Positions 1 through 64,000 of a stretch of DNA of 64,000 nucleotides are shown here, in pieces. Within the stretch, counting starts at the first letter, position 1. The number at the start of each line of letters is the position of its first letter. Made by a program: the position numbers and the translations under genes. The notes beneath the pieces are model-generated. The model ran no database searches. It was not told the DNA's origin and saw nothing but the letters and a program-made list of their open reading frames with translations. The stretch is from Burkholderiales bacterium. Lineage in GTDB: Bacteria; Pseudomonadota; Gammaproteobacteria; Burkholderiales; JAHFRG01. Location: the NCBI GenBank assembly GCA_036522275.1, contig DATDGC010000073.1, forward strand, positions 1,021-65,020, written 5' to 3'.

Positions 1-220
1 GCATGAGGCCGTACTGCTCCATGGCCCGCAGCCCCATGGCGTGGGCGGCGGCATCGTCGAAGTCCAATATTTTCTGGGCCTCGCGCACCGCGGCGGCAAA
101 AATCCCGCCGCCGGGGACGATAACCATCCGGCCTTTGCCCGCTTCAGCGAGCGCCTTGAGCCAGCGCCTCAAATCGTCAGGATAATCCGCGAGACTGCCG
201 CCGAGCTTAACGACCCACAT
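1..220 (-). CDS. amino-acid kinase (AAK) family protein, N-terminal fragment running off the window edge
   Basis: Absent from the ORF track because it is open at the edge. A minus-strand ATG at 220 reads MWVVKLGGSLADYPDDLRRWLKALAEAGKGRMVIVPGGGIFAAAVREAQ..., the KLGGS / VPGGG N-terminus typical of Asp/Glu/UMP-kinase folds. It overlaps the pabB stop by 14 nt. The family recurs in H4MPT-linked clusters. Confidence 0.5.
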   Translation of the reverse strand, partial: MWVVKLGGSLADYPDDLRRWLKALAEAGKGRMVIVPGGGIFAAAVREAQKILDFDDAAAHAMGLRAMEQYGLM

Positions 221-1592
221 CGGCAATTAAAATTTGCTCAAGCAACCTTAGCATAGCCGCAGCTTTGTCGAAAGTTTCCTGGTATTCATCTTCCATGCGC
301 GAATCAATTACGATGCCGCCTCCCGCCCAGAAGCGTATCGTGCCCGCGGAATAAACCAGGGTGCGGATGACGATATTGGTGTCCATACCGCCGTCGAAGC
401 CGATGTAGCCGATGGCGCCGCAATATACTCCGCGGCGGTTCGGCTCAAGTTCTTCGATAATCTGCATCGCGCGCAGCTTGGGCGCGCCGGTTACTGAGCC
501 GCCAGGAAAGCAGCCGCGCAGCAAATCAAGCGCGCTTTTGTTTTTTGCCAGTGTGCCGGTCACCGTACTCACCAGATGATGCACCGTGGCGAAGCCTTCC
601 ACCTCAAACAGTTTCGGCACTTTCACCGAGCCGGTTTCACACGATTTGCCGAGGTCGTTTCTCAGCAAATCTACAATCATCAGGTTTTCGGCGCGGTCTT
701 TCTCGCTTTCGCGCAGCGCCTCGGCGAGCGCCGCGTCCAAGCGCGGATACCCTGCGCGCGGTCGCGTGCCTTTGATTGGTTTGGTCTCGACTTGACGATC
801 CTTAAGTTTGAGAAAGCGCTCGGGAGAGGCGCTCAGAATTTGCGCGTAAGGGGTGTTGAGATAGGCGGAAAACGGCGCCGGATTGATGATGCGCAGTGCC
901 TGGTAAGCCAGCCACGGATCGCCTGCGGCGGCGGCGGAAAATCTTTGCGCGAGATTCACCTGGTAGCAATCGCCGGCGCGGATGTAGTCGTGAATACGCT
1001 TGAAAGCCTGCGCATAATGCTCAGGCGTGAGGTTGGAAACAATCTTGCTCGTTATCCGGAACGGCGCGCGAAAGCGTTCTTCTGCCGGCTGGCTGAAACG
1101 CGCTATCAGCTCATCCCATTTTTTCCGGGTTTGCGGGTCGCGTCCCCCGCTTACCAGACAGCTGCGGTGCGAATGATGGTCCACCACCACCGCCCAGTCG
1201 TAAATGCCGACAGCCATTTCCGGGAGTTTCTCCGCGTCTTCGGCAATCGCCGGCAGCCGCTCTAGCCGGCGCGCCAGATCATAGCCGAAATAACCCAGTA
1301 CTCCGCCGCTGAAAGGCAAATCGCAATGGTTCTCCTGCGCAGGCTCGAGATAACGCTTAAGCAGGGTGAACGGGTCTTCGGGAGAAAGCTCACTAGCCCC
1401 GTTATGGCGTATTTCGGTGACTTTGCCGCGCGCGACCAGCGTGGCATAGGGCTCCGCCACCAGAATATCGTAGCGCGCTTGCGCGGCGAAACACCTGCCG
1501 CTGTCGAGAAACGCCGCCCAAGGCAGGTCGGCAATGGCTTCAAACAGCCGCGCGCTGTCTTCGTGATAAGAAAGTTCGGTTAACAGTGGCAT
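207..1592 (-). CDS. pabB: aminodeoxychorismate (p-aminobenzoate) synthase component I
   Basis: 461-aa ORF with the chorismate-binding core: SPERFLKL, KGTRPR, SVTGAPKLRAMQIIEELE, RGVYCGAIGY. pABA is the substrate of the RFAP synthase encoded in the same cluster. Confidence 0.8.
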   Translation of the reverse strand: MPLLTELSYHEDSARLFEAIADLPWAAFLDSGRCFAAQARYDILVAEPYATLVARGKVTEIRHNGASELSPEDPFTLLKRYLEPAQENHCDLPFSGGVLGYFGYDLARRLERLPAIAEDAEKLPEMAVGIYDWAVVVDHHSHRSCLVSGGRDPQTRKKWDELIARFSQPAEERFRAPFRITSKIVSNLTPEHYAQAFKRIHDYIRAGDCYQVNLAQRFSAAAAGDPWLAYQALRIINPAPFSAYLNTPYAQILSASPERFLKLKDRQVETKPIKGTRPRAGYPRLDAALAEALRESEKDRAENLMIVDLLRNDLGKSCETGSVKVPKLFEVEGFATVHHLVSTVTGTLAKNKSALDLLRGCFPGGSVTGAPKLRAMQIIEELEPNRRGVYCGAIGYIGFDGGMDTNIVIRTLVYSAGTIRFWAGGGIVIDSRMEDEYQETFDKAAAMLRLLEQILIADVGR

Positions 1593-1601
1593 GAAAAGAT
1601 T

Positions 1602-2648
1602 TTATTCCTGCGTTCTGCTTTGCGCCAGCGCTGCGACCGCCACCGCAGGTGCGCAGGCGTCTATCCATTGACGATCGATCAATGACGATTCCACCAGGCT
1701 GGAAAAATCCAGATAAGGCCGTGCATAGCGCGCGGCAAGCGATTTCACCAAAAAACGGCCGATACCTGTTCCGATAAGCGGCGCCTCTTCGCCGGCCAGG
1801 CCAAGCGAAAACAGGCGCGAGCAGGCCTCGTGCAAACGCTGCGATTGCAGCCCGGCGATATAGCCCGCAAGCTGCTGCCAGCTTGGGAGCGGTGCCGACT
1901 CCAGATCCCTGCCCAACATGCGCGCCAGGCGCCGCGCGCTGTCCTGCATGGTCTTGCCTCCGCCATCCGCGGCGGGCAACTGGTCTGCCCCTTCCGGCAA
2001 TTCTCCGGTCAGGCGATAGACATCCGCCATGGTCGCGAACTGCTCCGCCATCAGCCCCTGCCACTCGCCTGCAAACGGCACGCGCGCAGCCGCCGCCATC
2101 ACCGGGGTGCGCACCACGCCGCTATAGATGAGTTCGTCAAACGCCATGCGCTGATGGTCATTCCAGCCTCGGGCATGCACTTTGCCGGAATTCAGCATTA
2201 CCAGATCGGTGGTGGTGCTGCCGATGTCTATCAATAATGCTTGCCTCACACGCTTTGCTGCGAACTCGGCGGTCGCGAGCCAGTTTGCTGAAGCCACCTC
2301 ACCGGCAAGCTGCTTGGCTTGAGCAGGGGTAACAAAGCCGCTGCGTCCGGCATACACTTGCAGGCTTGCCTGCGGCAATTTGCCGTTCATCGCTTCTACC
2401 AGAGTGGTGACGCCGGCGTTGCGATTGGGAAAAATATCCGCGAGCTCGCCGGTCATGGTAAGCGCGTGCAGCGTTGCAGCCTGATTCAGTTTTTTCAGCG
2501 CATGAGCCACAGCACTTTCCAAGTGCTGCAAGCCTTGCCACAGCGGGCAGGGCAACTGCATGGCTTGGCTTACGCGCCCGGCGCCGTCCACCACCGCCAC
2601 CTTGAGATGCGCGCCTCCCAAATCCCAGCCGACGGCGCAATCAGACAT
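1602..2648 (-). CDS. H4MPT-linked C1-transfer pathway protein (hydantoinase/oxoprolinase-like ASKHA fold)
   Basis: ORF-track 1602..2777 trimmed to Met44 (MSDCAVGWDLGGAHLKVAVV), with a later IDIGSTTTDL phosphate motif. The trimmed start overlaps the upstream stop by 8 nt. Confidence 0.65.
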   Translation of the reverse strand: MSDCAVGWDLGGAHLKVAVVDGAGRVSQAMQLPCPLWQGLQHLESAVAHALKKLNQAATLHALTMTGELADIFPNRNAGVTTLVEAMNGKLPQASLQVYAGRSGFVTPAQAKQLAGEVASANWLATAEFAAKRVRQALLIDIGSTTTDLVMLNSGKVHARGWNDHQRMAFDELIYSGVVRTPVMAAAARVPFAGEWQGLMAEQFATMADVYRLTGELPEGADQLPAADGGGKTMQDSARRLARMLGRDLESAPLPSWQQLAGYIAGLQSQRLHEACSRLFSLGLAGEEAPLIGTGIGRFLVKSLAARYARPYLDFSSLVESSLIDRQWIDACAPAVAVAALAQSRTQE

Positions 2649-3636
2649 GCAAGGCCTCGAGGTCAACTTCAACCCGCCGCAGCGTGAATTTTGGCAAGCG
2701 TAAAGGTTTGGAATCGTCCAGCAGGCCCAATACCAGCGCTGCGGGATTGCAGCCCAGCGCTTGACGCAAACCCGCATAGGAAGTGGTCAGCCGCGGGTTC
2801 ACTTCCATCACTATCCGCTGAGAGCCGCTTTGCACCAGATCTATGCCCACATAGCCCCACAGCCCGGGAATGGCCGCGGCTACGCGGCTGGCTAATTCTG
2901 CTAAAGCGCCGTCTCCATCAATCAAGGCATTGACCACGCTGCCGAGAAAATAAAACTGACCGTCGCGCACCACCACGCGCTGGTCATTGCAGCTCAAAAG
3001 ATCTGCTGTGCCATCGCGGCAAAGGACGCAAAGACTCAGCGCGCTTCCGGGAATTAACGGCTGCAACACGTAATTCCCCGGGTTGGCCTTAAGCCATTGC
3101 CGCGCCGCCAAGAGATTGTGGAACAAGCGGGTATCGCTGCAGCCCGCGCCGTCATCGGGTTTCACCACCCAGCCGTCTCCCGTATCATGCAATTCAGCGT
3201 CCACTGAATACGTCGGCACTGCCGCGATTCCTGCTTGTGTGAGATGGCGTGAAGTCGCCTGCTTGCTCGCGGTGAGGTGCACTGCGTCGGGATGGCTGCC
3301 CAGAAGTTTGCGCCCGCGCTTAAGTACACTACGATGGATGCATTCAAGCACCCCGCCGCTTTCCGGCGCGATCGGCCACACCGCATCGGCAATATCCATG
3401 CAGTGTTCCAGAACCCTCTCGGTTTCAGCGGCGCTGCGCGGCGTGTACACGCTAAGGGGTAAATCCAGTGCAGGCAGGCGCGGATCACGAGTGGTGATTG
3501 CTTCCACCCCGGGAACATCCCCGAGGTCGCGCAACAGCGCGTGCAGCATTATGTCGCCTTCTTGAGCGAGCGAAGCCGGCAACGCTTGGTCAAGCAGCTC
3601 GCCACCGGTAATATGCTCGTATATGAAAATACGCAT
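2641..3636 (-). CDS. ATP-grasp ligase (MfnD-like; predicted methanofuran/H4MPT cofactor biosynthesis)
   Basis: 331 aa. The C-terminal half has ATP-grasp features (VVKPDDGAGC, LQPLIPG, VMEVNPRLTTSY). It lies between H4MPT-cluster genes. Confidence 0.6.
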   Translation of the reverse strand: MRIFIYEHITGGELLDQALPASLAQEGDIMLHALLRDLGDVPGVEAITTRDPRLPALDLPLSVYTPRSAAETERVLEHCMDIADAVWPIAPESGGVLECIHRSVLKRGRKLLGSHPDAVHLTASKQATSRHLTQAGIAAVPTYSVDAELHDTGDGWVVKPDDGAGCSDTRLFHNLLAARQWLKANPGNYVLQPLIPGSALSLCVLCRDGTADLLSCNDQRVVVRDGQFYFLGSVVNALIDGDGALAELASRVAAAIPGLWGYVGIDLVQSGSQRIVMEVNPRLTTSYAGLRQALGCNPAALVLGLLDDSKPLRLPKFTLRRVEVDLEALHV

Positions 3637-3642
3637 TTTTAT

Positions 3643-3755
3643 TTCACCACAGAGGCACAGAGAACAGAAAACCTTAATTCACAGGATTAACAGGATTGTT
3701 ACAGATTTACAGGATTGAATCCTGTTTAATCCTGCGAAATCATGTAAATCCTGTC
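3643..3755. repeat. REP-like composite hairpin in a divergent intergenic region
   Basis: A TTCACCACAGAGGCACAGAG module is followed by a palindrome with arms of about 38 bp (about 3680-3717 / 3718-3755) built from ACAGGATT and AATCCTGT units. Confidence 0.55.
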
Positions 3756-3788
3756 TATTTGGTTTCAGTCTCATAGGTGAACGCTCTC

Positions 3789-4520
3789 ATGAAACTCATC
3801 CCCGTCATTGATCTGATGCGCGGCCAAGTGGTGCGCGCGCTAGGGGGCGAACGCCATCAATACCGCCCCATCGAATCCGGATTGTGCGCCGGCAGCAACG
3901 CACTCGACATCGCCTGCGCATTACTGGAATTGTATCCGTTTCCTGCGCTCTACATCGCCGACATTGATGCAATCCAGCAAAATGGCGGCAACGCCGCGGT
4001 AATTGAAAAACTCCATCGGCATTTTCCGAAGCTTGACCTGTGGGTGGACTCGGGAATAGCGGATGTTGCGGGCTTTACGGCATGGCAGAAGCAGCGCCTC
4101 GGCCACGCGGTGATCGGCAGCGAATCGTTTCCCGAGAGTGCGCTGCTCTCCGCCGTTTGCTCCAGCCGCGATGCACTTTACCCGCTGCTATCGCTGGATT
4201 TCAAAGGTGCGCGTTTTTGCGGCGAGCAACCTTTGCTCAATGATCCGGAATTCTGGCCGGAGCATGTTATCGTCATGATGCTGGCGCGCGTCGGAAGTCT
4301 CCAAGGGCCGGATTTCGACCAATTAAGCGAGCTAAGTCGGCGCGCACCGCATAAAAAACTTTACGCCGCCGGCGGAATACGCGGCAAGCGCGACCTCGCG
4401 CGCCTGGTGCGCGCAGGCGCACATGGCGCGCTGCTCGCGAGCGCGCTGCACCAGCGCCTCATCAGCGCCAGCGATCTGGCCGCATCGGAATCCGGCGCGG
4501 ACTCAACGGACGCGCAGTGA
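3789..4520 (+). CDS. HisA/HisF-family (beta/alpha)8-barrel protein of H4MPT clusters
   Basis: ORF-track 3777..4520. The ATG at residue 5 gives MKLIPVIDLMRGQVV..., the HisA-type N-terminus. GGIR occurs near the C-terminus. Confidence 0.65.
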   Translation: MKLIPVIDLMRGQVVRALGGERHQYRPIESGLCAGSNALDIACALLELYPFPALYIADIDAIQQNGGNAAVIEKLHRHFPKLDLWVDSGIADVAGFTAWQKQRLGHAVIGSESFPESALLSAVCSSRDALYPLLSLDFKGARFCGEQPLLNDPEFWPEHVIVMMLARVGSLQGPDFDQLSELSRRAPHKKLYAAGGIRGKRDLARLVRAGAHGALLASALHQRLISASDLAASESGADSTDAQ

Positions 4521-4558
4521 GCAGCATCAGCTGCCCACCGGTCACCCGTGCATCCGGA

Positions 4559-5068
4559 TTATTTCGGGGAGAACGGATGCGGTGAGCTGCCTTTCTTGCT
4601 GACCACTTCCGAGGCCTTGGGTGTCCCCGCCACGGCGCGCTTGATTGACTCCTTGGTGGCCTGATAGTTGTAGTCGTAAATCTTGGTGTCGTTCTCCGCC
4701 AGCCAGTGGATGAACACGCCGACACAGATGAAAACGTCGTCGGCCTCATTCGCCGGAATCGTGCCGTCCTGCACGCAATCCGCCACCGCCATCGCCACTG
4801 CGCGCTGCGCCGGCCCGAACATCTGCACCGCCTGTTTGGCGCCCTTGATGGTCACCTTGTTGAACAGGATGGTGTTGGGCTTGGTTTGCAGGTTCGGCGC
4901 CACCACCGCAAGCAAGGAAGTAAAGCCGTCCTTGTTGTTTGTCAGCGCATTGCAGAACGCACGTTCTACGGAGCTGCCGCGCGGTCCCATAATCAGGTCA
5001 ACGTGAGCCACTTCATTGCCGTCGCCGACCAGTGATTCTCCAACGAGTACTCGATCAATTTTCGCCAT
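4559..5068 (-). CDS. fae: formaldehyde-activating enzyme
   Basis: 169 aa. [32 protein letters not shown]...[10 protein letters not shown] matches Fae along its full length. A strong AAGGAGAGG Shine-Dalgarno lies upstream. Confidence 0.95.
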
Positions 5069-5143
5069 TTTGCCTCTCCTTAGTTTGGCTAGTTAAACAT
5101 TCAGGTGAAACGCAACTCCGAAACCTCAGCGGCTGCCGCCCTC

Positions 5144-6073
5144 CTAGGCGCCAACATGCTGAGGTTTCGTTTTACTACGGTGCGAGGCAGGCTTCGCCCC
5201 GCTGCCGGTAAAGCTTCCTTGCAACAAATCCTGCAAATGCAATGCAAGCAGGCTGGCGACGCTCAAATCCGCCGTCGTGCCTGGATTGATTCCATCACGC
5301 TTGAGCTCGGCATCGAAAGCCAGCAATTGCGGCAACAAGGCTTGCGGTGAGTCACTGCGCTGCCATGTGCTGTCCAGCGCCGCAGCGCGGGAACTGACTT
5401 GCCGCGCCAGCTCGCTTCCGAATTTGCGCTCTACGTGACTGTCGGGAAAACGTGCCAGCAATGCCAGATAGGCCGACAGCACCGCCCATTCTTCGCCGGC
5501 AAAACGCGTAAGCGTTTCGCGCGCGCGAGGCACTCCCACATCAAAAACATCGGCAAATCCATTCGCGTACTGGCGCGCGATGCTGTCGCGCTCGCGCGCT
5601 TCCTGCATCGCGCCGAGCAGGGTAACCTGCGGCTTCTCGCTTATATCATGACGCGCGCTGCTGCCCAGCCCGGCAGGCTTGGCGAGGCGGATCGCCGCAT
5701 AAGTGAGTTCCGCATCCTGTTGCGTGAGCCGCTCCAGCACGCCGCGCACCTTCAGCAGCAATGCGTGCGCGCCGGATTCCTGCTGAGCGGCACAAAGCAG
5801 CGGTGCGGCGAGCAGCACAATGCCAAGATTGGTATTGCAGCCTACCGCTTGTTGCGTTGCTTCAACCGCGCGCAGGATGCGCTCGCCCACGCTTGCGCCA
5901 GGTACGGTCAACGGCGCGGCGATGGCGTTGGCGCTCGCCTCGAACTGCTGCACGGTCATGCCGTGACCGGCGCTGTAAATGCTGACGTTGCCGGGCTTTG
6001 GAGCGCGGATTTCGGCAACACAGGCGCTCTTCAACGCTTGCGCCAGCTGCTCGCTGGAGATTATGTTCAGCAT
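5144..6073 (-). CDS. triphosphoribosyl-dephospho-CoA synthase (CitG/MdcB)-like protein of H4MPT clusters
   Basis: ORF-track 5144..6151 trimmed to Met27 (MLNIISSEQLA...). KPGNVS and GTTADL motifs are typical of the CitG family. Confidence 0.65.
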   Translation of the reverse strand: MLNIISSEQLAQALKSACVAEIRAPKPGNVSIYSAGHGMTVQQFEASANAIAAPLTVPGASVGERILRAVEATQQAVGCNTNLGIVLLAAPLLCAAQQESGAHALLLKVRGVLERLTQQDAELTYAAIRLAKPAGLGSSARHDISEKPQVTLLGAMQEARERDSIARQYANGFADVFDVGVPRARETLTRFAGEEWAVLSAYLALLARFPDSHVERKFGSELARQVSSRAAALDSTWQRSDSPQALLPQLLAFDAELKRDGINPGTTADLSVASLLALHLQDLLQGSFTGSGAKPASHRSKTKPQHVGA

Positions 6074-6984
6074 ACCATTTCCATGCTTGCTTGAGGCAGC
6101 TTGCGCGACAATAAATCGTCCGCCAGGTATTGCGCCAGGTTTCCCCGGCATACTCCTTGCAATCCGCGCCAGGCCGGGATGCCGTTGACTTCTATGACGT
6201 AAAGCTCGCCTTCCCGGTCACGCATAAGATCCACCCCCGCATAATCCATCCCGACGGCGCGCACCGCATCCAGCGCCAGTCTTTGCATGGTTTCGTCCAG
6301 TTGCACATTTTCGCATTTCGCGCCTTGCGCGACATTGTTGATCCAACTGGTGCCGCGTCGCAGCATCGCGGCGCGGGCAACACCGCCCGCTACCAGTACC
6401 CGGAAGTCGTGCCAATGGCCTTCAGCGCAATCAATAAAGCTTTGCAGATAAGCCACGCCTGAATATTCAGCGAGATCGGGGATGTCCATACCTCTCTTCA
6501 GGCGCCGCAGACCCAACCCCTGCGAGCCGAACAAAGGCTTCAATACCAGTTCGCGCCCCGCCGCAGTCTCGCGCAATAAAACGGCGCGCGCCTGTGCCGC
6601 CGATTCACAGACCCAGGTTGCTGGAGTGGGAATGCCGGCGCGCTTCAATAAAAAACTGGTCATCGCCTTATCAACGCTGCGCTCGATAGCGCGCGCATCG
6701 TTGTAAACCGGCACGCCGATTTCGCGCAGTGCATGCAGGATATCCAAACGTAAAATCACCTGCTCCAGCGTGCCGCCGGGTACGCCGCGCACGAAAACCG
6801 CGTCTGGCAGGCTGTGCTTGAATCCCGGCATCACCACGTCATGCCGCGCGTGCGCAAGATCGAAATAACAATTCTGCAGGGACACGTACTGACTTTCGCA
6901 GCCGCGCGCAGCGAACGCCTGGCGCAACTGCCGACCGTGCCAGCCCGGATCATCGGTGATGATGGCGATACGCCGAGCACTCAT
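6067..6984 (-). CDS. RimK-type ATP-grasp alpha-L-glutamate ligase (MptN-like)
   Basis: 305 aa. LVLKPLFGSQGLGL, YLQSFI and YVIEVNGIPAW are RimK-family signatures. The gene sits in H4MPT-cluster context. Confidence 0.75.
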   Translation of the reverse strand: MSARRIAIITDDPGWHGRQLRQAFAARGCESQYVSLQNCYFDLAHARHDVVMPGFKHSLPDAVFVRGVPGGTLEQVILRLDILHALREIGVPVYNDARAIERSVDKAMTSFLLKRAGIPTPATWVCESAAQARAVLLRETAAGRELVLKPLFGSQGLGLRRLKRGMDIPDLAEYSGVAYLQSFIDCAEGHWHDFRVLVAGGVARAAMLRRGTSWINNVAQGAKCENVQLDETMQRLALDAVRAVGMDYAGVDLMRDREGELYVIEVNGIPAWRGLQGVCRGNLAQYLADDLLSRKLPQASMEMVC

Positions 6985-7243
6985 CTCAATAATACCCGCG
7001 TGATGCGTTGCGGGCCAGAAAGCGATGACTGCAAGGCACGAGGAGGCCGCATAGTACTCCTATGCAACGACGAGCAACGCTGCAGGCGCGGTTTCTGGCC
7101 GCAACCCTTTGGGACGAGGCGATTTTAGGCCATTTCGGTGTTGCTCGCTCCTTGTTTAGAATGACCAAACGGCGTTGCTCGCGCCTAGAACTGGCGCAAA
7201 AATCGCCGCCGTCGCACACGTGAGTATTGTTGAGATGAGTGCT
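6976..7243. repeat. about 268-bp TIR-bounded dispersed element, copy A (inverted relative to copies B and C)
   Basis: Termini are AGCACTCATCTCAATAATACCCGCGTG and CACGTGAGTATTGTTGAGATGAGTGCT (about 24/27 complementary). The reverse complement aligns by eye along the whole length with 52349-52626. The element exactly fills the mch-stop to ligase-start gap. Confidence 0.7.
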
Positions 7244-8264
7244 AGCCACCGGAGCCCCCGAATGAAGCGTCCAGCAACTCGGCATTGAGTTTGCCGGCGC
7301 GGAAGCTGTTGCCGCTCTCCAGACAGCTTACGATGACCTGGGCCGGGGCGAACAGCATCGGATCAATCTTGTAAAAATCATATGCGCAATCCTTGAAAAT
7401 CTGCGCGAAGCGCTTGCCGTAATCGCGCGAAACCGAGCTTGGCAGCTTTTGTGCAAGCTCGCGCGCCTCGCTATCGCCGCAACTCACGTACAGCTGCACC
7501 TGTCCGCCGAACAGGATGGCATCATTGGTGCGTCCCATCGCTTCAACGAAATCTTTGCAAGGCGGCGGCAGCGGCGAGCTTCCCGCGCCGTCTGCTATGT
7601 GCTGGAGCGGAAAACCCAGTGCATGGACTTTGTGCAAAGCCACTTCCAGCACGCGCGCCACGATTTGCACCATGCCGGCGAGACTGCGCGTTGGTGTCAA
7701 AATAAACGTGAGCTTGTCCGCGCCGACCTTGCAATCGCGCATCACTTTTTCCACCACCTCCTGGGGCGGGGACTTGTCCACTTCCAGCACCAGGCAGGTA
7801 CTATCAGCCTGGTCACGGTAGCCAAGCTCGGCGAACAACTCTTCCTTGCAGGCGAGCGAACGTCCCGGCCCGGAACCTAGAGCATGAAACGCGCTTTTGC
7901 CGCTACCGTGCGACAAACTCCATCCCGCATATTGACTGCCTAGGCACGCCAATACCGGGTTGCTGGCATGCACGTTTACTTGCAGCGACCAGCGCGTAGC
8001 GCTTGACGAAAAACTCACTGTGCCAAAACCTCCCATGCAGATTTCGGCGATACGCCGTCCTGCTTCCAGCCCGCCGGCATGAGTAATTCCGGCGTCCACG
8101 ATGGTGTGGTCCTGCGGACCGCGCGTCACGCCAAGGCGCAGCGCTTGATGCTCACGCAACAGCGCTGCAACCAAAGGCGCTGCTTGACGGTTGACGCTAG
8201 GCCACTGCGCGGCCTGCGCGTGCAGAGCCGAACCTTCGGTAATTTCATGACGTGGCGTACTCAC
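7242..8264 (-). CDS. mch: methenyl-H4MPT cyclohydrolase
   Basis: ORF-track 7242..8417 trimmed to the Val52 codon (GTG), which forms a GTGA overlap with the upstream stop. [25 protein letters not shown] is Mch-typical. Confidence 0.9.
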
Positions 8265-9382
8265 GCAGCTTCCTCCGTTATCGCTCTTGCGATGGCTGCT
8301 TGCCGCTGTATCAACAGCCGCTTTACCTGCTGCGTCGATGCGCCTTGCGCATGCACCATGCACACCGGCGCGCCTGGCGCGAAATGACGGTCTGCCCCCG
8401 GAATATCGCTTACCCATTCCGGGAATCTCATATTCAGGGATATGCGCAGCGCCCGCTCGGCATATACCATTGCGTGCCCCCTCATGATTTTGTGCGTGAC
8501 CACCTGCGCTTGCGGCAATTCACCACGGCAGGCGCGCAGGTGCCAGCCAAACAGGGACTCGGTGCAATCGGCATCATACAAATCCACGGTTGCGCACGGC
8601 CGCGGATTGATTTCCAGCACCCGGTATGCATTGCCGCGCAGCAGAAAATCCATGCCGTTCAACCCCGTGAGGCCGGTTGCCTGCACCAACTGATCGAGTT
8701 TCCGCGCGATCTCCGCTTGTAAAACGGCATCGAGTTTCGCATGGCTGATTGCGCCGGCATAACTAAAAGGTGATCCGGCGCTGGTGGTCCACTGTTCGTT
8801 AAAACCGATAATGTGCGATTTAGTCCCGTCAGCGAGAAAAGTCGCCGACATGCTGCGCCCTGACTCGAGTTTCTGGTAGTAATGCATTCCGTCCGGTTGT
8901 CTGCCTGCGGCCGGCAATACATGAGTTCCTCCGTAGCCGCCGATTTTTTTGGCAAGCCATCCGCAAGCCGGCCGCGGCGGTGCGAAGCGCACTTCCGGAT
9001 GCGCCATTTCAAGTTCATCAAGCAGCGCAAAAAATTGCCGCGGGTCTTTAATCCGCGTCACTGTTTCCGCAGTATTACCATATAACGGTCTGCCGGCGGC
9101 AAGTTGCTTGAGCAGTTGCGGCTGGTCTTCGAAACCCGAGCCGCATATCAGACCGGCGCAGTGCTGCGGCGGGCACAACTCGTCCGCCGCTTTGAGCAGC
9201 GCCGCCGCATCGAAACCTTGTTCATGCTGCGCTACCGCCCGGCTGTGCTGGGCGTAGCGATGCGTATCCAGGTCGTTATATAAATCCAGCACCACCACCG
9301 GAAAGTCCCCGCGCCGGGCGGATTGCGCCAGCGCCCTGCCGGTAAGCGCGGCGATAAGAAAAGCTTTGTTTTCAGTTGACAT
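8261..9382 (-). CDS. ATP-grasp protein of H4MPT clusters
   Basis: ORF-track 8261..9547 trimmed to Met56 ([16 protein letters not shown]). [19 protein letters not shown] is an ATP-grasp C-terminal motif. Confidence 0.6.
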
Positions 9383-10280
9383 GTTTACGCGCCAATGCAA
9401 ACGCTTCGCGGAAATCCAGATACAGCGGTTTTTCCGCCCGCAGCATTTCTTCAAACAGGCCGCGCTGCACCTGGTATTTGATATTACCGATCGCCAGCGC
9501 GCCAATCCCCACCGCCTTGCGCGAGCCCGCGGCGAGCGGCACACCATCGTCCATCAGGCCGACACCTTCGATGCCGGCGGGCGGCACAGCGTTGATATCC
9601 GCGGCCACCAGCAGGCGCGACGCCTGCTTCAGCAATTGCTGACTCAGAATCTGCACGCCGGCCTTGGCGGTAGCCATCACCACTTCCATCCCGGCGATCG
9701 CCGCAGATTTGTTATCTTCGGAACTCGCATCCACCGGTTCGGTAGTGGCGCCGTAACGGGCATTGGCGACTTGAGAAGACATGCGCGCACGGTTAGCGCT
9801 GCTGTGGCTTGCAATCCTCACCTTGGCTCCCGCTCCGGAAGCCAGCACCGCGGCGGCGGTGCCGACCGGCCCGGTGCCGCCCATCACCAGCACTTCGCGG
9901 CCTTGCAGATCGCAGCGATGCGCGCGTTTCAACTGCCTTTCCACCGCCGCGACCATCGCCGCTGCAGTGGTGAAGGCGCCTGAAGGATCAGCGAACACCG
10001 ACACCTCGAACGGCGGCACCATCGCCAGTCTTGCGGCATCCAGCATGTCTGCCGCCATGCCGATTTCGCGTCCACCGATGAAAATCGCGGTGCGCTTCAC
10101 GCCATTCGGCCCGCGCGAAAAAATCGTATCCTGAGTAAGCGCCGATACCTGGTCGAGGGTGATATTGGTATACGCCGTCACCGCGTTGTACCCGGCGTCA
10201 TAGGCCATGTTCACATCGAACGGGCTAACATTTGGGGTGGGCGTAATCATGTGCAATAAAAACAAACGAAGTTTCTGCAT
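9372..10280 (-). CDS. mtdB: NAD(P)-dependent methylene-H4MPT dehydrogenase
   Basis: 302 aa. It has the SPFDVNMAYDAGY N-terminus and a VMGGTGPVG Rossmann loop typical of MtdA/MtdB. An AGGAG Shine-Dalgarno lies upstream. Confidence 0.85.
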   Translation of the reverse strand: MQKLRLFLLHMITPTPNVSPFDVNMAYDAGYNAVTAYTNITLDQVSALTQDTIFSRGPNGVKRTAIFIGGREIGMAADMLDAARLAMVPPFEVSVFADPSGAFTTAAAMVAAVERQLKRAHRCDLQGREVLVMGGTGPVGTAAAVLASGAGAKVRIASHSSANRARMSSQVANARYGATTEPVDASSEDNKSAAIAGMEVVMATAKAGVQILSQQLLKQASRLLVAADINAVPPAGIEGVGLMDDGVPLAAGSRKAVGIGALAIGNIKYQVQRGLFEEMLRAEKPLYLDFREAFALARKHVN

Positions 10281-10318
10281 AAGCTCCTAGATATTTGGTC
10301 TATCAGATCGTGCCGGTC

Positions 10319-11311
10319 TTACATGCTGCGTTGCTGCAACAGCACCTCTCCGCCGCGATTGCGCGCGGCGCAAACTTTAAAGCGCAACGCGCTGTCCGCT
10401 CCCCAGCGCGCTTCCACTTCCCGCAGCAGACTGCCTGCGCGGATTTCCGAATCCACTACGGCAAAACCGGTCGGCCCCCATGAGCTCTGGCCGACGCAAT
10501 TCACGCCTTGGCTCTCCAGCCAGGCAAGCACTTCGCTCACTTTGCGGCTGGCATAACGTCCGCCCTGTGCCGGAGCAAAATGATCGCCCACCACACGCTG
10601 TACTTCGCTTACTGCTTTTCCGAATTCCTGAACATCGGCCTCCACCAGCGCCGGCATTAAATGCATCAGTACCAGGCGGCACAAATGCGCAGCACTCGCC
10701 TCCGGGAATTGCGGCAAGGTGCGAAAGACCTCGGCTTCATCAGTGCCATGCAGGCCCTGTGCCAGCAAATCGAAAATCAGCAATATCCGCCACTGTGACG
10801 GGAAGGTAATACGGCTGGTAATACGCGGCGGCTCGTCGCTTTTGCCGCGGCCTCCGTCAATCAGAAATCCGCCTTCGTCGAATGCGCCGATACCAATGCC
10901 GGAGCGGCATCCACGGTCCAGCACTGCGGCGATTTCCCTGGCGCCGAGATTCAAGTCATACAGACGCGCTGCCGCAATGCCCGCGGCGATGGCGAGCTGC
11001 GTGCCGGAGCCAAGACCGGTGTGCTCGGGTATCGCCTGCACCACCGCCATGCGCACTGCGCCGCGTAACGCCAGTCGCTCGTGCAGACGACGCAGCACAA
11101 GCATCGCGCGCTGCGTTTGCGCACCTTCAACCGAAAACATTGCAGCGCGCTCTGCGTAAATGCGCGTGCTGAATCCTTCGAGTGTCAAGCCCAGGCTGCC
11201 GAAGCGGCGGCCGGTGGCACCGTTCAAGTCCATGAACCCAAGGTGCAAGCGCGCCGGAGCCTCCACGACTACGCTCTGGGCTTCCTTATCAGTATTCAGC
11301 AAGCCATTCAT
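10319..11311 (-). CDS. mptG: beta-ribofuranosylaminobenzene 5'-phosphate (RFAP) synthase
   Basis: 330 aa, GHMP-kinase fold (VEAPARLHLGFMDLNG, PEHTGLGSGTQLA). Confidence 0.8.
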   Translation of the reverse strand: MNGLLNTDKEAQSVVVEAPARLHLGFMDLNGATGRRFGSLGLTLEGFSTRIYAERAAMFSVEGAQTQRAMLVLRRLHERLALRGAVRMAVVQAIPEHTGLGSGTQLAIAAGIAAARLYDLNLGAREIAAVLDRGCRSGIGIGAFDEGGFLIDGGRGKSDEPPRITSRITFPSQWRILLIFDLLAQGLHGTDEAEVFRTLPQFPEASAAHLCRLVLMHLMPALVEADVQEFGKAVSEVQRVVGDHFAPAQGGRYASRKVSEVLAWLESQGVNCVGQSSWGPTGFAVVDSEIRAGSLLREVEARWGADSALRFKVCAARNRGGEVLLQQRSM

Positions 11312-11551
11312 TATCTTGTGATTTCAATCCGGAAAGGTTCAGCAACTATCATGCCACCGGTTTTCTCATTGTATTTCAAGCCGGTCATGGCAGTCCAAAA
11401 GTCTATTTGCAATACGCGCGGAGCAGTGTGTCACTTTATCAGCGCATGGTGGCTCGTTTTGCTGCACTACCGTGCGATGGATATATGCTTAATATACAGC
11501 AAATTTTCGGCGGCTTGTGCTGCGCCGTGCGCCTACCCAAACATTAGGTCT

Positions 11552-11567
11552 TGGCATAGTATGTGCC
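11552..11567 (+). promoter_or_regulatory. possible sigma-54 (-24/-12) promoter upstream of fhcB
   Basis: TGGCAT-N5-GTGC compared with the consensus TGGCAC-N5-TTGC, about 45 nt upstream of the 11611 ATG. This is a motif match only. Confidence 0.2.
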
Positions 11568-11610
11568 TTTACCAATACAATCCGCCGCTGGCGGCAAGCG
11601 GAATCTCTTC

Positions 11611-12885
11611 ATGACGCAACTTTTATCTCCCGGAGTATGGGACGAAGTACCGTGCCCGTTTTGCGGACTCGCATGCGATGATCTACGCGTCGCCGCGCAA
11701 CCCGGCAAGCTTGAAGTCATCGCCAACGGCTGCCCTGTCAGCGCCAAGGCATTTGCCGGGCTAAGTTCCTCGAAAGCGATTGCTCCGCGCATCGCAGGAA
11801 AAACCGCTTCGCTTAAAAACGCCGTGGCAGCGGCTGCGGTTATTCTCAGCAAAGCAAAACAACCGCTGCTCGCGGGCCTGGGCACTGATGTGGCGGGAAT
11901 GCGCGCGCTGATGCAAATCGCCGACCGCATAGGCGCAGTGGTGGACCACATGAACAGCGCTTATTTCATGAGTAATGTGCTGGCGTTGCAGGATGGCGGC
12001 TGGCTCACCACCACTTTGAGCGAAGTGAAAAACCGCGTGGATTTGCTGGTGATTGCCGGCACCGATGTGGCGAGCCGTTTTCCGCGCTTTTTCGAGCGCT
12101 ATATCTGGAACCGCGACGCGCTGTTTGGCAGCAATACCCGCGAAGTCGTGTACCTGGGACGCGGACTGGATACTCAAGCGGGTACCGCCCCCGACGGGCG
12201 TAAACCGACCGTCATCGCCTGCGACGTCACGCGCATCGGCGAAATAGCAGGCGCGCTGCGCTGCCTTATCGCCGGCCGGCATATGCAGATTGACCCAGTT
12301 GCGGGCGTACCGTTATCCGAATTGCAGCAGCTTGCCAAACGCATGCAAAACGCACGCTATGGGGTACTCGCCTGGGCTGCCGCAGATTTTGATTTCAAGC
12401 ATGCGGAGCTTACCGTGCAAAGCCTGTGCGAGCTGGTGAAGGATTTGAACCGCGGCACGCGCTTTTCCGGTCTTCCATTGGGCGGCAATGAAGGCGACGT
12501 GACCGCCAACCAGGTGTGCAGCTGGCAAAGCGGCTTCCCTTTACGCACTGGTTTTGGGAGCGGGCACCCTGATTATGATCCGCGTCATTTCTCTGCCAAC
12601 CGCATGCTGCAGAAAAACGAAGCGGACGCGCTGTTGTGGGTTTCCAGCTTCAACGAGAAACGCACGCCGCCCGAAACCGCCGTTCCCACTGCGGTGCTCG
12701 GGCGCAGCGGCATGAGTTTCATCAAGGAACCGGACGTTTACATACCGGTCGCCACCCCGGGAATTGATCATTCCGGACATGTTTACCGCACTGATAACGT
12801 GGTGGCGCTGCCGCTAAGGAAGCTTCGCGAGAATGCGCTGCCTTCCGTGGCCCAGGTTGTCGCCGAAATTGAAAAAGCGTTGTAA
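11611..12885 (+). CDS. fhcB: formyltransferase/hydrolase complex subunit B (FwdB-like)
   Basis: ORF-track 11563..12885 trimmed to Met17 (MTQLLSPGVWDEVPCPFCGLACDDL), the FwdB-type Cys-rich N-terminus. Confidence 0.8.
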   Translation: MTQLLSPGVWDEVPCPFCGLACDDLRVAAQPGKLEVIANGCPVSAKAFAGLSSSKAIAPRIAGKTASLKNAVAAAAVILSKAKQPLLAGLGTDVAGMRALMQIADRIGAVVDHMNSAYFMSNVLALQDGGWLTTTLSEVKNRVDLLVIAGTDVASRFPRFFERYIWNRDALFGSNTREVVYLGRGLDTQAGTAPDGRKPTVIACDVTRIGEIAGALRCLIAGRHMQIDPVAGVPLSELQQLAKRMQNARYGVLAWAAADFDFKHAELTVQSLCELVKDLNRGTRFSGLPLGGNEGDVTANQVCSWQSGFPLRTGFGSGHPDYDPRHFSANRMLQKNEADALLWVSSFNEKRTPPETAVPTAVLGRSGMSFIKEPDVYIPVATPGIDHSGHVYRTDNVVALPLRKLRENALPSVAQVVAEIEKAL

Positions 12886-12893
12886 TTCCGCTG

Positions 12894-14561
12894 ATGCTTA
12901 CTAAACTTAATGGCGGCAAAATCTACGACCCCGCCAATCAGGTCAACGGCGAAGTGCACCATGTATTTATTCGCGACGGCCGTATTGTCGCCGCGCCCAC
13001 TTCCGACGAGCGGGTGGAGCGCGAGTACGATGTTTCCGGCAGAATCGTGATGGCGGGAGCGATAGATCTACACACCCATATCGGCGGCGGCAAAGTGAAT
13101 ATCGCGCGTAACATGCTGCCCGAAGACCATCGCGGCGATATCGTTGAACGTACTCCGCTCACCCGTTCCGGCTGCGGTCATGCCGTGCCTTCCACGCTAA
13201 CCACGGGATACCGTTATGCCGAGATGGGCTATACCGCGTGCTTCGAACCGGCGATGCTGCCGGTGAATGCGCGCCAGGCGCACATGGAAATGGGCGACAC
13301 GCCCATCGTCGACAAGGGCGGCTATGCCTTGCTTGGAAGCGATGATTTCCTGCTGCGCATGCTGGCTGCCAAATCCGACCAAAAAGCAATCAACGATTAT
13401 GTGGCATGGACGCTCAATGCCGCGCACTGCATCGGCATCAAAGTGGTGAATCCGGGGGGCATCTCCGCGTTCAAATTCAACCAGCGCAAACTGGATGTGG
13501 ACGAGGAGCATGTGTATTACCATGTTACGCCGCGACGGATACTCAAAATCCTCACGCAGGCGCTCAGCGACATCGGCGTGCCGCATCCGCTGCATGTGCA
13601 TGGAAGCAATCTCGGCGTGCCGGGCAATGTGGAGACCACGTTGGAAACCATAAAAGCGGCCGAAGGCCTGCCGATGCACCTCACACACATCCAGTTCCAC
13701 AGCTACGACACCGAGGGAGACCGGAAATTTTCTTCCGGCGCGGCGCGCGTGGCCGAAGTCATCAACCACAACAAAAATATTTCCGCAGATGTCGGACAAA
13801 TCATGTTCGGCCAGACCGTGACTGCTTCCGGCGATACCATGGCGCAGTACCGCAACGCGCCGCATGGCCATCCGCAAAAATGGGTGGTGATGGACATCGA
13901 GTGCGACGCCGGCTGCGGCGTGGTGCCATTCCGCTATCGCGACAAGAATTTCGTCAATGCATTGCAGTGGGCTATCGGCCTGGAAATTTTCCTGATGGTC
14001 AACGACCCGTGGCGCATTTTCCTCACCACCGATCATCCCACCGGCGCGCCCTTCATGAGCTACCCTCACCTGATTAAACTGCTCATGGACAAAACTTATC
14101 GAAACAACACCCTTGCCGCCATCAACCCCGATGCTGCGGCAATGAGCACGCTGGCGAGCCTTACGCGTGAATATACTCTCTATGAAATCGCCATCATGAC
14201 GCGGGCTGCGCCGGCAAAAATCCTCGGCCTTGCCGACCGCGGGCATCTCGGGCCGGGCGCTGCCGCCGATATCACCGTCTACAGCGAAGATGCCGACAAG
14301 GAAAGAATGTTCGCCAAGCCCGATTATGTGTTTAAGGATGGCGAGCTGGTGGCGCAAAACGGCAAGATCGTCAAAGTCACCCGGGGCAATACGCACGTGG
14401 TGAAACCCGAGTTCGATAAAAGCATCGAAAAGCAGCTTAAATCCTATTTCGAGCGCTACCAAACAATACGCATGGACAACTTCAAGATTAGCGACGACGA
14501 GATGTACGAATTCGGGCACGGCAACAAACTCTTGCTGCATCCCTGCAGGAAAAACGGGTAA
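12894..14561 (+). CDS. fhcA: formyltransferase/hydrolase complex subunit A (FwdA-like amidohydrolase)
   Basis: 555 aa. GAIDLHTHIGGG is the metal-binding motif, and the protein resembles FwdA along its full length. Confidence 0.9.
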   Translation: MLTKLNGGKIYDPANQVNGEVHHVFIRDGRIVAAPTSDERVEREYDVSGRIVMAGAIDLHTHIGGGKVNIARNMLPEDHRGDIVERTPLTRSGCGHAVPSTLTTGYRYAEMGYTACFEPAMLPVNARQAHMEMGDTPIVDKGGYALLGSDDFLLRMLAAKSDQKAINDYVAWTLNAAHCIGIKVVNPGGISAFKFNQRKLDVDEEHVYYHVTPRRILKILTQALSDIGVPHPLHVHGSNLGVPGNVETTLETIKAAEGLPMHLTHIQFHSYDTEGDRKFSSGAARVAEVINHNKNISADVGQIMFGQTVTASGDTMAQYRNAPHGHPQKWVVMDIECDAGCGVVPFRYRDKNFVNALQWAIGLEIFLMVNDPWRIFLTTDHPTGAPFMSYPHLIKLLMDKTYRNNTLAAINPDAAAMSTLASLTREYTLYEIAIMTRAAPAKILGLADRGHLGPGAAADITVYSEDADKERMFAKPDYVFKDGELVAQNGKIVKVTRGNTHVVKPEFDKSIEKQLKSYFERYQTIRMDNFKISDDEMYEFGHGNKLLLHPCRKNG

Positions 14562-14569
14562 AACCTTTT

Positions 14570-14687
14570 ACCGCGGAGGACGCAGAGGACGCAGAGGAAG
14601 CAGAGGAAGCAGAGGAAGCAGAGAAAACCTTGCATAAATTTTCATGGTTTTGTTTTCCTCCGCGTCCTTTGCGACCTCTGCGGTGAA
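14570..14687. repeat. REP-like hairpin with internal 9-bp tandem repeats, inside the fhc operon
   Basis: The left arm ACCGCGGAGGACGCAGAGGACGCAGAGGAA is approximately the reverse complement of the right arm TTCCTCCGCGTCCTTTGCGACCTCTGCGGTGAA. GCAGAGGAA is repeated 3 times at about 14591-14617. Confidence 0.65.
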
Positions 14688-14708
14688 TGCTTTGCAGTTA
14701 ATACTTTT

Positions 14709-15605
14709 ATGGTCATTAACGGCGTCACCATAGACGACACCTTTGCCGAAGCCTTTGGCATGAAGGCGACCCGCGTCATCATCACCGCCCACAATCTCAA
14801 ATGGGCGTATCACGCGGCCACCGCGGCCACCGGTTTCGCCACTTCAGTAATCGCCTGCGGCTGTGAGGCGGGAATCGAGCGCAAGCTCGAGCCTGATGAG
14901 ACTAAGGACGGGCGCCCCGGTGCGGCGATATTGCTGTTCGCCATCTCGGGAAAGGAACTGGCTAAGCAGCTGGAGCGGCGCGTCGGCCAATGCGTGCTCA
15001 CCTCTCCCACCAGCGCCGCGTTTGCCGGTATAACCGAAGGCGAGCCGTTGCCATTGGGGAAAAACCTGCGTTACTTCGGCGACGGCTTCCAGTCCTCCAA
15101 GCTGATTGGCGGCAAACGCCTGTGGCGCGTGCCGGTGATGGATGGTGAATTCCTGTGTGAAGAAACCACCGGCATGACGAAAGCGGTGGGTGGGGGCAAT
15201 TTCCTGATTCTGGCGGAATCGCTGGCGCAGGCGCTCGCCGCTGGCGAAGCGGCCATCGAAGCCATGCGCAAAGTGCCCAACGTCATCATGCCTTTCCCCG
15301 GCGGCATCGTGCGCTCCGGGTCAAAAGTCGGTTCCAAATACAAGGCGCTCATGGCTTCCACCAACGATGCGTTTTGCCCGACCATTCGCGGCATCACCCA
15401 ATCCGAATTGTCTGAAGGCATCGAGGCGGTGCTGGAAATCGTGATTGACGGCCTCAACGAGCCTGATGTGCGCAATGCCATGCGAGCCGGCATCTCCGCC
15501 GCGTGCGCGCTGGGGGCAAAAAACGGTATACGCCGCATCACCGCAGGCAACTATGGCGGCAAGCTGGGGCAGTTTCATTTTCATTTGCGTCAAATCATGT
15601 CATGA
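14709..15605 (+). CDS. fhcD: formylmethanofuran--H4MPT N-formyltransferase (Fhc subunit D)
   Basis: 298 aa. MVINGVTIDDTFAEAFGMKATRVIITA is the Ftr-family N-terminus. Confidence 0.9.
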   Translation: MVINGVTIDDTFAEAFGMKATRVIITAHNLKWAYHAATAATGFATSVIACGCEAGIERKLEPDETKDGRPGAAILLFAISGKELAKQLERRVGQCVLTSPTSAAFAGITEGEPLPLGKNLRYFGDGFQSSKLIGGKRLWRVPVMDGEFLCEETTGMTKAVGGGNFLILAESLAQALAAGEAAIEAMRKVPNVIMPFPGGIVRSGSKVGSKYKALMASTNDAFCPTIRGITQSELSEGIEAVLEIVIDGLNEPDVRNAMRAGISAACALGAKNGIRRITAGNYGGKLGQFHFHLRQIMS

Positions 15606-16417
15606 GCGCGCTGACCTTAACTTTAAAAGAAACGCCGCGGCAGCGTGTAGACCTGTCCCCGCTCACGCCTGATTTACTCAAGGAAAAATCCCCGCCCGAA
15701 ATCTCTGTCATTGAACTCTCAAGTGGCAATCGCAGGCTGCGGGTGAGCGAGCTTTTTTCTCTAAGCGGAGATGATCCATCCAGCCTGGTGATTAAAAACA
15801 GTTGCGACAAACTCGACCGCATCGGGCAAGCGATGAACAACGGCAGCATCACGGTACACGGCGATTGCGGCGCCTACGTCGGATTCGCCATGAAAAACGG
15901 CGCTATCACCGTGCATGGCAATGTTGGCGCTTATGCCGCAAGCGGAATGAAAAACGGCTTGCTCCACATTCGCGGCAACGCGGATGATTTCCTTGCCGCT
16001 GCTATTCCCGGCGACCGGCACGGCATGAAGGGTGGGATGGTGATCGTCACAGGCAATGCCGGCGACCGCGTGGGCGACCACATGCTCCGCGGCGCGGTGC
16101 TGATCGAAGGTAATGCCGGAGATTTCTGCGCTTCGCGCATGCTCGCAGGCACCATCGCAGTGCTGGGAAAAGCAGCAAGCTTTGCCGGCCACGGCATGAA
16201 GCGAGGCACTCTCCTGCTCAATACCATGCCAAATAATTTGCCCGCCACTTTCAACGATTGCGGCGTGCACCATATCAATTATCTGCCACTGCTCATCAAA
16301 TCCTGGCAATCCCTTGACAGCAAATTCGCGCGGCTCGAACTGCGCTCACGCGTGCGCCGCTACATGGGCGACCTGGCGAACGCAGGCAAGGGCGAAATTT
16401 TAGTGTGGCAACAATAA
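15602..16417 (+). CDS. fhcC: formyltransferase/hydrolase complex subunit C (FwdC-like)
   Basis: ORF-track 15503..16417 trimmed to Met34, giving an ATGA overlap with fhcD. Repeated G-x-x-G-x-x-M beta-helix repeats are present (VHGDCGAYVGFAMKNGAITVHGNVGAY...). Confidence 0.85.
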   Translation: MSALTLTLKETPRQRVDLSPLTPDLLKEKSPPEISVIELSSGNRRLRVSELFSLSGDDPSSLVIKNSCDKLDRIGQAMNNGSITVHGDCGAYVGFAMKNGAITVHGNVGAYAASGMKNGLLHIRGNADDFLAAAIPGDRHGMKGGMVIVTGNAGDRVGDHMLRGAVLIEGNAGDFCASRMLAGTIAVLGKAASFAGHGMKRGTLLLNTMPNNLPATFNDCGVHHINYLPLLIKSWQSLDSKFARLELRSRVRRYMGDLANAGKGEILVWQQ

Positions 16418-17308
16418 ATGCTCTACCGCGGCCGCTTTGCACCCTCTCCCACCGGGCCGCTGCATTTTGGTTCGCTGATTGCCGCGGTCGGCAGTTTCCT
16501 TGAAGCAAAAAGCCGCAACGGCGAGTGGCTGGTGCGTATTGAAGATCTCGATCCCCCACGCGAGGAGCCCGGCGCCAGCGATGAGATTCTGCGCACGCTC
16601 GAAGCCTGCGGCATGGAATGGGACGGCGATATTGTTTACCAGAGTGCGCGCCGGGATGCTTATCATGCCGCGCTGCACAGCTTGCGGGGGCGTAGTTTGG
16701 TTTACCCCTGCGCCTGCAGCCGCCGCGAAATAGCCGATTCGGCAATCGAAGGAATAGATGGGCCGGTTTATCCCGGCACTTGCCGCAACGGTCTGCCACC
16801 GCGGCGCAGAGCCCGCGTCTGGCGCGTGAAAACCAATCAACAGCTCGTTGAATTCACCGATACATTACAGGGGTATGTTGCACAGCGTCTCGAAATTAAT
16901 GTAGGGGATTATGTGCTGTACCGCGCAGACCAGGTTTACGCTTATCAGCTTGCGGTGGTGGTGGACGACGCCGAGCAGGGAATTACCGATATTGTGCGTG
17001 GCGCCGACTTGCTGAGTTCGACTCCCCGGCAACTTTATTTGCAAAAGCTGCTGGGATTCCCCACGCCGAAATATATGCACTTGCCGGTGGCGCTCGACAG
17101 TTCCGGCAAAAAACTCAGCAAGCAAACTTATGCACCCGCGCTGGGCCAGGGGCAGGAAATGCCCTGGCTATACCACGCATTGCGCTTCCTCGGGCAGAAT
17201 CCGCCGCCCAGGCTGGCCAAGGCCAGTCTCGGCAGCTTCTGGGAATGGGCGGTATTGCACTGGGACGCCAAAAAAATTCCGCAAGCGCGCGCCTTGCAGG
17301 CGCACTAG
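16418..17308 (+). CDS. gluQ: tRNA glutamyl-Q(34) synthetase
   Basis: 296 aa. RFAPSPTGPLHFGS (HIGH region) with no anticodon-binding domain. KLSKQ motif present. Confidence 0.9.
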   Translation: MLYRGRFAPSPTGPLHFGSLIAAVGSFLEAKSRNGEWLVRIEDLDPPREEPGASDEILRTLEACGMEWDGDIVYQSARRDAYHAALHSLRGRSLVYPCACSRREIADSAIEGIDGPVYPGTCRNGLPPRRRARVWRVKTNQQLVEFTDTLQGYVAQRLEINVGDYVLYRADQVYAYQLAVVVDDAEQGITDIVRGADLLSSTPRQLYLQKLLGFPTPKYMHLPVALDSSGKKLSKQTYAPALGQGQEMPWLYHALRFLGQNPPPRLAKASLGSFWEWAVLHWDAKKIPQARALQAH

Positions 17309-17320
17309 AACCTACTCATC

Positions 17321-17983
17321 ATGGCCAATAAGACTTTTAGCTTAACCGATGCCGTCTACCGCTATCTGCTGTCGGCGTCGCTGCGCGAACCCGAAATTTT
17401 GCGTAAATTGCGTGAAGAAACGGCAAAAGACCCGATGGCGCGCATGCAAATCGCGCCTGAGCAGGGACAATTCATGGCGTTGCTGGTGCAGCTTATGGGC
17501 GCAAAAAAATGCATCGAGATCGGCGTATTCACCGGTTACAGCTCGCTGTGCGTTGCCTTGGCATTGCCGCCAGATGGCAAAATTACCGCGTGTGACCTGA
17601 GCGAGGAGTGGACACAAATCGCGCGCCGCTATTGGCAGGAAGCGGGTGTAGCACAAAAAATAGAACTGCGGCTTGCCCCAGCGCTTAAAACGCTGGATGC
17701 GCTGCTCGCCGAAAACCAGGCCGGCACCTACGATTTCGCTTTCATCGACGCAGACAAGGAAAATTATCTCGCTTATTACGAGTATTGCTTGAAGTTACTG
17801 CGGCGCGGCGGCCTGATCGCGATTGATAACACTTTATGGTCGGGACGCGTTGCCGAACCGGATAATCATGAGACGGATACCGTGGCGCTGCGCGAGTTCA
17901 ACAGCAGTCTGCATCAGGACCAACGGGTTGCGCTGTCGCTGCTGCCGATTGCCGACGGGCTCACGCTCGTGTTGAAACTCTAA
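17321..17983 (+). CDS. class I SAM-dependent O-methyltransferase (family 3, caffeoyl-CoA OMT-like)
   Basis: 220 aa. [13 protein letters not shown] motif and FIDADKENY. Confidence 0.8.
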
Positions 17984-18750
17984 AGAGACAACGGCTCACC
18001 GTCTTTGAACAGCAGAAACTCCCCTGGTGCCATTTCCGTCCAGCTCTCGTTATCAGTGAGCGGCAGCGTTGCGATTATCGCCACCTTGTCGTTCGGTTTG
18101 GTGAGCCGGCTGAAATCCACCGTGATGTCCTGGTCCTTCAAGTGCGCGCGGCCAAACGGGGCATGGCGCAGCACGTAGGAAAGTTGGTCGGCACAGTGGG
18201 CAAAAAGACACTCGCCGTTGGACAGCAGATAATTAAACACGCCGTAGTTAGCCAGTTCGCAAGTAACTTCCTTGACTGCTGCATAAAGGAGTTCGACCCC
18301 CGGCTGTCCGTTCGGGAACATCCGGCGCAAGGCCTCTAGCAGGAAACAGAAAGCCCGCTCACTGTCGGTGGTGCCGACCGGGTAGTAATTACCGTTGAGC
18401 TGGGGATGAAAATCTTTGAGCGTGCCGTTGTGCGCGAAAATCCAGTAACGACCCCACAATTCGCGCATGAACGGGTGGGTATTCTGCAGCGATATCTCGC
18501 CTTGCGTAGCTTTGCGGATGTGGGCAATCACGTTGAGCGAGTGGATGGGATACTTGCGCACCAGCTCCGCCACTGGCGACCGGGTGGCCGGCTTGGGATC
18601 AAGAAACAGCCGGCAGCCCAAGCCTTCAAAGAAAGCGATTCCCCAGCCATCGCCGTGATGATCGGTGCCACCACCGCGCGTGTGAAATCCCTCGAAGGAA
18701 AAGCAAATATCGGTGGGCACATTGCAGTTCATGCCCAGCAACTGGCACAT
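17980..18750 (-). CDS. class II (Ntn) glutamine amidotransferase, YafJ/EgtC-like
   Basis: ORF-track 17980..18765 trimmed to the MCQLLGM start, which gives the nucleophilic Cys2. HNGTL motif present. Confidence 0.8.
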
Positions 18751-18826
18751 CTCGAACCTCGGCAAAACAGTGACAGCCGTAGCTGCGTTGTTCTAGTTAT
18801 AATACAAAATCGGTAAAAAAATAAAT

Positions 18827-18964
18827 TCAGCACAACCGTGTATTGGCGAAGTCGATCAGCATTGCCGGATTGATGTACGCTTTAAAAACCAGGTAAATGA
18901 TGCCTCCCGCTACTGCCAGCGGCACCAGCCATAACAGAGTTTTTTGCAATTCGGTCAAATTCAT
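18827..18964 (-). CDS. 45-aa predicted single-pass membrane peptide, translationally coupled to the MFS gene
   Basis: Below the ORF-track size cut-off. It reads MNLTELQKTLLWLVPLAVAGGIIYLVFKAYINPAMLIDFANTRLC. Its ATG forms an ATGA overlap with the MFS stop (18961-18964). Confidence 0.35.
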   Translation of the reverse strand: MNLTELQKTLLWLVPLAVAGGIIYLVFKAYINPAMLIDFANTRLC

Positions 18965-20181
18965 GCCGGCGTTTCCCTGGCATTCAAGCGCGCCACCTGG
19001 CGCTCATCTATCGGCCAGCACAACACGGCCGCAACCACGCTTAAGCCGATACAGGTGAGCCACACCGCATAGTATGAGCCCGAGAGGTCAAACATGTAAC
19101 CCCCCAGCCACGCACCAATAAAGCTGCCGATCTGGTGGCCTAGGAACACGATGCCAAACAAAGTGGAGAGGTATTTGACTCCGAATATCTGCGCCACCAG
19201 TCCATTGGTGAGCGGCACTGTGCCAAGCCACAACGAACCCATCGCCGCGGCAAACAGGTAAACGCTCGTCGGCGTAATCGGCAGCACCATGAACAAGCCA
19301 ATCGCCACCGCGCGCAAGAGGTAAATATATGCGAGCAGGTTTTTCTTGCTATAGAGCCCACCGAAATAACCCGCGAAATAGGAACCGATGATGTTGAAAA
19401 AACCGATCAATGCGAGCGCAATCATGCCGGTCACCGGCGTCATGCCTTTGTCCAGCAGATACGCCGGCAGGTGCAGCATGATAAAAACGGTTTGAAAACC
19501 GCACACCAGAAATCCGCTGGTGAGATACCAGAAGCCCTTGTGGCCGCCTGCTTCATGCAGCGCTTCGCTCACCGACTGGTTATCATGAGCCGATTTCGCG
19601 ACGGCGTTTTTTCCGGCGAGCACCAGCGCCGGCAGCAAGATGAACGAAACTGAAGCCGCAAGAATGGAAAGCGCCGCCGCCCAGCCGAAATGCGTAATCA
19701 GCGTCTGTCCGTAAGGCAGCATGGCAAACTGTCCGAATGACCCGCCCGCACTGGTAATACCCAATCCCATGCTGCGCTTTTCCGGACTCAAGCTGCGCCC
19801 GATTACGCCCAGCACCACGCTGAAACTGGTGCCGCTCATGCCCAGGCCGATCAAAAGTCCGGCGCTGAGATCAAGCTGCACGCCGGTGAGGGAGAGCGGC
19901 ATCAACACCAGCCCCAGCGCGTACAGGATTGCACCGACCGCCAGCACCCGTCCCGCGCCGTACTTGTCCGCTATCATCCCCGAGAAAGGCTGGGCGAGTC
20001 CCCATATCAGATTCTGCATGGCAATGGCGAACGCGAAAATTTCGCGCCCCCAGCCGTGGCTTGAGCTTAGCGGCTGCAAAAAAAGGCCAAAGCTCTGCCG
20101 TGTGCCGAGCGAGAGCATCAGAATCAGGCAGGCACATGCCAGCACCACCGCGGGAGTACGCCAGGACGATTTGGACATCAA
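18961..20181 (-). CDS. MFS transporter
   Basis: 406 aa with about 12 hydrophobic segments and the MFS loop motif GMIADKYGAGRV. Confidence 0.85.
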   Translation of the reverse strand: MMSKSSWRTPAVVLACACLILMLSLGTRQSFGLFLQPLSSSHGWGREIFAFAIAMQNLIWGLAQPFSGMIADKYGAGRVLAVGAILYALGLVLMPLSLTGVQLDLSAGLLIGLGMSGTSFSVVLGVIGRSLSPEKRSMGLGITSAGGSFGQFAMLPYGQTLITHFGWAAALSILAASVSFILLPALVLAGKNAVAKSAHDNQSVSEALHEAGGHKGFWYLTSGFLVCGFQTVFIMLHLPAYLLDKGMTPVTGMIALALIGFFNIIGSYFAGYFGGLYSKKNLLAYIYLLRAVAIGLFMVLPITPTSVYLFAAAMGSLWLGTVPLTNGLVAQIFGVKYLSTLFGIVFLGHQIGSFIGAWLGGYMFDLSGSYYAVWLTCIGLSVVAAVLCWPIDERQVARLNARETPA

Positions 20182-20337
20182 GCAATTCCTGTCAATGGGA
20201 AAAGCATGGTAGAGGCTTAACCGCTTGGCAGCAAGGCCGGTAAGAAAAACAACAGGGGCGTGTCAACGCCTCCGCATGGCAGATGTTATTGAGCTTGGCA
20301 CACCCTCAATCCGAAGGAGAACCTGAAGTGGCCCGCC

Positions 20338-21090
20338 TCAGTTGCTGGCCCGATCTTCCCAGGCAAATCCCAACGCACTCACGCCCTGTTTCAAAAGCTG
20401 CATCGCTTGCGGCACCTGCTGTTTGTCGCCGCGCACGCCTAGCTCGATCCAGCGCTCCCCCGGCCCAAGATGCGGCAGGCTGAACAGCTTGAGCCCGGGA
20501 AAGCGCGCCACACAGTCGTTCATCACATCCAAAAGCAGACTCTCCATTGCGCCGCGCACGATGATCGCCTGCTCCGCGCCCTGCACGAGATGCTGCATAT
20601 GCGGGTAATGCGTATCCAGCACCCATTCCATCATCGGCCACGCCATTTCCGGAAAGCCCGGTAGAAAATGATGATGCTTGAGGCTGAAACCGGACACGTG
20701 GTTGTAGGAATTGGGAATGATGCGGCTGCCTTGAGGGAGATCAGCCATCAGCACGCGCTTGGGGTATGCGGCTTCGCCAAACTGCGCGATGATTTCTGCC
20801 AGCGCATCGGGATGGCGGTAGAGCTCCACGCCGGCGGCTTCCGCGGCGCAGCGCCGGGTATGGTCGTCAGGTGTGGCGCCGATACCGCCAAAGGAAAATA
20901 CGATGTCTTCTGTAGCCAGGGTGCGGCGCAAAGTGGCGGTAATCAGTTCCGGGTCGTCACCAAGATACTCGCACCAACTTAATTCCAGCCCACGCTTACT
21001 AGATACCCTGACAACTTGCGCGAAATGCTTGTCCTGGCGCTTGCCACTGATGATTTCATCACCAATGATGATGGCGCCGAAATGCGTCAT
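20338..21090 (-). CDS. molybdopterin-binding (MoCF/CinA N-terminal-like) domain protein
   Basis: 250 aa. IIIGDEIISGKRQDKH and FSFGGIGATPDD are typical of the CinA/MoaB-like fold. Confidence 0.7.
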   Translation of the reverse strand: MTHFGAIIIGDEIISGKRQDKHFAQVVRVSSKRGLELSWCEYLGDDPELITATLRRTLATEDIVFSFGGIGATPDDHTRRCAAEAAGVELYRHPDALAEIIAQFGEAAYPKRVLMADLPQGSRIIPNSYNHVSGFSLKHHHFLPGFPEMAWPMMEWVLDTHYPHMQHLVQGAEQAIIVRGAMESLLLDVMNDCVARFPGLKLFSLPHLGPGERWIELGVRGDKQQVPQAMQLLKQGVSALGFAWEDRASN

Positions 21091-21536
21091 TTCATTATGT
21101 AGCTTTCGAGTTGCTTGATGATGTACTCGCGTTCGGAAATCGCTTCCTTCACCAGGTCACCGATGGACACCACGCCGACGAGCCGGTCACCCTCATATAC
21201 CGGCAAATGCCGGACGCGCTTGTCGGTCATCAGCGCCATGCATTCGTCCACAGTTTGCGCAGTGTTCACGTAGACAATCTTGCTGGTCATGATATCGCTG
21301 ACGTGGATTTCCTTCGAGGATTTGCCGTGCAGAATCACCTTGCGTGCGTAGTCGCGCTCGGAGATGATACCCACCACTTTGTCCGCCTCCATTACCAGGA
21401 GCGCGCCGACTTCTTTTTCCGCCATCAGCTTGAGCGCATCATAAACAGTGGCGTCAGGCGAAATGGAGAGGATTCCGTGGGTTTTGCTCTGCAAAATTTG
21501 CTTTACGGTTTTCATGCTGGGCTCCCGGTTTGACAA
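21087..21536 (-). CDS. CBS-domain pair protein
   Basis: 149 aa with two CBS repeats (GALLVMEADKVVGIISERD; HLPVYEGDRLVGVVSIGD). 4-nt overlap with the downstream gene. Confidence 0.85.
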   Translation of the reverse strand: MSNREPSMKTVKQILQSKTHGILSISPDATVYDALKLMAEKEVGALLVMEADKVVGIISERDYARKVILHGKSSKEIHVSDIMTSKIVYVNTAQTVDECMALMTDKRVRHLPVYEGDRLVGVVSIGDLVKEAISEREYIIKQLESYIMK

Positions 21537-21840
21537 GTCACGCTGGCAATCAATCCTATTATAGCCAGTTCGTTCGATAGTAGAAGATTAGATTATCAAC
21601 AAATTTCGGTTTGCCCACAGCATGTTCACCCTTGAGCGGTGCTTGGGGTGCGGCTGTGTTGAAGACACGTTTTAGATAGAATGTTATACCGTTGGGCAGA
21701 TATTTTAACCCGTGATGCGCACCCATGCTGCAAACTTCCCGAATTGAATGACGACTTGATTCTGCGATAGCATGACACAGCATGTTACAAACTCCGTATT
21801 TAAAGGCAGCTTTTAGGCTGTCTAATTCTTGTTAGCAATC

Positions 21841-22485
21841 ATGAACCGATTTGCCCCGTTCCTGCTTTTCTTGCTGCTCCTGGTTACACGCGGTAGCTCC
21901 TATGCCGGGGAACCTAGCCCTCCGATGCAACTAGAGAGTGATACGAAGCTTCAACCGTATGTTCATTGTGATGGGTTCGCTGAAGGAGTACGTGGAGTGA
22001 CTCAAGACCGGCGTCCGCAGACCGCCGAACCATGGCGGGAAGTGGGTTTCGGTGGCAAGAGCCAGCGTGTCTCGGTAATAGATGGCTACCGTGTGATGTA
22101 CTCGTATGCTAGGACCTATCCCTTCGCGAACCTGAAGGCTGAACGATCTGACCCTTCAAAATATCTAGAGGATAAACAGATCGTCACATCGTACTTTGCG
22201 GACATAGCGAAGGCGGATGGCAAATCAGATCTAGTTAACTTCTCCGGTCAGGGTTTCTCAGGCCAAACGCTCACGAAAAGAGAACTAACCGGAAGGACAC
22301 TCGGGATAACCCAGATTATGTGGGACGAAGACTCGGTAATTGTAACCATCTATTTCTTGAATCAAGCACCAGAGAATCGCAGGTTCAAGACCTACGTAGA
22401 ATTTATCTCGTTACGAGATAGTTTTATTCGTGGCTATATCGAATGTGTGACCAAGAAGAGATCAACTCCGATTCTTTCCCAATGA
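21841..22485 (+). CDS. secreted hypothetical protein (low-GC patch)
   Basis: ORF-track 21829..22485. The ATG at residue 5 gives the signal-peptide-like MNRFAPFLLFLLLLVTRGSSYA/GE. I recognise no family. Confidence 0.45.
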   Translation: MNRFAPFLLFLLLLVTRGSSYAGEPSPPMQLESDTKLQPYVHCDGFAEGVRGVTQDRRPQTAEPWREVGFGGKSQRVSVIDGYRVMYSYARTYPFANLKAERSDPSKYLEDKQIVTSYFADIAKADGKSDLVNFSGQGFSGQTLTKRELTGRTLGITQIMWDEDSVIVTIYFLNQAPENRRFKTYVEFISLRDSFIRGYIECVTKKRSTPILSQ

Positions 22486-22530
22486 TGCTAACAAAGTAGC
22501 TCGGCTCCGCAGTAGTTTTGCGTCAACCTG

Positions 22531-23400
22531 CTAGCGCGACATTCTCTCCACAACCTTCACTAGCGCGGCGGAATCGAGTTCACCATCACCGGTGCCCATC
22601 AGCGCATTCATGTGCTGCGTCACCATAGCCGCGCAGGGAAGCGCCAGGCCCAGCTTGTGCGCGGTTTCCATGACGATGCGCATGTCTTTCTGGTGCAGCC
22701 TCACTTTGAAACCGGGCTTGAATTCATTATCCAGCATGCGCTTGCCATGCACCTCCAGAATTTTGCTATTGGCAAAACCGCCCAATAGCGCCTCGCGAAC
22801 CTTGGCAGCGTCCACGCCGTTCTTGCGCGCAAAGGTCAGCGCCTCGCCCACCGCCTCGATGGTTAACGCTACCACGATTTGATTGCAGGCTTTGGTCACC
22901 TGTCCCGCGCCGTTGCCGCCGACATGCACGATGTTCTTGCCAAGGCACTCGAACAACGGTTTCACTTTGGCAAATATTTCGGGCTTGCCACCAACCATGA
23001 TGGAAAGCGTGCCGTTAATCGCGCCGATTTCTCCGCCCGAGACCGGTGCATCAAGCATTTCCACTCCCTTCGCGGCGAGTTTCGCCGCCATTTCGCGAGT
23101 CGCCACTGGCGAAATCGTGCTCATATCCACCACCACCGAACCAGGTTTCCCGCCGTGAATCAAACCATTTGTCCCCAGCACTACCTCTTCCACGTCCGGG
23201 GTGTCGGATACCATCACAATGGTCACTTCGGACTTTTCCGCCACCTCTTTTGGCGAGCCACAAGCCTTTGCTCCCGCGTCTTGCAACGGCTTCATGGATT
23301 CCGCGCGACGTGCGTAAACGCTAAGCGAGTGGCCGCCTTTGATGAGATTGAGCGCCATGGGTTTGCCCATGATGCCAAGGCCTACGAATCCGACTTTCAT
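22531..23400 (-). CDS. 2-hydroxy-3-oxopropionate (tartronate semialdehyde)/3-hydroxyisobutyrate-type reductase
   Basis: ORF-track 22531..23454 trimmed to MKVGFVGLGIMGKPMA (Rossmann loop). GarR/MmsB-family core. Confidence 0.8.
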   Translation of the reverse strand: MKVGFVGLGIMGKPMALNLIKGGHSLSVYARRAESMKPLQDAGAKACGSPKEVAEKSEVTIVMVSDTPDVEEVVLGTNGLIHGGKPGSVVVDMSTISPVATREMAAKLAAKGVEMLDAPVSGGEIGAINGTLSIMVGGKPEIFAKVKPLFECLGKNIVHVGGNGAGQVTKACNQIVVALTIEAVGEALTFARKNGVDAAKVREALLGGFANSKILEVHGKRMLDNEFKPGFKVRLHQKDMRIVMETAHKLGLALPCAAMVTQHMNALMGTGDGELDSAALVKVVERMSR

Positions 23401-23582
23401 CTTGCTTCTCCTTTCACTTCCACTAATGACTTGAATGGTAATTGTTCCTCGCACCAGTGTGCAACGGCAAGCAGCTTGTCGTCTTCCTTAGCTTTAATAA
23501 TCAGGATGGCCGACGGTTTCACCCGCGCGAGATCCGCCTTGCCGATAACATGGTGAGCCGCCGTCTGTACAGGCTGTCAGGA

Positions 23583-24977
23583 TTATTGCGCCGTGACATG
23601 GTCCACTAGCCAGCGCGCGGTGCGCAGCAGGCGTGCATCATAGCCACGCCGGCCGACGAGCTGCACGCCTAGAGGCAAGCCATTCGACCCTTGCATCAGC
23701 GGCAGCGAGATCGCGGGCAGCCCGCACAGCGTCCAGAGCGTGCAGAACGAAGGGTCGCCAGTCGAGGAAAGGCCTACGGGTGCGGTGCCCGCCGCCGCTG
23801 GTGTGAGGATCGCGTCGTAGCGTTGGATGAACAGCTCTTCGAAGGTCTCCTGCATCAAAGGAATACGCGATAGGGCGCGCTGGTAGTCGACGGCCCTCAC
23901 CTCGCGCCCGCGCTCGAGCAGCGATCGCAGGGTGTCGGACAGCTGTTCGCGCCCGCGCTGCCATTCGCGCTCGAGGTTGGCTGCCATTTCGGCTTCCATG
24001 ATGGTGCGGTGCCAGTCCCAGGCCTCGGCCGCCAACGGGAACAGTTCCACCTCCGCGACGCGGTCGCCCAGCTCGCCGACCAGCTCCGCGAGCGCCTGCT
24101 TGGTTTCATCCTCGACGCGATTCCAGAGCGGCGTCTTGACAAACGCGATCATCGGCAGCAGCGGCGGCTCTTCGGCCGCGATGGCGCCGAATGGGATGCG
24201 CGCACGCGGCCGCGTATCGTAATCGCGCTCGTCGTAGCCGGTGAGCTGCTCCGCGAGCAGCGCGATGTCCTCGATTGTGCGCGCGAACAGGCCCACATGG
24301 TCCAGCGTGCGAGACAGGGCGAGCATGCCATGGCGCGGAATCAAGCCGTGCGTCGGCTTGAAGCCGTATACGCCGCAAAAAGCGGCCGGGCGGACGGTCG
24401 AGCCGTTGGTCTGGCTTCCGAGCGCGAGCGGTACCATGCCGGCAGCTACGGCCGCTGCCGAGCCGCTGGAGGAGCCGCCGGGCGTGTGCTCGGGATTGTG
24501 CGGGTTGCGGGTCTTGCCGGGCGCGAAATACGCGCACTCGGTGGTCACGGTCTTGCCGAGGATCACGGCCCCGGCGGCGCGCAGGCTCGCGACCACGGTC
24601 GCGTCCTCGTGCGGCGCGCGGCCCTTGTGCAGCACCGTGCCGTTTTCCGTCGGCATGTCGGCCGTGTCGATGATGTCCTTGATGCCGACCGGAACACCAT
24701 GCAGCGCGCCAAGCGTCTTGCCCTCGAGGCGCCACTTGTCCGCCGCCCGCGCCTGATTCAGCGCGTGTTCCGGGTCGAGGAACGCCCAAGCACGAACCAT
24801 CTCGTCCGCTGCCTGAATTTGGTCAAGACAGCTTTGCACCAGTTGTTCCGAGGTGAACATCCCTTCGCGGATACCACGCGCGGCATCGATCGCATTAAGC
24901 TGATTCAACTCCGGCGCCGCCGGAGGCGGCGAGCCTCCCGCGCGCTGCGCGCCGGATGTCCGCTCTTTAGCTGACAT
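23583..24977 (-). CDS. amidase-signature family amidase
   Basis: 464 aa. GGSSSGSAAAVAAG is the amidase-signature Ser-Ser-Lys motif region. Confidence 0.85.
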   Translation of the reverse strand: MSAKERTSGAQRAGGSPPPAAPELNQLNAIDAARGIREGMFTSEQLVQSCLDQIQAADEMVRAWAFLDPEHALNQARAADKWRLEGKTLGALHGVPVGIKDIIDTADMPTENGTVLHKGRAPHEDATVVASLRAAGAVILGKTVTTECAYFAPGKTRNPHNPEHTPGGSSSGSAAAVAAGMVPLALGSQTNGSTVRPAAFCGVYGFKPTHGLIPRHGMLALSRTLDHVGLFARTIEDIALLAEQLTGYDERDYDTRPRARIPFGAIAAEEPPLLPMIAFVKTPLWNRVEDETKQALAELVGELGDRVAEVELFPLAAEAWDWHRTIMEAEMAANLEREWQRGREQLSDTLRSLLERGREVRAVDYQRALSRIPLMQETFEELFIQRYDAILTPAAAGTAPVGLSSTGDPSFCTLWTLCGLPAISLPLMQGSNGLPLGVQLVGRRGYDARLLRTARWLVDHVTAQ

Positions 24978-24994
24978 GGAATGCCGAAATCCAG

Positions 24995-27058
24995 TTACTT
25001 ATAGAGCGCGTGAGGAATCCACAACCCGATAGCGGGGAAAATGTAGAGCAGCGCCAGCGCGATCAGCTGGATCCCCATGAACGGCATCATGCCGGCGAAG
25101 ATCTGGTTCAACGTCACGTGCGGCGGAGAGACGCCTTTCAGGTAAAACGCGGCCATCGCCACCGGCGGCGAGAGGAACGCCGTCTGGAGGTTCAACGCCA
25201 CCAGCAGCCCGAAGAACAGCGGATCGATGTGGAAATGCGGCAGCAGCGGCAGGAAGATCGGCATGAAGATGATGATGATCTCTGTCCACTCAAGCGGCCA
25301 GCCGAGGATGAAGATGATGAGCTGGGCGAGGATCATGAACTGCACCGGAGTCATGTTGAGCGAGAGCACCCACTTCTCGATGATCTCCTGCCCGCCGAGC
25401 AGCGCGAACGCCGCCGAAAAAATACCGGAGCCGACAAACAGCCAGCAGACCATCGCGCTGGTCTTGGCGGTGAGAAAGGACGATTCCTTGACAATACCCC
25501 CGAGTTCTTTCACCGTTTTCCAGACTGCGGCGCCGGGATTCGAGCCGGTGGCCTTCGCGTCACGCCGATGGGTGATGAAGCGATAGATTGCCGCAAGGAC
25601 GAAGCCGCCGAAACCGCCTACCGCCGCCGCCTCGCTGGGCGTTGCCAGCCCGAACACGATCGAACCAAGCACTGCGATGATCAGCAACGCAAGCGGAAAG
25701 AACGAGGAGAGCAGCATCTTGAACACCTCGAGCCGCTCCCAGTTCCAGAGCCAGTATATGAGCACGATGGTGCCGATGCCGATGCCGAACGCGATCCAGA
25801 GCCATAGGGGTACCGGGAGTCGCTCGGGCTCAGCGGCCACCTTCTCGGCCGGTTTGGCTTTGGGCGCCTTCACCGCGCCCGGCACTTCCTTCGCGCCTTC
25901 GGTCTTCGCCTTCTCCAGGACGGGGGGCGGAGAGAGTTCCTTTGACCCTTCTGCGGCACCCGTCGGTTTTTCTGTTTCCAGTTCCGTCGCGCCGATGAGT
26001 CCGGTGGACATCTCGCTTTCCTTCTCGGGCGCTGCAACGAGGCCCCCCGCTTCGATCAGCCCGGCCGTGCTGGCCTCGATCTCCGGCGCAGTCGCCAACT
26101 GCCAGGTGACTGCCAGCACTGCGGCGAGAAACAGTGCCGGGGTCAGCGTGACGAACAATTGCCCTAGCGCGGTGCGTTTCGCGACTGCGTCGCTACCACT
26201 GCTGGTAACGGCACGCCACAACCCCGTAAACGCGTTGCTGCCGTGCTGCGCCAGCGTCTGCGCAAAGTGAGGAAGTGCGACGTATCGTTCACTTTCGGCG
26301 AGTGGAGGCATGAGCGCTGGCTTCCACTTAGCGAGGACGATGATGTAACCCACGTAGAGTCCCGCGAGCATGAACCCGGGAAGGAAGGCGCCGGCGTAGA
26401 GCTGTACGACCGACACACCTGCAACGGCGCCATATACGATCAACATCACCGAGGGGGGGATCAGGATGCCGAGGCAGCCGCCCGCGGTGACCGCGCCCGC
26501 AGATACCTTGACATTGTAGCCCGCCTTCAGCATCGCCGGAAACGCGAGCAGTCCCATCAGCGTCACCACCGCGCCGACGATACCGGTGGCGGTGGCGAAG
26601 ATCGCGCAGGTGACGATGGTCGCAACGGCAAGCGAACCCGGCACACGCGCGGTGGCAAGATGCAGGCTCCTGAACAAGCGGTCAATCAGCTGCGCCCGCT
26701 CGACTAGATAGCCCATGAACAGGAACAGTGGGATCGCGAGCAGCACTTCGTTCGACATCACGCCGTAAGTGCGCTGCACAAAGAGGTCGAGCACCTGCCG
26801 GTTCGCGAGCTCCGGGTTCACGCTGCGGTAGGCGAGCCAGGCAAAGAACACGCCCATCCCCATGAGCGTGAAGGCCGTGGGGAAACCGATCATGATTCCC
26901 ACACAGATCAAGGCGAGCATGAGCAGCCCGAGGACTCCGAGGTCTGCCCTGGATAGGTTCCCGTCGAACAGGTCCCCCCACGGCGTAAGCAAGATCACCG
27001 GAATGATGATGAGCGCCATTATCGAGTAGCCGAACCAGAGTTCTTTGCGCAGCTTCAC
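24995..27058 (-). CDS. dctM: TRAP transporter large permease with a long internal insertion
   Basis: 687 aa. DctM-type hydrophobic core on both sides of a roughly 95-aa Ala/Glu/Pro/Lys-rich low-complexity linker (residues about 322-416). Confidence 0.85.
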   Translation of the reverse strand: MKLRKELWFGYSIMALIIIPVILLTPWGDLFDGNLSRADLGVLGLLMLALICVGIMIGFPTAFTLMGMGVFFAWLAYRSVNPELANRQVLDLFVQRTYGVMSNEVLLAIPLFLFMGYLVERAQLIDRLFRSLHLATARVPGSLAVATIVTCAIFATATGIVGAVVTLMGLLAFPAMLKAGYNVKVSAGAVTAGGCLGILIPPSVMLIVYGAVAGVSVVQLYAGAFLPGFMLAGLYVGYIIVLAKWKPALMPPLAESERYVALPHFAQTLAQHGSNAFTGLWRAVTSSGSDAVAKRTALGQLFVTLTPALFLAAVLAVTWQLATAPEIEASTAGLIEAGGLVAAPEKESEMSTGLIGATELETEKPTGAAEGSKELSPPPVLEKAKTEGAKEVPGAVKAPKAKPAEKVAAEPERLPVPLWLWIAFGIGIGTIVLIYWLWNWERLEVFKMLLSSFFPLALLIIAVLGSIVFGLATPSEAAAVGGFGGFVLAAIYRFITHRRDAKATGSNPGAAVWKTVKELGGIVKESSFLTAKTSAMVCWLFVGSGIFSAAFALLGGQEIIEKWVLSLNMTPVQFMILAQLIIFILGWPLEWTEIIIIFMPIFLPLLPHFHIDPLFFGLLVALNLQTAFLSPPVAMAAFYLKGVSPPHVTLNQIFAGMMPFMGIQLIALALLYIFPAIGLWIPHALYK

Positions 27059-27678
27059 TTGCCCGGCTCCTGGTGCACGACATACGCGTCAAGCTTCTGA
27101 ATGTCCTCATCCTTGACATGGACCATTTTCTTCAGCTCATCCACGTCAACTTCCTGGACGTCCGCCTCGCGCGAGGGCCATGCATCCTGCTTAATGCAGA
27201 TGACGCAGCGGATGATTTCGACAATGCCCTGCACCAGCACGATTGCGCCTGCGACCGGGATTATGGTCTTGAACGGGTAGTACGCCGGGCCTTCGGAAGT
27301 GATGTTCGAATGTTCGTTGATCGCCCAGGACTCGGCGGCATAATAGTATCCCGCCCATACAAACGCGACGATCCCGGGAATGAAGAACAAGATGTAGAGC
27401 GTGAGGTCGATGGTGGCCTGTGCCCGCGGCCTGAAGTAGCCGTAGATCATGTCGCCGCGGACGTGGCCGTTTTTCGCGAGTGTATAAGCGCCGGCCATCA
27501 TAAAAAGGGTCCCGTACATCATGATCATGTAGTCATAGACCCACGGGTGCGAGTGGTGGAGCACGTAGCGCGAGTACACTTCCCAGGTGATGAGCAAGGT
27601 GAGGCCGACGATCAACCAGGAGAACGCGTGCCCGACCCAGGTGCTCACCTTGTCAATGAAAAGCAACGTTTTCTGCAT
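27055..27678 (-). CDS. dctQ: TRAP transporter small permease
   Basis: 207 aa with 4 hydrophobic segments. 4-nt overlap with dctM. Confidence 0.8.
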   Translation of the reverse strand: MQKTLLFIDKVSTWVGHAFSWLIVGLTLLITWEVYSRYVLHHSHPWVYDYMIMMYGTLFMMAGAYTLAKNGHVRGDMIYGYFRPRAQATIDLTLYILFFIPGIVAFVWAGYYYAAESWAINEHSNITSEGPAYYPFKTIIPVAGAIVLVQGIVEIIRCVICIKQDAWPSREADVQEVDVDELKKMVHVKDEDIQKLDAYVVHQEPGK

Positions 27679-27743
27679 GGCTGAAAACCTCAGATGATAT
27701 GGCGGCGAATCGTAAAACTACTAGAAGTCATCTCAAAATTCGC

Positions 27744-27904
27744 AACCGCCGATGAACGCAGATGAACGCGGATACGATCAACCCCTAAGGCGTTAGACAC
27801 AGAGAGCACAGAGTAAGACCGTGAAAAACGAGGTGTTCTCGGTGAACGTTCTCTGCGGCTTTCGATTCTCTGTCGGCGTCTATCGGCGTGCATCGACGGT
27901 TATC
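27744..27904. repeat. nested REP-like hairpin between dctQ and dctP
   Basis: The outer arm AACCGCCGATGAACGCAGATGAACGCGGAT is approximately the reverse complement of GTCGGCGTCTATCGGCGTGCATCGACGGTT. The inner arms are GACACAGAGAGCACAGAG and CTCTGCGGCTTTCGATTCTCTGTC. Confidence 0.6.
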
Positions 27905-28031
27905 CGGTTTTAGGGTTTTTGAGAGAGCTTCTATTGTGCCACTTTAGCTCCGTTCTTGGCAGCACCCAAAAAAAACACCATCCGGAGCCGGGGGATGGTG
28001 CCTTTTACGAGTGCTTGCAGCGTCAGGCCTT

Positions 28032-29186
28032 CTACGCAACCGGCTTCTTGCCGAAATAATAATTATACGCCATGCGCCGGTTGACATAGGTGTCGAGGTC
28101 CCAGCGCACCGCGCGCGCTGCGAACTTGCGCTGAGATTCGACGACCTCCTTGAACAGTGGGTTCTCCGCCGACTTCTTATCCATGATCGGGTCGAAGACC
28201 TCCATCTGCTTCTGCAGCACCGAGTCCGGCGTCTTGTAGAACTTGACATTCTGCTTGGTCTGCATCTCGTAATAGTCCGTGGAGTAACGGTCGATCGCCT
28301 TCCACATCATGTCCGCGTTAGCGGCATCCACCGAATAGGCGATGATCGCCTTCAACTGGGTCGGCAGCGCATCGTACTTGGTTTTGTTGAAGGTGATCTC
28401 GAACTGCTCCGCGTTCTGGTGGAAGCTCTGCAGCATGCACACCTTGGACACGTCGGGGAAACCGAGCAAGCGGTCGGAACTCGCGTTGTTGAACTCGGCC
28501 GCATCGATCAGCCCGCGGTCCATTGCCGGCACGATTTCGGCGCCGGGCAGCGCGATTACCGCCGCACCCATGGCCTGGAACATGTCAATCGAGATGCCCA
28601 CGGTGCGGTACTTCATGCCCTTGAAGTCGTCCGGACTGGTGACCGGCTTCTTGAACCAGCCGAGCGGTTGTGTCGGATGCGGTCCGTACGGGAATGACAC
28701 CACGTTGGCGCCGATCGACTGGTAGATCTTCTGCAGCAACTCCTTGCCACCGCCATACTTGTGCCAGGCGAGCATCATGTTCCCGTCCATGCCGAAGGCG
28801 GGACTCGATCCCCACAGCCCCAGGGCATTTTGCTTGCCGTAGTGATAGACCAGCACGCCGTGACCGCCGTCGAGCACGCCTTTCGAAACCGCGTCGAGCA
28901 GGCCGAAGGCCGGTACCACCGAGCCCGCCGGCAGCACCTCGATCTTGAGGTCACCGCCCGTCATGTCGTTCACCTTCTTGGCGTAGTCGAGCGCGAACTC
29001 GTGGAAGATGTCCTTGGTCGGCCAGGTGCTCTGCCAGCGCATGTTGATCGGCCCCTGCGACTTGGCAATCATCGGGAAGCCGATGGCCGCGGCACCTGTG
29101 CCAATAGTTGCTGCGCTTTTTAGGAATTTGCGACGCGAGGTCGCCGTTTCAGACTTGACTTCGGCGACAGTAATCTGCTTCTTCAT
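28032..29186 (-). CDS. dctP: TRAP transporter periplasmic solute-binding protein with Tat signal
   Basis: ORF-track 28032..29282 trimmed to MKKQITV...SRRKFLKSAATIGTGAAAIGFPMIAKSQG (twin-arginine leader). Belongs to the mannitol/chloroaromatic-type TRAP SBP family. Confidence 0.85.
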   Translation of the reverse strand: MKKQITVAEVKSETATSRRKFLKSAATIGTGAAAIGFPMIAKSQGPINMRWQSTWPTKDIFHEFALDYAKKVNDMTGGDLKIEVLPAGSVVPAFGLLDAVSKGVLDGGHGVLVYHYGKQNALGLWGSSPAFGMDGNMMLAWHKYGGGKELLQKIYQSIGANVVSFPYGPHPTQPLGWFKKPVTSPDDFKGMKYRTVGISIDMFQAMGAAVIALPGAEIVPAMDRGLIDAAEFNNASSDRLLGFPDVSKVCMLQSFHQNAEQFEITFNKTKYDALPTQLKAIIAYSVDAANADMMWKAIDRYSTDYYEMQTKQNVKFYKTPDSVLQKQMEVFDPIMDKKSAENPLFKEVVESQRKFAARAVRWDLDTYVNRRMAYNYYFGKKPVA

Positions 29187-29305
29187 GAAGTCCTCCTTAT
29201 GATAGATTGCATTCAGGCAGTGAATCCCGCCTGTTTTATGAGTAGCTATACCGGAGAGGGGTTGACGCTGATAAAAGACCATTCCCCCATAGCACCTACC
29301 GTTCC

Positions 29306-29334
29306 ATCCTATACCCAGGACGGGGCAAAATCAA
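29306..29334 (-). promoter_or_regulatory. possible sigma-70 promoter for the TRAP operon
   Basis: The minus strand reads TTGATT-N17-TAGGAT about 120 nt upstream of the dctP ATG. This is a motif match only. Confidence 0.2.
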
Positions 29335-29366
29335 TTGCGCACTACCGCGAACATTCTGGACTGAGT

Positions 29367-30755
29367 TTATACCCTGGCCAGTACCGCAATAGCCGGTGCA
29401 AAGCCGACCGATTTTACGCGCTTGGCATCCGGATGCCAGCCAAGAACCAGCACCAAGGCCGCGAAACCCAGCATATATGCCAGCGCCACATGCCAGCCAT
29501 GCCTGAGCCACAATGCCACCGACTTTGCCTCCGGGTACATGTTCGACAGCGCCACGCCTGCCGAGGAACCGAACCAGATCATCGAACCACCGAAACCCAC
29601 CGCGTAGGCAAGATAGCCCCAGTCGTACCCGCCCTGTTTGAGCGCCAGGGCAGTGAGCGGAATGTTGTCGAACACCGCTGAAACAAAACCCAGGCCAAGC
29701 GCCGAATGCCAGGAAGCGGCCGGCAATTTTTCCACGGGCATGAGCGACGCGCACAGAATCAGCGATAGCAGAAAAATGCTGCCCTTGACCGCGTTTGGCA
29801 CCACCTTCCAGTCGGGTTTGCGAAGCGGCGCTGCAATCAAGATCGCCAGCCACACCGCCGCGCCGATAAAGGGGAAGCGGTCAGAAATATCGGCAAACCC
29901 GACGTTGACCACGACGTTGGCGACGATCGCGGCAATCAGGATCAGCGCGACGATAGCAACCCGCCCCCAATCAACCCTCACTCCGCGCGGCGGGTCTTTC
30001 CTGATAGGCGAATAGCGCTGCTGCTGCAGCGCCGCAGGAATGCCAAATATCACCATCGCCACGGATGCCCCTACATAAGCTTCAAGCACATCGAGTGGGT
30101 TCACTCCGTCGATCCACATCATCGTGGTGGTGGTGTCGCCGACCACGCTGCCCGATCCGCCGGCGTTCGAAGCGGCGACAATCGCCGCAAGGTAGCCGAT
30201 ATGCACCTTGTGCTTGAAGACGGTCGCCGCAATCGTGCCGCCGATGATTGCCGCCGCGATGTTGTCAAGGAAGCTCGACAACACGAAGATCATCACCAGC
30301 AACATGAACCCGCCCTTCCAGTCGTCCGGAAGGAATTTCGGCAGCATGGCCGGAACCTGGCTCTCTTCGAAATGCCTGGAAAGCAGCGCGAATCCGACCA
30401 GCAGCAGGAACAGGTTGGTAAGAATCACCCACTCATGCCCCATGTGAGAGACGAAACCGGCAAAGCCGGGCCCTGACTTGAACCCGACGAGCAGGAACTT
30501 ATAACCGAGGATAACTACGAGACCGGTGAGCGCCACGTAAAGCGTGTGGCGATGGAACAGCGCCACGCCCAACAGCGTCAGTCCAAACAGAACGAAATCC
30601 ACCGGGATGCCGAACAACGCAGGTCCGTCTCGCCCGACGCTGCCGCTGGCTGGCGCCGCGCTGGCCACGCCGCTCCATGCCAGTATGAATGCCGCGGGCA
30701 ACAGGTGATGTTTCCCGCGCGCGATGCACCTAATGTTATTTTCAAAAAAAACCAT
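29367..30755 (-). CDS. nhaD: NhaD-type Na+/H+ antiporter (ArsB/NhaD permease superfamily)
   Basis: ORF-track 29367..30806 trimmed to Met18. GIPVDFVLFGLTLLGVALFHRHTL is typical of NhaD. Confidence 0.8.
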   Translation of the reverse strand: MVFFENNIRCIARGKHHLLPAAFILAWSGVASAAPASGSVGRDGPALFGIPVDFVLFGLTLLGVALFHRHTLYVALTGLVVILGYKFLLVGFKSGPGFAGFVSHMGHEWVILTNLFLLLVGFALLSRHFEESQVPAMLPKFLPDDWKGGFMLLVMIFVLSSFLDNIAAAIIGGTIAATVFKHKVHIGYLAAIVAASNAGGSGSVVGDTTTTMMWIDGVNPLDVLEAYVGASVAMVIFGIPAALQQQRYSPIRKDPPRGVRVDWGRVAIVALILIAAIVANVVVNVGFADISDRFPFIGAAVWLAILIAAPLRKPDWKVVPNAVKGSIFLLSLILCASLMPVEKLPAASWHSALGLGFVSAVFDNIPLTALALKQGGYDWGYLAYAVGFGGSMIWFGSSAGVALSNMYPEAKSVALWLRHGWHVALAYMLGFAALVLVLGWHPDAKRVKSVGFAPAIAVLARV

Positions 30756-30818
30756 GCTCCCCTTCCTTAGGAACCGCGCGATTCTAACACCGGGCGCGGC
30801 GAACACGCAGGTTTGGCT

Positions 30819-31946
30819 TCATGCCCGTTCCGATTTTCCCATCCACAGGTTGCTCTGCAGGCGCGCCACATCGTTGAGCGAACCGGATTTTTTGAGTTGT
30901 TCGCGCAACCAGAATGAATCGTTGCGGCGCGCTGCCGCCTCGTCGAGCAATTGGTTGAGCGCCGCGCCGCTCTCCAGCGCTACGGCGTGCGGTGCGAGTT
31001 GTTTGAGGGTGGCTATGAGGTCGTCACACAAGTTGGCATGCTGCTGATCATAAGGATTGATGAAATTGGCGGCGAAGCCGAAGCGGCAGGACTGGAAGCG
31101 GTTGTAGTTGTAAACCAAATAAAGATCCTGCGTCGCCCGCCGTGGCCGTTCAATCAGGTAATAATGCGCGAGTGCCTGGGCGAAAGCCGCAAGCAGCGCC
31201 GCCTTGTCCACCGTCAATGGCGTGTCGCAGATGCGGATTTCCACGGTTCCATATTCCGGCTTGGGCCGGATATCCCAGTAGAAATCCTTCATGCTTTCCA
31301 CGATTTTGTAGCGATGCATTTTCTCAAAATAGGCGTTGAATTCATCCCAGCTTTCAACCAATGGCATGGTGCCGCTTAAAGGAAAGGCGCTGATGGCGTT
31401 GAGACGAGAGGAGGCAAAACTTGTGTCTTCGCCCTGGTAAAACGGCGAAGAGGCAGAAAGCGCGATGAAATGCGGAATATGGCGTGACAACATGTGGATG
31501 AGATAGACCGCGTCATCGCCGTTGGGGCAGCCGATGTGGATGTGCTGCCCGAATACCGTGAACTGCTTGGCGAGATAGCCATAGAGATTAAGCAGATGCT
31601 TGAAACGCTCGGTTGGATAAATGCGCCGCTCGCTCCACTGGTGAAAGGGATGCGAGCCTCCGCCGGCAATGCGTAGGTTGAGGAGTTCGGCTTGGCGCGC
31701 CACCACGTTGCGGACAGTCCGTAGCTCGTCCGCAAGAGTCGTGTAGCGTTCGTGGATCGAGGAATTGAGTTCGATCATGCTCTCAGTGATTTCCGGCTTG
31801 ACCTGACCCGGATGTTTCACTTTGCCAAGCCTCGCCAGCAAATCAGCGGCATCGCGCGCCAGATTGCAATCGTGGGACTTGAGGATCTGCAGCTCAAGCT
31901 CAACGCCCATGGTGAACGCCGGCGATTGTGTGAATTCAAGCGTCAT
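30819..31946 (-). CDS. ybdK: carboxylate-amine ligase (glutamate-cysteine ligase family 2)
   Basis: 375 aa. FTMGVELELQIL, EITESMIELNS and FGQHIHIG are YbdK/GCS2 signatures. Confidence 0.9.
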   Translation of the reverse strand: MTLEFTQSPAFTMGVELELQILKSHDCNLARDAADLLARLGKVKHPGQVKPEITESMIELNSSIHERYTTLADELRTVRNVVARQAELLNLRIAGGGSHPFHQWSERRIYPTERFKHLLNLYGYLAKQFTVFGQHIHIGCPNGDDAVYLIHMLSRHIPHFIALSASSPFYQGEDTSFASSRLNAISAFPLSGTMPLVESWDEFNAYFEKMHRYKIVESMKDFYWDIRPKPEYGTVEIRICDTPLTVDKAALLAAFAQALAHYYLIERPRRATQDLYLVYNYNRFQSCRFGFAANFINPYDQQHANLCDDLIATLKQLAPHAVALESGAALNQLLDEAAARRNDSFWLREQLKKSGSLNDVARLQSNLWMGKSERA

Positions 31947-33145
31947 CGCCGTTCTCCGGCCTCGCCCGCCTGCTTCAGCGCAAACTGAGTCGCCAGCGGG
32001 CCGATAAGCTCCAATATCGCCACTGCGGAAAGCACCACCGCCGACAACTTGGCGCCAAATTCAGGATACAAACTGGAGGCGTCTTGCACCATGACGATGG
32101 CGAGCCCTGACATAGGCAGCAAGGCAATGCTGAGCAGACCCGCAGACCCCGGGCGCAGCCCGCTGAAACGGCCGAACACCAGGATCGCCAGCGCCTTGCC
32201 GAGGAAACGCAGCACGATGTACATACCGGCGATGAACCCCACCTGCGGCAGCGCATTGAAGCGCAGGCCCGCGCCCGCCATCACAAAAAGAATCACAAAA
32301 AACAACTGCCCGCCATGACCGAATTGCACCGCCATCAGTTTGTGGCGGAAATCGAGATTACGCGCCAGTATCCCGACAGTGAGCAGTGTAACCAGCACCG
32401 AAAGATTGAGTGAGCGGGCCAACCCCGCAGTGAGCACAATCATTCCGACCAGCATGATGAACTGGCGATCCTCGCGCTTGCCCAGCCAGGCGGCGAAACG
32501 CAGCACGAAGAAACTCACGACGAGACCCGTCAGCAGCGAACCCAGCATGACATAGAGCGGTTGAGGCAGCGTTTCCGCCCATCCGACTTGCTGTTCCAAA
32601 TGCAGAAACGGCAGCAGCATGGTCACACTGAAGAAGGCAAACACGCTGTTCACGGCGGTGAGCAGCAGCATGCGTTCAGTGAGCTGGCCCTCGGAGCGCA
32701 ATTCGTGCGCTACCAGTAGCACCACCGCAGGAGAGGTGGCGATTCCGATCGCCGCGGCAAGCGCGGCAAACAGCGGCGGATAATCAAAATAGCGCAGCCC
32801 AAGGTAAACCGCACAGAAGGCAAAGGCGCTTTCCGCAATCGCAGTAGCGAACAGCCAGCGGTTGCGGCGCAGCCATTGGTAATCAAGGCGGCGACCGAGC
32901 TCGAACAGAATCAAGCCCAACGAAATATCCACAAACACCCGGCTTTCCTGGATGAGCTGGGTGCTCAATACGCCCAATCCTCCGGGACCGAACAGCATGC
33001 CCACCAGCACATAACCGGTGATGCGCGGCAGGGAGAACAGCCGCGCCGCTTCGCCGCCAAGCAAACCCACCAGCAGCAGCAAGCCGAACAGGATGGGCGG
33101 TGTGAGTGCGGGAGGCAAAGTTGGCAGAAAGTTGAGCTCGGGCAT
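31943..33145 (-). CDS. cation:proton antiporter (CPA2/Kef-type membrane domain)
   Basis: 400 aa, polytopic, Na_H_exchanger-like. 4-nt overlap with ybdK. Confidence 0.8.
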   Translation of the reverse strand: MPELNFLPTLPPALTPPILFGLLLLVGLLGGEAARLFSLPRITGYVLVGMLFGPGGLGVLSTQLIQESRVFVDISLGLILFELGRRLDYQWLRRNRWLFATAIAESAFAFCAVYLGLRYFDYPPLFAALAAAIGIATSPAVVLLVAHELRSEGQLTERMLLLTAVNSVFAFFSVTMLLPFLHLEQQVGWAETLPQPLYVMLGSLLTGLVVSFFVLRFAAWLGKREDRQFIMLVGMIVLTAGLARSLNLSVLVTLLTVGILARNLDFRHKLMAVQFGHGGQLFFVILFVMAGAGLRFNALPQVGFIAGMYIVLRFLGKALAILVFGRFSGLRPGSAGLLSIALLPMSGLAIVMVQDASSLYPEFGAKLSAVVLSAVAILELIGPLATQFALKQAGEAGERR

Positions 33146-33162
33146 GGTGATTGAACAGTTAA

Positions 33163-33246
33163 GGAACCTCTGAATAAGTCCCCCGTGGAGCGCGTTTCTG
33201 GCGCAATGCGAGCGTCGCGCCCGCGTAGGACTTGTTCAGCGGTTCC
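33163..33246. repeat. 84-bp internally deleted derivative (copy D) of the TIR-bounded element family
   Basis: GGAACCTCTGAATAAGTCC ... GGACTTGTTCAGCGGTTCC are the same TIR type as copies B and C. It lies 17 nt upstream of the antiporter ATG. Confidence 0.6.
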
Positions 33247-33393
33247 ATAAGTAAAACAACGGATGCGTTGCGCGTGAACGGTAATTTCACGCCCGCATGA
33301 GACAGGAACTGCTAATTGACGATAGCCAGATTATAACCAGCGTCTGTTTTTTCGGGCAAACAAATTTTTCCGCCGGTCGTGCAACGCAATAAT

Positions 33394-34035
33394 TCAATCA
33401 ACGAGGATAATGTGCACTCGATAAGGACCATGTGCGCCAAGAGTCACGGTTTGCTCGATATCCGCGGTGCGTGAAGGGCCTGAGACAAAGTTTACTGCTC
33501 GTGGCATTACAGGATATTCTCTGCGCAGCAAGCTCCAGACTTCTTCCATGCCTTTTACAATGCGCGTGCCGCGCACCACCGCGATGTGCGTTTCAGGCAA
33601 AAGGCTGGTCGCGGGAGAAGTATCTTTTCCTGAAAGCAGCACCAGCGTGCCGGTTTCGGCAATCGCGCAATAAGCGCCGGTGATGCCGACCAGATCACTT
33701 CCTTGCGCGGGCCGCGCGGTTACGTTCATGCCCTGCGCAGCCCAATCGTGTTGCGCGAACTCCGGCCAGCACACGGCTTGCAGCGGCAGATTATTTTCGC
33801 GCAAATAACGCGCGACCGCTTGCGGCATTTCGCTGAATGACGCGATCTGATCCACGCTGCTCGCTAAACTCAAAGCGCGCTCGCGAAAGCGCGTTTTGAG
33901 ATTCCATTCCGCCTGCGGCCTGGGGCCCGCCGAATGTTGGCTAATATAAGCGTTAATTTCCCCGCGCTCGGCGCGGCTTGCGCTCTTGCCGAGCGCGGCG
34001 CAAATGCGGCCCAGGGTGTTTTCGCGTGCGCTCAT
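33394..34035 (-). CDS. lutC: LUD-domain lactate utilisation protein C
   Basis: 213 aa, LutC/YkgG-like (VNFVSGPSRTADIE). Confidence 0.8.
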   Translation of the reverse strand: MSARENTLGRICAALGKSASRAERGEINAYISQHSAGPRPQAEWNLKTRFRERALSLASSVDQIASFSEMPQAVARYLRENNLPLQAVCWPEFAQHDWAAQGMNVTARPAQGSDLVGITGAYCAIAETGTLVLLSGKDTSPATSLLPETHIAVVRGTRIVKGMEEVWSLLRREYPVMPRAVNFVSGPSRTADIEQTVTLGAHGPYRVHIILVD

Positions 34036-35543
34036 CCGTGCGTCGGCATGTCCAGCCTGTGTTTTTCGGCCTGCTCCGGCCAGCGCCCCGTGACCGTCTT
34101 GGTGCGGGTGTAGAACTTCACGCCTTCCACGCCATGCACGTGCAAATCGCCGAACAACGAATTTTTCCAGCCGCCGAAGGAGAAGAACGCCATCGGCACC
34201 GGGATCGGCACATTGATGCCGACCATGCCCACTTCGATTTCGTGCTGGAAGCGCCTTGCCAGTGCGCCTGAGCGTGTAAACACCGCGGTGCCGTTGGCGT
34301 GGGGATTGCGGTTGACCAACTTGATGGCTTCATCGAAATCCCTGGCCCGCAGCACGATCAGCACCGGGCCGAAAATTTCGTCGCGGTAAATCGCCATTTG
34401 CGGCGTCACATGATCAAACAGCGAAGGCCCCAGATAAAAACCATTTTCATGGCCGCTGACTTTGAGATTGCGCCCGTCCAGCACCAGCTTCGCGCCTTCC
34501 TTCTCGCCGAGGTCGATATAGCCTTTCACCCGGTCGCGGTGGGCGCGCGTCACGAGCGGTCCCATCTCCACTTCTCTAATATGTCCCGGCCCGACCTTGA
34601 TTTTTGCTGCCTTGTCGCGCAATTTCGCCACCAGGGGATCGGCTGCTTCGCCCACCGCCACCACGGCGGAAATCGCCATACAGCGCTCGCCCGCCGAACC
34701 ATAAGCCGCGCCGATCAAGGCGTCCGCGGTAAATTCCGGATCGGCATCCGGCAGCACCACCGCGTGGTTTTTCGCACCGCCCAGCGCCTGCACCCGCTTG
34801 CCGTTCTTCGCGCAAGTTTCATAAACGTATTTGGCGACCGGCGTCGAACCGACGAAGGACACGGCCTTGATATCAGGGTGATGCAAAATCGCATCCACCG
34901 CTTCCTTGTCCCCTTGCACCACGTTGAACACGCCGTCGGGCAGCCCCGCCTCCTTGAACAGTTCGGCCATGCGCAGGCTGGCGGAGGGCACTTTTTCGGA
35001 AGGCTTCAGCACAAAGGTATTGCCGCAGGCAATTGCCACTGGGAACATCCACAGCGGCACCATCACCGGAAAATTAAACGGCGTGATTCCTGCGCACACG
35101 CCCAGCGGCTGCTTGAGCGAATAGCAATCCACGCCTGCTCCCACGTTTTCCGCATGTTCGCCCTTCAGCAAATGCGGTATGCCGCAGGCGAATTCCACAA
35201 CTTCAATGCCGCGCTGCAGCGAGCCGGCAGCATCCGACAATGTCTTGCCGTGTTCTTCACTCGCGAGCCGCGCCAGTTGTTCTCGGTTTTTTTCCAAAAA
35301 CTGCAAATAACGCATCATGATACGCGCGCGCTTGAGCGGCGGGGTTTCGCTCCAAGCGGGAAACGCCTGTTTGGCTGCGGCAACCGCGGCATCAATATCC
35401 GCGCCGTTGGCAAACGGCACGTGGCGGATCACTTCGCCAGTCGCCGGATTGGTCACCTCGCCAAAGCGCGCGCTTTGGCTCGCAACTTTGCCGCCGCCGA
35501 TCCACAACGGCAGTAGAGAAAGGGTTTCAGCGGGCTTATTCAT
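34032..35543 (-). CDS. mmsA: CoA-acylating methylmalonate/malonate-semialdehyde dehydrogenase
   Basis: 503 aa, MmsA/IolA-type ALDH (ITPFNFPVMVPLWMFPVAIACGNTFVLKPSEK, catalytic-Cys region GERCMA). Confidence 0.9.
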   Translation of the reverse strand: MNKPAETLSLLPLWIGGGKVASQSARFGEVTNPATGEVIRHVPFANGADIDAAVAAAKQAFPAWSETPPLKRARIMMRYLQFLEKNREQLARLASEEHGKTLSDAAGSLQRGIEVVEFACGIPHLLKGEHAENVGAGVDCYSLKQPLGVCAGITPFNFPVMVPLWMFPVAIACGNTFVLKPSEKVPSASLRMAELFKEAGLPDGVFNVVQGDKEAVDAILHHPDIKAVSFVGSTPVAKYVYETCAKNGKRVQALGGAKNHAVVLPDADPEFTADALIGAAYGSAGERCMAISAVVAVGEAADPLVAKLRDKAAKIKVGPGHIREVEMGPLVTRAHRDRVKGYIDLGEKEGAKLVLDGRNLKVSGHENGFYLGPSLFDHVTPQMAIYRDEIFGPVLIVLRARDFDEAIKLVNRNPHANGTAVFTRSGALARRFQHEIEVGMVGINVPIPVPMAFFSFGGWKNSLFGDLHVHGVEGVKFYTRTKTVTGRWPEQAEKHRLDMPTHG

Positions 35544-35546
35544 GGC

Positions 35547-36950
35547 TCACCTCATTCGGTCTTGGTACTGCTCGCGGAAGGTGCGGCCTTCAGGCGCAGG
35601 CATATCGCGCCCATCGCTCCAGCCGTGCCCTCCCGGAAGATGATGCAGAAGTTTTTCCTCGCCCGCCACCCCTTTCAGGATGCGCGCGGTAATGCGCGAG
35701 AGCGCAGCATAAATTCCGGGATGCAGAGCCGCCCACGCCCAGATTTTCAACGCCAGCCGTTCCTGCCAAGGGCGCAGGCCTTGGTCCGTCTGCTGCTCGC
35801 GCAGATTGCGCATCAAATCGGGAAGCGGTATTTTCACCGGGCACACCACCGCGCACTCGCCGCACAGGGTGGAAGCATTGGGCAAATCCAGCGCGTTTTC
35901 CAGTCCGGCATAGACCGGCGTCAACACCGAGCCCATCGGCCCGGGATACACCCAGCCGTAGGCGTGGCCGCCGATATTCTGATACACCGGGCAGTGGTTC
36001 ATGCACGCGCCGCAGCGGATGCAGCGCAGCATGCTTTGCATCGCCCCGCCCAGCAATTTGGTTCGTCCCGCATCCACCAGCACGATGTGGAAATGTTCCG
36101 GTCCATCGCTTTCATCCCTGCCTTTAACGCCGCTATTAATGGAAACGTAATTGGTAATCGCCTGCCCGGTGGCGGAACGTGGCAAAAGACGCAGTAAGGT
36201 CGCGATATCCTCCAGCGTCGGCACCACTTTCTCGATGCCGGTAATCGCCACATGCACGCGCGGCATAGTGGTCACCATGCGGCCGTTGGCTTCATTCGTG
36301 ACGATGAGTGTAGACCCGGTTTCTGCAATCAAAAAATTGGCGCCGGTAATGCCCATGTCTGCGGAAAGAAAATGTGGTCGCAGTACCTCGCGCGCTTCGC
36401 GGCAGAGTTCCGGTATGCCGGTCTTGCGCGCTTTCTTGTGCTTCTGTTCGAACAGATCCGAAACTTCGTCCTTGGTCTTGTGCACCACCGGGGCGACGAT
36501 GTGCGAGGGCGGCTCATGCGCAAGCTGCAGGATGTATTCGCCGAGATCGGTTTCCACCACTTCGATCCCCGCCGCTTCCAGCGCCTCGTTGAGCGCGCAC
36601 TCTTCGCTCACCATGGATTTTGATTTGACTGCTTTGCGCACGCCATGCAGTTCGGCGATTTCACAGATGATGCGATTCACATCTTGCGCAGTTTCCGCCC
36701 AGTGCACTACCGCGCCGCGCGCAGCTGCGTTTTTTTCAAACTGCTCGAGATAAAGGTCCAGGTCACGGATGACGCGGTCGCGTATGCCGGCAGCGGCATC
36801 ACGGTACGCCTCGAAATTTTCCAGTTCGAGAATGGCATCGGCGCGGGCGTGAACAAACTTGCCTTGCGCCTTGGCCAGCGCCTGCTGTAGTCGCGTATCG
36901 CGCAGTTTTTCGCCGGCGCGCGCCTTGAAGTACATGGATGTGATTTGCAC
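35547..36950 (-). CDS. lutB: iron-sulfur lactate utilisation protein B
   Basis: 467 aa. CIRCGACMNHCPVY and CGECAVVCPVKIP ferredoxin motifs plus a LUD domain. Confidence 0.9.
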   Translation of the reverse strand: MQITSMYFKARAGEKLRDTRLQQALAKAQGKFVHARADAILELENFEAYRDAAAGIRDRVIRDLDLYLEQFEKNAAARGAVVHWAETAQDVNRIICEIAELHGVRKAVKSKSMVSEECALNEALEAAGIEVVETDLGEYILQLAHEPPSHIVAPVVHKTKDEVSDLFEQKHKKARKTGIPELCREAREVLRPHFLSADMGITGANFLIAETGSTLIVTNEANGRMVTTMPRVHVAITGIEKVVPTLEDIATLLRLLPRSATGQAITNYVSINSGVKGRDESDGPEHFHIVLVDAGRTKLLGGAMQSMLRCIRCGACMNHCPVYQNIGGHAYGWVYPGPMGSVLTPVYAGLENALDLPNASTLCGECAVVCPVKIPLPDLMRNLREQQTDQGLRPWQERLALKIWAWAALHPGIYAALSRITARILKGVAGEEKLLHHLPGGHGWSDGRDMPAPEGRTFREQYQDRMR

Positions 36951-36958
36951 TAAACGCC

Positions 36959-37681
36959 CTATTCCCCGGCCAATAATTCGGCCACATGCAGCACGCGCGT
37001 CTTATTATCACCGCGGCGGCGCAACCTGCCTTCGATATTCAGCATGCAACCCAGATCGCCCAGCACCACAGCAGCAGCGCCACTGGCTTGAATGGCGTTG
37101 CATTTGTTGTCCGCCATGCGTGTGGAAATGTCGCCAAATTTGACCGAAAAAGTTCCGCCGAAACCGCAGCAGGTTTCACAATCCTGCATTTCTTTCAGCT
37201 GCAATCCGGGCGTTTTGGCGAGCAGCAGGCGCGGCTGGCTTTTTACTCCCAACTCGCGCAAGCCCGAACAGGAATCGTGGTAAGTGATGCTGCCATGGAA
37301 GCTGCCCGGAACGTTTTGCAGTTTCGCCACATTGACCAGAAAATCGGTAAGCTCGTAAGTGCGTCGTGCGAGCTCGCTGATTTTTCCAAGCTGTTGCGGC
37401 TCATCCTGGAACAATCGGGGATAGTGTTCGCGTATCATGCCGGCGCACGAGCCGGAAGGCACCACCACGTAATCGCAGCCGGCGAATTCGTGCAGCACTT
37501 TGAGCGCCAGCGCTTTCGCGGGAGTGCGATCGCCGGAATTATAACCAGGCTGGCCGCAACAGGTCTGCGTACCCGGGACTATCACTTCGCAACCCGAGGC
37601 CTCCAGGAGCTGCAGCGCGGCAAAACCGATGCGTGGGCGCATCAAATCCACAAGGCAGGTCACGAAAAGCCCGACACGCAT
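36959..37681 (-). CDS. lutA: (Fe-S)-binding lactate utilisation protein A (CCG domains)
   Basis: 240 aa. MRVGLFVTCLVD and TCCGQPGYNSGD / TCCGFGG CCG motifs. Confidence 0.9.
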   Translation of the reverse strand: MRVGLFVTCLVDLMRPRIGFAALQLLEASGCEVIVPGTQTCCGQPGYNSGDRTPAKALALKVLHEFAGCDYVVVPSGSCAGMIREHYPRLFQDEPQQLGKISELARRTYELTDFLVNVAKLQNVPGSFHGSITYHDSCSGLRELGVKSQPRLLLAKTPGLQLKEMQDCETCCGFGGTFSVKFGDISTRMADNKCNAIQASGAAAVVLGDLGCMLNIEGRLRRRGDNKTRVLHVAELLAGE

Positions 37682-37763
37682 CGCACGTCCTGTTAATGAT
37701 GAACCAATCCTGATAAATCATAACATAACACCTGCGGCGTTCCGGGCCTTGCCCAACCCAAAA

Positions 37764-38741
37764 TCAGCCGCCGCCAGACAGATAGTGCACCGCGAAGAGT
37801 CGCTGCGCGTCGGTCCATACGCGCAGCGGCTCGAATCCTGCTTGCAGCGCCAATTGCTGAAACTCCCCTACCGAATATTTATAGGAATTCTCGGTATGAA
37901 TCGTCTCCCCGGCAATGAAATCAAAGCGCCTGCCTTGTATCATGACCTGCTGCGCGACCAGGCTTTCCAGGTGCATTTCAATACGCCCTTCTCCTGCATT
38001 GTAAAAAGCGCGATGGCGAAAGTTCTCCAGCATGAAATCGCCTTTGAGTTCGCGGTTGATGCGTGCCAGCAAATTCAAATTGAATTCGGCGGTGACGCCC
38101 CGGCTGTCGTTGTAAGCGGCGTCGAGTTGCGCCTGCGGTTTTTTTAAATCCACTCCCACCAACATTCCGCCACCCGGCCCCACCACCTGCAAGGCGTGTT
38201 TCAAGAACACGGCTGTTTCCTCTTTGGTGAAATTACCGATTGTGGAACCGGGGAAATAAATCGCCCTGCGCTTGAGTCCGGGCACAACGCATTCGGGCAG
38301 CGCGATGGGCTCGGAATAATCGGCGCACACCGCGATCACCTGCATTCCCGGAAATGCTTGCGCGAGTTCCCGTGACGAAACGCGCAGTTGCTCGCAAGCG
38401 ATGTCAATGGGCATGTAAGCTGGCGGATGCAAGCGCTCAAGCAGGATGCGCGTTTTGCGGCTGGTGCCGTTGCCGTATTCAATCAGCAAGCAACCGGCAC
38501 CCAAAAGCTGCGCCATTTCCGCAGCAAACCGCTGCATCATGGCGGTTTCAGTACGTGTCAAATAGTACTCGGGAAGTTCGCAGATGGCGCCGAACAGCTC
38601 GCAGCCGCGGCGATCGTAAAAAAACTTGGCGGGAATTTGTTTCTGGGGCTTGGCCAGTCCGGCCAGAACTTCGTTGAGAAAACTTTGTTGCGCGGAAAGA
38701 AGATTATAATACCGGACCGGCCGATCCCCATCCGAACTCAT
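37764..38741 (-). CDS. EgtD-family SAM-dependent amino-acid N-alpha-methyltransferase (histidine betaine synthase-like)
   Basis: The ORF track starts at GTG 38747 and an ATG follows at 38741. IPAKFFYDRRGCELFGAICELPEYYLTRTE and GNGTSRKTRILL match EgtD-type proteins. Confidence 0.7.
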   Translation of the reverse strand: MSSDGDRPVRYYNLLSAQQSFLNEVLAGLAKPQKQIPAKFFYDRRGCELFGAICELPEYYLTRTETAMMQRFAAEMAQLLGAGCLLIEYGNGTSRKTRILLERLHPPAYMPIDIACEQLRVSSRELAQAFPGMQVIAVCADYSEPIALPECVVPGLKRRAIYFPGSTIGNFTKEETAVFLKHALQVVGPGGGMLVGVDLKKPQAQLDAAYNDSRGVTAEFNLNLLARINRELKGDFMLENFRHRAFYNAGEGRIEMHLESLVAQQVMIQGRRFDFIAGETIHTENSYKYSVGEFQQLALQAGFEPLRVWTDAQRLFAVHYLSGGG

Positions 38742-38748
38742 TGCCACT

Positions 38749-39023
38749 GGAACCTCTGATTAAGCCCTGCGCAGTTGCGACGGTGGCTTTCAGGGGTGGG
38801 ATACGCGAAGCGAGGTGCAGCCAAGGGTTACTCCCCTTGGCAAGCCGAGCGACAAAGCAGACCGTCCGGACAAGCCCCGTCCCTCTGGGTTGCGGCAAAA
38901 TACGGCGTCTGCGTCGTTGCGATCCTCGGCTTCGTAGTTCAAGCTACGACCTTCGTCGCGCGCCTCGCATCCATCTGCATTTTGCCGACAACGCAATCCG
39001 TGGAGGACTTAATCAGAGGTTCC
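38749..39023. repeat. 275-bp TIR-bounded dispersed element, copy B
   Basis: Bounded by GGAACCTCTGATTAAGCC and GGACTTAATCAGAGGTTCC. The internal core CCCCGTCCCTCTGGGTTGCGGC is shared with copy C. It fills the pbpG-stop to egtD-like-start gap exactly. Confidence 0.75.
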
Positions 39024-40043
39024 CTAACTTGAGTGCGGTTTGTATGCAAAGCTGGTTTCAATCCATCTTTTAATGCGGTTGGCGTCGGCGATGCGGGTGT
39101 ATTTGCCCCATGAATCCAGCAATACGATGATCACCGCCTGCTGTGCGATTTTTGCCTGCATCACCAGACAGCGTCCGGAATCGTGGATATAGCCGGTCTT
39201 GGACAACCCGATATCCCAGCTCTTGCTCTTGACCAACAGATTGGAATTATGAAAAGGCAGGTTGCGCGACTTGCGTTGCGCCACCGCATGCGAGTGCGCA
39301 GTGGTGTATTCGCGTATCAGTTCGTAGCCGTAGCTCGCTTTCACCATCTTTACCAAATCCTGCGCCGTGGAAACATTGCCTCTGTTTAGGCCGGTAGGAT
39401 CCACGAACCGAGTATCCATCATGCCCAAAGCCTCCGCCTTGCGGTTCATCACCGCGACAAAAGCCGGCACACCACCGGGATATGCGCGCGCCAAAGCAGC
39501 AGCGGCGCGGTTTTCCGAAGCCATCAGCGCCAGCTGCAACAGTTCGTCGCGCGTGAGCGTCATCCCGACATTGAGCTTGGAACGGGTGCCGCGCAAAGTA
39601 TCCACGTCTTGCTTCTCGATGGTAATTTGCTCATCCAGCGGCAATTGCGCATCGAGTATTACCATAGCCGTCATCAGTTTAGTAATCGATGCGATCGGCA
39701 TGGGCACGTCGGTATTCTTGGAGTAGAGCGGCCGCTCCTGCTCCTGATTTACCACTATAGCAGAGGCGGAACGCATGCCGCGCAGCTTAGCCGGATCGGG
39801 CGGCGGCAAGTCGGGCTGCACTTCGGCAATGGGCTGCGAGGCGCGCTCGGATTGTACTGCTTCCTGCGCGACATCGAGCGGGAGTAATGCCGGCTGCGCC
39901 TCAACGGGCGCCTGAACCGCCGGTTGCTCGTCTTGCGGCACAACCTCCTCCTCGGCGGCAAACACTCCCGTCGTCAACAACAGCAAGCCGAGAATAAGAA
40001 ATTTTTTCTGCATTGTTTTGTATCTTAAGTTAATGAAACGCAA
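39024..40043 (-). CDS. pbpG: D-alanyl-D-alanine endopeptidase (PBP7-like, S11 family)
   Basis: 339 aa with a signal peptide and the SITK, SEN and KTG motifs in order. Confidence 0.85.
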   Translation of the reverse strand: MRFINLRYKTMQKKFLILGLLLLTTGVFAAEEEVVPQDEQPAVQAPVEAQPALLPLDVAQEAVQSERASQPIAEVQPDLPPPDPAKLRGMRSASAIVVNQEQERPLYSKNTDVPMPIASITKLMTAMVILDAQLPLDEQITIEKQDVDTLRGTRSKLNVGMTLTRDELLQLALMASENRAAAALARAYPGGVPAFVAVMNRKAEALGMMDTRFVDPTGLNRGNVSTAQDLVKMVKASYGYELIREYTTAHSHAVAQRKSRNLPFHNSNLLVKSKSWDIGLSKTGYIHDSGRCLVMQAKIAQQAVIIVLLDSWGKYTRIADANRIKRWIETSFAYKPHSS

Positions 40044-40161
40044 CGGCTTTCCCTGGTTCCCTTAAAGCCAGCGCCAATGATCGCAGCTAAAACAACAAAA
40101 ATCAAGGTCTAAGTTCACATTTGTGACCAAGATTTTAAGGGTGATACCGACCTCATTGATT

Positions 40162-40474
40162 TTACAGATAAGGTCCACACATAAGGCTTGGGTTGTGCCC
40201 TTGGAGGGAGGTTTCCTCTTCGAAAAAACCCGCAATCAGGCGCGCACCGCTTCCACCTGGTGTGAGCTGTTTCCTTCCTTGTTGCGCGGCTTCTTCCTGC
40301 TGCTGCAGCGCCCACATGTGCGCGTAGGCACCCTGATTTTCCAAAAGCTCGTGATGGGTGTCACTCTCGATGATGCGACCGTGGTCCATCACCAGAATCT
40401 GTTCGGCATCAACCATGGTGGACAGTCGGTGGGTGATGGTAAGCGTGGTTGCGCCTGAGTTCCATTTGAATTAA
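40162..40474 (-). pseudogene. displaced 3' fragment of an Atm1-like ABC transporter gene
   Basis: Encodes ...DAEQILVMDHGRIIESDTHHELLENQGAYAHMWALQQQEEA. About 40287-40474 aligns at roughly 90% identity (by eye, one 14-nt indel) with 50445-50646 of the intact gene. Walker motifs and the TMD are absent. Confidence 0.75.
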
Positions 40475-40483
40475 AGACTGAGA

Positions 40484-40497
40484 GGACAGACCACTAA
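40484..40497. repeat. left copy of a perfect 14-bp inverted repeat (GGACAGACCACTAA)
   Basis: Exact reverse complement of 49409-49422. It lies 9 nt from the end of the ABC-fragment homology and 34 nt downstream of the last phosphonate gene. Confidence 0.5.
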
Positions 40498-40530
40498 CCC
40501 GATTGCGAAGCGCGCGGGCGGTGGGGAACG

Positions 40531-41631
40531 CTACCGCGCCTGAGCACCGCTGTGTCGCGCCGGGCTGAGCAGCGCGGCCACCGCGTCCAGAAACCGCTGT
40601 ATGTCCGCGGCGTCGACGACGCCCATGGTCGAGACGCGGAAGATGGACGCCGCCAGCTTGCCCTGGCCGGCGTAGATGACGAAGCCCCGCAGTTTGAGGC
40701 CGTCGTGCAGCGCGGCGTAGTCCAGGCCGTCGGGCAGGTGATAGGCCCGCAGGACCACAGAGCGCTCGCCTTCCCGCAAGAGCGGCACCACACCGAGACG
40801 GACGAGGCCCTCTTCCACCGCCTCGGCAAGACGGCGGTAACATTCGTGGCGTATGCGCCATCCGCCCTGATCCTCGAACTCGCGCAGTGCTTCGCGCAGC
40901 GCGTAGAAGATGGGCACGGCGGGCGTGAAGGCGGTGTCGCGGGCGTCCTGGGCGCGGCAATGCCGTGCCAGATCCAGGTACACGCTGCGGCCGCCGTCCC
41001 CGTCGGGCAGCGCGTCCCGGCGCAAAATCACGAAGCTCACGCCCGGCGCGCCGTGCAGGCATTTGTTGGCGCTGGCGACGCAGGCCGTCACGCCCCAGGC
41101 GTCGAATTCCAGCGCTTCCGCACCGAAGCTGCTCACCGCATCCACCAGCAGCGCAATGTTACGCTCCCGGCACAGGCGGCCCACCGCTGCGACATCGTTC
41201 AGCCGCCCGGTGGTGGTTTCGTGCTGCACGACGGCCACGTGGGTAAAGCCCGGTTGCGCGTCCAGATGCCGGGCCAGCGCGTCCAGGTCCACTGGCGTGC
41301 CCCACGCCTGACGCGCTACCGCGTGGGCGATGCCGTGGCAGCCGGCGATATCCGCCAGACGCGCACCGTAGACGCCGTTCTCGATCACCAGCAGCCTTCC
41401 GTCCCGCGGCACCAGGCTCACGAGCATGGCTTCCACCGCCGCCGTGCCGGAACCGGACACCAGCACCGGCGCCCAGCTCTCCGGCGGCAGCGGATAGACT
41501 TCCAGCAGCCGGCGGCGAATCTCGTCCTGCAGCTCGCCGAATTCCCGCTCCCGGTGGCACAGGTCGGGCAGCGTCAGCGCCACGCGCACCCGTTCGGTCA
41601 GGTTCACGGGCCCGGGGTTGAGAAGAATCAT
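40531..41631 (-). CDS. phnW: 2-aminoethylphosphonate:pyruvate aminotransferase
   Basis: ORF-track 40531..41646 trimmed to MILLNPGPV, giving an ATGA overlap with ppd. Class-V aminotransferase with the PLP-lysine region ASANKCLHGAPGVSF, as in PhnW/AepZ. Confidence 0.85.
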   Translation of the reverse strand: MILLNPGPVNLTERVRVALTLPDLCHREREFGELQDEIRRRLLEVYPLPPESWAPVLVSGSGTAAVEAMLVSLVPRDGRLLVIENGVYGARLADIAGCHGIAHAVARQAWGTPVDLDALARHLDAQPGFTHVAVVQHETTTGRLNDVAAVGRLCRERNIALLVDAVSSFGAEALEFDAWGVTACVASANKCLHGAPGVSFVILRRDALPDGDGGRSVYLDLARHCRAQDARDTAFTPAVPIFYALREALREFEDQGGWRIRHECYRRLAEAVEEGLVRLGVVPLLREGERSVVLRAYHLPDGLDYAALHDGLKLRGFVIYAGQGKLAASIFRVSTMGVVDAADIQRFLDAVAALLSPARHSGAQAR

Positions 41632-42812
41632 GATGTCTTTGCGCATGGGTGGGCGGACAGCGACGGGCTGCCGATATGGTTCATGAGCCGGCGTAGCACG
41701 TCGGCGGGAGCCAGTCCCGGCCGGGGCGGTGTGGCCGCCACCCCCGGCGCGATCTTGAGGTGGACAAACACCGGTCCGATGCCGTTTCGCCCCTGTAGCG
41801 CCTCGTCGAGCAGCGACAGGTTGTCGCCCTCCGAAACTTCCGCGTAGCCGCAGGCGGCAGCAATGGCGGCAAACGAGATGTCCCGCGCCACGGTGGCTTG
41901 GCCGCCGGTGGAATCGTGCACCTCGTTGTCCAGCAGCACGTGCAGCAGGTTCCGCGGACGGTAAGCGCCGATGGTGGCCAGGTTGCCCATACGCATGAGC
42001 GCCGCGCCGTCGCCGTCCAGCACTACCACCCGCAGGTCCGGACGCGTGAGAGCCAGGCCCAGCCCGAACGAGGACGCGCAGCCCATGGAACCTACCATGT
42101 AGAGCTGATGAGCGTGGTCCCCCAGGGCGTACAGCTCGCGGCCGGTGTAGCCAGTGGTGGCGATCACCACGTTGTTGCGCTTCGGCACGAGCCGGGCGAC
42201 GCGCTCCAGCGCTTCGATGCGGCTCGGCCGCACCGCCGGTGGTGAGCGCCAGGCGCTACGCGGGGCCGCCCGCGGGGAGCGCGGCGGCGCTTCCACCGGC
42301 GCGGGCTTGCACGGCGCGAACCGGCCTTTGCGCACCAACAGAGCGTACGGGCGCTCGCGCTCGCCGATCGAGGCGTCCGCCTGCGCCAGCGCTTGGGCCA
42401 GCGCCTGGGGCGAGTCCGGCAGGTATGCCCAGGGGATCTCCATGATGTCCAGCAGCGCCGGGGTGATACGCCCCATCAGCGCGTGCTGCGGCTCATCGGC
42501 TACTCCCGGCTCGCCGCGCACGGTGACCAGCAGCAGCACCGGGATGCGAAACACATGGGTGAGCGAAGTCAGCGGGCTCACCGCGTTGCCGAGGCCCGAA
42601 TTCTGCATCAGCGCGATGCTGCGCCGGCCGCCCACCCAGGCACCGGCGGCGGCGGCCACCGCATCACCTTCGTTGGCCGAGGACACGTAGGTAAGCGCCG
42701 GGTCGGTGTTTACGTGGTTGATCAACCCAGTGAAAAACGAGCACGGCAACCCGGCGTACCAGCGATAACCCAGTGCCGCCGCCTGCAGCGCGAACTCGGC
42801 CGGCTCGATCAC
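41628..42812 (-). CDS. ppd: phosphonopyruvate decarboxylase (ThDP-dependent)
   Basis: ORF-track 41628..43163 trimmed to the Val118 codon (GTG), giving a GTGA overlap with the pepM stop. The N-terminus is [27 protein letters not shown], and [13 protein letters not shown]...LDN is the ThDP motif. Confidence 0.85.
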
Positions 42813-44470
42813 GAAAGCGGCCCTTCGCACTCGCCCGCGCTGCTTAGCCCGTGGGCGAAATCGACGGCGCGGCGCAGATCGTCCGGGTTGTTCACGTCCA
42901 GCCAGTGGCCGTTCACGTACAGCACCTGCACGGGGTGCCCACTGTCGATCAGATAATTGAGCAGGTCCGGCAACCCGAGCTGCGTGAAGTCGGGCCGCTT
43001 GCCCAGCGCGTCCAGCGCCTGCAGTAGCCACCGGCGGCCGGCGCCCTGTACCCGCAGCATGCCGATCCACTGCCCGCTCGCCACGCCGGGCCCGGGCCGG
43101 GCGTTCACCCGTAGCAGCCGCACCTCCTGGCGGAACAAGGAGCGGTCGTCGGGGACCGAGCAATAGGCCAGGTCGCGCTGGCGCTCCGCCGGCACCGGCG
43201 AGGAATCCACCACCACCGCCACCTCTGCCGGGGTTTCCAGCAAGTCGCGCAGTATGTAGCTGCGAAACAGCAGGTCACCGTAGCTCACCACCGTATCCTT
43301 GCCGATGGCATCGCGGGCGCAGGCGAGGGAGGCAAGTTCGCCGCTCTCGGCATGGCCGCGGTTGTGCACGATCTTGATCCCCACCATGTCGATGGCCTGC
43401 GCCTTGTAGCCGGCGACCACGGTGATGTTGTTGACGGACTGCCGCTTGAACTCGTCCACCAGTCTCCGCAACAGCGGCCGTCCCGCCACCGGCAGCATGG
43501 CCTTGGGACGGTCCTCGGTCAGCGTGTCCATACCCTCGCCGCGACTGGCAGCCAGCACCAGCGCCGACAGGTCACGACCGGCTGCGGCGTACTGGCGCTC
43601 CGCCGCCAGCAGTTCGTCCGCCGACTGCAGCCGGAAAATCTCGTTGACCGGCGCGATCCGGTCCTCCACGTTCACCAGCGTCTGGGTGGTGTGGATCTCG
43701 CGGGTGAGCTCCTGCATGGCTGACACAGCCGCGCGCAGCGTGTGGTTGGCCCAGATGACGAGGCGGATGCCTGCGGCGCGGAACACGTCGGTGGGGGTGC
43801 TGTAGTACTTGGTGGGAACGATGACCAGCGGCGAGCGCCCGGCCCACTCCCTGGAGAAGGCAAGAATTTCATCGGCACTGCTTTTCTTGCTGTGGATCAG
43901 AATAGCGTCGGCGCCGGCTTGGCGGTACGCCTCGGCGCGGCGCAGGGCCTCGTCCAGGCCCCAGCCCGCGATCAGCGCCTCCACCCGCGCGACGATGACG
44001 AAATCCGGATCCTTCTGGCTGTCCTTTCCGGCGCGGATCTTGCCCTGAAACTCGGCGACGTCGGCCAGCGGTTGGCGATGGCCGTTGATGAAGCTGTTGG
44101 TTTTGGGGAACAGCTTGTCCTCGATGCACACGCCGGCGATGCCCCGCTGCTCCAGCTTCTGCACCAGGCGGCGCATGTTGTTGAAGTCGCCGTAGCCAGT
44201 GTCGCCGTCGATGAGGATGGGAATGCGGCTGGCATCGGACATGAACTCCAGCATGTCCACCACCTGGGTCCAGCTCGCCTCGTTGTTGTCGCGCACCCCG
44301 AACTGGGCGGAGAGGGTGAGCCCGCTGGCCCAGATGCCCTTGAAGCCGGCCTCCTCGACGATGCGGGCGCTGATGCCGTTATGCGCCTCCATGAGGAACT
44401 CCAGCTCGGAAGAGTTGAGAAGCGCGCGCAGGGCAGCGGCTTTGGTGGGGTGGGGTGGGGGTCTGTCCAT
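42809..44470 (-). CDS. pepM: phosphoenolpyruvate mutase fused to a C-terminal nucleotidyltransferase (PntC/LicC-like)
   Basis: ORF-track 42809..44818 trimmed to Met117 ([18 protein letters not shown]). [10 protein letters not shown] matches the PepM-diagnostic EDKX5NS motif, and DGDTGYG is present. The C-terminal 250 aa or so has an NTP-transferase fold ([11 protein letters not shown]...[12 protein letters not shown]). Confidence 0.9.
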
Positions 44471-44499
44471 AAATGGTTCCTTGAAGAAGAGCGCGGTGT

Positions 44500-45252
44500 T
44501 TACCACTGCAATCGGGGGAGTATCTCCAGGCGGGCGCGCTCGACGTCGTCGGGAAAGTCGATCTCTATCCAGGGCAGGCCGGTGACATCTTCTACTCCGA
44601 ACTGGCGCGGCCCGGCCTCCAGCATCAGGTCCCGCAAGGCCTCTTCGTGGGGCTCCTGACCGCGGCCCGTTTCCAGGTAGACTGAGGCCCGCGCCACCAG
44701 CGCGCGGCAGGTTTGCCTGGACAGGCGAAAGAAGCCTACCGACTCGCCGCAGACATCGAATGCGAGATTCGGCGCGACCTGCTTCCTGAATTCGACGATG
44801 CGTCCGTCGCGAACGCACACCTTCACCGGCTCGTCGCCGGGCTCGAAGTTCCGGTCCAGCAGCAGGCAGTCGGGCTGCCGGGAGTCCACCAGCGCACGCA
44901 GTATACGCTCATCGTAAAGCAAGTCGGCGTCCATGAGCAGCGTGTCCCGTCCCGTCAGCAGCGGTGCGCGGGCGTGCCACACGGTGACGATGCTGCCGAG
45001 CTGATAATCCGGATTGAACACGGTATCAGCGGCCAGCGCCTCCGGCAGCCGCGCCAGCTCTGCACGCACCTGATCCGCCGCGTAGCCGACCGCCACCCAC
45101 ACGTCAGCCACGCCGCACTCGCGCAACAGGTGGAGATGGCGTTCCAGCAGGCTCCGCCCGCCGAAGCGCAGCAGGCATTTCGGAACGGCGCTGGACTGCG
45201 CATCCTGCGCCAGCCGCGTACCCCGGCCGGCTGCGAGTATCACCGCCTGCAT
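44500..45252 (-). CDS. stand-alone LicC/MobA-like nucleotidyltransferase
   Basis: ORF-track 44500..45285 trimmed to [14 protein letters not shown] (G-loop) followed by PKCLL. Confidence 0.75.
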
Positions 45253-45294
45253 GGCACTCACCGTCGGGCGCGCGCGCCCGGCCAACGTGCCCGC

Positions 45295-46062
45295 TCAGAC
45301 ACGGAACACGTACTGCTTGCCGGGGTCGCGTTCGCAGTCGGGCGGGTAGCTCGCGCGCTTGTCGGCGTAGTAGCGCGCGCGCTGATCCCCTTCCGACAGT
45401 CTGTTGTAGGTGACGTAGAGCACCCGTCGCGGCCGGTCGCTCAGGTTGGCGTCCGAGCGATGGGGCGTGAACGAATCGAAGAACGCCACGTCGCCGGGAG
45501 CGGTCTCGTAGGGCACAAAGTCCATGCTCGCGGTCACTTCGTCCGGCAGCGGCGCCCAGCTCGGGCCAAGCTGCCCCTCCCGGTGGCGCCCGGCCACCAG
45601 CTCCAGGCAGCCGTTGGCCCGGGTCGCGGCGTCGATGCTGATGAGCGCGGTAATGTACAGGCTGGCGTAACGGTCCCATCCGGCCTGGACATCCTGGTGG
45701 GGTGTGAAGCCACCGCCGCCCGGCAGCTTGAAGTTGATCTTGTCCTTAAATATGACCGCCGGCTCGCCGAATAACTGGGCCATCGCGTCCCTCAGTCCCG
45801 GGCCGGTGAGCAGACGGTCCAGGCCGGCGTGGTACGGGCAGTAGTTTTCGATCCGGTTAAGCAGCCGCCGCCCCGGCTCCACGCTGCTCTGCTCAAAATA
45901 CATCATGTACTTGCCCGGCACCTCGGGATAGGTCGCAACCTCGTCGACCCAGGCCTTAATGCGCGCCATAGCGTCGCCTGGGTACAGGCCGCGAACGATC
46001 ACGAAACCGTCGCGTTGAAACGATTTGATCTGGTCTTGGGACAAGGGCTGGTTCATGGTCAT
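45295..46062 (-). CDS. phytanoyl-CoA dioxygenase (PhyH)-family Fe(II)/2OG oxygenase
   Basis: ORF-track 45295..46845 trimmed to MTMNQPLSQDQIKSFQRDGFVIV (255 aa). HQD plus a distal TPHRS His form the facial-triad pattern. Confidence 0.8.
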   Translation of the reverse strand: MTMNQPLSQDQIKSFQRDGFVIVRGLYPGDAMARIKAWVDEVATYPEVPGKYMMYFEQSSVEPGRRLLNRIENYCPYHAGLDRLLTGPGLRDAMAQLFGEPAVIFKDKINFKLPGGGGFTPHQDVQAGWDRYASLYITALISIDAATRANGCLELVAGRHREGQLGPSWAPLPDEVTASMDFVPYETAPGDVAFFDSFTPHRSDANLSDRPRRVLYVTYNRLSEGDQRARYYADKRASYPPDCERDPGKQYVFRV

Positions 46063-46091
46063 CCGTCGGTTCAATGCATCCGCATCGCGCA

Positions 46092-46703
46092 TCAACTCGC
46101 CGCTCCGGTTCGGGCGCAATTGCGCAGCAGTTTCCAGTAGAAAAACACCGCAAACACCGGTGCGCCCACTGCCGCCACCGACAGGAGCTCCTCCGCCAGC
46201 CCGAACCAGATCAGGGTCGGCACGGCGAGTATTCCGTCGTCGGGATCGAAGCCAGCTGCTCCACCAAGCTCCGCCGCGCGTGCGCCCCGTAGCGCCTCCA
46301 GACGCAGCGTGAGAAAAAGAATCGCGGCAACGGCAAGGCCGGCCAGCACGCCCATCGGGATCGCCCGCCATTCCAGGGACCCGCCCGAGAGCCCGACGCC
46401 TAGCCCGATGAATACCAGCGTGTTGCACAGGCCGTCGGTCACCAGGTCGTACTTGTGGCCGAACACGCTCCTCTTTCCGGACTGGCGCGCCAGCTCGCCA
46501 TCGGCCCGATCGAGCAGCATGGACAGCACGAACACCCCTGCCCCCCAGGCCAGCGCTGCCGGGCTGCCGACGGCTAATATGGCGCTGGCTCCGAGACCGG
46601 TGAGCAGGCGCAGGGTGGTCAGGTGATTCGGCGCCACCGGAGTGTGGACCAGCGGCCGCACGCCGACCCGCACCAGGCGGTGGATCCAGGTGTTGTGACT
46701 CAC
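46092..46703 (-). CDS. CDP-alcohol phosphatidyltransferase-family membrane protein (copy 1)
   Basis: 203 aa. DRADGELARQSGKRSVFGHKYDLVTD fits D-x2-DG-x2-AR-x8-G-x3-D-x3-D. Multi-pass hydrophobic protein. Confidence 0.8.
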   Translation of the reverse strand: MSHNTWIHRLVRVGVRPLVHTPVAPNHLTTLRLLTGLGASAILAVGSPAALAWGAGVFVLSMLLDRADGELARQSGKRSVFGHKYDLVTDGLCNTLVFIGLGVGLSGGSLEWRAIPMGVLAGLAVAAILFLTLRLEALRGARAAELGGAAGFDPDDGILAVPTLIWFGLAEELLSVAAVGAPVFAVFFYWKLLRNCARTGAAS

Positions 46704-47086
46704 GACGCGGACTCGATGCGGGCTGTACCTGCCCGTCGCAAGGCCCTCGAGCGTGCCAGAGGATACCAGAAATCGGGGTGGGCGCCGGTCTTCTTGAGAT
46801 CAGGTCGGTTCTGTTTGTGCCGCGTCTCGAGCAGCGACGTGGCATTCGATGTGGATATGGCTCGTTCTACCTTCAACTGTGTGCGGCCACGCTGGCCCCG
46901 GTCCTGTATTAGGGTTTTCCCTTAGATTCTACCAGAAACTCGAAGTGCGGCACCGATCAGTGCTGGCCCGGCGTCGCGTGAGGTTACACTAAAGCACGAA
47001 TCGATCGTTCCAGGGGAGACTGCGGATGAGAAGCTTCACGCTGGCGCTGCTGGCGGGGGCCGACGATGCGCCCGTGGCCAAGGGGC

Positions 47087-47296
47087 TTACTTCGGGCGCA
47101 GGTCGGGAAAGAAGGCGACCAACTGCATCGCGAGTCCCATGTCCCCCGCGATCTTCAATCGCCCGCAGAGCAACGCCGACATGCCGCTCATCCCCTCTAG
47201 GATCGCGATGCAATCCTCCCCCGCCATCGACAGCGTGACGTTCGCCAGTGACACATGAGCGGGCAGATCATGTGCGGCTCCATTCAGCAAGAATGC
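47087..47296 (-). pseudogene. probable SCP2 (sterol-carrier/lipid-binding) domain remnant
   Basis: Only the C-terminal half of the domain is recognisable (ANVTLSMAGEDCIAILEGMSGMSALLCGRLKIAGDMGLAMQLVAFF). The upstream part of ORF 47087..47431 overlaps the GT9 3' end and does not look like SCP2. Confidence 0.35.
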
Positions 47297-48419
47297 GCTC
47301 CACGCGCTCGATGACCATCTGTGACGTGACGCCTTGCATGCAGGCATGATCGTGCGGACATTGGGACAACCGTCGGTAGTTGCATGGCGAACAGGGTAAC
47401 TCCAATCGCACAATCGAATCGGGACGGCCATACGGCCCGATGCAGACCGGGTCAGTCGGACCGAAGATGCTCACGACCGGTCTGTTCAACGCCGCGGCCA
47501 GATGCATAGGTCCGGAATCGTTGGTGACGCAGATTGCTGCGCGCTGAATAAGCGCCGCAAGATGGGCCGGTGTCGTTTGTCCGGCAAGGTCACGGGCTCC
47601 CGGACAGGTTGACGCAACTTTCTGACACAACTGCTGCTCGCGCGGCGATCCAGCCAGTGCAACGGCATAGCCTTGATTCAGAAAATACCGGGCGACGTCC
47701 TTATAGCCATCCAGTCGCCAGTGCTTGGTTTCCCAGACTGTGCCCGGCATCAGTAGCGCCAACGGTTTGCCGAGAAGATCGTGTTGACCGAGCAATTGTT
47801 CGACGTCCGGCAAAGCATCAGGCGGCAAATAGATGCGAAAGTCAGGCGGCGAATCATCGAGGCCAAGTATCGGTCCGATCCACAAGTAGCGATCGGCGGC
47901 ATGCACAGCCAGCGTCGGGATTGGAATGCGATGGGTGTAGGCAAGCCATGAGCCTTCACGCGAACCAGCCCAGCCTCGGTCCGGGACGTTTTTGTCACCG
48001 CCCCGCTCGTAACCGCTATCTTCGCGTCGCACAGGTCCACGAAAACCGATGCGTACAGACGCGCCGCTGGCCATGACGAACAGCGCCGAGCGAAGCTGGC
48101 CGTGCATATCAATCACGAGGTCATAATGCGCGCGACGGATTTGTCTCAGCAGGCGAAACAATCCGGTGGTGGCATCCCAACTGCGGCCAAAGTGCGCAAA
48201 TTCGTGCCGGTCGAACAAAATAATGTTGGTTAAGGCGGGATGGCAGCGTATCAGCTCGGCGTTTTGCGGCGTAAGAAACCAATCGATCTGCGCCCTTGGG
48301 TAACGCGCGCGTAATTTGACGAGCAACGGGATGGTGTGGATCACGTCCCCCAAGGCTGAAGGTTTGATCAACAGAATCCGTTCGAACTCTATTGTGCGAA
48401 GCGGTGACGCCAATTCCAA
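47268..48419 (-). CDS. glycosyltransferase family 9 (heptosyltransferase-like)
   Basis: 383 aa. ILLIKPSALGDVIHTIPLL N-terminus and NDSGPMHLAAAL C-terminal motif. Confidence 0.8.
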   Translation of the reverse strand: MELASPLRTIEFERILLIKPSALGDVIHTIPLLVKLRARYPRAQIDWFLTPQNAELIRCHPALTNIILFDRHEFAHFGRSWDATTGLFRLLRQIRRAHYDLVIDMHGQLRSALFVMASGASVRIGFRGPVRREDSGYERGGDKNVPDRGWAGSREGSWLAYTHRIPIPTLAVHAADRYLWIGPILGLDDSPPDFRIYLPPDALPDVEQLLGQHDLLGKPLALLMPGTVWETKHWRLDGYKDVARYFLNQGYAVALAGSPREQQLCQKVASTCPGARDLAGQTTPAHLAALIQRAAICVTNDSGPMHLAAALNRPVVSIFGPTDPVCIGPYGRPDSIVRLELPCSPCNYRRLSQCPHDHACMQGVTSQMVIERVERILAEWSRT

Positions 48420-49136
48420 TCAGCTCCGGAATGCACCGGTAAGTTTTTTCGTCCAAGCGGAAAACCGGTGTCGCCTGGTTTCACGGTCCACCACGCTCTG
48501 GGTGGTGACCCAATTGAATTGAATCACGCGTCGGTCGCCGACGAACGGTTTATGGCCGTGATACGAATTGTCGCTGCGCAGGAACGCCAGTAGCGTTCCT
48601 TCGACTGGCGGCACTTCAACGATGACATCATCAAGGTTGTCGGAACGCAGTAGCCGCAGCCGACCGCCGGATTCCTCCCAAGCCGGATTCATGTAGATAA
48701 GCACCGTGATGATCTTGGTCTCAGTATCCGTGTGGATGCGGCCGTCCTTCGGACCGCAGCGGCCGCGGACTGTGATCATGGTCGGTCGTCCCGACAGATC
48801 AATGCCAAGCTTTTCTTCAAAGGCCGCGCGCATTTCGGGGCCGCGAAGCTCATTCAGGAATTCACCGAAGGAGGGGCCGTACTGATGCTCTCCGACAGGG
48901 AAGCTTCCCGGCTGTGTGATTTTCGGGTAGTCCGCGTTGATCGCGGCGCAGGTGTCGGTATTCATAAAGCCCGGGACGATCAAGTAATGAAACGGCTCTT
49001 TGATGAGCGGCGTATTCCGAAAACGCTGCAAATTAATGCTCACGATGCGAGTCTTTCGCCGTACGGCCTGTGGTTGGTTCCCAAGGTGTCGATCATCACT
49101 TAATTTCAGTCTAAGGAGTTTTTTTACTGGACGCAA
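48420..49136 (-). CDS. 2OG-Fe(II) oxygenase-superfamily protein
   Basis: 238 aa. HTD ... YHGHKP His-x-Asp...His pattern. Its stop directly abuts the GT9 start. The true start is uncertain. Confidence 0.65.
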   Translation of the reverse strand: MRPVKKLLRLKLSDDRHLGNQPQAVRRKTRIVSINLQRFRNTPLIKEPFHYLIVPGFMNTDTCAAINADYPKITQPGSFPVGEHQYGPSFGEFLNELRGPEMRAAFEEKLGIDLSGRPTMITVRGRCGPKDGRIHTDTETKIITVLIYMNPAWEESGGRLRLLRSDNLDDVIVEVPPVEGTLLAFLRSDNSYHGHKPFVGDRRVIQFNWVTTQSVVDRETRRHRFSAWTKKLTGAFRS

Positions 49137-49217
49137 CGGCGATTTGTCTGGGAAACATACCGGCGCCGATGCGTGTATTTCTCAGCACCGTGGTACGCGG
49201 GGCGCGCTGCCCTGCGC

Positions 49218-49400
49218 TCAGGCGATGTCGGGAACCAGGTGGTAGGTGAGCGGCTGGCTGGCGTGCACCGGCCAAGCCTCGGGCCCCGTGGCGGACTTCG
49301 TTGCATCGCCCGCGGCGCCCATAGGCCCAGGTGCTCGAGGATGCGTCGGATGACTGCCGGATCCTCGATCAGCGCAATGACGCGCATCGGCTCCTTGCAC
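49218..49400 (-). mobile_element. IS91-family transposase C-terminal remnant (5'-truncated, frameshifted)
   Basis: KCKEPMRVIALIEDPAVIRRILEHLGLWAPRA in one frame and ...QPLTYHLVPDIA* in another resemble the conserved IS91/ISCR C-terminus (from my recollection of the family). The reading frame is cut by the TAA inside the 14-bp inverted repeat. Confidence 0.5.
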
Positions 49401-49408
49401 TTGGTTCC

Positions 49409-49422
49409 TTAGTGGTCTGTCC
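49409..49422. repeat. right copy of the perfect 14-bp inverted repeat (TTAGTGGTCTGTCC)
   Basis: Exact reverse complement of 40484-40497. It coincides with the truncation point of the transposase remnant. Confidence 0.5.
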
Positions 49423-49462
49423 CCATATATGCGATATATGCGATTAGGCCTCACTTCTCAGC

Positions 49463-50119
49463 CTATCTCGCGTCCCGATCGGAGGTTCCGATCTCCGCGG
49501 CGAGCGCCTTACGCTGGACGATGGCACTCAATCTTTGCCAGGTGATCACGGCGAACACCGGTCCACCAATCGATGCACCTATCAAGAGCGGCATGCTCAA
49601 GCCGATCCATACCGCCGGCGCAAATAGGTACAGCACGTCGTCGAAGTCGAAGCCAAGAACGCCGGCGTAGGCCTTGTCGCCAGTCGCCGCGATCTTCTCC
49701 AATCGCTCGGAAAGAACCGAAGCAATCGCGACCGTAGAACCCGCGATGACGCCGAGTGCGATCGAAGCATGCCCGAGAAAATTGTCGCGAAGGCCTATCC
49801 CTATCGCGACGAAGAATAGGGCGTTGATGGCGACGTCGCTGTAATAGTCGTAGAGATGCCCACCCGGGGAAGACATCCCACCGATGCGCGCGAGCTCGCC
49901 ATCGGCCCGGTCAAGAAAACACGACCCCAACCATAGGAGACCACCCCATAAATCCCAGGCCGGATCGCCGATCATGAACGCGGTGCAGGACGCAATGCCG
50001 GTGACGACGCGCGCGGTCGTCAGATCGTTGGGCGTGACGCCCGTACCGATCAGGGGGCGAACGGCGACGCGAGCAAGACGGTGGGTCCACGACGTGAACG
50101 GCTCCGTGATACGAAGCAT
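49463..50119 (-). CDS. CDP-alcohol phosphatidyltransferase-family membrane protein (copy 2)
   Basis: ORF-track 49463..50311 trimmed to Met65 (MLRITEPFTSWTHRLARVAVRPL, parallel to copy 1 MSHNTWIHRLVRVGVRPL). DRADGELARIGGMSSPGGHLYDYYSD is the family motif. Confidence 0.75.
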   Translation of the reverse strand: MLRITEPFTSWTHRLARVAVRPLIGTGVTPNDLTTARVVTGIASCTAFMIGDPAWDLWGGLLWLGSCFLDRADGELARIGGMSSPGGHLYDYYSDVAINALFFVAIGIGLRDNFLGHASIALGVIAGSTVAIASVLSERLEKIAATGDKAYAGVLGFDFDDVLYLFAPAVWIGLSMPLLIGASIGGPVFAVITWQRLSAIVQRKALAAEIGTSDRDAR

Positions 50120-50394
50120 CAGGCGGCGTCCTGCTTGACCGGAGCGACGGCACTCGCAAGCCGGCGACCCTCGATCGCTTGCCAGACTAGCATCACCGGC
50201 GGGGCGGGCTGCCCTCCCGCCTTCCACAACCCGCGGGAAGGGCCAGAGTCCCTCTTGCCCCAAGCCCCGCGCACGGGGGTGCACCAGGCGCACGAAGGCA
50301 ATGGGTCGCAACTAGCGTACATAGGGTCGGCTCTTTATTTTATATGTCGTAGTGAGAAACCCGGTTAGCTCAGATCACGATCTCGATAAAATGT

Positions 50395-52221
50395 TTATCT
50401 GACTGCCACCGCTAACTCGCGCTTGATCTCCGTTCCGACGCGCTCGGCTTCTTCCTGCTGCTGCAGCGCCCACATGTGCGCGTAGACGCCCTGATTTTCC
50501 AAAAGCTCGCGATGGGTGCCGCGCTCGATGATGCGACCGTGGTCCATCACCAGAATCTGGTCGGCATCGACGATGGTGGACAGCCGGTGGGCGATGGTAA
50601 GCGTGGTGCGGTTGGCGGCGATGCGCCTGAGTTCCGCCTGAATCGCTTTTTCCGATTTCGAATCGAGCGCTGAAGTCGCTTCATCAAAAATCAGTATTCG
50701 CGGATTTTTCAAGATCGCCCGGGCAATCGCCACACGCTGCTTCTCGCCGCCGGAAAGCTTCAAGCCACGCTCGCCCACCATGGAGTCGTAACCGTCCGGC
50801 AGCGTCACGATGAAGTCATGAATGTGCGCCGATTTCGCCGCCTCGATGACTTCTTCGCGGGAAGCAGTGGGGCAACCGTAATTGATGTTGTAAAAAATGG
50901 TGTCGTTGAACAGCACCGTGTCTTGCGGAACGATGCCAATCACCGCACGCAGGGATTTTTGCGTCACTTCGCGGATGTCCTGGCCGTTCACCGTGATGCG
51001 GCCTCGCCCGACATCGTAGAAGCGGAACAGCAGCCGCGCCAGAGTGGACTTGCCCGAGCCGCTGTGACCCACTACTGCAACCGTCTTCCCCGGCGCAATC
51101 TCGAAACTCACATCAAACAGGATCTGACGCTTCGGCTCATAATTGAAATTCACGCTGTCGAAACACACCGCCGCCTTCCCTGCCACAAGATCATGCGCGC
51201 CAGGCCGGTCCTGGATATCCAGGTTTTCTTCCAGCAGGTTGAACATTTTCTCCATATCGGCGAGCGAATGGCGGATCTCGCGGTACACAAAACCCAGGAA
51301 GTTGAGCGGCAGATACAGCTGCAGCATGAAGGCGTTCACCAGCACCAGGTCGCCCAATGTCATCGTGCCGCTGACCACGCCGTGCGCCGCCAGCACCATT
51401 AGGAGCGTCATGCCCACTGCGATGATGGCGGATTGCCCGGCGTTCAATCCTGCCAACGAAGTCTGGTTGAGCACCGCCGCTTTTTCCCACACCTGCAGGC
51501 CTTCGTCGTAGCGCCGTGCTTCCCATTCTTCGTTGCCGAAATATTTTACCGTCTCATAATTGAGCAGGCTGTCTATGGCGCGGGTGTTGGCCTTGGAGTC
51601 CGAGTCATTCATGGTGCGGCGGAACACCATGCGCCATTCCGTCACCATCAGGGTAAACACGATGTAAATGGCCAGCGTGACGAAAGTCACCACCGCAAAC
51701 CACACGTCGTAATTGATGAGCAGGATTGCCGCCACCAGCGCGATTTCCACAAAGGTGGGCAAAATGTTGAACAGCATGAACTGCAGCAGGAAGGAAATGC
51801 CGCGGCTGCCGCGCTCGATGTCGCGCGACACCCCGCCGGTCTGCCGGTCCAGATGGAAGCGCAGGGAAAGCAAATGCAAATGGCTGAAGACTTTGAGTGC
51901 CACGCGGCGGATCGCACGTTGTGTCACCTTGGCGAACACCGCGTCACGCAGCTCGCCAAACAGCGTGGCGGAAAAGCGCAGCAAGCCATAACCTGCGAGC
52001 AGCGCGATGGGCAATGCCAGCAGCGCGTCTTTCAAACTCAACGAATCAACGATGCCTTTAAGCACCAACGGCACCGCGACATTGGCGACTTTGGCAAAGA
52101 CCAGCAAGGTGAGGGCCAGCGCTACACGCCCCCTGAATTCCCATAGATAAGGGACCAGGGTCTTGATGGTATTCCAATCTTTGCGGTTCTTCGGCGGCTT
52201 GCCGAAATGGGTGATGCGCAT
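50395..52221 (-). CDS. Atm1/HMT1-type ABC exporter (fused TMD-NBD)
   Basis: 608 aa. Walker A GHSGSGKST, signature LSGGEKQR, Walker B ILIFDEATSALD. Confidence 0.9.
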   Translation of the reverse strand: MRITHFGKPPKNRKDWNTIKTLVPYLWEFRGRVALALTLLVFAKVANVAVPLVLKGIVDSLSLKDALLALPIALLAGYGLLRFSATLFGELRDAVFAKVTQRAIRRVALKVFSHLHLLSLRFHLDRQTGGVSRDIERGSRGISFLLQFMLFNILPTFVEIALVAAILLINYDVWFAVVTFVTLAIYIVFTLMVTEWRMVFRRTMNDSDSKANTRAIDSLLNYETVKYFGNEEWEARRYDEGLQVWEKAAVLNQTSLAGLNAGQSAIIAVGMTLLMVLAAHGVVSGTMTLGDLVLVNAFMLQLYLPLNFLGFVYREIRHSLADMEKMFNLLEENLDIQDRPGAHDLVAGKAAVCFDSVNFNYEPKRQILFDVSFEIAPGKTVAVVGHSGSGKSTLARLLFRFYDVGRGRITVNGQDIREVTQKSLRAVIGIVPQDTVLFNDTIFYNINYGCPTASREEVIEAAKSAHIHDFIVTLPDGYDSMVGERGLKLSGGEKQRVAIARAILKNPRILIFDEATSALDSKSEKAIQAELRRIAANRTTLTIAHRLSTIVDADQILVMDHGRIIERGTHRELLENQGVYAHMWALQQQEEAERVGTEIKRELAVAVR

Positions 52222-52348
52222 GACTGTTGGCTTTCTAAAGTCTTAGAGTATCACCCTGTGCAGTGATTGGCGAGCCAGAAAAAAATGACGCAGCGGCATA
52301 ACGCTACGGATTTCCTATGTAGGTCATAATCGCCTAATGGCGCGGCTT

Positions 52349-52626
52349 AAGGAACCTCTGATTGAGTCCATCGTGTGCGCGACGGTGTGCAATCCGGGCG
52401 CAGGGCGCGACGCGAGGAGTGTCGTTTGGTGGAGGCCAAACAAGCGACGAACAACAAAGCCATGTGCACGGATTGCCCCGTCCCTTTGGGTTGCGGCGAC
52501 TGGGCAGACATCTGCGGTGTTGCTCGGGCTTGCGTTATGGCTTGATAGCGCTGCGCCCTCGCGCCTAGCATCTGGCCGCCCATCGTCCACAACGCGTCAC
52601 GCGCGGGACTCAATCAGAGGTTCCTT
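52349..52626. repeat. 278-bp TIR-bounded dispersed element, copy C
   Basis: AAGGAACCTCTGATTGAGTCC ... GGACTCAATCAGAGGTTCCTT form a perfect stem of 19-21 bp. The right TIR contains the cls-like stop codon. Confidence 0.75.
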
Positions 52627-53786
52627 GGTTCCTGTTCCCGCCCGTAACCAAACACGCCGGTGATGAAGCGCGCCACGCCATAGCAGATCCAGATCAGGAT
52701 GCGCTGCGCGAGCGGCTGGTTTGTCCAGCGTTCGCGCACTACTTGGGCTGCGCCATGCGCGACCGCCTGCATCAGGCTTTGCCTGAGCTGCTGGGCAAAG
52801 CCGCGGTCTTCCACCATCACGTTCGCTTCCCGCCCCAGTAACATGCTGAAGGGATCGATGTTGGAGGAACCGACCGTTGCCCAATAGCCGTCCATCACCG
52901 CCACTTTGGCGTGCATGAAGCTCTTGTGGTACTCGTAAATCTCCACGCCGGCATCCAAAAAATAGCCATACAGCGCCCGCGAAGCGTAGTGCAGCAACAC
53001 ATATTCCACCCGCCCTTGCAGGAGCAGGATCACGCGCACACCACGCGCCGCAGCGTTCACCAGCGCGCGGCGGAAATTACGGCCGGGAAGAAAATAGGCG
53101 TTGGCGATGATGATTTCCTGTTTGGCGCCGGCAATCGCATTGAGATAGGCCTGTTCGATATCGCGGCGATGGCGCAAGTTGTCGCGGGTGACCAGCGCCG
53201 CGCGCTGTTCCCCGCAGGGCTGAACCGCCGCCGGCAGGCCCTTGGTGTGGCGCCATTCCCGTCGCAGATGCGTCCATGTGACTCGCGCCCACAGGTCTCT
53301 CGCCGCGGCATGAACCACCCGCAACAGTAGCCCCTCGATCTTTACCGCATAATCGAAGCGCGGCGGGACCTGCTTAGGCGTGTGCATGTCGTCAATGATG
53401 TTGATGCCGCCAACGAACGCAATCCTGTTGTCAATCATCACGAGTTTGCGGTGCATGCGCCGCAGCCGCTGGCGCCTGAATTGGAAGCTCAAGACCTCCG
53501 GCCGGAACAGCAGCACCTGAATATCCGCCCGGGTCATGTCGTCAATCATTTCCTGAGGCAGGGACTTTGAGCCGAAACCGTCCAGCAGCAGATGCACCGC
53601 GACTCCGCGCTGCGCCGCGCGCTTCAAAGCTTCGGCGATGCGCCTGCCGGTGTCATCGTTTTCAAAAATATACGCTTCGAGGAAAATCTCCGAAGCCGCA
53701 TTATCGATTGCCTTTCCCAGCTCGGGAAAATACTCGGCTCCGTTATGCAGCAGCGTGACCCTGTTGCCCGCAAAAAAACGCATCAT
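52614..53786 (-). CDS. clsB: phospholipase-D-family cardiolipin synthase (ClsB-like)
   Basis: 390 aa with two HKD motifs (HRKLVMIDNRIAFVGGINI; HAKVAVMDGYWATVGSSNID). It is followed by a ybhP-like gene, as in E. coli. Confidence 0.8.
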   Translation of the reverse strand: MMRFFAGNRVTLLHNGAEYFPELGKAIDNAASEIFLEAYIFENDDTGRRIAEALKRAAQRGVAVHLLLDGFGSKSLPQEMIDDMTRADIQVLLFRPEVLSFQFRRQRLRRMHRKLVMIDNRIAFVGGINIIDDMHTPKQVPPRFDYAVKIEGLLLRVVHAAARDLWARVTWTHLRREWRHTKGLPAAVQPCGEQRAALVTRDNLRHRRDIEQAYLNAIAGAKQEIIIANAYFLPGRNFRRALVNAAARGVRVILLLQGRVEYVLLHYASRALYGYFLDAGVEIYEYHKSFMHAKVAVMDGYWATVGSSNIDPFSMLLGREANVMVEDRGFAQQLRQSLMQAVAHGAAQVVRERWTNQPLAQRILIWICYGVARFITGVFGYGREQEPRNL

Positions 53787-53852
53787 TGCACCACAAAATT
53801 AAGCTGGGAGATTTGCCGCGGAATAAACTAGGCTGCGCGCGCCGGCAGCGCA

Positions 53853-54605
53853 TTAAACCCGCATCATGGTTGCGGAGAGAGCGGCATGGTCGGAAATTTT
53901 CGACCACGGCCGGCCACGATGCACATGCACGCGCTCGACGCGGAAGCCGCGCACGTAAATGCGGTCCAGCCGGAACACCGGCATCGCCGCCGGGTAGCTG
54001 CGCGCAGGCCTGCCGCGGATGAGTTCGAATACTTCGTGCAAGTGCAGCGAATCGGCGAAAATCCTGCCCGCCTTGCTGCGCCAATCGTTGAAATCGCCGG
54101 CGATGATGAGCGGCGCGTGCGCCGGCACCAGTATTTCGATATGCTCGCGCAACGCCAGCAACTGCTTTTCGCGCCAGCGCGAAAACAAGCCCAGATGCAC
54201 GTTGATGCAATGCAGATGCTCATTCCACCCCGGCAGTTTCATCTCACAATGCAGCATGCCGCGGTTTTCCAGTGTATGCGCGGAAACATCCAAGTTGTCC
54301 CAGTGCACGATCGGGAAGCGGCTCAAAATGGCGTTGCCGTGGTGACCTTCGTCATACACTGAATTCTTGCCGTAGCTGAAATCGCTCCACACCGTATCGG
54401 CGAGGAATTCGTATTGGGGTTTTTGCGGCCAGTTGGCATAGCGCGCAGCATGGTGGTCGTGATAGCCCTGCACTTCCTGCAGGAACACCACGTCTGCGCG
54501 CATCGCGTGCAGCCGCTCGCGCAGCTCGTGCACCATCATGCGCCGGTTGAAATGCGAGAAGCCCTTGTGGATGTTGTAGGTTGCAACATGCAAAGTTTTG
54601 CTCAT
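53853..54605 (-). CDS. endonuclease/exonuclease/phosphatase (EEP) family protein, YbhP-like
   Basis: ORF-track 53853..54656 trimmed to Met18 (MSKTLHVATYNIHKG). LQEV and GDFND / SDH motifs. Confidence 0.8.
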   Translation of the reverse strand: MSKTLHVATYNIHKGFSHFNRRMMVHELRERLHAMRADVVFLQEVQGYHDHHAARYANWPQKPQYEFLADTVWSDFSYGKNSVYDEGHHGNAILSRFPIVHWDNLDVSAHTLENRGMLHCEMKLPGWNEHLHCINVHLGLFSRWREKQLLALREHIEILVPAHAPLIIAGDFNDWRSKAGRIFADSLHLHEVFELIRGRPARSYPAAMPVFRLDRIYVRGFRVERVHVHRGRPWSKISDHAALSATMMRV

Positions 54606-54677
54606 GATTGGGCGCAGCCCGTAGTCAGCCTGAGGAATGGTTGAACGCCGCGGCAACTCCCGCGCCGCGCGTAGAGC

Positions 54678-55778
54678 TTAATCGGAGGAGTCTAGCATGC
54701 GCTGCAAGGACAGCCGCGCCAGGTCGGCGTCGCGCTGCGGCACGCGGATTTGGTTCACTACCTTGCCCGCAACCAGATTTTCCAACGACCAGGCGAGATG
54801 CTGGGGATCGATGCGCGCCATGGTCGAACACATGCACACCGTGGGCGCCATGAACTGCACGATTTTGCCTTCCGGCTTGACTTCCTCCGCAAGGCGGCTT
54901 ACGAGGTTCAGCTCCGTGCCCACCAGCCAGCGTGTGTTAGGCTTGCCCGCTTTTACGGTTTTAAGAATGGTTTCGGTGGAGCCCACGTAATCCGAGAGCT
55001 TACACACCTCGAAATTGCATTCGGGGTGTGAAATCACGATGCCGTCGGGGTGCTGATTGCGGAATTTGAGCACGTGCTGCGGCTGGAACATCTGGTGCAC
55101 CGAGCAATGGCCTTTCCACAGCAGGATTTTTGCTTTCTGGATTTGCTCGGCAGTCAGCCCGCCCATCGGCTCGTCGGGATCCCATACCGGCATTTCATCG
55201 AGCGGAATGCCCATCTTGTAGCCGCTCCAGCGGCCCAAGTGTTGGTCAGGAAAGAACAGTGCCTTCTCGCGCTGCTTGAATGACCATTCGAGAATTTTTC
55301 CGGCGTTGCTGGAAGTGCAGACGATGCCGCCATGCTCGCCGCAGAATGCTTTCAAATCGGCGGCGGAGTTAATATATGTCACCGGTGAGACCGTTTGCTC
55401 GGGATCGAAAACTTCGGCAAGCTCGCGCCACACCCGCTCCACTTTGGCAAGGTTAGCCATGTCCGCCATCGAGCAGCCGGCGTTCATGTCAGGCAGAATC
55501 ACGGTGCGCCTGGCTAAGGTGACGATATCCGCCACTTCAGCCATGAAGTGCACGCCGCAGAACACAATGTATTCAGCGGAAGTCTCCGCCGCCAAACGCG
55601 AGAGCTTGAGCGAATCGCCAGTGAGATCGGCGTGCTTGTAGACATCGGCGCGTTGATAGTGGTGGCCGAGTATCACCGCGCGCTTGCCCAAAGCAGCCTT
55701 CGCCGCGAGGATGCGTTCCTTGCAGGCTTCGTCCTGCATCCGGCTGAATCGGTCAAAAGCTATTGCACTGGATTGCAT
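54678..55778 (-). CDS. nadA: quinolinate synthase
   Basis: 366 aa. VFCGVHFMAE and CSMA / CMCSTM cluster-Cys contexts. Confidence 0.9.
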   Translation of the reverse strand: MQSSAIAFDRFSRMQDEACKERILAAKAALGKRAVILGHHYQRADVYKHADLTGDSLKLSRLAAETSAEYIVFCGVHFMAEVADIVTLARRTVILPDMNAGCSMADMANLAKVERVWRELAEVFDPEQTVSPVTYINSAADLKAFCGEHGGIVCTSSNAGKILEWSFKQREKALFFPDQHLGRWSGYKMGIPLDEMPVWDPDEPMGGLTAEQIQKAKILLWKGHCSVHQMFQPQHVLKFRNQHPDGIVISHPECNFEVCKLSDYVGSTETILKTVKAGKPNTRWLVGTELNLVSRLAEEVKPEGKIVQFMAPTVCMCSTMARIDPQHLAWSLENLVAGKVVNQIRVPQRDADLARLSLQRMLDSSD

Positions 55779-55869
55779 GGCAAAATCTCATAAAGTTCCA
55801 CTGCTGACGCTGTGTTGATGCATCGCTAACATTACCATAATAAGACAAAAAATCCAGCCCAATGTTGCA

Positions 55870-56316
55870 TCAATGCAGGATAAATCTTGGCAGTGCCAAA
55901 ATCGCGTCGCGGTTGCTCCAGGAAAAGCATTTTTGCGCCGCTTCCTGATACGGCAACCAGGCAAAACCTAGATGCTCGCGCGGTGCAACCGCCACTGGAA
56001 GCGGCTTCGGTACCAGCAAACCAAAGACATGCTCGGTATTTTTCGTCACTCGCGGAGGATAGCGGTGCCGCCACTCAGGAAAAATTTTATATTGGTTCTC
56101 GACGTTCCAATCCGTCAGCGCATACTTCCGCGCATCCAGCCTGGTCTCTTCCAGTACTTCACGAATCGCGGTTTGCTCCAAAGTTTCACCCTCATTCAAA
56201 CTGCCGGTCACGGATTGCCAGTAGTCGGGATGGTCGGCGCGTTCAAGTAACAGCACCTGTAGATCGGGGGTATGAACTATTACCAGGACTGAAACAGGTA
56301 TCTTGTAAGTCTTCAC
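55870..56316 (-). CDS. nudB: NUDIX hydrolase, dihydroneopterin-triphosphate diphosphatase-like
   Basis: 148 aa. Nudix box GSLNEGETLEQTAIREVLEETRL. aspS-nudB neighbourhood as in enterobacteria. The GTG start overlaps the upstream ORF stop (GTGA). Confidence 0.75.
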   Translation of the reverse strand: MKTYKIPVSVLVIVHTPDLQVLLLERADHPDYWQSVTGSLNEGETLEQTAIREVLEETRLDARKYALTDWNVENQYKIFPEWRHRYPPRVTKNTEHVFGLLVPKPLPVAVAPREHLGFAWLPYQEAAQKCFSWSNRDAILALPRFILH

Positions 56317-56678
56317 GGAGTCCGCTTGTTGTCAATTAAGTCAATATACTCATCCGTATGGTACTCAATCGCTTCAGAAGCATAATTCAGATCCACATCA
56401 TAAGCGGCATTGAAGAGAATATTGAGCGCAGCGAACATGTTGAATTCCAACCCCGATTCCTTCATCTGTTGTTTCACTTCGTCGAGTCCTAACGCTGAAG
56501 GTACTATTGTGTTACGGAATGGCTCAAACGCATTTAGCACTTTCCGCTTTTGCTCAGAGTCAGGGGAAACCGCTAGGAGATCGACAATGCTATTTAAGAG
56601 CGTTTCGACAATCTCGGTTTGCGGGAGAAAATTGAACGTCCTTCCACTACTGAATCGGCTCAAAGTAATCTTCCTCAA
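56313..56678 (-). CDS. hypothetical protein (cassette ORF-121; possibly the 3' part of a frameshifted gene)
   Basis: Low-GC ORF with only a TTG start and no ATG in the first 70 codons or so. It overlaps ORF-70 by 32 nt in another frame. No family recognised. Confidence 0.35.
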   Translation of the reverse strand: MRKITLSRFSSGRTFNFLPQTEIVETLLNSIVDLLAVSPDSEQKRKVLNAFEPFRNTIVPSALGLDEVKQQMKESGLEFNMFAALNILFNAAYDVDLNYASEAIEYHTDEYIDLIDNKRTP

Positions 56679-56859
56679 TTATCCCCGTACCGATTAGACG
56701 TCTCATTTCACCTGGTGCTTTGACCAGGCATTTTTCGAGAACGTTACGCATTAAGTCCGCATCCTCAGGAAAATCTCCGCTGCCTGACCATTCATCGCTG
56801 ATGCGCTCGGCGATAGCCCTTGCCCACATACGACGGTTTTCAAGACGCTGGAGCTTCAT
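56647..56859 (-). CDS. hypothetical protein (cassette ORF-70)
   Basis: The ATG lies 5 nt after the DpnI-like stop. 70 aa, acidic. No family recognised. Confidence 0.35.
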   Translation of the reverse strand: MKLQRLENRRMWARAIAERISDEWSGSGDFPEDADLMRNVLEKCLVKAPGEMRRLIGTGIIEEDYFEPIQ

Positions 56860-56864
56860 AATTA

Positions 56865-57635
56865 TTAAATTACTCGATACTTTCCGCCACCTTTAAATTC
56901 AAGGTAATTCTGATCACGCAGCACTTGTAGCTGCTGGCGAATTTTGTCCTTAATAAAATTGTTTTTTGGATGCATTTTCTTTAGTCCCGCTTCGAATCGG
57001 TACATATCACTTAATGAAAACTCGGAGACCCCGATTTGCTCAATACAGCGCATCACGTCAAGGGCCCAGCCACGTGCTTCGATGTTTTTCGTTTTCTTGA
57101 GAAAAACGGTTTTTCCCCAGGTCTCTAGCACTTGCTTGTCCGGCACAAACTGTTTGTTCAGGACGTAATGGATCCTACCGATTTCTAGGATTTGATCAAG
57201 CAGTATGTTGCAACCTACCCAACCTGCTCGTCGAGCGGTGTCCTTAAGAGGTTTTCGCTTTTCAATAATTCTCGGCGCAAAGAAGTGACCCGGTACCACA
57301 AAAAAATTGAGGACCTCCAGGAGGCGTGGGTCGTAGGACAGAAAAAAGAAATTGGGATTGTTGCTCGATTGCAACCGGTCGAGCATCGTTGCGTACGCAC
57401 CGTCCGTCACCTTGCGCGCGAAATTATTCTGCTTGCTCTTGAGCTCATACTGCTCGGAACAAACAGAGCAATAAAAATCAAGAACGGGTCTGTTGTTGCG
57501 TTCGCGTTCGATAGGATTTCCACACGAGGCACAAATGATATTACGGCGCGCCCAATCTTCGCTCATCACGCGAATTTTCTGCGCAGCGCTTGAATAACCG
57601 ACCACCAGACTAGAGTCCAGCGATAAGGTCTTCAT
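56865..57635 (-). CDS. DpnI-family methyl-directed type IIM restriction endonuclease (Gm6ATC-specific family)
   Basis: 256 aa, collinear with my recollection of S. pneumoniae DpnI: NNRPVLDFYCSVCSEQYELKSK, DGAYATM, NNPNFFFL, ARRAGWVGCNI, DMYRFE, KIRQQLQVLRDQNYLEFKGGGKYR (PD-(D/E)XK N-domain plus winged-helix C-domain). Confidence 0.9.
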   Translation of the reverse strand: MKTLSLDSSLVVGYSSAAQKIRVMSEDWARRNIICASCGNPIERERNNRPVLDFYCSVCSEQYELKSKQNNFARKVTDGAYATMLDRLQSSNNPNFFFLSYDPRLLEVLNFFVVPGHFFAPRIIEKRKPLKDTARRAGWVGCNILLDQILEIGRIHYVLNKQFVPDKQVLETWGKTVFLKKTKNIEARGWALDVMRCIEQIGVSEFSLSDMYRFEAGLKKMHPKNNFIKDKIRQQLQVLRDQNYLEFKGGGKYRVI

Positions 57636-57662
57636 GTTTCCTTTGCGTCCTCTACGGTAAAT

Positions 57663-59441
57663 CTAGTTTGCCGGCTTTACATCACGTAGCCGAATATGCA
57701 GTTCCCGCAATTGTTTTTCATCAACCGGGCTCGGCGCCTGGGTAAGCAGGCATTGCGCGCGCTGGGTTTTGGGGAAGGCAATCACGTCGCGGATGGATTC
57801 CGCGCCCGCCATCAGGGTAACAATGCGGTCGAGACCGAAGGCGATGCCGCCGTGCGGTGGCGCGCCGTATTGCAACGCGTCGAGCAGGAAACCAAATTTC
57901 TGCCGTGCTTCTTCTTCGTTGATGTTGAGTGCGCGGAAGACTTTGGATTGCACTTCCTCGTGGTGAATCCGCACCGAGCCGCCGCCGATTTCCCAGCCGT
58001 TCAATACCATGTCATAGGCTTTGGCGTGCGCCTTCGACGGATCGCTGTCGATGAACGCTTCGTGTCCGTCTTTTGGCGAAGTAAAGGGATGGTGCAGTGG
58101 ATCCCAGCGCTTTTCTTCGTCGTTCCACTCAAACATCGGGAAATCCGTGACCCATAGCGGCTTCCAGTCTTGCTCGGCGTAGCCTTTTCCATGCCCGATT
58201 TTTTCGCGCAGCGCGCTGAGAGAGTCGTTCACAATTTTCGCCTTGTCCGCACTGAAGAAAATCAGATCGCCGTCCTGCGCCGCGCTGCGCTCGAGAACCG
58301 CCTTGATAACATTCTCGGACAGGAACTTGAGGATGGGCGACTGCAAACCTTGCGTGCCTCTCGCTTTTTCGTTGACCTTGATGTAGGCAAGTCCCTTCGC
58401 GCCGTAAATCGCGACAAACTCTGTATAGTCATCAATGTCCTTGCGCGTAAGCGCGCCACCGTTGGGTACACGCAGTGCGGCGATGCGCCCATCGGACAGC
58501 TCAGCGGCGGTACGGAAGACCTTGAACTCGACCGCTTTCATCAAATCGGTAAGCTCGGTAAGCTGCAGCGGCACACGCAGGTCGGGTTTGTCCGAGCCGT
58601 AACGCTGCATCGTTTCCTGGTATGTGAGGCGCGGGAAAGGCTTGGGCAGCTCCACCTGCATTACTTCCTTGAAGAGGTTGCGGATCAGCTCTTCCATCAG
58701 CCCTGTGATCTCGTCTTCGTTCAGGAACGAAGTTTCGATATCAATCTGCGTGAATTCCGGCTGGCGGTCGGCGCGCAAGTCCTCGTCGCGGAAGCATTTG
58801 GTGATCTGGTAATAGCGGTCGAACCCGGCTATCATCAAAAGCTGTTTGAACAACTGCGGCGACTGCGGCAGCGCGAAAAACTGCCCGGGATAAATGCGCG
58901 ACGGCACCAGGTAATCGCGTGCGCCTTCCGGCGTGGATTTGGTGAGTATCGGAGTCTCAATATCCAGGAAACCGTGCGCGTCGAGGAATTTCCGCACCGC
59001 CATCGCGACTTTATAACGCAGCTTGAGGTTCGTCTGCATTTGCGGACGGCGCAAGTCAATCACGCGGTGAGTGAGCCGGGTGGTTTCGGAAAGATTTTCA
59101 TCGTCGAGCTGGAACGGCGGTGTGAGCGAGGAATTGAGAATCTCGATCTCGTGCGCCAGCACTTCCACTTCGCCGCTGACCAAGTCCGGGTTCACCGTGC
59201 CTTCAGGGCGGTGACGCACCTTGCCGGTAACTTTCAAAACGAATTCGTTGCGGATTTTTTCCGCGATCTTGAACATCTCCGGCCGGTCGGGATCGCATAC
59301 CACCTGCACCAGCCCTTCGCGGTCGCGCAAGTCGATGAAAATCACCCCCCCATGGTCGCGCCGCCGGTGCACCCAGCCGCACAGGGTCACGCTTTGCTGC
59401 AGATGCTTCCGGCTGACGAGGCCGCAATACTCAGTACGCAT
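57663..59441 (-). CDS. aspS: aspartate--tRNA ligase
   Basis: ORF-track 57663..59483 trimmed to [43 protein letters not shown], which matches the E. coli AspS N-terminus. Class II motifs are present. Confidence 0.95.
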
Positions 59442-59494
59442 CATGATGAAGGGTCGGAAATTCCGGGATTGAAGTCGGACCAAAAGCCGTGCTT

Positions 59495-60100
59495 TTAGCC
59501 AGTATTTTTATGATTATGCGGCGCCGCGACTCCCATGGAGATGATGTATTTAAGCGCCTCATCCACGCTCAAGTCGAGCTCGATAACATCGGCCTTCGGT
59601 ATCATCAGAAAAAAACCCGATGTGGGATTGGGCGTGGTTGGCACATAAACACTCACGTATTCGCCTTTAAGATAATTGGTGACATCACCGCCCGGCTGTC
59701 CGGTTTGAAAAGCGATGGTCCACGAGCCTTCGCGCGGATACTGCACCAGCAGCGCCTTGCGAAATGCTTGGCCCTGGCCGGAAAACAGCGTGTCGCTCAC
59801 CTGTTTGACCCCGCTGTAAATCGTCTTCACTACCGGGATGTGTGAGAGCAGCCATTCCCAAAATTTCACCAGGCGCTGGCCGAGCATATTGGCAGTGAAT
59901 AAGCCGGTAAGAAATACCACCAGCAGTGTGAGGATCACGCCCAAACCGGGAATGTGGTAACCGAACAGTGCTTCGGGACGCCATTCCGGCGGTAACAGGC
60001 GCAGGCTCTGATCCATGGTGCTGATCAAAATATCCAGCACCCACAGGGTGATGACCAGCGGTACCCAAATCAGCAGCCCGGTAATGAAGTATTTTCTCAT
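59495..60100 (-). CDS. DUF502-family membrane protein
   Basis: 201 aa with two N-terminal TM segments and the [11 protein letters not shown] motif typical of DUF502. Confidence 0.8.
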
Positions 60101-60387
60101 TTACTGGCAGGCGGGGCAGCCGACGGTGCCGCTGGTTTGGCCCCTATGGATTCTTCAGCGGTTTTTTTCGCGTCCTCCGGCTTGGGCTTGGGCTTGGGCT
60201 TGGCCCCGTCCTTGAAATCGGTGGCGTACCAGCCCTTGCCTTTAAGTTGGAATCCGGCGGCGGAAACCAGTTTTTGCATGCTGGGCTTTCCGCATTCAGG
60301 GCAATTGGTCAGCGGGGCGTCGCTGATTTTCCGCAAAACCTCCTTCTGGAAGCCGCAGATAGCGCAGCGATATTCGTAAATCGGCAT
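60097..60387 (-). CDS. FmdB-family zinc-ribbon protein with a KP-repeat tail
   Basis: MPIYEYRCAICGF...CPECG is a CxxC...CxxC ribbon. The C-terminal KPKPKPKP is encoded by a CTTGGG hexamer repeated 4 times on the plus strand. Confidence 0.75.
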   Translation of the reverse strand: MPIYEYRCAICGFQKEVLRKISDAPLTNCPECGKPSMQKLVSAAGFQLKGKGWYATDFKDGAKPKPKPKPEDAKKTAEESIGAKPAAPSAAPPASK

Positions 60388-60483
60388 AAACATCCCCCAA
60401 ATTCAAAAGACTGCATATTATATCTTAAAGCGCTTGCAATTAAGCGATGCATAAATGGGGGCGATTCAAGCAAACTCAAGGGC

Positions 60484-61290
60484 TTATTCCCCGATGTGCA
60501 GCAACAGCCCGCGCTTCCTCGCGGCGTGGAATGCAGCGAGGAAAATCACCACCCCTGCGGCGAGATAGATCAAGTTGAGCAACAGCGCGTTGAGCAGCAG
60601 ATCGGTGCGGAACTGGTGCTCGATCATCACCGCGCGCATGCCTTCGAACACATGACTCGCCGGCAACGCCAGCGCGAGCGGCTGCAGCCAGCCCGGCAGC
60701 ACGTTTATGGGATAATACACGCCGCTCACCGGCGCGGCGGCGAAAATCAGCGCCCACGCCAGGCTTTCCGCGCCCAAGCCCCAGCGCAGCACCAGCGCCG
60801 CGACCATCAGGCCGATCGCCCAACCCATCATCATGAGATTGACGAAGAACGCGATAAGCGGCAGACCCATGCTGAAAATCGAATAATGGTAAAACGGGAT
60901 TGCCAGGAGCGCAGCGCCGCCCACGCCGATTAAAGTGCGCAGCAGGCTGATGACCAGTTTCGAGCACACCAGCTCGTAAGGGCGCAGCGGGCTCACAAAC
61001 AAATGGCCGAGGTTGCGCGAATACATCTCTTCAAAAAAAGTGAGCGAGACGCCCAATTGGCTTCTGAACAGGATGTCCCAAAGCAAAACCGAAGCAATCA
61101 AAAGCCCGGGAGCCTGCGCCACCCAGGAGCTGTTGGTGGTGAGGAACTTCGCGATAAATCCCCACAGGATCATCTGCACCGATGGGTAATAAGCAAGTTC
61201 CAGAATGCGCGGCCAGGATTTGCGCATGAGATACACATGGCGCAGCACCATCGCGCCGATGCGCCGCGGGGAAAATACCACCGCGCTCAT
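60484..61290 (-). CDS. ABC-2 type transporter permease
   Basis: 268 aa with 6 hydrophobic segments. 4-nt overlap with the upstream ATPase gene. Confidence 0.8.
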   Translation of the reverse strand: MSAVVFSPRRIGAMVLRHVYLMRKSWPRILELAYYPSVQMILWGFIAKFLTTNSSWVAQAPGLLIASVLLWDILFRSQLGVSLTFFEEMYSRNLGHLFVSPLRPYELVCSKLVISLLRTLIGVGGAALLAIPFYHYSIFSMGLPLIAFFVNLMMMGWAIGLMVAALVLRWGLGAESLAWALIFAAAPVSGVYYPINVLPGWLQPLALALPASHVFEGMRAVMIEHQFRTDLLLNALLLNLIYLAAGVVIFLAAFHAARKRGLLLHIGE

Positions 61291-62045
61291 GACGTGCCCC
61301 TCGTTGCCGGCTCGTCTGCGCGCCGGCGCGCGATATCCAGGAACACTTCTTCCAGGTTGCTGCGGCCATAGCGCGTAAGCAGCGCTTGCGGCGTGCCCTG
61401 GTCAACGATTTTTCCTTCGCGCATCATGATCACATCAGTGCACATGCGCTCCACCTCCAGCATATTGTGCGAAGCGACCAAAAGCGTCGCGCCGCTGTGC
61501 TTCTGATAATTTATGAGCAAGCCGCGCATGCGGTCGCCCATATCGGGATCAAGCGAAGCGGTGGGCTCATCGAGCAGCAGCACTACCGGCTCATTGAGCA
61601 GCGACTTGGCAAGCGCAACCCGCGTCCTTTGCCCTGCGGACAGCGTGCCATAGGGCCGGTGCATGAAAGCGCCGATTTGCAATTCTTCCGAGAGTTCTTC
61701 AAGACGCGGCCTGACATTTTTCAACCCGTATAAGCGCGCATACACAGTCAGGTTTTCCGCGACGGTAAGGCGCTTGGGTAAATCCACGTAGGGGGAAGTG
61801 AAATTCATGCGCGGCAGCACGCGGTAACGATGCCGCAAGATATCCTCGCCCAGAACAGTCACGCGCCCCGCAGTTGGCAGCAGTAAGCCCAGCAATACCG
61901 AAAGCGTGGTGGTCTTACCCGCGCCGTTGCCGCCCAAGAGCGCGCAAGTGGTGCCCTGGCGCACGCTGAAGCTCACCGAATCCACAGCCAGTACCTTGCC
62001 GAAACGCTTGGTCAGGCCCCCAACTGATATTGCGTAATCGCTCAT
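61287..62045 (-). CDS. ABC transporter ATP-binding protein
   Basis: 252 aa. Walker A GGNGAGKTT, signature LSAGQRTR, Walker B LLLDEPTASLD. Confidence 0.9.
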   Translation of the reverse strand: MSDYAISVGGLTKRFGKVLAVDSVSFSVRQGTTCALLGGNGAGKTTTLSVLLGLLLPTAGRVTVLGEDILRHRYRVLPRMNFTSPYVDLPKRLTVAENLTVYARLYGLKNVRPRLEELSEELQIGAFMHRPYGTLSAGQRTRVALAKSLLNEPVVLLLDEPTASLDPDMGDRMRGLLINYQKHSGATLLVASHNMLEVERMCTDVIMMREGKIVDQGTPQALLTRYGRSNLEEVFLDIARRRADEPATRGTS

Positions 62046-62259
62046 TTGTGTTTGGCTGAGACGGCGGTTTTTTCCACTATTTAGCCGTTGCGCACGTGAT
62101 TATTGTTCAGATAGGTTCTATACAAAACGCGGGGATTATGCTAGTTTGTCGCTGCCTGAAATTCGGGCATTTTTTATAAATCCGGCTCAAATCTGAATTA
62201 CCCCATAAAAACTGCAGGCAAAAGCTAATTTTAACTTAAATCATCATGGAGAATTGACC

Positions 62260-62526
62260 ATGACAGCAGTTACGAAACTTACGGGAATCGCTCTGGCCTG
62301 CGCCGCGGCTGGAATGTTTGTAACAGCCGGCATCGGCAATGCCGTTGCAGCCGAAGGTAAGGTTCGCTGTGAAGGCGTGAACGCATGCAAAGGCAAGAGC
62401 GACTGCAAGTCCGCCAAGAACGCTTGCAGCCCAGGCCAAAACGCTTGTAAAGGCCAAGGCTATGTGGTGATGAGCGAAAAAGACTGCAAGGCTGCAAAAG
62501 CCAAGGCTAAGCCTACAGGCTACTAA
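62260..62526 (+). CDS. secreted 6-Cys, Lys-rich RiPP precursor (bufferin BufA2-like)
   Basis: The ORF track starts at TTG 62254. The ATG at 62260 lies about 8 nt after GGAGA. A Sec-type leader [33 protein letters not shown] is followed by the core [45 protein letters not shown] (NAC(K/S) occurs 3 times). It lies immediately upstream of the DUF692 and DUF2063 genes. Confidence 0.65.
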
Positions 62527-62572
62527 TCAGCAACCCAAACACTTTGTCTGCTCGACGAGCCCGCAGGGTGTC

Positions 62573-63460
62573 ATGTTCCATAGCTTCTGTTATTCTTTTC
62601 TTATGCTCCACTCTACCAAATCCCGCAAACCCGATTATTTAGGCTTTGGTCTGGGGTTGAGGATTCCTCACTACGACGAGATTCTTGCAACCCGTCCCAG
62701 AGTGGATTGGTTTGAGGTTTTGTCTGAGAACTATTTGGTCCCAGGAGGGAAACCTCTCCATTACCTGGAGCGCATTCGCGCAAATTATCCTGTGGTCATG
62801 CACGGTGTGTCGCTCTCGATTGGCGGGTCTGACCCTTTAAACCTGGATTATCTAAAACAACTCAAGGCTTTGGCAGACAGAATCGAGCCTAAATGGATCT
62901 CCGACCACTTATGCTGGACCGGAGTAGGCGGACTAAACCTGCATGACCTGATGCCGCTTCCCTATACCGAGGAAGCGGTGAAGCATGTGGTCTCAAGAGT
63001 CAACCAAGTCCAGGATTTCCTGGGGCGCAGAATCCTCTTGGAGAACGTCTCAAGCTATGTCACCTATAAGCAGTCCCAACTCACCGAGTGGGAGTTCCTG
63101 ACCCATATTGCAGAGCAGGCCGACTGCTTAATCCTGCTCGACATCAACAACATTTATGTCAGCAGCTTCAACCACGGCTTTGAGTGTCAGAACTATCTCA
63201 ACGGCATCCCCATCGAGAGAGTGCAGCAGTTTCACTTGGCGGGCCACCAAAACTGCGGAAATTACATCGTGGACACCCATGATCATCCGATAATCAACCC
63301 GGTGTGGGCGCTCTATGAGAAAGCCCTGAAACGTTTTGGCCCCGTCTCCACCATGATAGAGCGGGACGACAACATCCCGCCCCTCAAAGAGCTCCTCGCC
63401 GAACTTAATCACGCCAGAACAATTGCTGGGCTGATATTGGCCAAAGCAAAAGCTGCATGA
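62573..63460 (+). CDS. DUF692 / MNIO-family (MbnB-like) multinuclear non-heme iron oxidative enzyme
   Basis: 295 aa (alternative start Met11 at 62603). [49 protein letters not shown] and DTHDHP are DUF692 hallmarks. Confidence 0.9.
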
Positions 63461-64000
63461 AAGTGCTTTCGGATTTGCAGAAAGAATTCCAGGACTACGT
63501 GTTCAAGCGTGACCGGCACATGGAGCGCGAAGTCGTGGGCACCCGGCGCGCCAGCTCCAAAACGCGGCTTGGCATTTATTCCAGCGCCTACCGCCTGCGG
63601 CTCCTGGAAGCGCTGGACACCGATTACCCCGCCTTGCGCGCGCTGGCGGGCGATGAGCATTTCGAGAAACTGGGCTATGCCTATATCGAAAGCCACCCTT
63701 CCCCCTATTACAACATGCGCTGGTACGGCGGCGAACTCGCGCAATTCCTGAAAACCACTCCGCCCTACAACGAGCATCCGGTGTTAAGCGAAATGGCCGC
63801 TTTCGAGTGGATTATGGCGCTCGCCTTTGACGCCCCTAACGATCCGGTAGTAACAGTGGACGACATGGCCAAAGTTCCAGCGGAGGCCTGGCCAGATCTG
63901 GTGTTCATGCCCCACGCTTCACTGCAGCGCTTGAACCTGGAATGGAACGTGCCGGTGTTCTGGAAAGCGGTGGATAAAAAAGAACAGCCTGAACTCCCGC
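63457..64000 (+). CDS. DUF2063-family partner protein (MbnC/BufC-like), 3'-truncated by the window edge
   Basis: Absent from the ORF track because it is open-ended. Its ATG forms an ATGA overlap with the DUF692 stop. It reads [65 protein letters not shown]..., the DUF2063 N-terminal pattern. Confidence 0.75.

Follow-up and report, generated by a model that had tools for sequence, protein, structure and literature searches.

When e14 or phage 21 resides at icd of E. coli, the intact gene is followed by the prophage, and a homologous pseudogene, icdC, lies at the far end; recombination between the two copies again yields a functional, chimeric gene (PMC13626634). Gene ends are also displaced at rhs, CDI and T6SS effector loci, where C-terminal displacement leaves orphaned 3′ regions and homology-facilitated illegitimate recombination (HFIR) has been proposed (PMC5361080).

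Here we compare these systems with a locus from a Burkholderiales bacterium, analyzed within a 64,000-nucleotide stretch of DNA (the window), in which an island of about 10 kb adjoins the gene for an Atm1/ABCB7-type ABC exporter. As at icd, the insert adjoins an intact gene of an essential type and supplies the very end of that gene, and a 3′ pseudogene fragment lies on the far side. Unlike e14, the island carries neither an integrase nor prophage genes, its cargo is a biosynthetic cluster, and the 204-nt repeat at its ends is host-type on both sides, such that only 14 codons and an untranslated region (UTR) are foreign. As at the rhs, CDI and T6SS loci, a conserved stretch serves as the anchor, a new 3′ end and downstream genes are present without an integrase, and the old 3′ end persists downstream as an orphan that includes a conserved piece; such orphans can recombine back (PMC5361080). 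Those loci, in contrast, involve polymorphic toxins and form arrays, with a toxin tip and an immunity gene as the payload; here a housekeeping exporter was the target, a single event brought in 10 kb of metabolic genes, and no new function is obvious for the new tail. We favor a homology-anchored C-terminal displacement, which fits this locus at least as well as site-specific integration in the manner of e14.

The duplicated gene end and its island-free relatives

All features described here lie on the minus strand of the window. The ABC exporter gene (50395..52221) is intact and encodes 608 amino acids with Pfam ABC_membrane and ABC_tran domains, and the best relatives of its product in the PDB are ABCB25, ABCB7 and NaAtm1 (E ~1e-180). 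Its last 68 conserved codons (IQAELRR...QQQEEAER, with the H-loop motif IAHRLST) constitute the intact repeat copy, X (50440..50643, 204 nt). The orphan copy, X′ (40284..40471, 188 nt), is a decaying pseudogene fragment, as judged from alignments with relatives. A repeat search matched 40284-40449 with 50442-50607 (166 nt, 93% identity), extended the match past a 14-nt register shift (40438-40471 with 50610-50643), and returned no other direct repeat above 65 nt at 71% identity in the 15-kb region. Alignment of the two copies gives ~92-93% identity with 15 substitutions, and reveals two deletions in X′ relative to X, one of 14 nt (TCGCCGCCAACCGC) and one of 2 nt at 40286/40287. An earlier note on this DNA had reported direct repeats at both ends of the island, and the search and the alignment bear this out. 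Its location of the repeats and its 14-nt indel stand, whereas its coordinates are off by a few bases at each end, and its estimate of about 90% identity with a single indel falls short of the measured identity and the two indels.

The gene order clsB-ABC-pbpG is retained at about 50 of 80 betaproteobacterial loci. In the relatives L083, L085/L090 and L087, the island is absent, pbpG directly follows the ABC gene, and X occurs once with no orphan; L084 is probably island-free as well. Synteny with these close relatives shows that the ~10 kb between the repeats is an insertion, as the earlier note had claimed; that note had named an orphan in island-free relatives as evidence against its reading, and X occurs only once there. 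It had also expected the 3′ end of relatives to resemble the orphan more closely than the intact copy. This holds beyond the repeat, whereas within the 204 nt the intact copy is closer because the orphan has decayed. No second X was found elsewhere among 87 related loci. Both junctions recur in Logan contigs (four sediment metagenomes) and in a Burkholderiales MAG (L060/L099), which excludes an assembly artefact.

Differences between X and L083 (5 of 204 positions) occur at the same rate as across the whole gene (2.9%). Of the 15 substitutions in X′, 14 are specific to the orphan, 12 change GC to AT, and the majority are non-synonymous, including IAH to ITH and ERG to ESD. Decay also differs among the orphans of relatives and is largely lineage-specific, ranging from 8-22% across orphans. 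X and X′ each differ at 44-49 positions per ~200 nt from a distant lineage of ABC orthologues (lineage G). Both are thus host-type, and the replacement is limited to the tail.

The island is old, since its junctions are identical in the L060/L099 lineage, which is ~10-12% diverged, and in the four metagenomes, and since the orphans have decayed to the extent given above; this agrees with the earlier view of an old or fixed island. Although L083 lacks the island, its ABC gene, tail and spacer are 97% identical to those of the window, which suggests that it lost the island through recombination between the repeats. The earlier proposal that the repeats could still delete the island is therefore plausible.

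The foreign tail and the two junctions

From 51871 to 50440, the ABC gene shares 97.1% nucleotide identity with L083, and homology between the window and this relative stops exactly at 50440 and restarts at 40449. The sequence that begins there, tailI (50395..50439), comprises 14 codons and a stop (VGTEIKRELAVAVR*) and is homologous to the tails of lineage-G ABC genes (P0181-P0188, L101-L103). A shuffle test detected no resemblance between it and the native tail and spacer, and the earlier statement that the repeat copies bear different tails is correct. TailI is accompanied by a 3′ UTR of 47 nt (50348..50394), also found in L060; BLAST homology with L101 passes through the stop codon and reaches 50348. 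TailI and the UTR together are ~85% identical to L101, compared with 74% for the whole ABC gene, and the tail of L103 matches that of the window at 43 of 48 nt. On these alignments the ABC gene is chimeric, being host-type up to 50440 and foreign thereafter, and tailI and its UTR are shown to come from a distant ABC orthologue lineage. A replacement 3′ end borne by the island, as proposed earlier, is indeed present, but its foreign part is confined to the last 14 codons and the UTR, the repeats being host-type.

The first junction, J1, falls in an interval of 36 nt (ATGTGGGCGCTGCAGCAGCAGGAAGAAGCCGAGCGC; 50440..50475). In an alignment of the window with L083 for the host type and L101/L102/L103 for lineage G, this interval is bounded by the last host-diagnostic base upstream and the first lineage-G-diagnostic base downstream, and it is identical or nearly so in ABC genes of both types. 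Within a very thin sampling of lineage G, no cluster directly downstream of the ABC gene was found, and the contigs L101, L102 and P0188 have other neighbors, which leaves such an arrangement in the donor a hypothesis.

The far junction, J2, lies between 40472 and 40471. There, a filler of 40 nt (40472..40511), single-copy within the window, separates X′ from the cassette, whose homology to the related cassettes of L098/L100 stops at 40512-40520. The joint between filler and X′ is identical in L099 and is present as a loose end in run X9. When this joint was compared with the host sequence that lies upstream of X, no homology emerged.

Beyond X′, which originally was 204 nt long, the displaced native end is preserved with its tail, stop codon and spacer. 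The native tail, tailH (...NKEGNSSHQVEAVRA*; 40236..40283), ends in a TGA of its own (40236-40238). In the window, the 2-nt deletion has thrown this tail out of frame; in relatives, the two nucleotides AG, positioned between 40287 and 40286, keep it in frame, and the corresponding tail of L083 encodes EEAERNKEGKSSHQAEAVRA*. Next come the native ABC-pbpG spacer (40044..40235) and the ancestral downstream neighbor of the ABC gene, pbpG (39024..40043; Pfam Peptidase_S11), which encodes a D-Ala-D-Ala carboxy/endopeptidase-like protein. Tail and spacer differ from those of L083 at 7 of 240 nt (97% identity), and by this comparison they are the native end of the ABC gene. A terminator-like hairpin at 40228-40241 was a weak match in a terminator scan, overall not above chance.

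Cargo of the island

The 6.5-kb core of the island (40512..46994) is a phosphonate cassette of high GC content (67%), recognized by NCBIfam models and by homologues in L098 and L100. It includes the first of two genes for CDP-OH transferases (46092-46769; Pfam), followed by genes for a PhyH/PhnY-like dioxygenase (45295-46092), a separate NTP_transf_3 protein (44500-45285), a PEP mutase (Ppm) fused to NTP_transf_3 (42809-about 44470), phosphonopyruvate decarboxylase (Ppd; 41628-about 42812) and 2-aminoethylphosphonate (AEP) aminotransferase (40531-41646). NCBIfam cut-offs are passed for Ppm (TIGR02320, 397 bits against 320), Ppd (TIGR03297, 429 against 313) and PhnW-AepZ (TIGR03301, 389 against 361), and the Ppm domain carries the EDKxxxxxNS motif. 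Related cassettes in L098 and L100 (88.7% nucleotide identity) reside in two unrelated genomic contexts that lack mobility genes, and GC content is raised in every context.

Between this core and the ABC gene lie the left 3.3 kb, which are host-like in GC content and polymorphic in presence and absence. This part carries a second CDP-alcohol phosphatidyltransferase gene in a variable segment (49463..50311; Pfam PF01066), an ORF of 56 codons (MRVIALIEDPAVIRRILEHLGLW...; 49218..49387) with no Pfam match but with 59 homologues, mostly of 54-57 amino acids and in unrelated contexts, and genes for a 2OG-Fe(II) oxygenase (48420..49136; Pfam PF13640), a GT9 heptosyltransferase-family glycosyltransferase (47268..48419; Pfam PF01075, 1e-48), whose product passes the NCBIfam cut-off for heptosyltransferase II, and a small SCP2-domain protein (47087..47431; Pfam PF02036, 3.7e-8). 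In runs X2 and X9, relatives with the island skip 49344-50375 and have a TCAGA filler instead, and depth over this segment is ~0 in four runs.

In pnt and other AEP decoration clusters, AEP is activated as CMP-AEP and then transferred to a lipid or glycan (PMC6697681). The island has the same kinds of genes, namely Ppm fused to a LicC/PntC-like NTP_transf_3 domain, Ppd and AEP transaminase. The fusion, the separate nucleotidyltransferase, the two CDP-alcohol phosphotransferases (CDP-OH_P_transf) and the GT9 glycosyltransferase form a set for nucleotidyl activation and transfer. The cargo is a predicted AEP biosynthesis and tailoring cluster for cell-surface decorations. The PhnY-like dioxygenase sets the island apart from the pnt clusters, and suggests hydroxylated AEP as a product.

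Origin of the arrangement

We hypothesize, with a slight balance of probability in its favor, that the island arose by an insertion that needed no integrase, was anchored at one end in the 36-nt conserved interval of the ABC gene, and formed its far junction by illegitimate recombination. From the ancestral order clsB-ABC-pbpG, incoming DNA of another lineage would have begun at its left end with the 3′ end of its own ABC orthologue (tail and 3′ UTR), next to which lay the phosphonate cluster. Recombination within the last conserved 36 nt of coding sequence would have created J1, such that the resident gene remained host sequence through ...QQQEEAER and from there gained 14 foreign codons with their stop codon and UTR. 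J2, probably illegitimate, would have formed at a target position 204 nt upstream of J1, thereby duplicating 204 nt of host sequence (X) and leaving the native X, tail, terminator and spacer beyond the insert as the orphan. We infer this order of events, as well as an enzymology that needs no site-specific recombinase and that could be HFIR, template switching in which X was copied again, or a single crossover with a circularized fragment. Vertical inheritance and neutral decay of the orphan would have followed, and the 204-bp repeats would permit RecA-type deletions that restore the original gene.

In its textbook form, HFIR usually deletes recipient DNA or yields a plain insertion. A target duplication of 204 bp is atypical, and so requires an extra assumption, such as resolution on a sister copy, template switching or a circular substrate. 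Moreover, the left 3.3 kb could be a remnant of a deleted element backbone, which would count against our preferred explanation.

A possible though distinctly less probable origin is an element like e14 or phage 21, whose site-specific recombinase used an attP carrying the ABC 3′ end (X and tailI) and whose integrase and backbone were deleted later. The layout matches that of icd, e14 and icdC, with the intact gene running into the element and a homologous 3′ pseudogene on the far side (PMC13626634). A tail from the orthologue of another host is what capture of attP by imprecise excision should leave, the expected position of an integrase, beside the intact gene, is variable and mosaic, and the junctions are identical across lineages even though the orphans share almost no decay. 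Against this origin, Pfam and NCBIfam models recognized no integrase, transposase or recombinase domain across the island ORFs and those in the gaps, in line with the earlier note, and the window holds no excisionase, phage, ICE or plasmid genes. Likewise, tRNA and att-like features are absent, and Rfam gave no match. Collinear island versions in metagenomes are too tight for an integrase; the left module of the L060 MAG is unassembled and might hold one. Capture from lineage G would be expected to give a G-type arm on one side, barring later conversion, but both copies are host-type. The supposed att site is reused in none of the 87 related loci (L067 and L070 have larger ABC-pbpG gaps that lack the duplication of X), and the cassette occurs in other contexts without an integrase. 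Of the earlier comparison with e14 and icd, the displacement of a 3′ end is borne out, whereas the integrative element lacks support.

Single-crossover integration characteristically leaves the shared segment, no more and no less, as direct repeats on either side of the insert. In an integrase-free sub-variant of our preferred explanation, which we judge unlikely, a circular molecule that already carried host-type X, tailI and the cargo would have entered by ordinary homologous recombination, either as a plasmid that had picked up a piece of chromosome or as a circle excised from a conspecific. The flanking repeats, both host-type, match this expectation; deletion between X and X′ would remake the circle, and the island-free L083 is consistent with such deletions. 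Nevertheless, the problem is moved one step back, because the joints of host-type X to G-type tail and of filler to X would be needed on the circle beforehand. Furthermore, no remnant of a plasmid backbone was found, and the orphan in the window has none of the variants by which the L060/L099 lineage could be identified as a donor. Finally, if the orphan were left over from an old paralogue or tandem duplication with no connection to the island, or if the repeat were an assembly artefact, this would account for the bare existence of the repeat and nothing more; both readings are refuted by island-free relatives with one X and no orphan, the lack of a second X at any other locus, the contiguity of the orphan with the native tail and spacer, and the recurrence of the junctions in independent assemblies.

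X and X′ might even constitute a recombinase-free mobility module, from which RecA releases a circle of X, tailI and cargo, although we regard this idea as speculative and improbable. Such a circle would re-enter the ABC gene of a close relative by a single crossover, repairing the interrupted gene every time, such that a biosynthetic island would cycle in the population through a homology arm to a housekeeping gene. The island-free L083, and junctions that are shared despite nearly unshared orphan decay, would then be traces of this cycling. The locus represents a clean natural case of gene-end displacement with no integrase present, rather than a new kind of element.

The duplicated exporter 3′ end and its native side

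The locus is arranged on the minus strand in the order clsB-like cardiolipin synthase (52614-53786), Atm1-type ABC exporter (50395-52221), a stretch of ~10 kb filled with biosynthetic genes, a piece of the ABC 3′ end, and pbpG (39024-40043). A repeat search of the 15-kb region matches 40284-40449 to 50442-50607 at 93% identity over 166 nt; the match extends past a 14-nt register shift to 40471/50643, and no other repeat in that region is comparable. By alignment, the intact copy (X; 50440-50643, 204 nt) encodes IQAELRR...HMWALQQQEEAER, including the H-loop IAHRLST, and the orphan copy beside pbpG (X′; 40284-40471) differs from it by 15 substitutions and by two deletions, of 14 nt and 2 nt. Both methods recover the two copies, so the direct repeat of the ABC 3′ end described in the earlier note is real, and its coordinates were correct to a few bases. 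Past ...GAGCGC, the flanks of the copies (the next 190 and 240 nt) give a local alignment score below the shuffle mean; the idea that the tail of the intact gene and the sequence downstream diverged from the native tail and spacer was rejected on this score.

A scan with the ABC protein, limited to one genome per species, yielded 80 loci. In about 50 of these, pbpG starts 200-400 nt past the ABC gene, often with clsB upstream, and none has the island genes in between. Close relatives were located by a metagenome scan with pbpG. The ABC gene of the closest island-free relative, L083, has 97.1% nucleotide identity to the window over 51871-50440, and homology ends exactly at 50440 and restarts at 40449; the genes of L085/L090 and L087 are 83-88% identical. 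Each of these relatives carries a single X, followed by a EEAERNKEGKSSHQAEAVRA*-type tail, a spacer of ~200 nt, and pbpG. An orphan fragment in island-free relatives would have pointed to an older paralogue, and these relatives have none. The orphan tail and spacer of the window (40044-40283) show 7 differences from L083 over 240 positions. Island-bearing relatives in four sediment metagenomes have two extra bases, AG, at 40286/40287, and this insertion restores the orphan frame with its own TGA at 40236-40238. The orphan is thus the complete native 3′ end, displaced. Judged from these alignments, the segment between the repeats was inserted, and the native sequence is that on the orphan side.

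Other sequences add less. L082 was rejected as an island-free locus because it is a decayed orphan of an island-bearing lineage, that of L099. The contigs L084 and L086 begin inside X, so they count as at most probably island-free. An exact look-up of the ABC protein returned no record, and that of the pbpG protein returned one 1.3-kb contig that begins inside X and is uninformative. Among 87 related loci, no further duplications of X or cargo occur at this site.

The window also holds a MITE-like element of ~275 nt in two copies (38749-39023 and 52351-52624), located in the intergenic regions downstream of pbpG and upstream of ABC, with a half-site-like match at 33163-33175. The element has 24-29-nt terminal inverted repeats (GGAACCTCTGATTRAG...), and in sediment metagenomes it reaches depths of hundreds to thousands, versus ~10-50 for its flanks. 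Empty sites exist in relatives, where contig joints skip 38744-39024 and 52349-52628; L083 and the island-bearing L099 and L060 lack the copies. Separately, GC content dips to 45-48% at 56000-57500 within a stretch of otherwise 55-62% GC. L101, L087 and L060 match both sides of this dip, and matches inside it are weaker or interrupted.

The foreign tail and the genes between the repeats

A search with the C-terminal peptide of the intact exporter leads to ABC C-termini of a distant lineage (lineage G), whose tails are EEAVRGGTEIKRELAVAVR or EEAERGATEIKRELALAGG. One member, L101, is syntenic with the window across upstream core genes and has an ABC gene 74% identical, and its homology continues past the stop codon to 50348. 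The tail plus 47 nt of UTR is ~85% identical to L101, and in another member, L103, 43 of 48 nt match the tail. The 5 differences between X and L083 over 204 positions match the rate of the whole gene, and X and X′ alike show 44-49 differences from lineage G over ~200 positions. Both copies are host-type, and the foreign part of the ABC coding sequence, apparently derived from lineage G, is its last 14 codons only. The replacement 3′ end that the earlier note had the island bring along does exist, but is far smaller than was assumed. The notion that intact X itself was element-borne was rejected, as identity between L060 and the window does not jump at the start of X.

The last host-diagnostic base lies just before ATGTGG and the first diagnostic base of lineage G just after GAGCGC. 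These positions confine the left junction to 36 nt (50440-50475), an interval that host-type and lineage G genes have in common. The right junction falls between 40472 and 40471 and is preceded by a 40-nt filler.

The core phosphonate cassette (40512-46994) is 67% GC, versus 57.6% for the rest of the window. It encodes a PEP mutase (Ppm) fused to an NTP_transf_3 domain, with a 10-residue motif, a phosphonopyruvate decarboxylase (Ppd) and a PhnW/AepZ-type AEP aminotransferase (AEPT), all three passing NCBIfam curated cut-offs, and a second NTP_transf_3 protein. Also encoded are a PhnY-like PhyH dioxygenase (265 aa; 45295-46092, minus strand) and a CDP-alcohol phosphatidyltransferase (225 aa; 46092-46769, minus strand) that is 84% identical to that of L100. 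A 516-aa 'PhyH ORF' (45295-46845, minus strand) was discarded as a high-GC artefact covering these two genes, of which the transferase is read in another frame; the Ppm (669 aa) and Ppd (511 aa) ORFs likewise reach too far at the 5′ end. The layout of the cargo fits the published scheme in which phosphonyl groups are added to cell surfaces via CMP-AEP (PMC6697681), a predicted role for this cluster. The cassette recurs at ~89% nucleotide identity in L098 (4566-11101), within an LPS-type glycosyltransferase locus, and in L100 (2149-8651), beside a Rieske oxygenase and a UvrD helicase. In both, the cassette is GC-richer than its own flanks, and no mobility genes lie near it.

The part to the left of the cassette, at 59.7% GC, encodes an SCP2 ORF, a glycosyltransferase of family GT9, a 2OG oxygenase, an ORF of 56 aa and another CDP-alcohol transferase. 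A search of all fetched loci for the source of this module (46995-50347) found only distant CDP-OH and GT9 paralogues. The segment 49344-50375 varies in presence: island-bearing relatives in two metagenome runs, X2 and X9, join 50376 to 49343 via TCAGA, a 5-nt filler, which leaves them without the second CDP-alcohol phosphatidyltransferase gene and without codons 1-15 of the 56-aa ORF. That ORF (49218-49387, minus strand; MRVIALIEDPAVIRRILEHLGLW...) matches no Pfam or NCBIfam family; its relatives are small hypothetical ORFs, mostly of 54-57 aa, that lie in unrelated contexts. Among 72,556 plasmids searched by tblastn, the sole type of match is a 67-aa hypothetical ORF; one Trichlorobacter plasmid has 14 matching places. 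Because only small hypothetical ORFs were matched, its reading as a C-terminal relic of an IS91/ISCR rolling-circle transposase was dropped as transposase evidence. Possible identities are a small ORF of mobile or selfish nature and a relic of that kind.

Age, decay and probable loss

The island also occurs in a MAG lineage ~10-12% diverged from the window. One of its contigs, L099, carries Ppm-Ppd-AEPT, the filler, X′, a native-type tail and pbpG, with a right junction identical to that of the window; another, L060, carries the foreign tail and the first 63 nt past the stop. The orphan of this lineage retains the 14 nt deleted in the window orphan, has 46 differences over 205 positions from the intact X of its own lineage, and has essentially no derived change in common with the window orphan. 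Three derived changes are common to the window orphan and the X9-type orphan. In the window, 14 of 15 orphan changes are orphan-specific, 12 run from GC to AT, and the majority are non-synonymous changes that hit conserved residues. Junctions shared by diverged lineages, together with orphan decay, indicate that the insertion is old, as the earlier note supposed, and that the orphans are neutral relics.

Island-free L083, a single metagenome contig, has 97% identity to the window both across ABC and across the tail and spacer, far closer than island-bearing L060/L099. The simplest reading of these identities is a secondary loss of the island through recombination in the last third of X, a crossover that would have passed no shared orphan mutation to L083. 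The pbpG distances are near a trichotomy (window-L083 8.4%, window-L099 9.7%, L083-L099 12.3%). Moreover, L083 differs from the window by 2.9% in ABC and 8.4% in pbpG, and L084 by 14% in the ABC 3′ end and 10% in pbpG. Such discordance points to frequent homologous recombination among populations around the locus, which blurs the local tree, so gain and loss are not read from pbpG. Logan contigs of island-bearing samples break at both ends of X, so co-occurring island-free molecules would be hidden.

Route of acquisition and significance

The structural reading in the earlier note was largely right, but an integrative element is not demonstrated: the island lacks genes for a recombinase or transposase and any phage or plasmid gene, and has neither a tRNA nor an Rfam feature. 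We lean slightly towards an integrase-independent, homology-anchored insertion, which predicts the pattern seen here: one junction in conserved homology, the other without homology, and the tail of a foreign orthologue. A parallel exists in rhs and T6SS effector loci, for which C-terminal displacement has been proposed (PMC5361080). The 204-bp duplication of host sequence is the unusual feature, and could have arisen by template switching that re-copied X, by resolution on a sister copy, or by single-crossover integration of a circular substrate.

An integrase-driven element of the e14 type whose backbone was later lost is the closest formal match, given the e14/icd/icdC architecture (PMC13626634), and the variable left end of the island could have lost an integrase-bearing backbone. 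However, this model needs loss of the integrase in everything sampled and conversion of the lineage G arm to host type, and no use of the same site appears in other lineages among the 87 related loci; we regard it as doubtful. The circular, single-crossover variant of homology-anchored insertion appears improbable; a rolling-circle transposase relic, if true, would have accounted for a circular intermediate. A paralogue remnant or an assembly artefact can be set aside as very improbable.

Regardless of the precise route, this is a well-resolved 3′-end displacement by an acquired island, in which both the pattern and the cargo are of known kinds. Island-free relatives show the recipient state, and the tail and UTR of a distant orthologue give the donor signature. 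With both parents readable, the junctions are resolved to 36 nt at one end and to a single base at the other. For annotation, an orphaned piece of a gene next to an island does not, taken alone, show that an integrase was lost. Repeats of this type also create deletion potential and break assemblies, and several contigs terminate inside X. C-terminal displacement has mostly been discussed for polymorphic toxins or attributed to integrases. The island appears to extend the pattern to a large metabolic island placed at a housekeeping gene, with the target gene predicted to remain functional. Its spread without mobility genes suggests a route by which a phosphonate cell-surface cassette may move between genomes.

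Follow-up and report, generated by a model that had tools for sequence, protein, structure and literature searches.

A horizontally acquired six-gene cassette predicted to furnish a membrane lipid with a phosphonate head group in a soil Burkholderiales bacterium

A 6.2-kb cassette in the 64,000-nucleotide stretch of DNA that was analysed (the window) would enable a soil Burkholderiales bacterium to equip a membrane lipid with a phosphonate head group, with 2-aminoethylphosphonate (AEP) being made, hydroxylated, activated as a CMP conjugate and transferred, a reading that we hold with moderate confidence. The initial annotation had proposed AEP synthesis followed by nucleotidyl activation and a CDP-alcohol-type transfer, and both this logic and the underlying gene assignments are upheld by HMMs, solved structures and comparative genomics. 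The features are as follows.

46092-46703, minus strand: CDP-alcohol phosphotransferase, clade A, 203 aa, first gene of the cassette (PF01066, 49.9 bits; motif, fold and tree)
45295-46092, minus strand: PhyH-family Fe(II)/2-oxoglutarate dioxygenase, PhnY*-like, 265 aa, predicted phosphonate C1-hydroxylase (PF05721, 86 bits; NF052437)
44500-45252, minus strand: stand-alone LicC/PntC-type cytidylyltransferase, 250 aa, predicted CMP-AEP or CMP-hydroxyAEP synthase (PF12804; 6pd1)
42809-44470, minus strand: PEP mutase fused to a divergent nucleotidyltransferase domain, 553 aa (TIGR02320; 1m1b; C-terminal PF12804)
41628-42812, minus strand: phosphonopyruvate decarboxylase, 394 aa, GTG start (TIGR03297; TPP_enzyme_N and TPP_enzyme_C)
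40531-41631, minus strand: 2-aminoethylphosphonate:pyruvate aminotransferase, 366 aa, alternative start at 41646 (TIGR03301 PhnW-AepZ; SANK motif)
40510-46746, minus strand: limits of the six-gene high-GC cassette (extent of homology to locus L001)
49463-50119, minus strand: second CDP-alcohol phosphotransferase, clade B, 218 aa (PF01066, 41.5 bits; motif D70..D95)
40282-40449, minus strand: remnant 3' part of an MsbA-like ABC gene, one arm of a direct repeat (92.8% identical to 50442-50607)
50440-50607, minus strand: other arm of the direct repeat, within the intact MsbA-like ABC gene at 50395-52221 (repeat comparison; L095 match)
47087-49387, minus strand: passenger genes of the insertion, namely an SCP2-like fragment, a GT9 heptosyltransferase-family gene (47268-48419), a 2OG-FeII_Oxy_3 gene (48420-49136) and an 87-aa ORF (Pfam)

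The six genes at 40531-46703 are intact and co-directional on the minus strand, their ORF coordinates having been checked against the sequence, and read 5' to 3' in the order CDP-alcohol phosphotransferase, PhyH dioxygenase, stand-alone nucleotidyltransferase, PEP mutase (PepM)-nucleotidyltransferase fusion, phosphonopyruvate decarboxylase (Ppd) and AEP aminotransferase (Pfam PF01066, PF05721, PF12804, PF13714+PF12804, PF02775/PF02776 and PF00266, respectively). Their packing is operon-like: the transferase stop (TGA, 46094-46092) overlaps the PhyH start (ATG, 46092-46090) by 1 nt, gaps of 42 and 29 nt separate the stand-alone nucleotidyltransferase from PhyH and PepM, respectively, and the GTGA (PepM fusion/Ppd, 42812-42809) and ATGA (Ppd/aminotransferase, 41631-41628) overlaps described in the initial annotation are both present. 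The latter requires the second ATG of the aminotransferase as the start, which is the point where the TIGR03301 profile begins; starting at the first ATG (41646) would instead give a 19-nt overlap with Ppd. No promoter, terminator or riboswitch was detected for the cassette, which we count against our preferred explanation. The six genes recur with their order unchanged in more than 10 independent contigs of Beta-, Gamma- and Alphaproteobacteria, which puts the arrangement far beyond chance.

A copy of 93% nucleotide identity in another genomic setting, empty sites in relatives and a contrast in GC content all support horizontal acquisition of the cassette, which is intact. It is 92.9% identical at the nucleotide level over 6270 bp to locus L001 (9955-16224), the homology running from ~45 nt upstream of the first start codon to ~25 nt past the last stop, and the flanks of L001 are unrelated. 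The high-GC foreign segment first described was borne out (68% versus 58% in the flanks), with 67.9% GC at 40510-46746 against 57.7% for the remainder of the window and a GC3 of 80-88% in the six genes against 63-75% in their neighbours; in every host examined, the cassette has 61-68% GC and its flanks 51-59%. The region originally delimited does contain the six genes but falls short of the real insertion, which spans 10.2 kb, holds both the cassette and the second CDP-alcohol phosphotransferase gene, and is bounded by a 168-bp direct repeat of the 3' end of the MsbA-like gene. Both repeat arms match a single-copy segment (9568-9735) of the empty-site relative L095. The intact MsbA-like gene itself (PF00664+PF00005) scores 405 bits against TIGR02203 MsbA, under the cut-off of 602. 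The second transferase lies 2.8 kb upstream of the cassette, beyond the coordinates of the initial annotation. The passenger genes are missing in the empty-site relatives L095 and L096, are present in L097, and were not found beside the cassette in the other genomic contexts among the related loci compared; they have no demonstrated link to the phosphonate pathway.

By homology, the conversion of PEP to phosphonopyruvate by PepM may be taken as very secure. The protein scores 398 bits against the NCBIfam model TIGR02320 (curated cut-off 320), it matches the solved structure of the Mytilus PEP mutase (1m1b, E 1e-131), and the diagnostic motif [10 protein letters not shown] occupies residues 117-126. 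The refutation proposed in the initial annotation, a better fit to methylisocitrate lyase or carboxy-PEP mutase, fails, as these two families score 145 and 98 bits in NCBIfam, and phosphonopyruvate hydrolase scores 263 bits, under the cut-off of that family. Phosphonopyruvate would then be decarboxylated to phosphonoacetaldehyde by Ppd (430 bits against TIGR03297; curated cut-off 313), pulling the unfavourable mutase equilibrium, and the class-V aminotransferase (389 bits against TIGR03301 AEP aminotransferase PhnW-AepZ; curated cut-off 361; SANK motif with K190) would render AEP, both steps being secure assignments.

AEP would subsequently be hydroxylated at C1 to 1-hydroxy-2-AEP by the PhyH dioxygenase, an enzyme whose family is secure and whose substrate and timing are predicted. 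Its best NCBIfam match, over the full length, is the methylphosphonate hydroxylase PhnY* (NF052437, E 9e-56, 189 bits, below the equivalog cut-off of 500), it carries H132-x-D134, H211 and R222, and the PhyH fold is backed by a solved-structure match; this likeness to PhnY* points to a 1-hydroxy-AEP head group. Of the 23 related loci with both PepM and a CDP-OH transferase, 19 also encode an Fe/2OG oxygenase, either PhyH or HalD-like (two unrelated types), a pattern implying that the CDP-OH branch includes hydroxylation as an integral step.

The stand-alone LicC/PntC-type enzyme would then use CTP to convert AEP or hydroxyAEP to CMP-AEP or CMP-hydroxyAEP, an assignment that we infer from its similarity to Tde-PntC (best PDB match, 6pd1, E 6e-12, residues 2-247) and its intact catalytic motifs (LAAGRGTRL at 6-14, K25, DAD at 108-110 and EID at 230-232). 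CMP-AEP formation by PntC has been shown (PMC6697681). The initial annotation regarded PepM-fused PntC/LicC-like enzymes as known makers of CMP-AEP, but the characterised synthases Ari1348 and Tde1415 are not Ppm-fused domains (PMC6697681), and it is the stand-alone enzyme here, rather than the fused domain, that resembles Tde-PntC. Nor is the presence of two nucleotidyltransferases, which the initial annotation found unexplained by the simple pathway, peculiar to this locus: a homologue of the stand-alone enzyme adjoins PepM in 84 of 91 related loci, making such a pair the norm for this PepM clade, and two nucleotidyltransferases belong to the published core of such clusters (PMC8942020). The fused PF12804 domain matches the stand-alone family with 99.6% probability (hhalign), and an alignment of 85 fused domains yields the signature LAA[ST]RGxx[LM]..LT..RPK / YGDLLFR / VVDS / GHWLDVN, allowing for conservative substitutions and a few deviations. 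The canonical GxGTR arginine, the first Asp of DAD and the second Asp of EID are all replaced. Judged from its sequence, the domain is a separate, strongly conserved, divergent subfamily with an altered active site, and its activity probably differs from plain AEP cytidylylation.

Finally, the six-helix CDP-alcohol phosphotransferase would transfer the phosphonyl group of the CMP conjugate to a membrane-lipid hydroxyl, most simply that of diacylglycerol, releasing CMP and forming a phosphonolipid. The class of the enzyme can be regarded as secure, with donor and acceptor being those that we propose: the motif D65-x2-D-G-x2-A-R-x8-G-x3-D-x3-D90 is complete, and the AlphaFold model (pLDDT 85.7) has AF2299, PIP synthases and IPCT-DIPPS as its nearest solved folds (TMq 0.65-0.78). 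In the tree, this enzyme belongs to clade A and the transferase at 49463-50119 to clade B; the latter shares 59% identity with the product of the second CDP-OH gene in L001, and its relatives of 77-92% identity come directly after hpnL. Since a paralogue of this kind turns up together with the cassette type in three independent contexts, its probable role is a second transfer related to the first. The lipid context of related clusters includes an HpnL flippase-like protein, HpnM/MlaC, HpnN/MMPL and PagL.

It is possible, if unlikely, that the transferase joins AEP or hydroxy-AEP to a bacteriohopanepolyol hydroxyl, so that the product would be a phosphono-hopanoid and not a glycerolipid. HpnL is the 'second lipid gene' of the canonical core (L086, L088 and L091 exceed the TIGR03476 cut-off), gammaproteobacterial MAGs interleave phosphonate genes with SQS, SHC, HpnG, HpnN, HpnA, HpnL and HpnM, cyanobacteria do so with HpnI/J/K, and strictly defined hpn genes lie within 10 kb in 12 of 23 CDP-OH loci versus 9 of 67 loci lacking CDP-OH. 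The nearest copy of the cassette (L001, 93% nucleotide identity) adjoins shc-hpnG-hpnA, the closest relatives of the clade-B transferase directly follow hpnIJKL, L001, L089 and L097 carry an SdmA-like Rieske oxygenase along with the cassette, and a terpene-phosphonate has been speculated upon (PMC8776678; PMC8942020). However, no hopanoid gene or HpnL was found anywhere in the 64-kb window, the cassette is self-contained in four or more genomic contexts, of which two have no hpn neighbours, no report of a phosphono-hopanoid is known, and the gene linkage could instead mean co-regulation of outer-membrane lipids.

The nearest relatives of the transferase, the archaetidylinositol-phosphate (AIP), PIP and DIPP synthases, transfer onto a phosphorylated alcohol, mostly from a CDP-lipid donor, so the donor and acceptor roles proposed here could be reversed. 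With the polarity of PIP or PGP synthases, CDP-diacylglycerol would be the donor and the C1 hydroxyl of 1-hydroxy-AEP the acceptor, giving phosphatidyl-hydroxyAEP with a free phosphonate, and the nucleotidyltransferases would serve another step; we consider this rather improbable. These synthases and AF2299, which are the best NCBIfam and structural neighbours, use phosphate-bearing alcohols as acceptors, CEPT1/CHPT1-type enzymes (soluble CDP-alcohol donors, diacylglycerol acceptor) are structurally more distant, and the oxygenase found with the transferase in 19 of 23 PepM-carrying loci would be directly explained if the hydroxyl were the attachment point. The structural likeness is, however, at family level only (17-24% identity), and DIPPS, from the same neighbour set, takes a soluble CDP-alcohol donor. 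Reversal also means that nothing would consume what the two cytidylyltransferases make, yet a PntC-type enzyme, whose homologues make CMP-AEP, is present in 84 of 91 loci.

Transfer to a glycan (the LPS core or another surface polysaccharide) by LicC/LicD logic, with the neighbouring GT9 gene involved, appears distinctly improbable. To our knowledge, every characterised member of the CDP-alcohol phosphotransferase family acts on lipids or small polyol phosphates and never on glycans. The GT9 gene and the 2OG oxygenase gene do lie between the two CDP-OH transferase genes in the same insertion, but both, like the SCP2 fragment, were not found beside the cassette in the other contexts compared, and the cassette holds neither a LicD-type nor a sulfatase-type transferase. 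There is good documentation of phosphonoglycans (PMC6697681), and 67 of the 91 related PepM-NTase loci lack a CDP-OH transferase, presumably using other transferases. A catabolic role, with PhnW and PhnY*-type oxidative AEP degradation, is very improbable: the TIGR03301 family spans both directions and PhnY* enzymes are familiar chiefly from the catabolism of AEP and methylphosphonate, but PEP mutase and Ppd both exceed their equivalog cut-offs and act strictly in biosynthesis, the genes annotated at 35.5-55.8 kb include no PhnZ, PhnX, PhnA or phosphonate transporter, and the six genes travel as one unit with two cytidylyltransferases and a membrane transferase.

The cluster represents a variant form of the pepM neighbourhood published as "Group 1 phosphonolipid / Burkholderiales_CDP-OH" (PMC8942020), whose seven-gene core includes an HpnL/LPG_synthase_TM gene; this window is without one, which we also count against the preferred explanation. 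That study gives no chemically characterised product for any cluster of this type, and we found none in newer literature. A 1-hydroxy-AEP phosphonolipid has been predicted for the Burkholderiales_CDP-OH group (PMC8942020) and the same pathway has been drawn for Nostoc (PMC5987646). The cluster type is widespread and already described from genomes, and the transfer of an activated phosphonate to a membrane lipid, as favoured here, is not a new interpretation.

The six co-directional open reading frames that the initial annotation placed on the minus strand at 40531-46703 are real, intact and correctly read, and every domain named for them was recovered with Pfam. The genes are packed as follows.

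Gene layout of the cassette (all on the minus strand)
First gene (-): CDP-alcohol phosphotransferase (PF01066); its TGA (46094-46092) overlaps the ATG of the next gene (46092-46090) by one base in the sequence
Second gene (-): PhyH-family dioxygenase (PF05721), followed by a gap of 42 nt
44500-45252 (-): stand-alone nucleotidyltransferase (NTase; PF12804), followed by a gap of 29 nt
Fourth gene (-): PEP mutase (PepM) with a C-terminal NTase domain (PF12804); TIGR02320, 398 bits (cut-off 320); its stop and the GTG start of the next gene form the sequence GTGA (42812-42809)
Fifth gene (-): phosphonopyruvate decarboxylase (Ppd), a TPP enzyme overlapping PepM by 4 nt; TIGR03297, 430 bits (cut-off 313); its stop and the next ATG form the sequence ATGA (41631-41628)
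Sixth gene (-): class V 2-aminoethylphosphonate (AEP) aminotransferase (AEPT); TIGR03301, 389 bits (cut-off 361); PLP lysine K190 within an SANK motif

Both four-nucleotide overlaps had been described before; an alternative start for the aminotransferase is ATG 41646, but the TIGR03301 profile starts at the second Met. PepM, Ppd and AEPT all exceed curated NCBIfam equivalog cut-offs, and the diagnostic EDKX5NS motif of PEP mutases ([10 protein letters not shown]) is found at PepM residues 117-126. The proposed comparison with methylisocitrate lyase and carboxy-PEP mutase left the PepM assignment standing (prpB 145 bits; CPEP mutase 98 bits), the phosphonopyruvate hydrolase model scored 263 bits, under its own cut-off of 374, and the structure of the Mytilus PEP mutase (1m1b) matched with an E-value of 1e-131. 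AEP is almost certainly synthesized here by PepM, Ppd and AEPT. The suggestion of a high-GC island also holds, with a GC content of 67.9% within 40510-46746 compared to 57.7% elsewhere in the window, and GC3 values of 80-88% in the cassette genes compared to 63-75% in their neighbours. An Rfam scan of 39.9-50.5 kb (E<=1) gave zero matches, and a promoter and terminator scan found none exceeding shuffled expectation.

The nearest sequences to the window come from soil Burkholderiales metagenome-assembled genomes (MAGs; near ones being DATHDD01 and JAHFRG01) and metagenome contigs, with best matches at 91-96% identity. Three further contigs (L001-L003) share with the window solely the 40510-46746 region (92.9% nucleotide identity over 6270 bp) in a different context, and in L001 the homology spans from approximately 45 nt upstream of the first start codon to approximately 25 nt past the last stop. 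In that context the cassette lies downstream of shc-hpnG-hpnA-ispG...glutaredoxin, and an SdmA-like Rieske gene, HpnL fragments and another CDP-alcohol phosphotransferase come after it; two more loci (L008, L089) provide further contexts. The GC content of the cassette exceeds that of its flanks in every host examined (61-68% compared to 51-59%). The cassette moves as a unit and is demonstrably mobile. In two relatives with 81-92% nucleotide identity to the window (L095, L096) the site is empty, the order NadA-EEP-ClsB-ABC leading directly into PBP7-EgtD-Lut with no insert, and a single-copy segment of L095 (9568-9735, the 3' part of an MsbA-like ABC gene) matches both copies of a 168-bp direct repeat in the window (92.8% identical). 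Approximately 10.16 kb was therefore inserted between these repeats.

The insertion and its boundaries
40282-40449: downstream repeat copy, a gene remnant running on into the native C-terminal codons of the ABC gene
40531-46703 (-): six-gene cassette
46730-46858 (-): 43 aa weakly resembling (E 3e-7) the N-terminus of an SdmA-like Rieske oxygenase
47087-49387 (-): SCP2-like C-terminal fragment, GT9 heptosyltransferase-family gene, 2OG-FeII_Oxy_3 oxygenase and an 87-aa ORF without a family
49463-50119 (-): second CDP-alcohol phosphotransferase
50440-50607: second repeat copy

The intact ABC gene has acquired a new 15-codon tail and its native tail stays downstream of the remnant, a structure that fits the signature of Campbell-type homologous integration of a circle bearing an ABC-gene fragment. 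The site is likewise filled in L006, at 88% nucleotide identity, and in L097, at 92-97%; L097 also holds a Rieske gene, and what looks like a break in its pepM/ppd region is a 100-N scaffold gap, so that a pseudogene was rejected. A tRNA scan of the 64-kb window found none, and no integrase or transposase domains occur among the genes annotated at 35.5-55.8 kb. With an empty site, deviant composition and the same DNA in another context, the segment is a horizontally acquired insert. The genes at 47087-49387, between the two transferase genes, are also present in L097 and were not seen beside the cassette elsewhere, and because they do not travel with it the GT9 gene, the 2OG oxygenase and the SCP2 fragment were rejected as pathway genes. 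The stretch at 46730-46858, just before the cassette, resembles the N-terminus of the SdmA-like Rieske oxygenase that L097, L001 and L089 carry together with the cassette, and may be a deletion scar inside the 380-nt upstream spacer.

Several other features of the window were recorded alongside the insertion.

Other features of the window
21000-23000 and 62000-63000: further GC dips (approximately 50%), which may be other foreign segments
35547-38747 (-): EgtD histidine methyltransferase (TIGR03438, 393 bits) beside LutA/LutB-like lactate-utilisation genes
52614-54656 (-): EEP-family protein paired with a ClsB-type cardiolipin synthase (NF008427, 375 bits, cut-off 281), a short way upstream of the MsbA-like gene; a native lipid-metabolism neighbourhood, also present in the empty-site relatives
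56316-57685: low-GC (47%) segment of approximately 1.3 kb, where L095 has approximately 70 bp; a second, independent small insertion
56865-57635: DpnI-like methyl-directed restriction endonuclease gene (PF06044+PF17726), between aspS and the NUDIX/NadA block
62260-62487 (+): small conserved ORF (approximately 77-86 aa) without a Pfam family and, the cassette aside, the sole similarity of the window to L001 (5550-5810, between ispG and hemA; 78% amino-acid and 81% nucleotide identity)

The initial annotation had regarded the two NTases as unexplained by the simple pathway. Both are present, and their pairing is no oddity. A census of 91 loci (80 found by a single scan of species-representative genomes, the rest being metagenome contigs, plasmid records and the window itself) found the stand-alone NTase adjoining the PepM fusion in 84, so that two NTases are the norm for this PepM clade, and the clusters in Rice et al. 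(2019) likewise carry a Ppm-fused and a separate enzyme (PMC6697681). The stand-alone enzyme has the complete LicC/PntC catalytic set ([10 protein letters not shown]25, DAD, EID) and keeps the GxGTR, PK, DxD and ExD motifs that it shares with PntC (Tde1415/6pd1, Ari1348) and Streptococcus pneumoniae LicC (1jyk). The solved structure most closely related to it is 6pd1, the PntC-AEPT protein of Treponema denticola (Tde1415; E 6e-12, full length), at low sequence identity; where Tde-PntC has E196 it keeps a Glu, and at the position of E104 it has Asp, as in LicC. The PepM-fused domain matches LicC (1jyk) in its N-terminal half alone (E 8e-10) and has no match to 6pd1 at E<1e-3. When 85 fused domains and 79 stand-alone homologues from related loci were aligned, the former proved to be a distinct and strongly conserved subfamily (signature LAA[S/T]RGxx[L/M]..LT..RPK, YGDLLFR, VVDS, GHWLDVN), which aligns profile to profile with the stand-alone family at 99.6% probability. 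In the fused-domain consensus the Arg of GxGTR gives way to variable residues (S-R-G-x-x for G-x-G-T-R), the first Asp of DAD, corresponding to the AEP-amine ligand E104 of Tde-PntC, is Tyr (Y-G-D), and the E-I-D metal site reads D-V-N, with the second Asp replaced. The stand-alone enzyme has the PntC motifs and the fused domain lacks the full set, and given these active-site replacements the two NTases are not redundant copies. A decayed pseudo-domain peculiar to the window locus was rejected, the altered motifs being strongly conserved across the 85 fused domains; this conservation argues for a function, and the altered active site argues against plain AEP cytidylylation. CMP activation would very probably be performed by the stand-alone enzyme. 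The earlier statement that CMP-AEP is a known product of PepM-fused PntC/LicC-like enzymes was inaccurate, because the demonstrated CMP-AEP makers, Ari1348 and Tde1415, are separate enzymes (PMC6697681).

The dioxygenase has the PhyH fold with the 2-His-1-carboxylate iron triad (HxD...H), and its best NCBIfam match is the PhnY*-type methylphosphonate hydroxylase NF052437 (E 9e-56, full length), at 189 bits compared to an equivalog cut-off of 500. Fold, triad and full-length HMM match are thus shared with the PhnY* phosphonate alpha-hydroxylases (AEP to (R)-1-hydroxy-2-AEP; Gimesia methylphosphonate hydroxylase), whereas the score, far under the cut-off, is that of a homologue and not an equivalog, and the context in the window is biosynthetic and has no PhnZ partner. 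Together the match and the triad support C1-hydroxylation of a phosphonate, and a 1-hydroxy-2-AEP head group is the probable outcome; free AEP, CMP-AEP or the completed lipid might serve as substrate. The 1-hydroxy-2-AEP sphingophosphonolipid of Bacteriovorax stolpii (Watanabe et al., 2001, as cited in PMC8942020) is the sole bacterial lipid known with this predicted head group. Its cluster differs in having a more distant AEPT family (GCF 761) and a sphingolipid product; no sphingolipid genes were seen in the window. A CDP-alcohol phosphotransferase occurs in 24 of the 91 loci, namely the window and 23 related PepM-bearing loci, 19 of which have a PhyH or HalD-like oxygenase (the other four are incomplete contigs or have a Rieske oxygenase instead) and 16 an LPG_synthase_TM gene. 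A CDP-alcohol phosphotransferase, a hydroxylase and usually a flippase-like protein form a sub-class of the PepM-NTase loci. The exchange of oxygenase families at a single position implies an integral role for hydroxylation in this branch.

The second CDP-alcohol phosphotransferase gene sits outside the interval delimited by the initial annotation. Both paralogues have the complete D1xxD2G1xxAR...G2xxxD3xxxD4 motif, and a neighbour-joining tree of the transferases from all loci resolved three clades: clade A with the cassette enzyme; clade B with the paralogue at 49463-50119 (-), the second genes of L001 and L089, and L007; and clade C with sequences from Burkholderiaceae, Nevskia, cyanobacteria and gammaproteobacterial MAGs. 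The window, L001 and L089 are three independent contexts that each hold both a clade-A and a clade-B enzyme. The AlphaFold model of the clade-A enzyme (pLDDT 85.7) has a six-helix membrane fold nearest to AF2299, PIP synthases and IPCT-DIPPS (TMq 0.65-0.78; AF2299 0.72-0.78), with CEPT1/CHPT1, PgsA and PssA as more distant structural neighbours. It shares this fold and the motif with AF2299, the PIP synthases (Mycobacterium tuberculosis PgsA1, Renibacterium) and IPCT-DIPPS, and differs from them in its low identity (17-24%) and in having no cytoplasmic domain. In NCBIfam the stand-alone NTase scores best against the IPCT half of IPCT-DIPPS, so the NTase and transferase gene pair mirrors IPCT and DIPPS. 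Eukaryotes have a Kennedy-type phosphonolipid route in which CEPT/EPT-type enzymes join CMP-AEP and diacylglycerol (Tetrahymena). The logic proposed here is similar, a cytidylyl-activated phosphonate being passed to a lipid alcohol by a CDP-alcohol phosphotransferase, although the CEPT/EPT enzymes are more distant structural neighbours of the cassette transferase. We lean towards transfer to a membrane lipid alcohol; that this alcohol is diacylglycerol can be suggested only tentatively.

A hopanoid acceptor is one of the main rivals. The closest relatives of the clade-B transferase of the window (77-92% identity) lie directly downstream of hpnL, in one locus (L091) in the order hpnI-hpnJ-hpnK-hpnL-CDP-alcohol phosphotransferase, all above NCBIfam cut-offs, and the "LPG_synthase_TM" protein of the canonical phosphonate core is HpnL (TIGR03476, 330-345 bits compared to a cut-off of 196, in Mycetohabitans and L088). 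Phosphonate and hopanoid genes (the latter being SQS, SHC, HpnA, G, I, J, K, L, M, N) are physically interspersed in Gammaproteobacteria, Betaproteobacteria and Cyanobacteria (L040, L053, L056, L072, L079, L016, L017, L022, L074, L088), for example in the following orders.

Gene orders at interleaved loci (CDPOH, CDP-alcohol phosphotransferase; 2OG, 2OG oxygenase)
Five gammaproteobacterial MAGs: SQS-(SHC)-HpnG-HpnN-CDPOH-HpnA-HpnL-2OG-NTase-PepM-Ppd-AEPT...HpnM
Calothrix: CDPOH-2OG-NTase-PepM-Ppd-AEPT-HpnJ-HpnK-HpnI
L088: PagL-cassette-HpnL-HpnM-HpnN

Strict hpn genes lie within 10 kb of 12/23 loci with a CDP-alcohol phosphotransferase, compared to 9/67 loci without one. An SdmA-like (sterol C4-demethylase-like) Rieske oxygenase also recurs beside these transferases. 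The 64-kb window itself yielded no HpnL by tblastn with three HpnL queries, and none of HalD-like oxygenase, SdmA-like Rieske, SQS, SHC, HpnA, G, I, J, K, M or N, save the weak 43-aa match to a Rieske N-terminus; with no hpn gene or HpnL within 64 kb, the hopanoid link is indirect for the window. A "terpene-phosphonate" appears in the literature as speculation alone (PMC8776678; PMC8942020). In its full form, with the transferases of this family putting AEP or hydroxy-AEP on bacteriohopanepolyols and not on diacylglycerol, HpnL acting as flippase or partner, the two cytidylyltransferases and two paralogues performing two successive transfers, and the cassette serving as a portable head-group module, the proposal is improbable; if true, the phosphono-hopanoid would be an unreported membrane-lipid class. 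Another main rival reverses the polarity of the reaction along the lines of the PIP and PGP synthases, the nearest structural relatives: CDP-DAG would be the donor, and the new hydroxyl of hydroxy-AEP would receive the transferred group. A glycan in place of the favoured membrane lipid alcohol is likewise a main rival.

As a bioinformatic entity, this type of cluster is already known, and by its gene content and pairwise identity the window locus appears to be a family member with variant parts. The "Burkholderiales_CDP-OH" gene-cluster families (Li and Horsman, 2022; PMC8942020), equated there with the Yu et al. (2013) Group 1 phosphonolipids, make up 318 of 882 RefSeq ppm neighbourhoods (36%), Burkholderia pseudomallei included, and have a seven-gene core of a Ppm-PntC fusion, Ppd, AEPT, an alpha-KG/Fe(II) oxygenase, a second PntC and two phospholipid-associated genes (PMC8942020). 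The same cluster, hpnL included, is drawn with a CMP/DAG pathway in a Nostoc paper (PMC5987646). We found no characterised product of this cluster type in the literature of 2020-2026. These clusters are among the most abundant bacterial phosphonate gene neighbourhoods (PMC8942020) with no product isolated, and the window locus leaves that general picture unchanged. At 6.2 kb it is a self-contained and naturally minimal form of the cluster that has moved between genomes, and is therefore convenient for heterologous expression and product identification. It also reveals a Ppm-fused NTase domain differing from characterised PntC at active-site positions, and with its relatives it strengthens the directly testable case that hopanoid loci and phosphonate head-group synthesis are linked in genomes. 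The comparative data sharpen two leads, the non-redundant NTases and the hopanoid linkage, and the locus offers a compact system for testing what this family makes.

Burkholderia cenocepacia and Mycetohabitans rhizoxinica (pBRH01, RBRH_RS14475-14505) exemplify the family, the latter with the order CDP-alcohol phosphotransferase, 2OG oxygenase, LPG_synthase_TM protein, cytidylyltransferase, aepX fusion, aepY and AEPT. Mycetohabitans and the window have in common, all co-directional, the Ppm-NTase fusion, Ppd, AEPT, a PF12804 cytidylyltransferase directly upstream of ppm, an Fe/2OG oxygenase and a CDP-alcohol phosphotransferase, with protein identities of 67% for PepM (the same value as with Burkholderia PepM), 54% for Ppd, 57% for AEPT and 55% for the NTase. 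The Burkholderiaceae oxygenase is HalD-like, whereas that of the window is of the PhyH/PhnY* type with no detectable similarity to it, and is a non-orthologous replacement at the same position. The two transferases are 41% identical and fall in different clades, and the LPG_synthase_TM/HpnL gene of the Mycetohabitans core is absent from the window. Compared to the Burkholderiaceae version, the window has an extra CDP-alcohol phosphotransferase paralogue, and its cassette is a mobile, high-GC insert.

Follow-up and report, generated by a model that had tools for sequence, protein, structure and literature searches.

A three-gene cluster of the type-2 bufferin (captophorin) family, bufA2-bufB-bufC, in an uncultured Burkholderiales betaproteobacterium

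At its right-hand end, the 64,000-nt stretch of DNA analysed here (hereafter the window) carries a gene for a small, Cys-rich precursor followed by genes for a DUF692 multinuclear iron oxidase (MNIO) and a DUF2063 protein, an arrangement that the initial annotation had read as a bufferin locus of the six-Cys BufA2 class. This raises the question of whether these genes make up a whole bufferin system, to which of the known types it belongs, how it came to lie where it does and what its product might do. Our analysis indicates that the locus is very probably a complete and vertically inherited type-2 bufferin (captophorin) cluster, bufA2-bufB-bufC, in an uncultured betaproteobacterium of the Burkholderiales. 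The family was already characterised in 2024, and the locus is an ordinary further copy with a few small quirks. In the HMM searches that had been suggested, each of the three genes scored above the cut-off of a model dedicated to its family (NCBIfam equivalogs in the case of BufA2 and BufB, the Pfam model for DUF2063), and we found no evidence contrary to the identity of the locus.

The precursor gene, bufA2 (62260..62526, plus strand, as are all features described below), runs from an ATG at 62260 to a TAA ending at 62526 and encodes 88 residues. A ribosome-binding site, GGAG (62248..62251), can be read from the sequence 8 nt 5' of the ATG, and the ATGGAG of this region is kept in three of four aligned syntenic loci, the exception being L169 with ATGGAC. 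An identical 88-aa product is found in a public gene call, the NCBIfam BufA2 model NF050166 recognises the precursor with 71.8 bits (cut-off 60, E=4e-20), and comparison with four orthologues revealed purifying selection (pN/pS 0.06-0.25). As first described, this product joins a Sec-type leader to a Lys-rich core with six Cys. The leader (residues 1-30, 62260-62349) is predicted by classical rules to be a Sec-dependent signal peptide: it has K6, a hydrophobic stretch of 20 residues (mean Kyte-Doolittle 1.79) and A-V-A ahead of the cleavage site proposed after residue 30. It also contains a seventh Cys, C14. The 58-aa core (62350-62523) contains 11 Lys and six Cys, at precursor positions 37, 43, 49, 56, 63 and 76, the latter invariant and in register across 108 database homologues and 59 operon-linked (MNIO-linked) relatives. 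An AlphaFold2 model generated with 108 sequences was of low confidence (mean pLDDT 53.7, insufficient for a fold search); it places a helix at residues 4-23, followed by two strands, the first of them at CysI, and a helix at CysVI, an order of elements that agrees with the published description. The assignment to BufA2 rather than to the DUF2282 BufA1 class also held, as the precursor passed NF050166 and had no Pfam match of any kind, to DUF2282 or otherwise, at E<=0.01. Nor does the precursor contain an EGKCG motif.

The second gene, bufB (62603..63460), encodes an MNIO (DUF692) bufferin maturase of 285 aa, which scored 397 bits against NF050167 MNIO_BufB (cut-off 310, E=2.6e-119) and 387 bits against PF05114. 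In NCBI, close homologues bear the names 'MNIO family bufferin maturase' and 'BufA2 family periplasmic bufferin-type metallophore'. The best identity obtained on scanning genomes and metagenomes with BufB was 75%; the protein database supplied closer orthologues. A DUF692/MbnB-like oxidase thus follows the precursor, as had been proposed, but the distance between the two genes required correction. Alignment with L168 and L173 identifies ATG 62603 as the conserved start, giving the 285 aa seen in most close homologues and a bufA2-bufB spacer of 76 nt, while an upstream alternative, ATG 62573, which would give 295 aa, is not conserved in orthologues and leaves a spacer of 46 nt, not 47.

Across 81 homologues of BufB, ten positions are invariant (in 295-aa numbering, H77, H112, E157, D190, N193, H221, D234, H236, E263 and D265). 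These include positions that we take, from the MNIO literature and MbnB structures, to be metal ligands and the catalytic base, and on this reading a putative set of MNIO metal-ligand residues, together with the proposed catalytic Asp, is intact in BufB. The catalytic Asp is assigned as proposed for MNIOs in a study (PMC13097082) that also separates 'Cys-Lys' MNIOs, which have an Asp at the position of Phe250 in FonB, from 'Lys-Cys' MNIOs, which have a Phe. By alignment, BufB carries the 'Cys-Lys' class marker Asp at D266 (Asp in 72/81 homologues), within a motif, ERDD, whose ERD part is invariant in all 81.

The third gene, bufC, begins within the last codons of bufB, and the ATGA overlap between oxidase and DUF2063 genes that had been noted was found at 63457-63460. 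The window holds its 5' 181 codons (63457..64000), the remainder being cut off by the window end. BufC matches PF09836 (DUF2063) with 73 bits (cut-off 27, E=2.3e-20), and the NCBIfam HvfC model, whose cut-off is 142 bits, gave only 39.7. The full gene could be read from a near-identical public contig, L001 (1 mismatch in 5253 nt), where it occupies positions 4710-5495, encodes 261 aa and ends 242 nt beyond the window. The C-terminal domain, which lies on this contig outside the window, can be classed as RRE-like by profile comparison: when a profile was built from 43 BufC homologues, it matched PDB 3DEE, the DUF2063 partner from N. gonorrhoeae, over its C-terminal domain (residues 152-227, E 9.6e-5). 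This structure was reached only by profile search, a single-sequence search of the PDB with BufC having returned nothing relevant. In addition, L001 shows where the operon ends, as a convergent ssb gene follows 26 nt after bufC. The fourth, DoxX-like gene (bufD) that had been expected past 64000 is therefore ruled out; it is absent from this extension of the contig, as it is from C. vibrioides buf2. A Pfam scan of downstream genes found DoxX in only 2 of 63 related loci, confirming the three-gene layout as the norm among relatives.

Related uncultured Burkholderiales have the operon at the same position on the chromosome. In L173, the same three genes (BufB 90.5% and BufC 82.9% identical) lie at this position, flanked by an ABC protein and SSB that are 89-93% identical, and they recur at the same place in a MAG locus, L175. 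In both, aspS-DUF502-Zn-ribbon lies on one side and ssb-MFS on the other; the upstream neighbour in L175 differs, with no ABC genes. These data bear on the origin of the cluster, since the G+C content of its genes (bufA2 0.547, bufB 0.51, bufC 0.56) is lower than that of the window (0.587), and the low values of bufA2 and bufB in particular might suggest that the cluster was acquired recently, as a foreign island. The dip, which the initial annotation had pointed out, is real. However, it is present at the syntenic orthologous locus L173 as well and, because syntenic relatives have it too, gives no evidence of recent transfer, appearing instead as an old property that they hold in common. Furthermore, the same neighbours surround the buf genes in L173 and L175, the divergence of the buf genes resembles that of the genes flanking them, and no mobility genes or repeats were seen adjoining the operon. 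Recent horizontal transfer was thus rejected on the grounds of synteny and shared composition, and we consider a foreign island to be extremely improbable.

Comparative footprinting of the upstream region yielded a candidate sigma70-type promoter (62119..62147), which consists of a -35 element, TATACA (62119-62124), a 17-nt variable spacer and an extended -10 element, TGcTAGTTT (62139-62147), with a predicted transcription start near 62154. Two blocks, CTAT(A/G)CAAAA and TGCTAG(T/A)TT, are invariant and fixed in spacing across five orthologous upstream regions (those of the window, L169, L168, L173 and L175), while the spacer and the remaining upstream sequence diverge; L175 keeps the promoter block despite its different upstream neighbour. 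A scan with a generic sigma70 consensus reported no plus-strand site upstream of bufA2, missing the candidate because its -10 matches at only 3/6 positions. A sigmaF-type motif, GTAAGG-N15/16-CGAC, was not found upstream of bufA2 in the window or in four orthologues with two mismatches allowed, no exact match to it exists anywhere in the 64-kb window, and no sigma/anti-sigma genes lie near the operon. Related orphan bufA2 genes and many buf2 operons have this motif upstream. From these patterns we infer that a sigma70-like extended -10 promoter, and not one of sigmaF type, would drive the operon. As the sigmaF-type promoter of C. vibrioides buf2 is absent, copper induction is only putative here.

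Potential RNA elements were also predicted. A terminator-like scan identified an imperfect palindrome or RNA hairpin, TGCCTGAAATTCGGGCA, followed by a T-run (62153..62175), located where the transcript is predicted to begin (predicted -9.1 kcal/mol, z -1.7). It is kept in four of five orthologous loci, being missing in L173, and could possibly serve as an operator, a 5' stabilising stem or an attenuator. Folding predicted a further stem-loop within the bufA2-bufB spacer (62539..62571; -17 kcal/mol, z -1.55 for the window sequence), with a consensus fold across three orthologues that shows no compensatory changes; this might conceivably set the ratio of precursor to enzyme, either as a partial terminator or by affecting mRNA stability. 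Rfam gave no match at E<=1 in the region 61900-62700.

What such an operon would produce can be pictured by analogy with C. vibrioides Buf2 and related systems. The 88-aa BufA2 would be synthesised in the cytoplasm and, prior to export, a complex of BufB (the multinuclear iron oxidase) and BufC (with its DUF2063 and RRE-like domains) would oxidise central Cys residues of the core, each undergoing a four-electron oxidation to a 5-thiooxazole. The predicted targets are CysII, CysIII and CysV, each of which is followed by Lys, and probably CysIV. The Sec leader would carry the modified peptide to the periplasm and be cut off after Ala30, a CysI-CysVI disulfide would form, and the thiooxazole thiolates would bind Cu(I)/Cu(II), thereby buffering excess copper. 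The initial annotation's description of the product chemistry as unknown was overstated, given that in C. vibrioides Buf2 the four central Cys lose 4 Da each (-16 Da) and CysI and CysVI form a disulfide (PMC11626156), and that 5-thiooxazole is reported to be the general product of MNIO/DUF2063 pairs (PMC13097082).

With respect to the metal, Cu is the inducer of the two Caulobacter bufferins, Fe, Zn and Mn having no such effect, and it is Cu that they protect against; the affinity of Buf1 for Cu(I) is very high (PMC11626156), and other thiooxazole peptides bind Cu as well (PMC13097082). These observations weigh against the idea that the physiological role is defence against some other stress (other metals, chromate or cadmium, reactive chlorine or oxygen species) and not copper, for which a case can be made from the response to chromate and cadmium of the sigmaF regulon that includes both Caulobacter buf operons (PMC3511200), from the response of SigF/NrsF in Azospira to reactive chlorine species (PMC4436054), and from fusions of bufferin domains to MerC, which suggest roles with other metals (PMC12452194). 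In line with this idea, the window ORFs revealed no copper-related gene or regulator when 23 of them were scanned against a family library and the rest, the majority, were assessed as ORF calls. On balance, we judge a role other than copper defence to be rather improbable. The number of thiooxazoles is the subject of another alternative. Where 102 of 108 homologues have a Lys after CysIV, the precursor in the window has Ser-Pro, and because Ser-Pro replaces Lys, CysIV may be a poorer substrate. At the extreme, this insertion would make CysIV a non-substrate, leaving a mature peptide with three thiooxazoles, not four, and an altered metal site. Ser/Thr-Pro with one extra residue after CysIV is confined to 3/108 homologues (the window precursor, P0001 and P0002), and BufB retains the Asp for which contact with the substrate Lys has been proposed (PMC13097082); the variant has also persisted between proteins 86% identical, and is therefore tolerated. 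Yet the post-CysIV Lys is replaced by Gln, Ala or Gly in other members of the family, and DUF2282-type substrates are modified without any conserved context (PMC13097082). Complete loss of CysIV modification seems doubtful, if somewhat more plausible than a role unconnected with copper.

A further possibility adds to the main explanation and does not exclude it, namely that the operon mainly supplies BufBC from a housekeeping-type promoter, with stress-induced orphan bufA2 paralogues elsewhere in the genome providing substrates of equal or greater importance. Beyond the operon lineage, the nearest BufA2 homologues (77-84% identity) are encoded by stand-alone genes located between ispG and hemA. 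One contig with such an orphan, L084, derives from the sequencing run that also yielded L001, and MAG GCA_050741655.1, the only genome in which operon and orphans were found together, has the syntenic operon at L175 and a tandem pair of orphans at L174. Moreover, GTAAG[GA]-N15-CGAC, a sequence similar to the C. crescentus sigmaF site GTAACC-N16-CGAA (PMC3511200), is present at the orphan genes, while the operon upstream regions have no such site, and orphan and tandem precursors have already been reported for the family (PMC12452194). Against this, an orphan copy in the window's own genome is an assumption, the promoter assignments for operon and orphans are computational, and we found no demonstration in the literature consulted of bufferin maturases modifying orphan precursors in trans. 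The protein accession prefixes of orphan precursors P0017 and P0025 differ from those of close BufB proteins, which carries no weight for or against a shared genome. We regard such a division of labour as unlikely. Less probable again is a split system in the full sense, in which, in this Burkholderiales lineage, a sigma70-driven maturase operon with an atypical precursor (Ser/Thr-Pro after CysIV) would be paired with one or more orphan BufA2 precursors under a sigmaF-like ECF promoter, and the variant peptide would differ in the number or geometry of its thiooxazoles. If true, one BufBC pair would serve several differently regulated precursors, and the peptide from the variant precursor would perhaps have a different metal preference.

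The reading that we prefer, a complete and vertically inherited type-2 bufferin cluster, adds a further environmental example from the betaproteobacteria to a RiPP family whose members already number in the thousands, and a locus of this kind would be annotated automatically by current NCBI models. The rare substitution that removes the near-invariant Lys after CysIV is a detail of modest value. The existence of operon-linked and orphan precursors with apparently different promoters could guide experiments on precursor-maturase matching and regulation.

Seen beside known systems, the locus has the same composition as C. vibrioides buf2ABC (CCNA_03001-02999; Leprevost et al. 2024, PMC11626156), with a precursor, an MNIO and a DUF2063 protein but no DoxX/bufD, and its precursor likewise has a Sec signal peptide and a six-Cys core of ~60 residues, a likeness drawn from the published description and from the BufA2/BufB equivalog models. 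It differs in its host, which is a betaproteobacterium unlike C. vibrioides, in having a sigma70-like extended -10 candidate in place of the sigmaF-type promoter, and in having Ser-Pro instead of Lys after CysIV. Bufferin 1 (bufABCD), a periplasmic copper chelator with Cys-derived thiooxazoles, employs the same MNIO and DUF2063 pair. However, its precursor is of the DUF2282 type with four conserved Cys, and its operon includes DoxX and often adjoins sigF-nrsF, whereas the precursor in the window has six Cys and no DUF2282 match and its operon has neither DoxX nor sigma/anti-sigma genes nearby.

The EGKCG captophorins (oxazolin/HvfABC of H. influenzae, fontiphorin and gonophorin; PMC13097082, PMC11252979) also combine an MNIO with DUF2063/RRE to make Cu-binding products with 5-thiooxazoles, and the closest structures solved for BufB and BufC of the window are those of PDB 3BWW and 3DEE. 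They are of the 'Lys-Cys' type, whereas the window precursor is 'Cys-Lys' and without EGKCG repeats; ERDD in BufB corresponds to ERDF in 3BWW, and the HvfB model NF003818 gave BufB 283 bits, below its cut-off of 360. Methanobactin biosynthesis (MbnABC) similarly uses an MNIO-family enzyme to convert Cys of a ribosomal peptide into a copper-binding heterocycle, but the MbnB model TIGR04159 scored only 76 bits with BufB (cut-off 325). Membership of the Buf1, HvfABC/oxazolin and methanobactin groups is thus ruled out by the lack of DUF2282 and DoxX, the HvfB and MbnB scores below cut-off and the lack of EGKCG. The enzyme's partner is MbnC in methanobactin and a DUF2063 protein here, the window precursor is Sec-exported and far larger than that of methanobactin, and where methanobactin carries oxazolone/thioamide groups, the product predicted for the window is of the thiooxazole type (PMC13097082).

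The three genes described in the initial annotation, an 88-aa ORF with six cysteines followed by a DUF692 gene and a DUF2063 gene that overlaps it by ATGA, are all present, and their products match the BufA2, BufB and DUF2063 models far beyond chance. The precursor matched the NCBIfam BufA2 equivalog at 71.8 bits (E 4e-20; cut-off 60), the DUF692/MNIO enzyme matched the MNIO_BufB equivalog at 397 bits (E 2.6e-119; cut-off 310), and the N-terminal domain of the partner protein matched Pfam DUF2063 at 73 bits (cut-off 27). The HMM searches that had been proposed gave scores above the cut-off with all three models, bearing out the main reading as a BufA2-class bufferin locus. Other identities were rejected: the MNIO gene scored below the cut-off both as HvfB (283 bits; cut-off 360) and as MbnB (76 bits; cut-off 325), and a Pfam scan gave no DUF2282 match for the window precursor. 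The cluster is an ordinary Buf2 bufferin (captophorin) locus; this family already has curated models, a characterised prototype and a genomic survey.

The precursor gene bufA2 (62260-62526, plus strand) begins with an ATG 8 nt downstream of GGAG, and its pN/pS of 0.06-0.25 against four orthologues indicates that this small ORF is a real gene. The product has an N-terminus with a single Lys, a 20-residue hydrophobic stretch and A-V-A ahead of residue 31, and a 58-residue core with 6 Cys and 11 Lys. All 59 MNIO-linked relatives and all 108 database homologues that were aligned have these six Cys (CysI-CysVI) in register, without variation. A low-confidence AlphaFold2 model of the precursor (pLDDT 53.7) has a strand at CysI, followed by another strand and by a helix at CysVI, an order with which the published description of bufferins agrees (PMC11626156). 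After CysIV the window precursor reads Ser-Pro-Gly, where 102 of the 108 homologues have Lys-Gly, and the only sequences among them with the extra Pro, in Ser-Pro or Thr-Pro form, are two very close relatives; we regard this Ser-Pro variant as one of only two leads worth a bench test.

We place bufB at 62603-63460 (plus strand) because ATG 62603 is conserved in an alignment with two orthologues, along with GTTATTCTTTTCTYATG directly before it, because close BufB homologues are mostly 285 aa long, and because the match to the family model starts at residue 15 when this 285-aa form is used. The start assumed initially, ATG 62573, which is also the choice of one gene caller, was abandoned, as it aligns with TTTTG and TTTCG in the two orthologues. 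With the revised start the bufA2-bufB spacer measures 76 nt and contains a weak candidate stem-loop (62539-62571; predicted fold -17 kcal/mol, z -1.55), for which the orthologue comparison revealed no compensatory changes. Within BufB, residues H77, H112, E157, D190, N193, H221, D234, H236, E263 and D265 (295-aa numbering) are invariant across 81 homologues; we take them to be putative metal ligands, by reference to MbnB structures, and BufB retains every position that such a multi-iron site calls for, as well as the ERD motif. The residue following ERD is Asp (ERDD), which Gadgil et al. describe in MNIOs with Cys-Lys dyad substrates (PMC13097082). For the Lys-Cys (EGKCG) class the same authors give Phe, and 3BWW, the structure of a Histophilus MNIO, has ERDF at this site. 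Among related loci, two Legionella genomes (L047 5555-5881; L049 5515-5874) and a gammaproteobacterial MAG (L065 1747-2022) have BufB-like MNIO genes adjoining precursors of 'GKNxCK'-type repeats (5, 12 and 14 Cys), not of the 6-Cys domain. In L057 (5582-5833) and L080 (5523-5780) the adjoining gene encodes a small Cys/Pro-rich, lipoprotein-like protein with CETPC..PC..CKC motifs, unlike BufA2 in appearance.

Two relatives, L173 and L175, carry the same three buf genes flanked by the same neighbours. In L173 one flank consists of aspS, DUF502, a Zn-ribbon gene and an ABC pair and the opposite flank of ssb, MFS and uvrA, with identities to the window of 90.5% for BufB, 82.9% for BufC, 89.3% for the ABC ATPase and 93.2% for SSB; L175, from a Burkholderiales MAG, also retains the DpnI-aspS adjacency of the window. 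The lower G+C remarked on in the initial annotation was confirmed, with the buf genes lying a few percent below their flanks in the window and in L173 alike. Because the locus is syntenic with these relatives and the dip is common to the window and L173, we infer that it is old and vertically inherited, and the same two observations rule out a fresh island.

Elsewhere in the window, the restriction enzyme gene of the DpnI family (PF06044, 233 bits) occupies 56865-57635 on the minus strand, in a low-G+C islet (0.45-0.48; 55750-57700) between a NUDIX gene and aspS; two small ORFs in the same islet (56313-56678 and 56647-56859) had no family hits. Tetrahydromethanopterin-linked C1 genes for the formaldehyde-activating enzyme Fae (4559-5068, minus strand), an amidohydrolase-type subunit (12894-14561, plus strand) and formylmethanofuran:H4MPT formyltransferase (14709-15605, plus strand) hint at a methylotroph-like or formaldehyde-oxidising host. 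A 218-aa ORF with a hydrophobic N-terminus (21829-22485, plus strand) is low in third-position G+C (0.51) and drew no Pfam hit, and at 40552-44818 long ORFs of very high third-position G+C (0.76-0.81) overlap on both strands, where gene calls are ambiguous.

Outside the operon lineage, the closest BufA2 homologues are encoded by stand-alone, or orphan, genes of related Burkholderiales that sit between ispG and hemA (L082 8001-8258; L084 1654-1911; L085 8001-8261; L170 3021-3281), with 77-84% identity to the window precursor. Sequencing run ERR4660998 yielded both L084 and L001, a near-identical public contig reaching past the window end. The MAG GCA_050741655.1 combines the syntenic bufA2BC operon (L175) with two orphan BufA2 genes in tandem (L174 1954-2527), one of which has a lipoprotein-type leader (VAGC). 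Orphan and tandem precursors have already been described for the bufferin family (PMC12452194).

The motif GTAAG[GA]-N15-CGAC was found upstream of orphan bufA2 genes and of 14 of 112 MNIO-linked Buf2 loci (including L031, L033, L036 and L062), with about 0.06 hits expected by chance. It lies about -135 from the orphan ATG in L082-L087 and L170-L171 and at 1768-1792 in L174; the 14 MNIO-linked loci are mostly from Methylotenera, Sulfuriferula and Burkholderiales. The dyad closely resembles GTAACC-N16-CGAA, the sigmaF site of C. crescentus (PMC3511200). It is absent upstream of the window operon and its four orthologues, and from the whole window. These five loci have in common TATACA-N17-TGcTAGTTT, with a variable spacer, which footprinting suggests to be a candidate sigma70-type extended -10 promoter; transcription from it is predicted to begin at a palindrome/hairpin (62153-62169) kept in 4 of the 5. 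The other lead worth a bench test is that the maturase operon and the orphan precursors seem to be divided between promoter types, sigma70 driving the former and a sigmaF type the latter. Just 5' of the bufA2 ribosome-binding site, the block GCTAATTTTAACTTAA (62220-62245) is invariant in four syntenic loci and missing from L175, where the hairpin abuts the ribosome-binding site. A second dyad, GCAATCCAG-N14-15-CCGGTCT, lies upstream of bufA2 in six buf2 operons (L016, L022, L024, L035, L038 and L045), three of them in Steroidobacteraceae MAGs, and looks like another ECF-type promoter.

The bufC gene runs from 63457 (plus strand) beyond the window end, and is complete, at 261 aa, on L001, which differs from the window at 1 base in 5253 and adds 2 kb. 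A profile of 43 BufC homologues matched (E 9.6e-5) the gonococcal partner protein 3DEE in its C-terminal domain. On L001 the bufC stop lies 26 nt from that of ssb, a convergent gene, and an MFS transporter gene, likewise on the minus strand, comes after ssb. The operon therefore consists of three genes, and the DoxX-like fourth gene that had been expected past 64000 does not exist. Of the 63 closest BufB loci with a bufC that could be called, only 2 have a same-strand downstream DoxX.

By homology with C. vibrioides Buf2, BufB and BufC would most likely convert each of the four central Cys by oxidation to a 5-thiooxazole (-4 Da) ahead of Sec export, a CysI-CysVI disulfide would form next, and the periplasmic peptide would chelate copper (PMC11626156, PMC13097082). 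The C. vibrioides buf2 operon 'lacks a bufD1-like gene' (PMC11626156), and it and the window locus have the same three-gene layout without DoxX.
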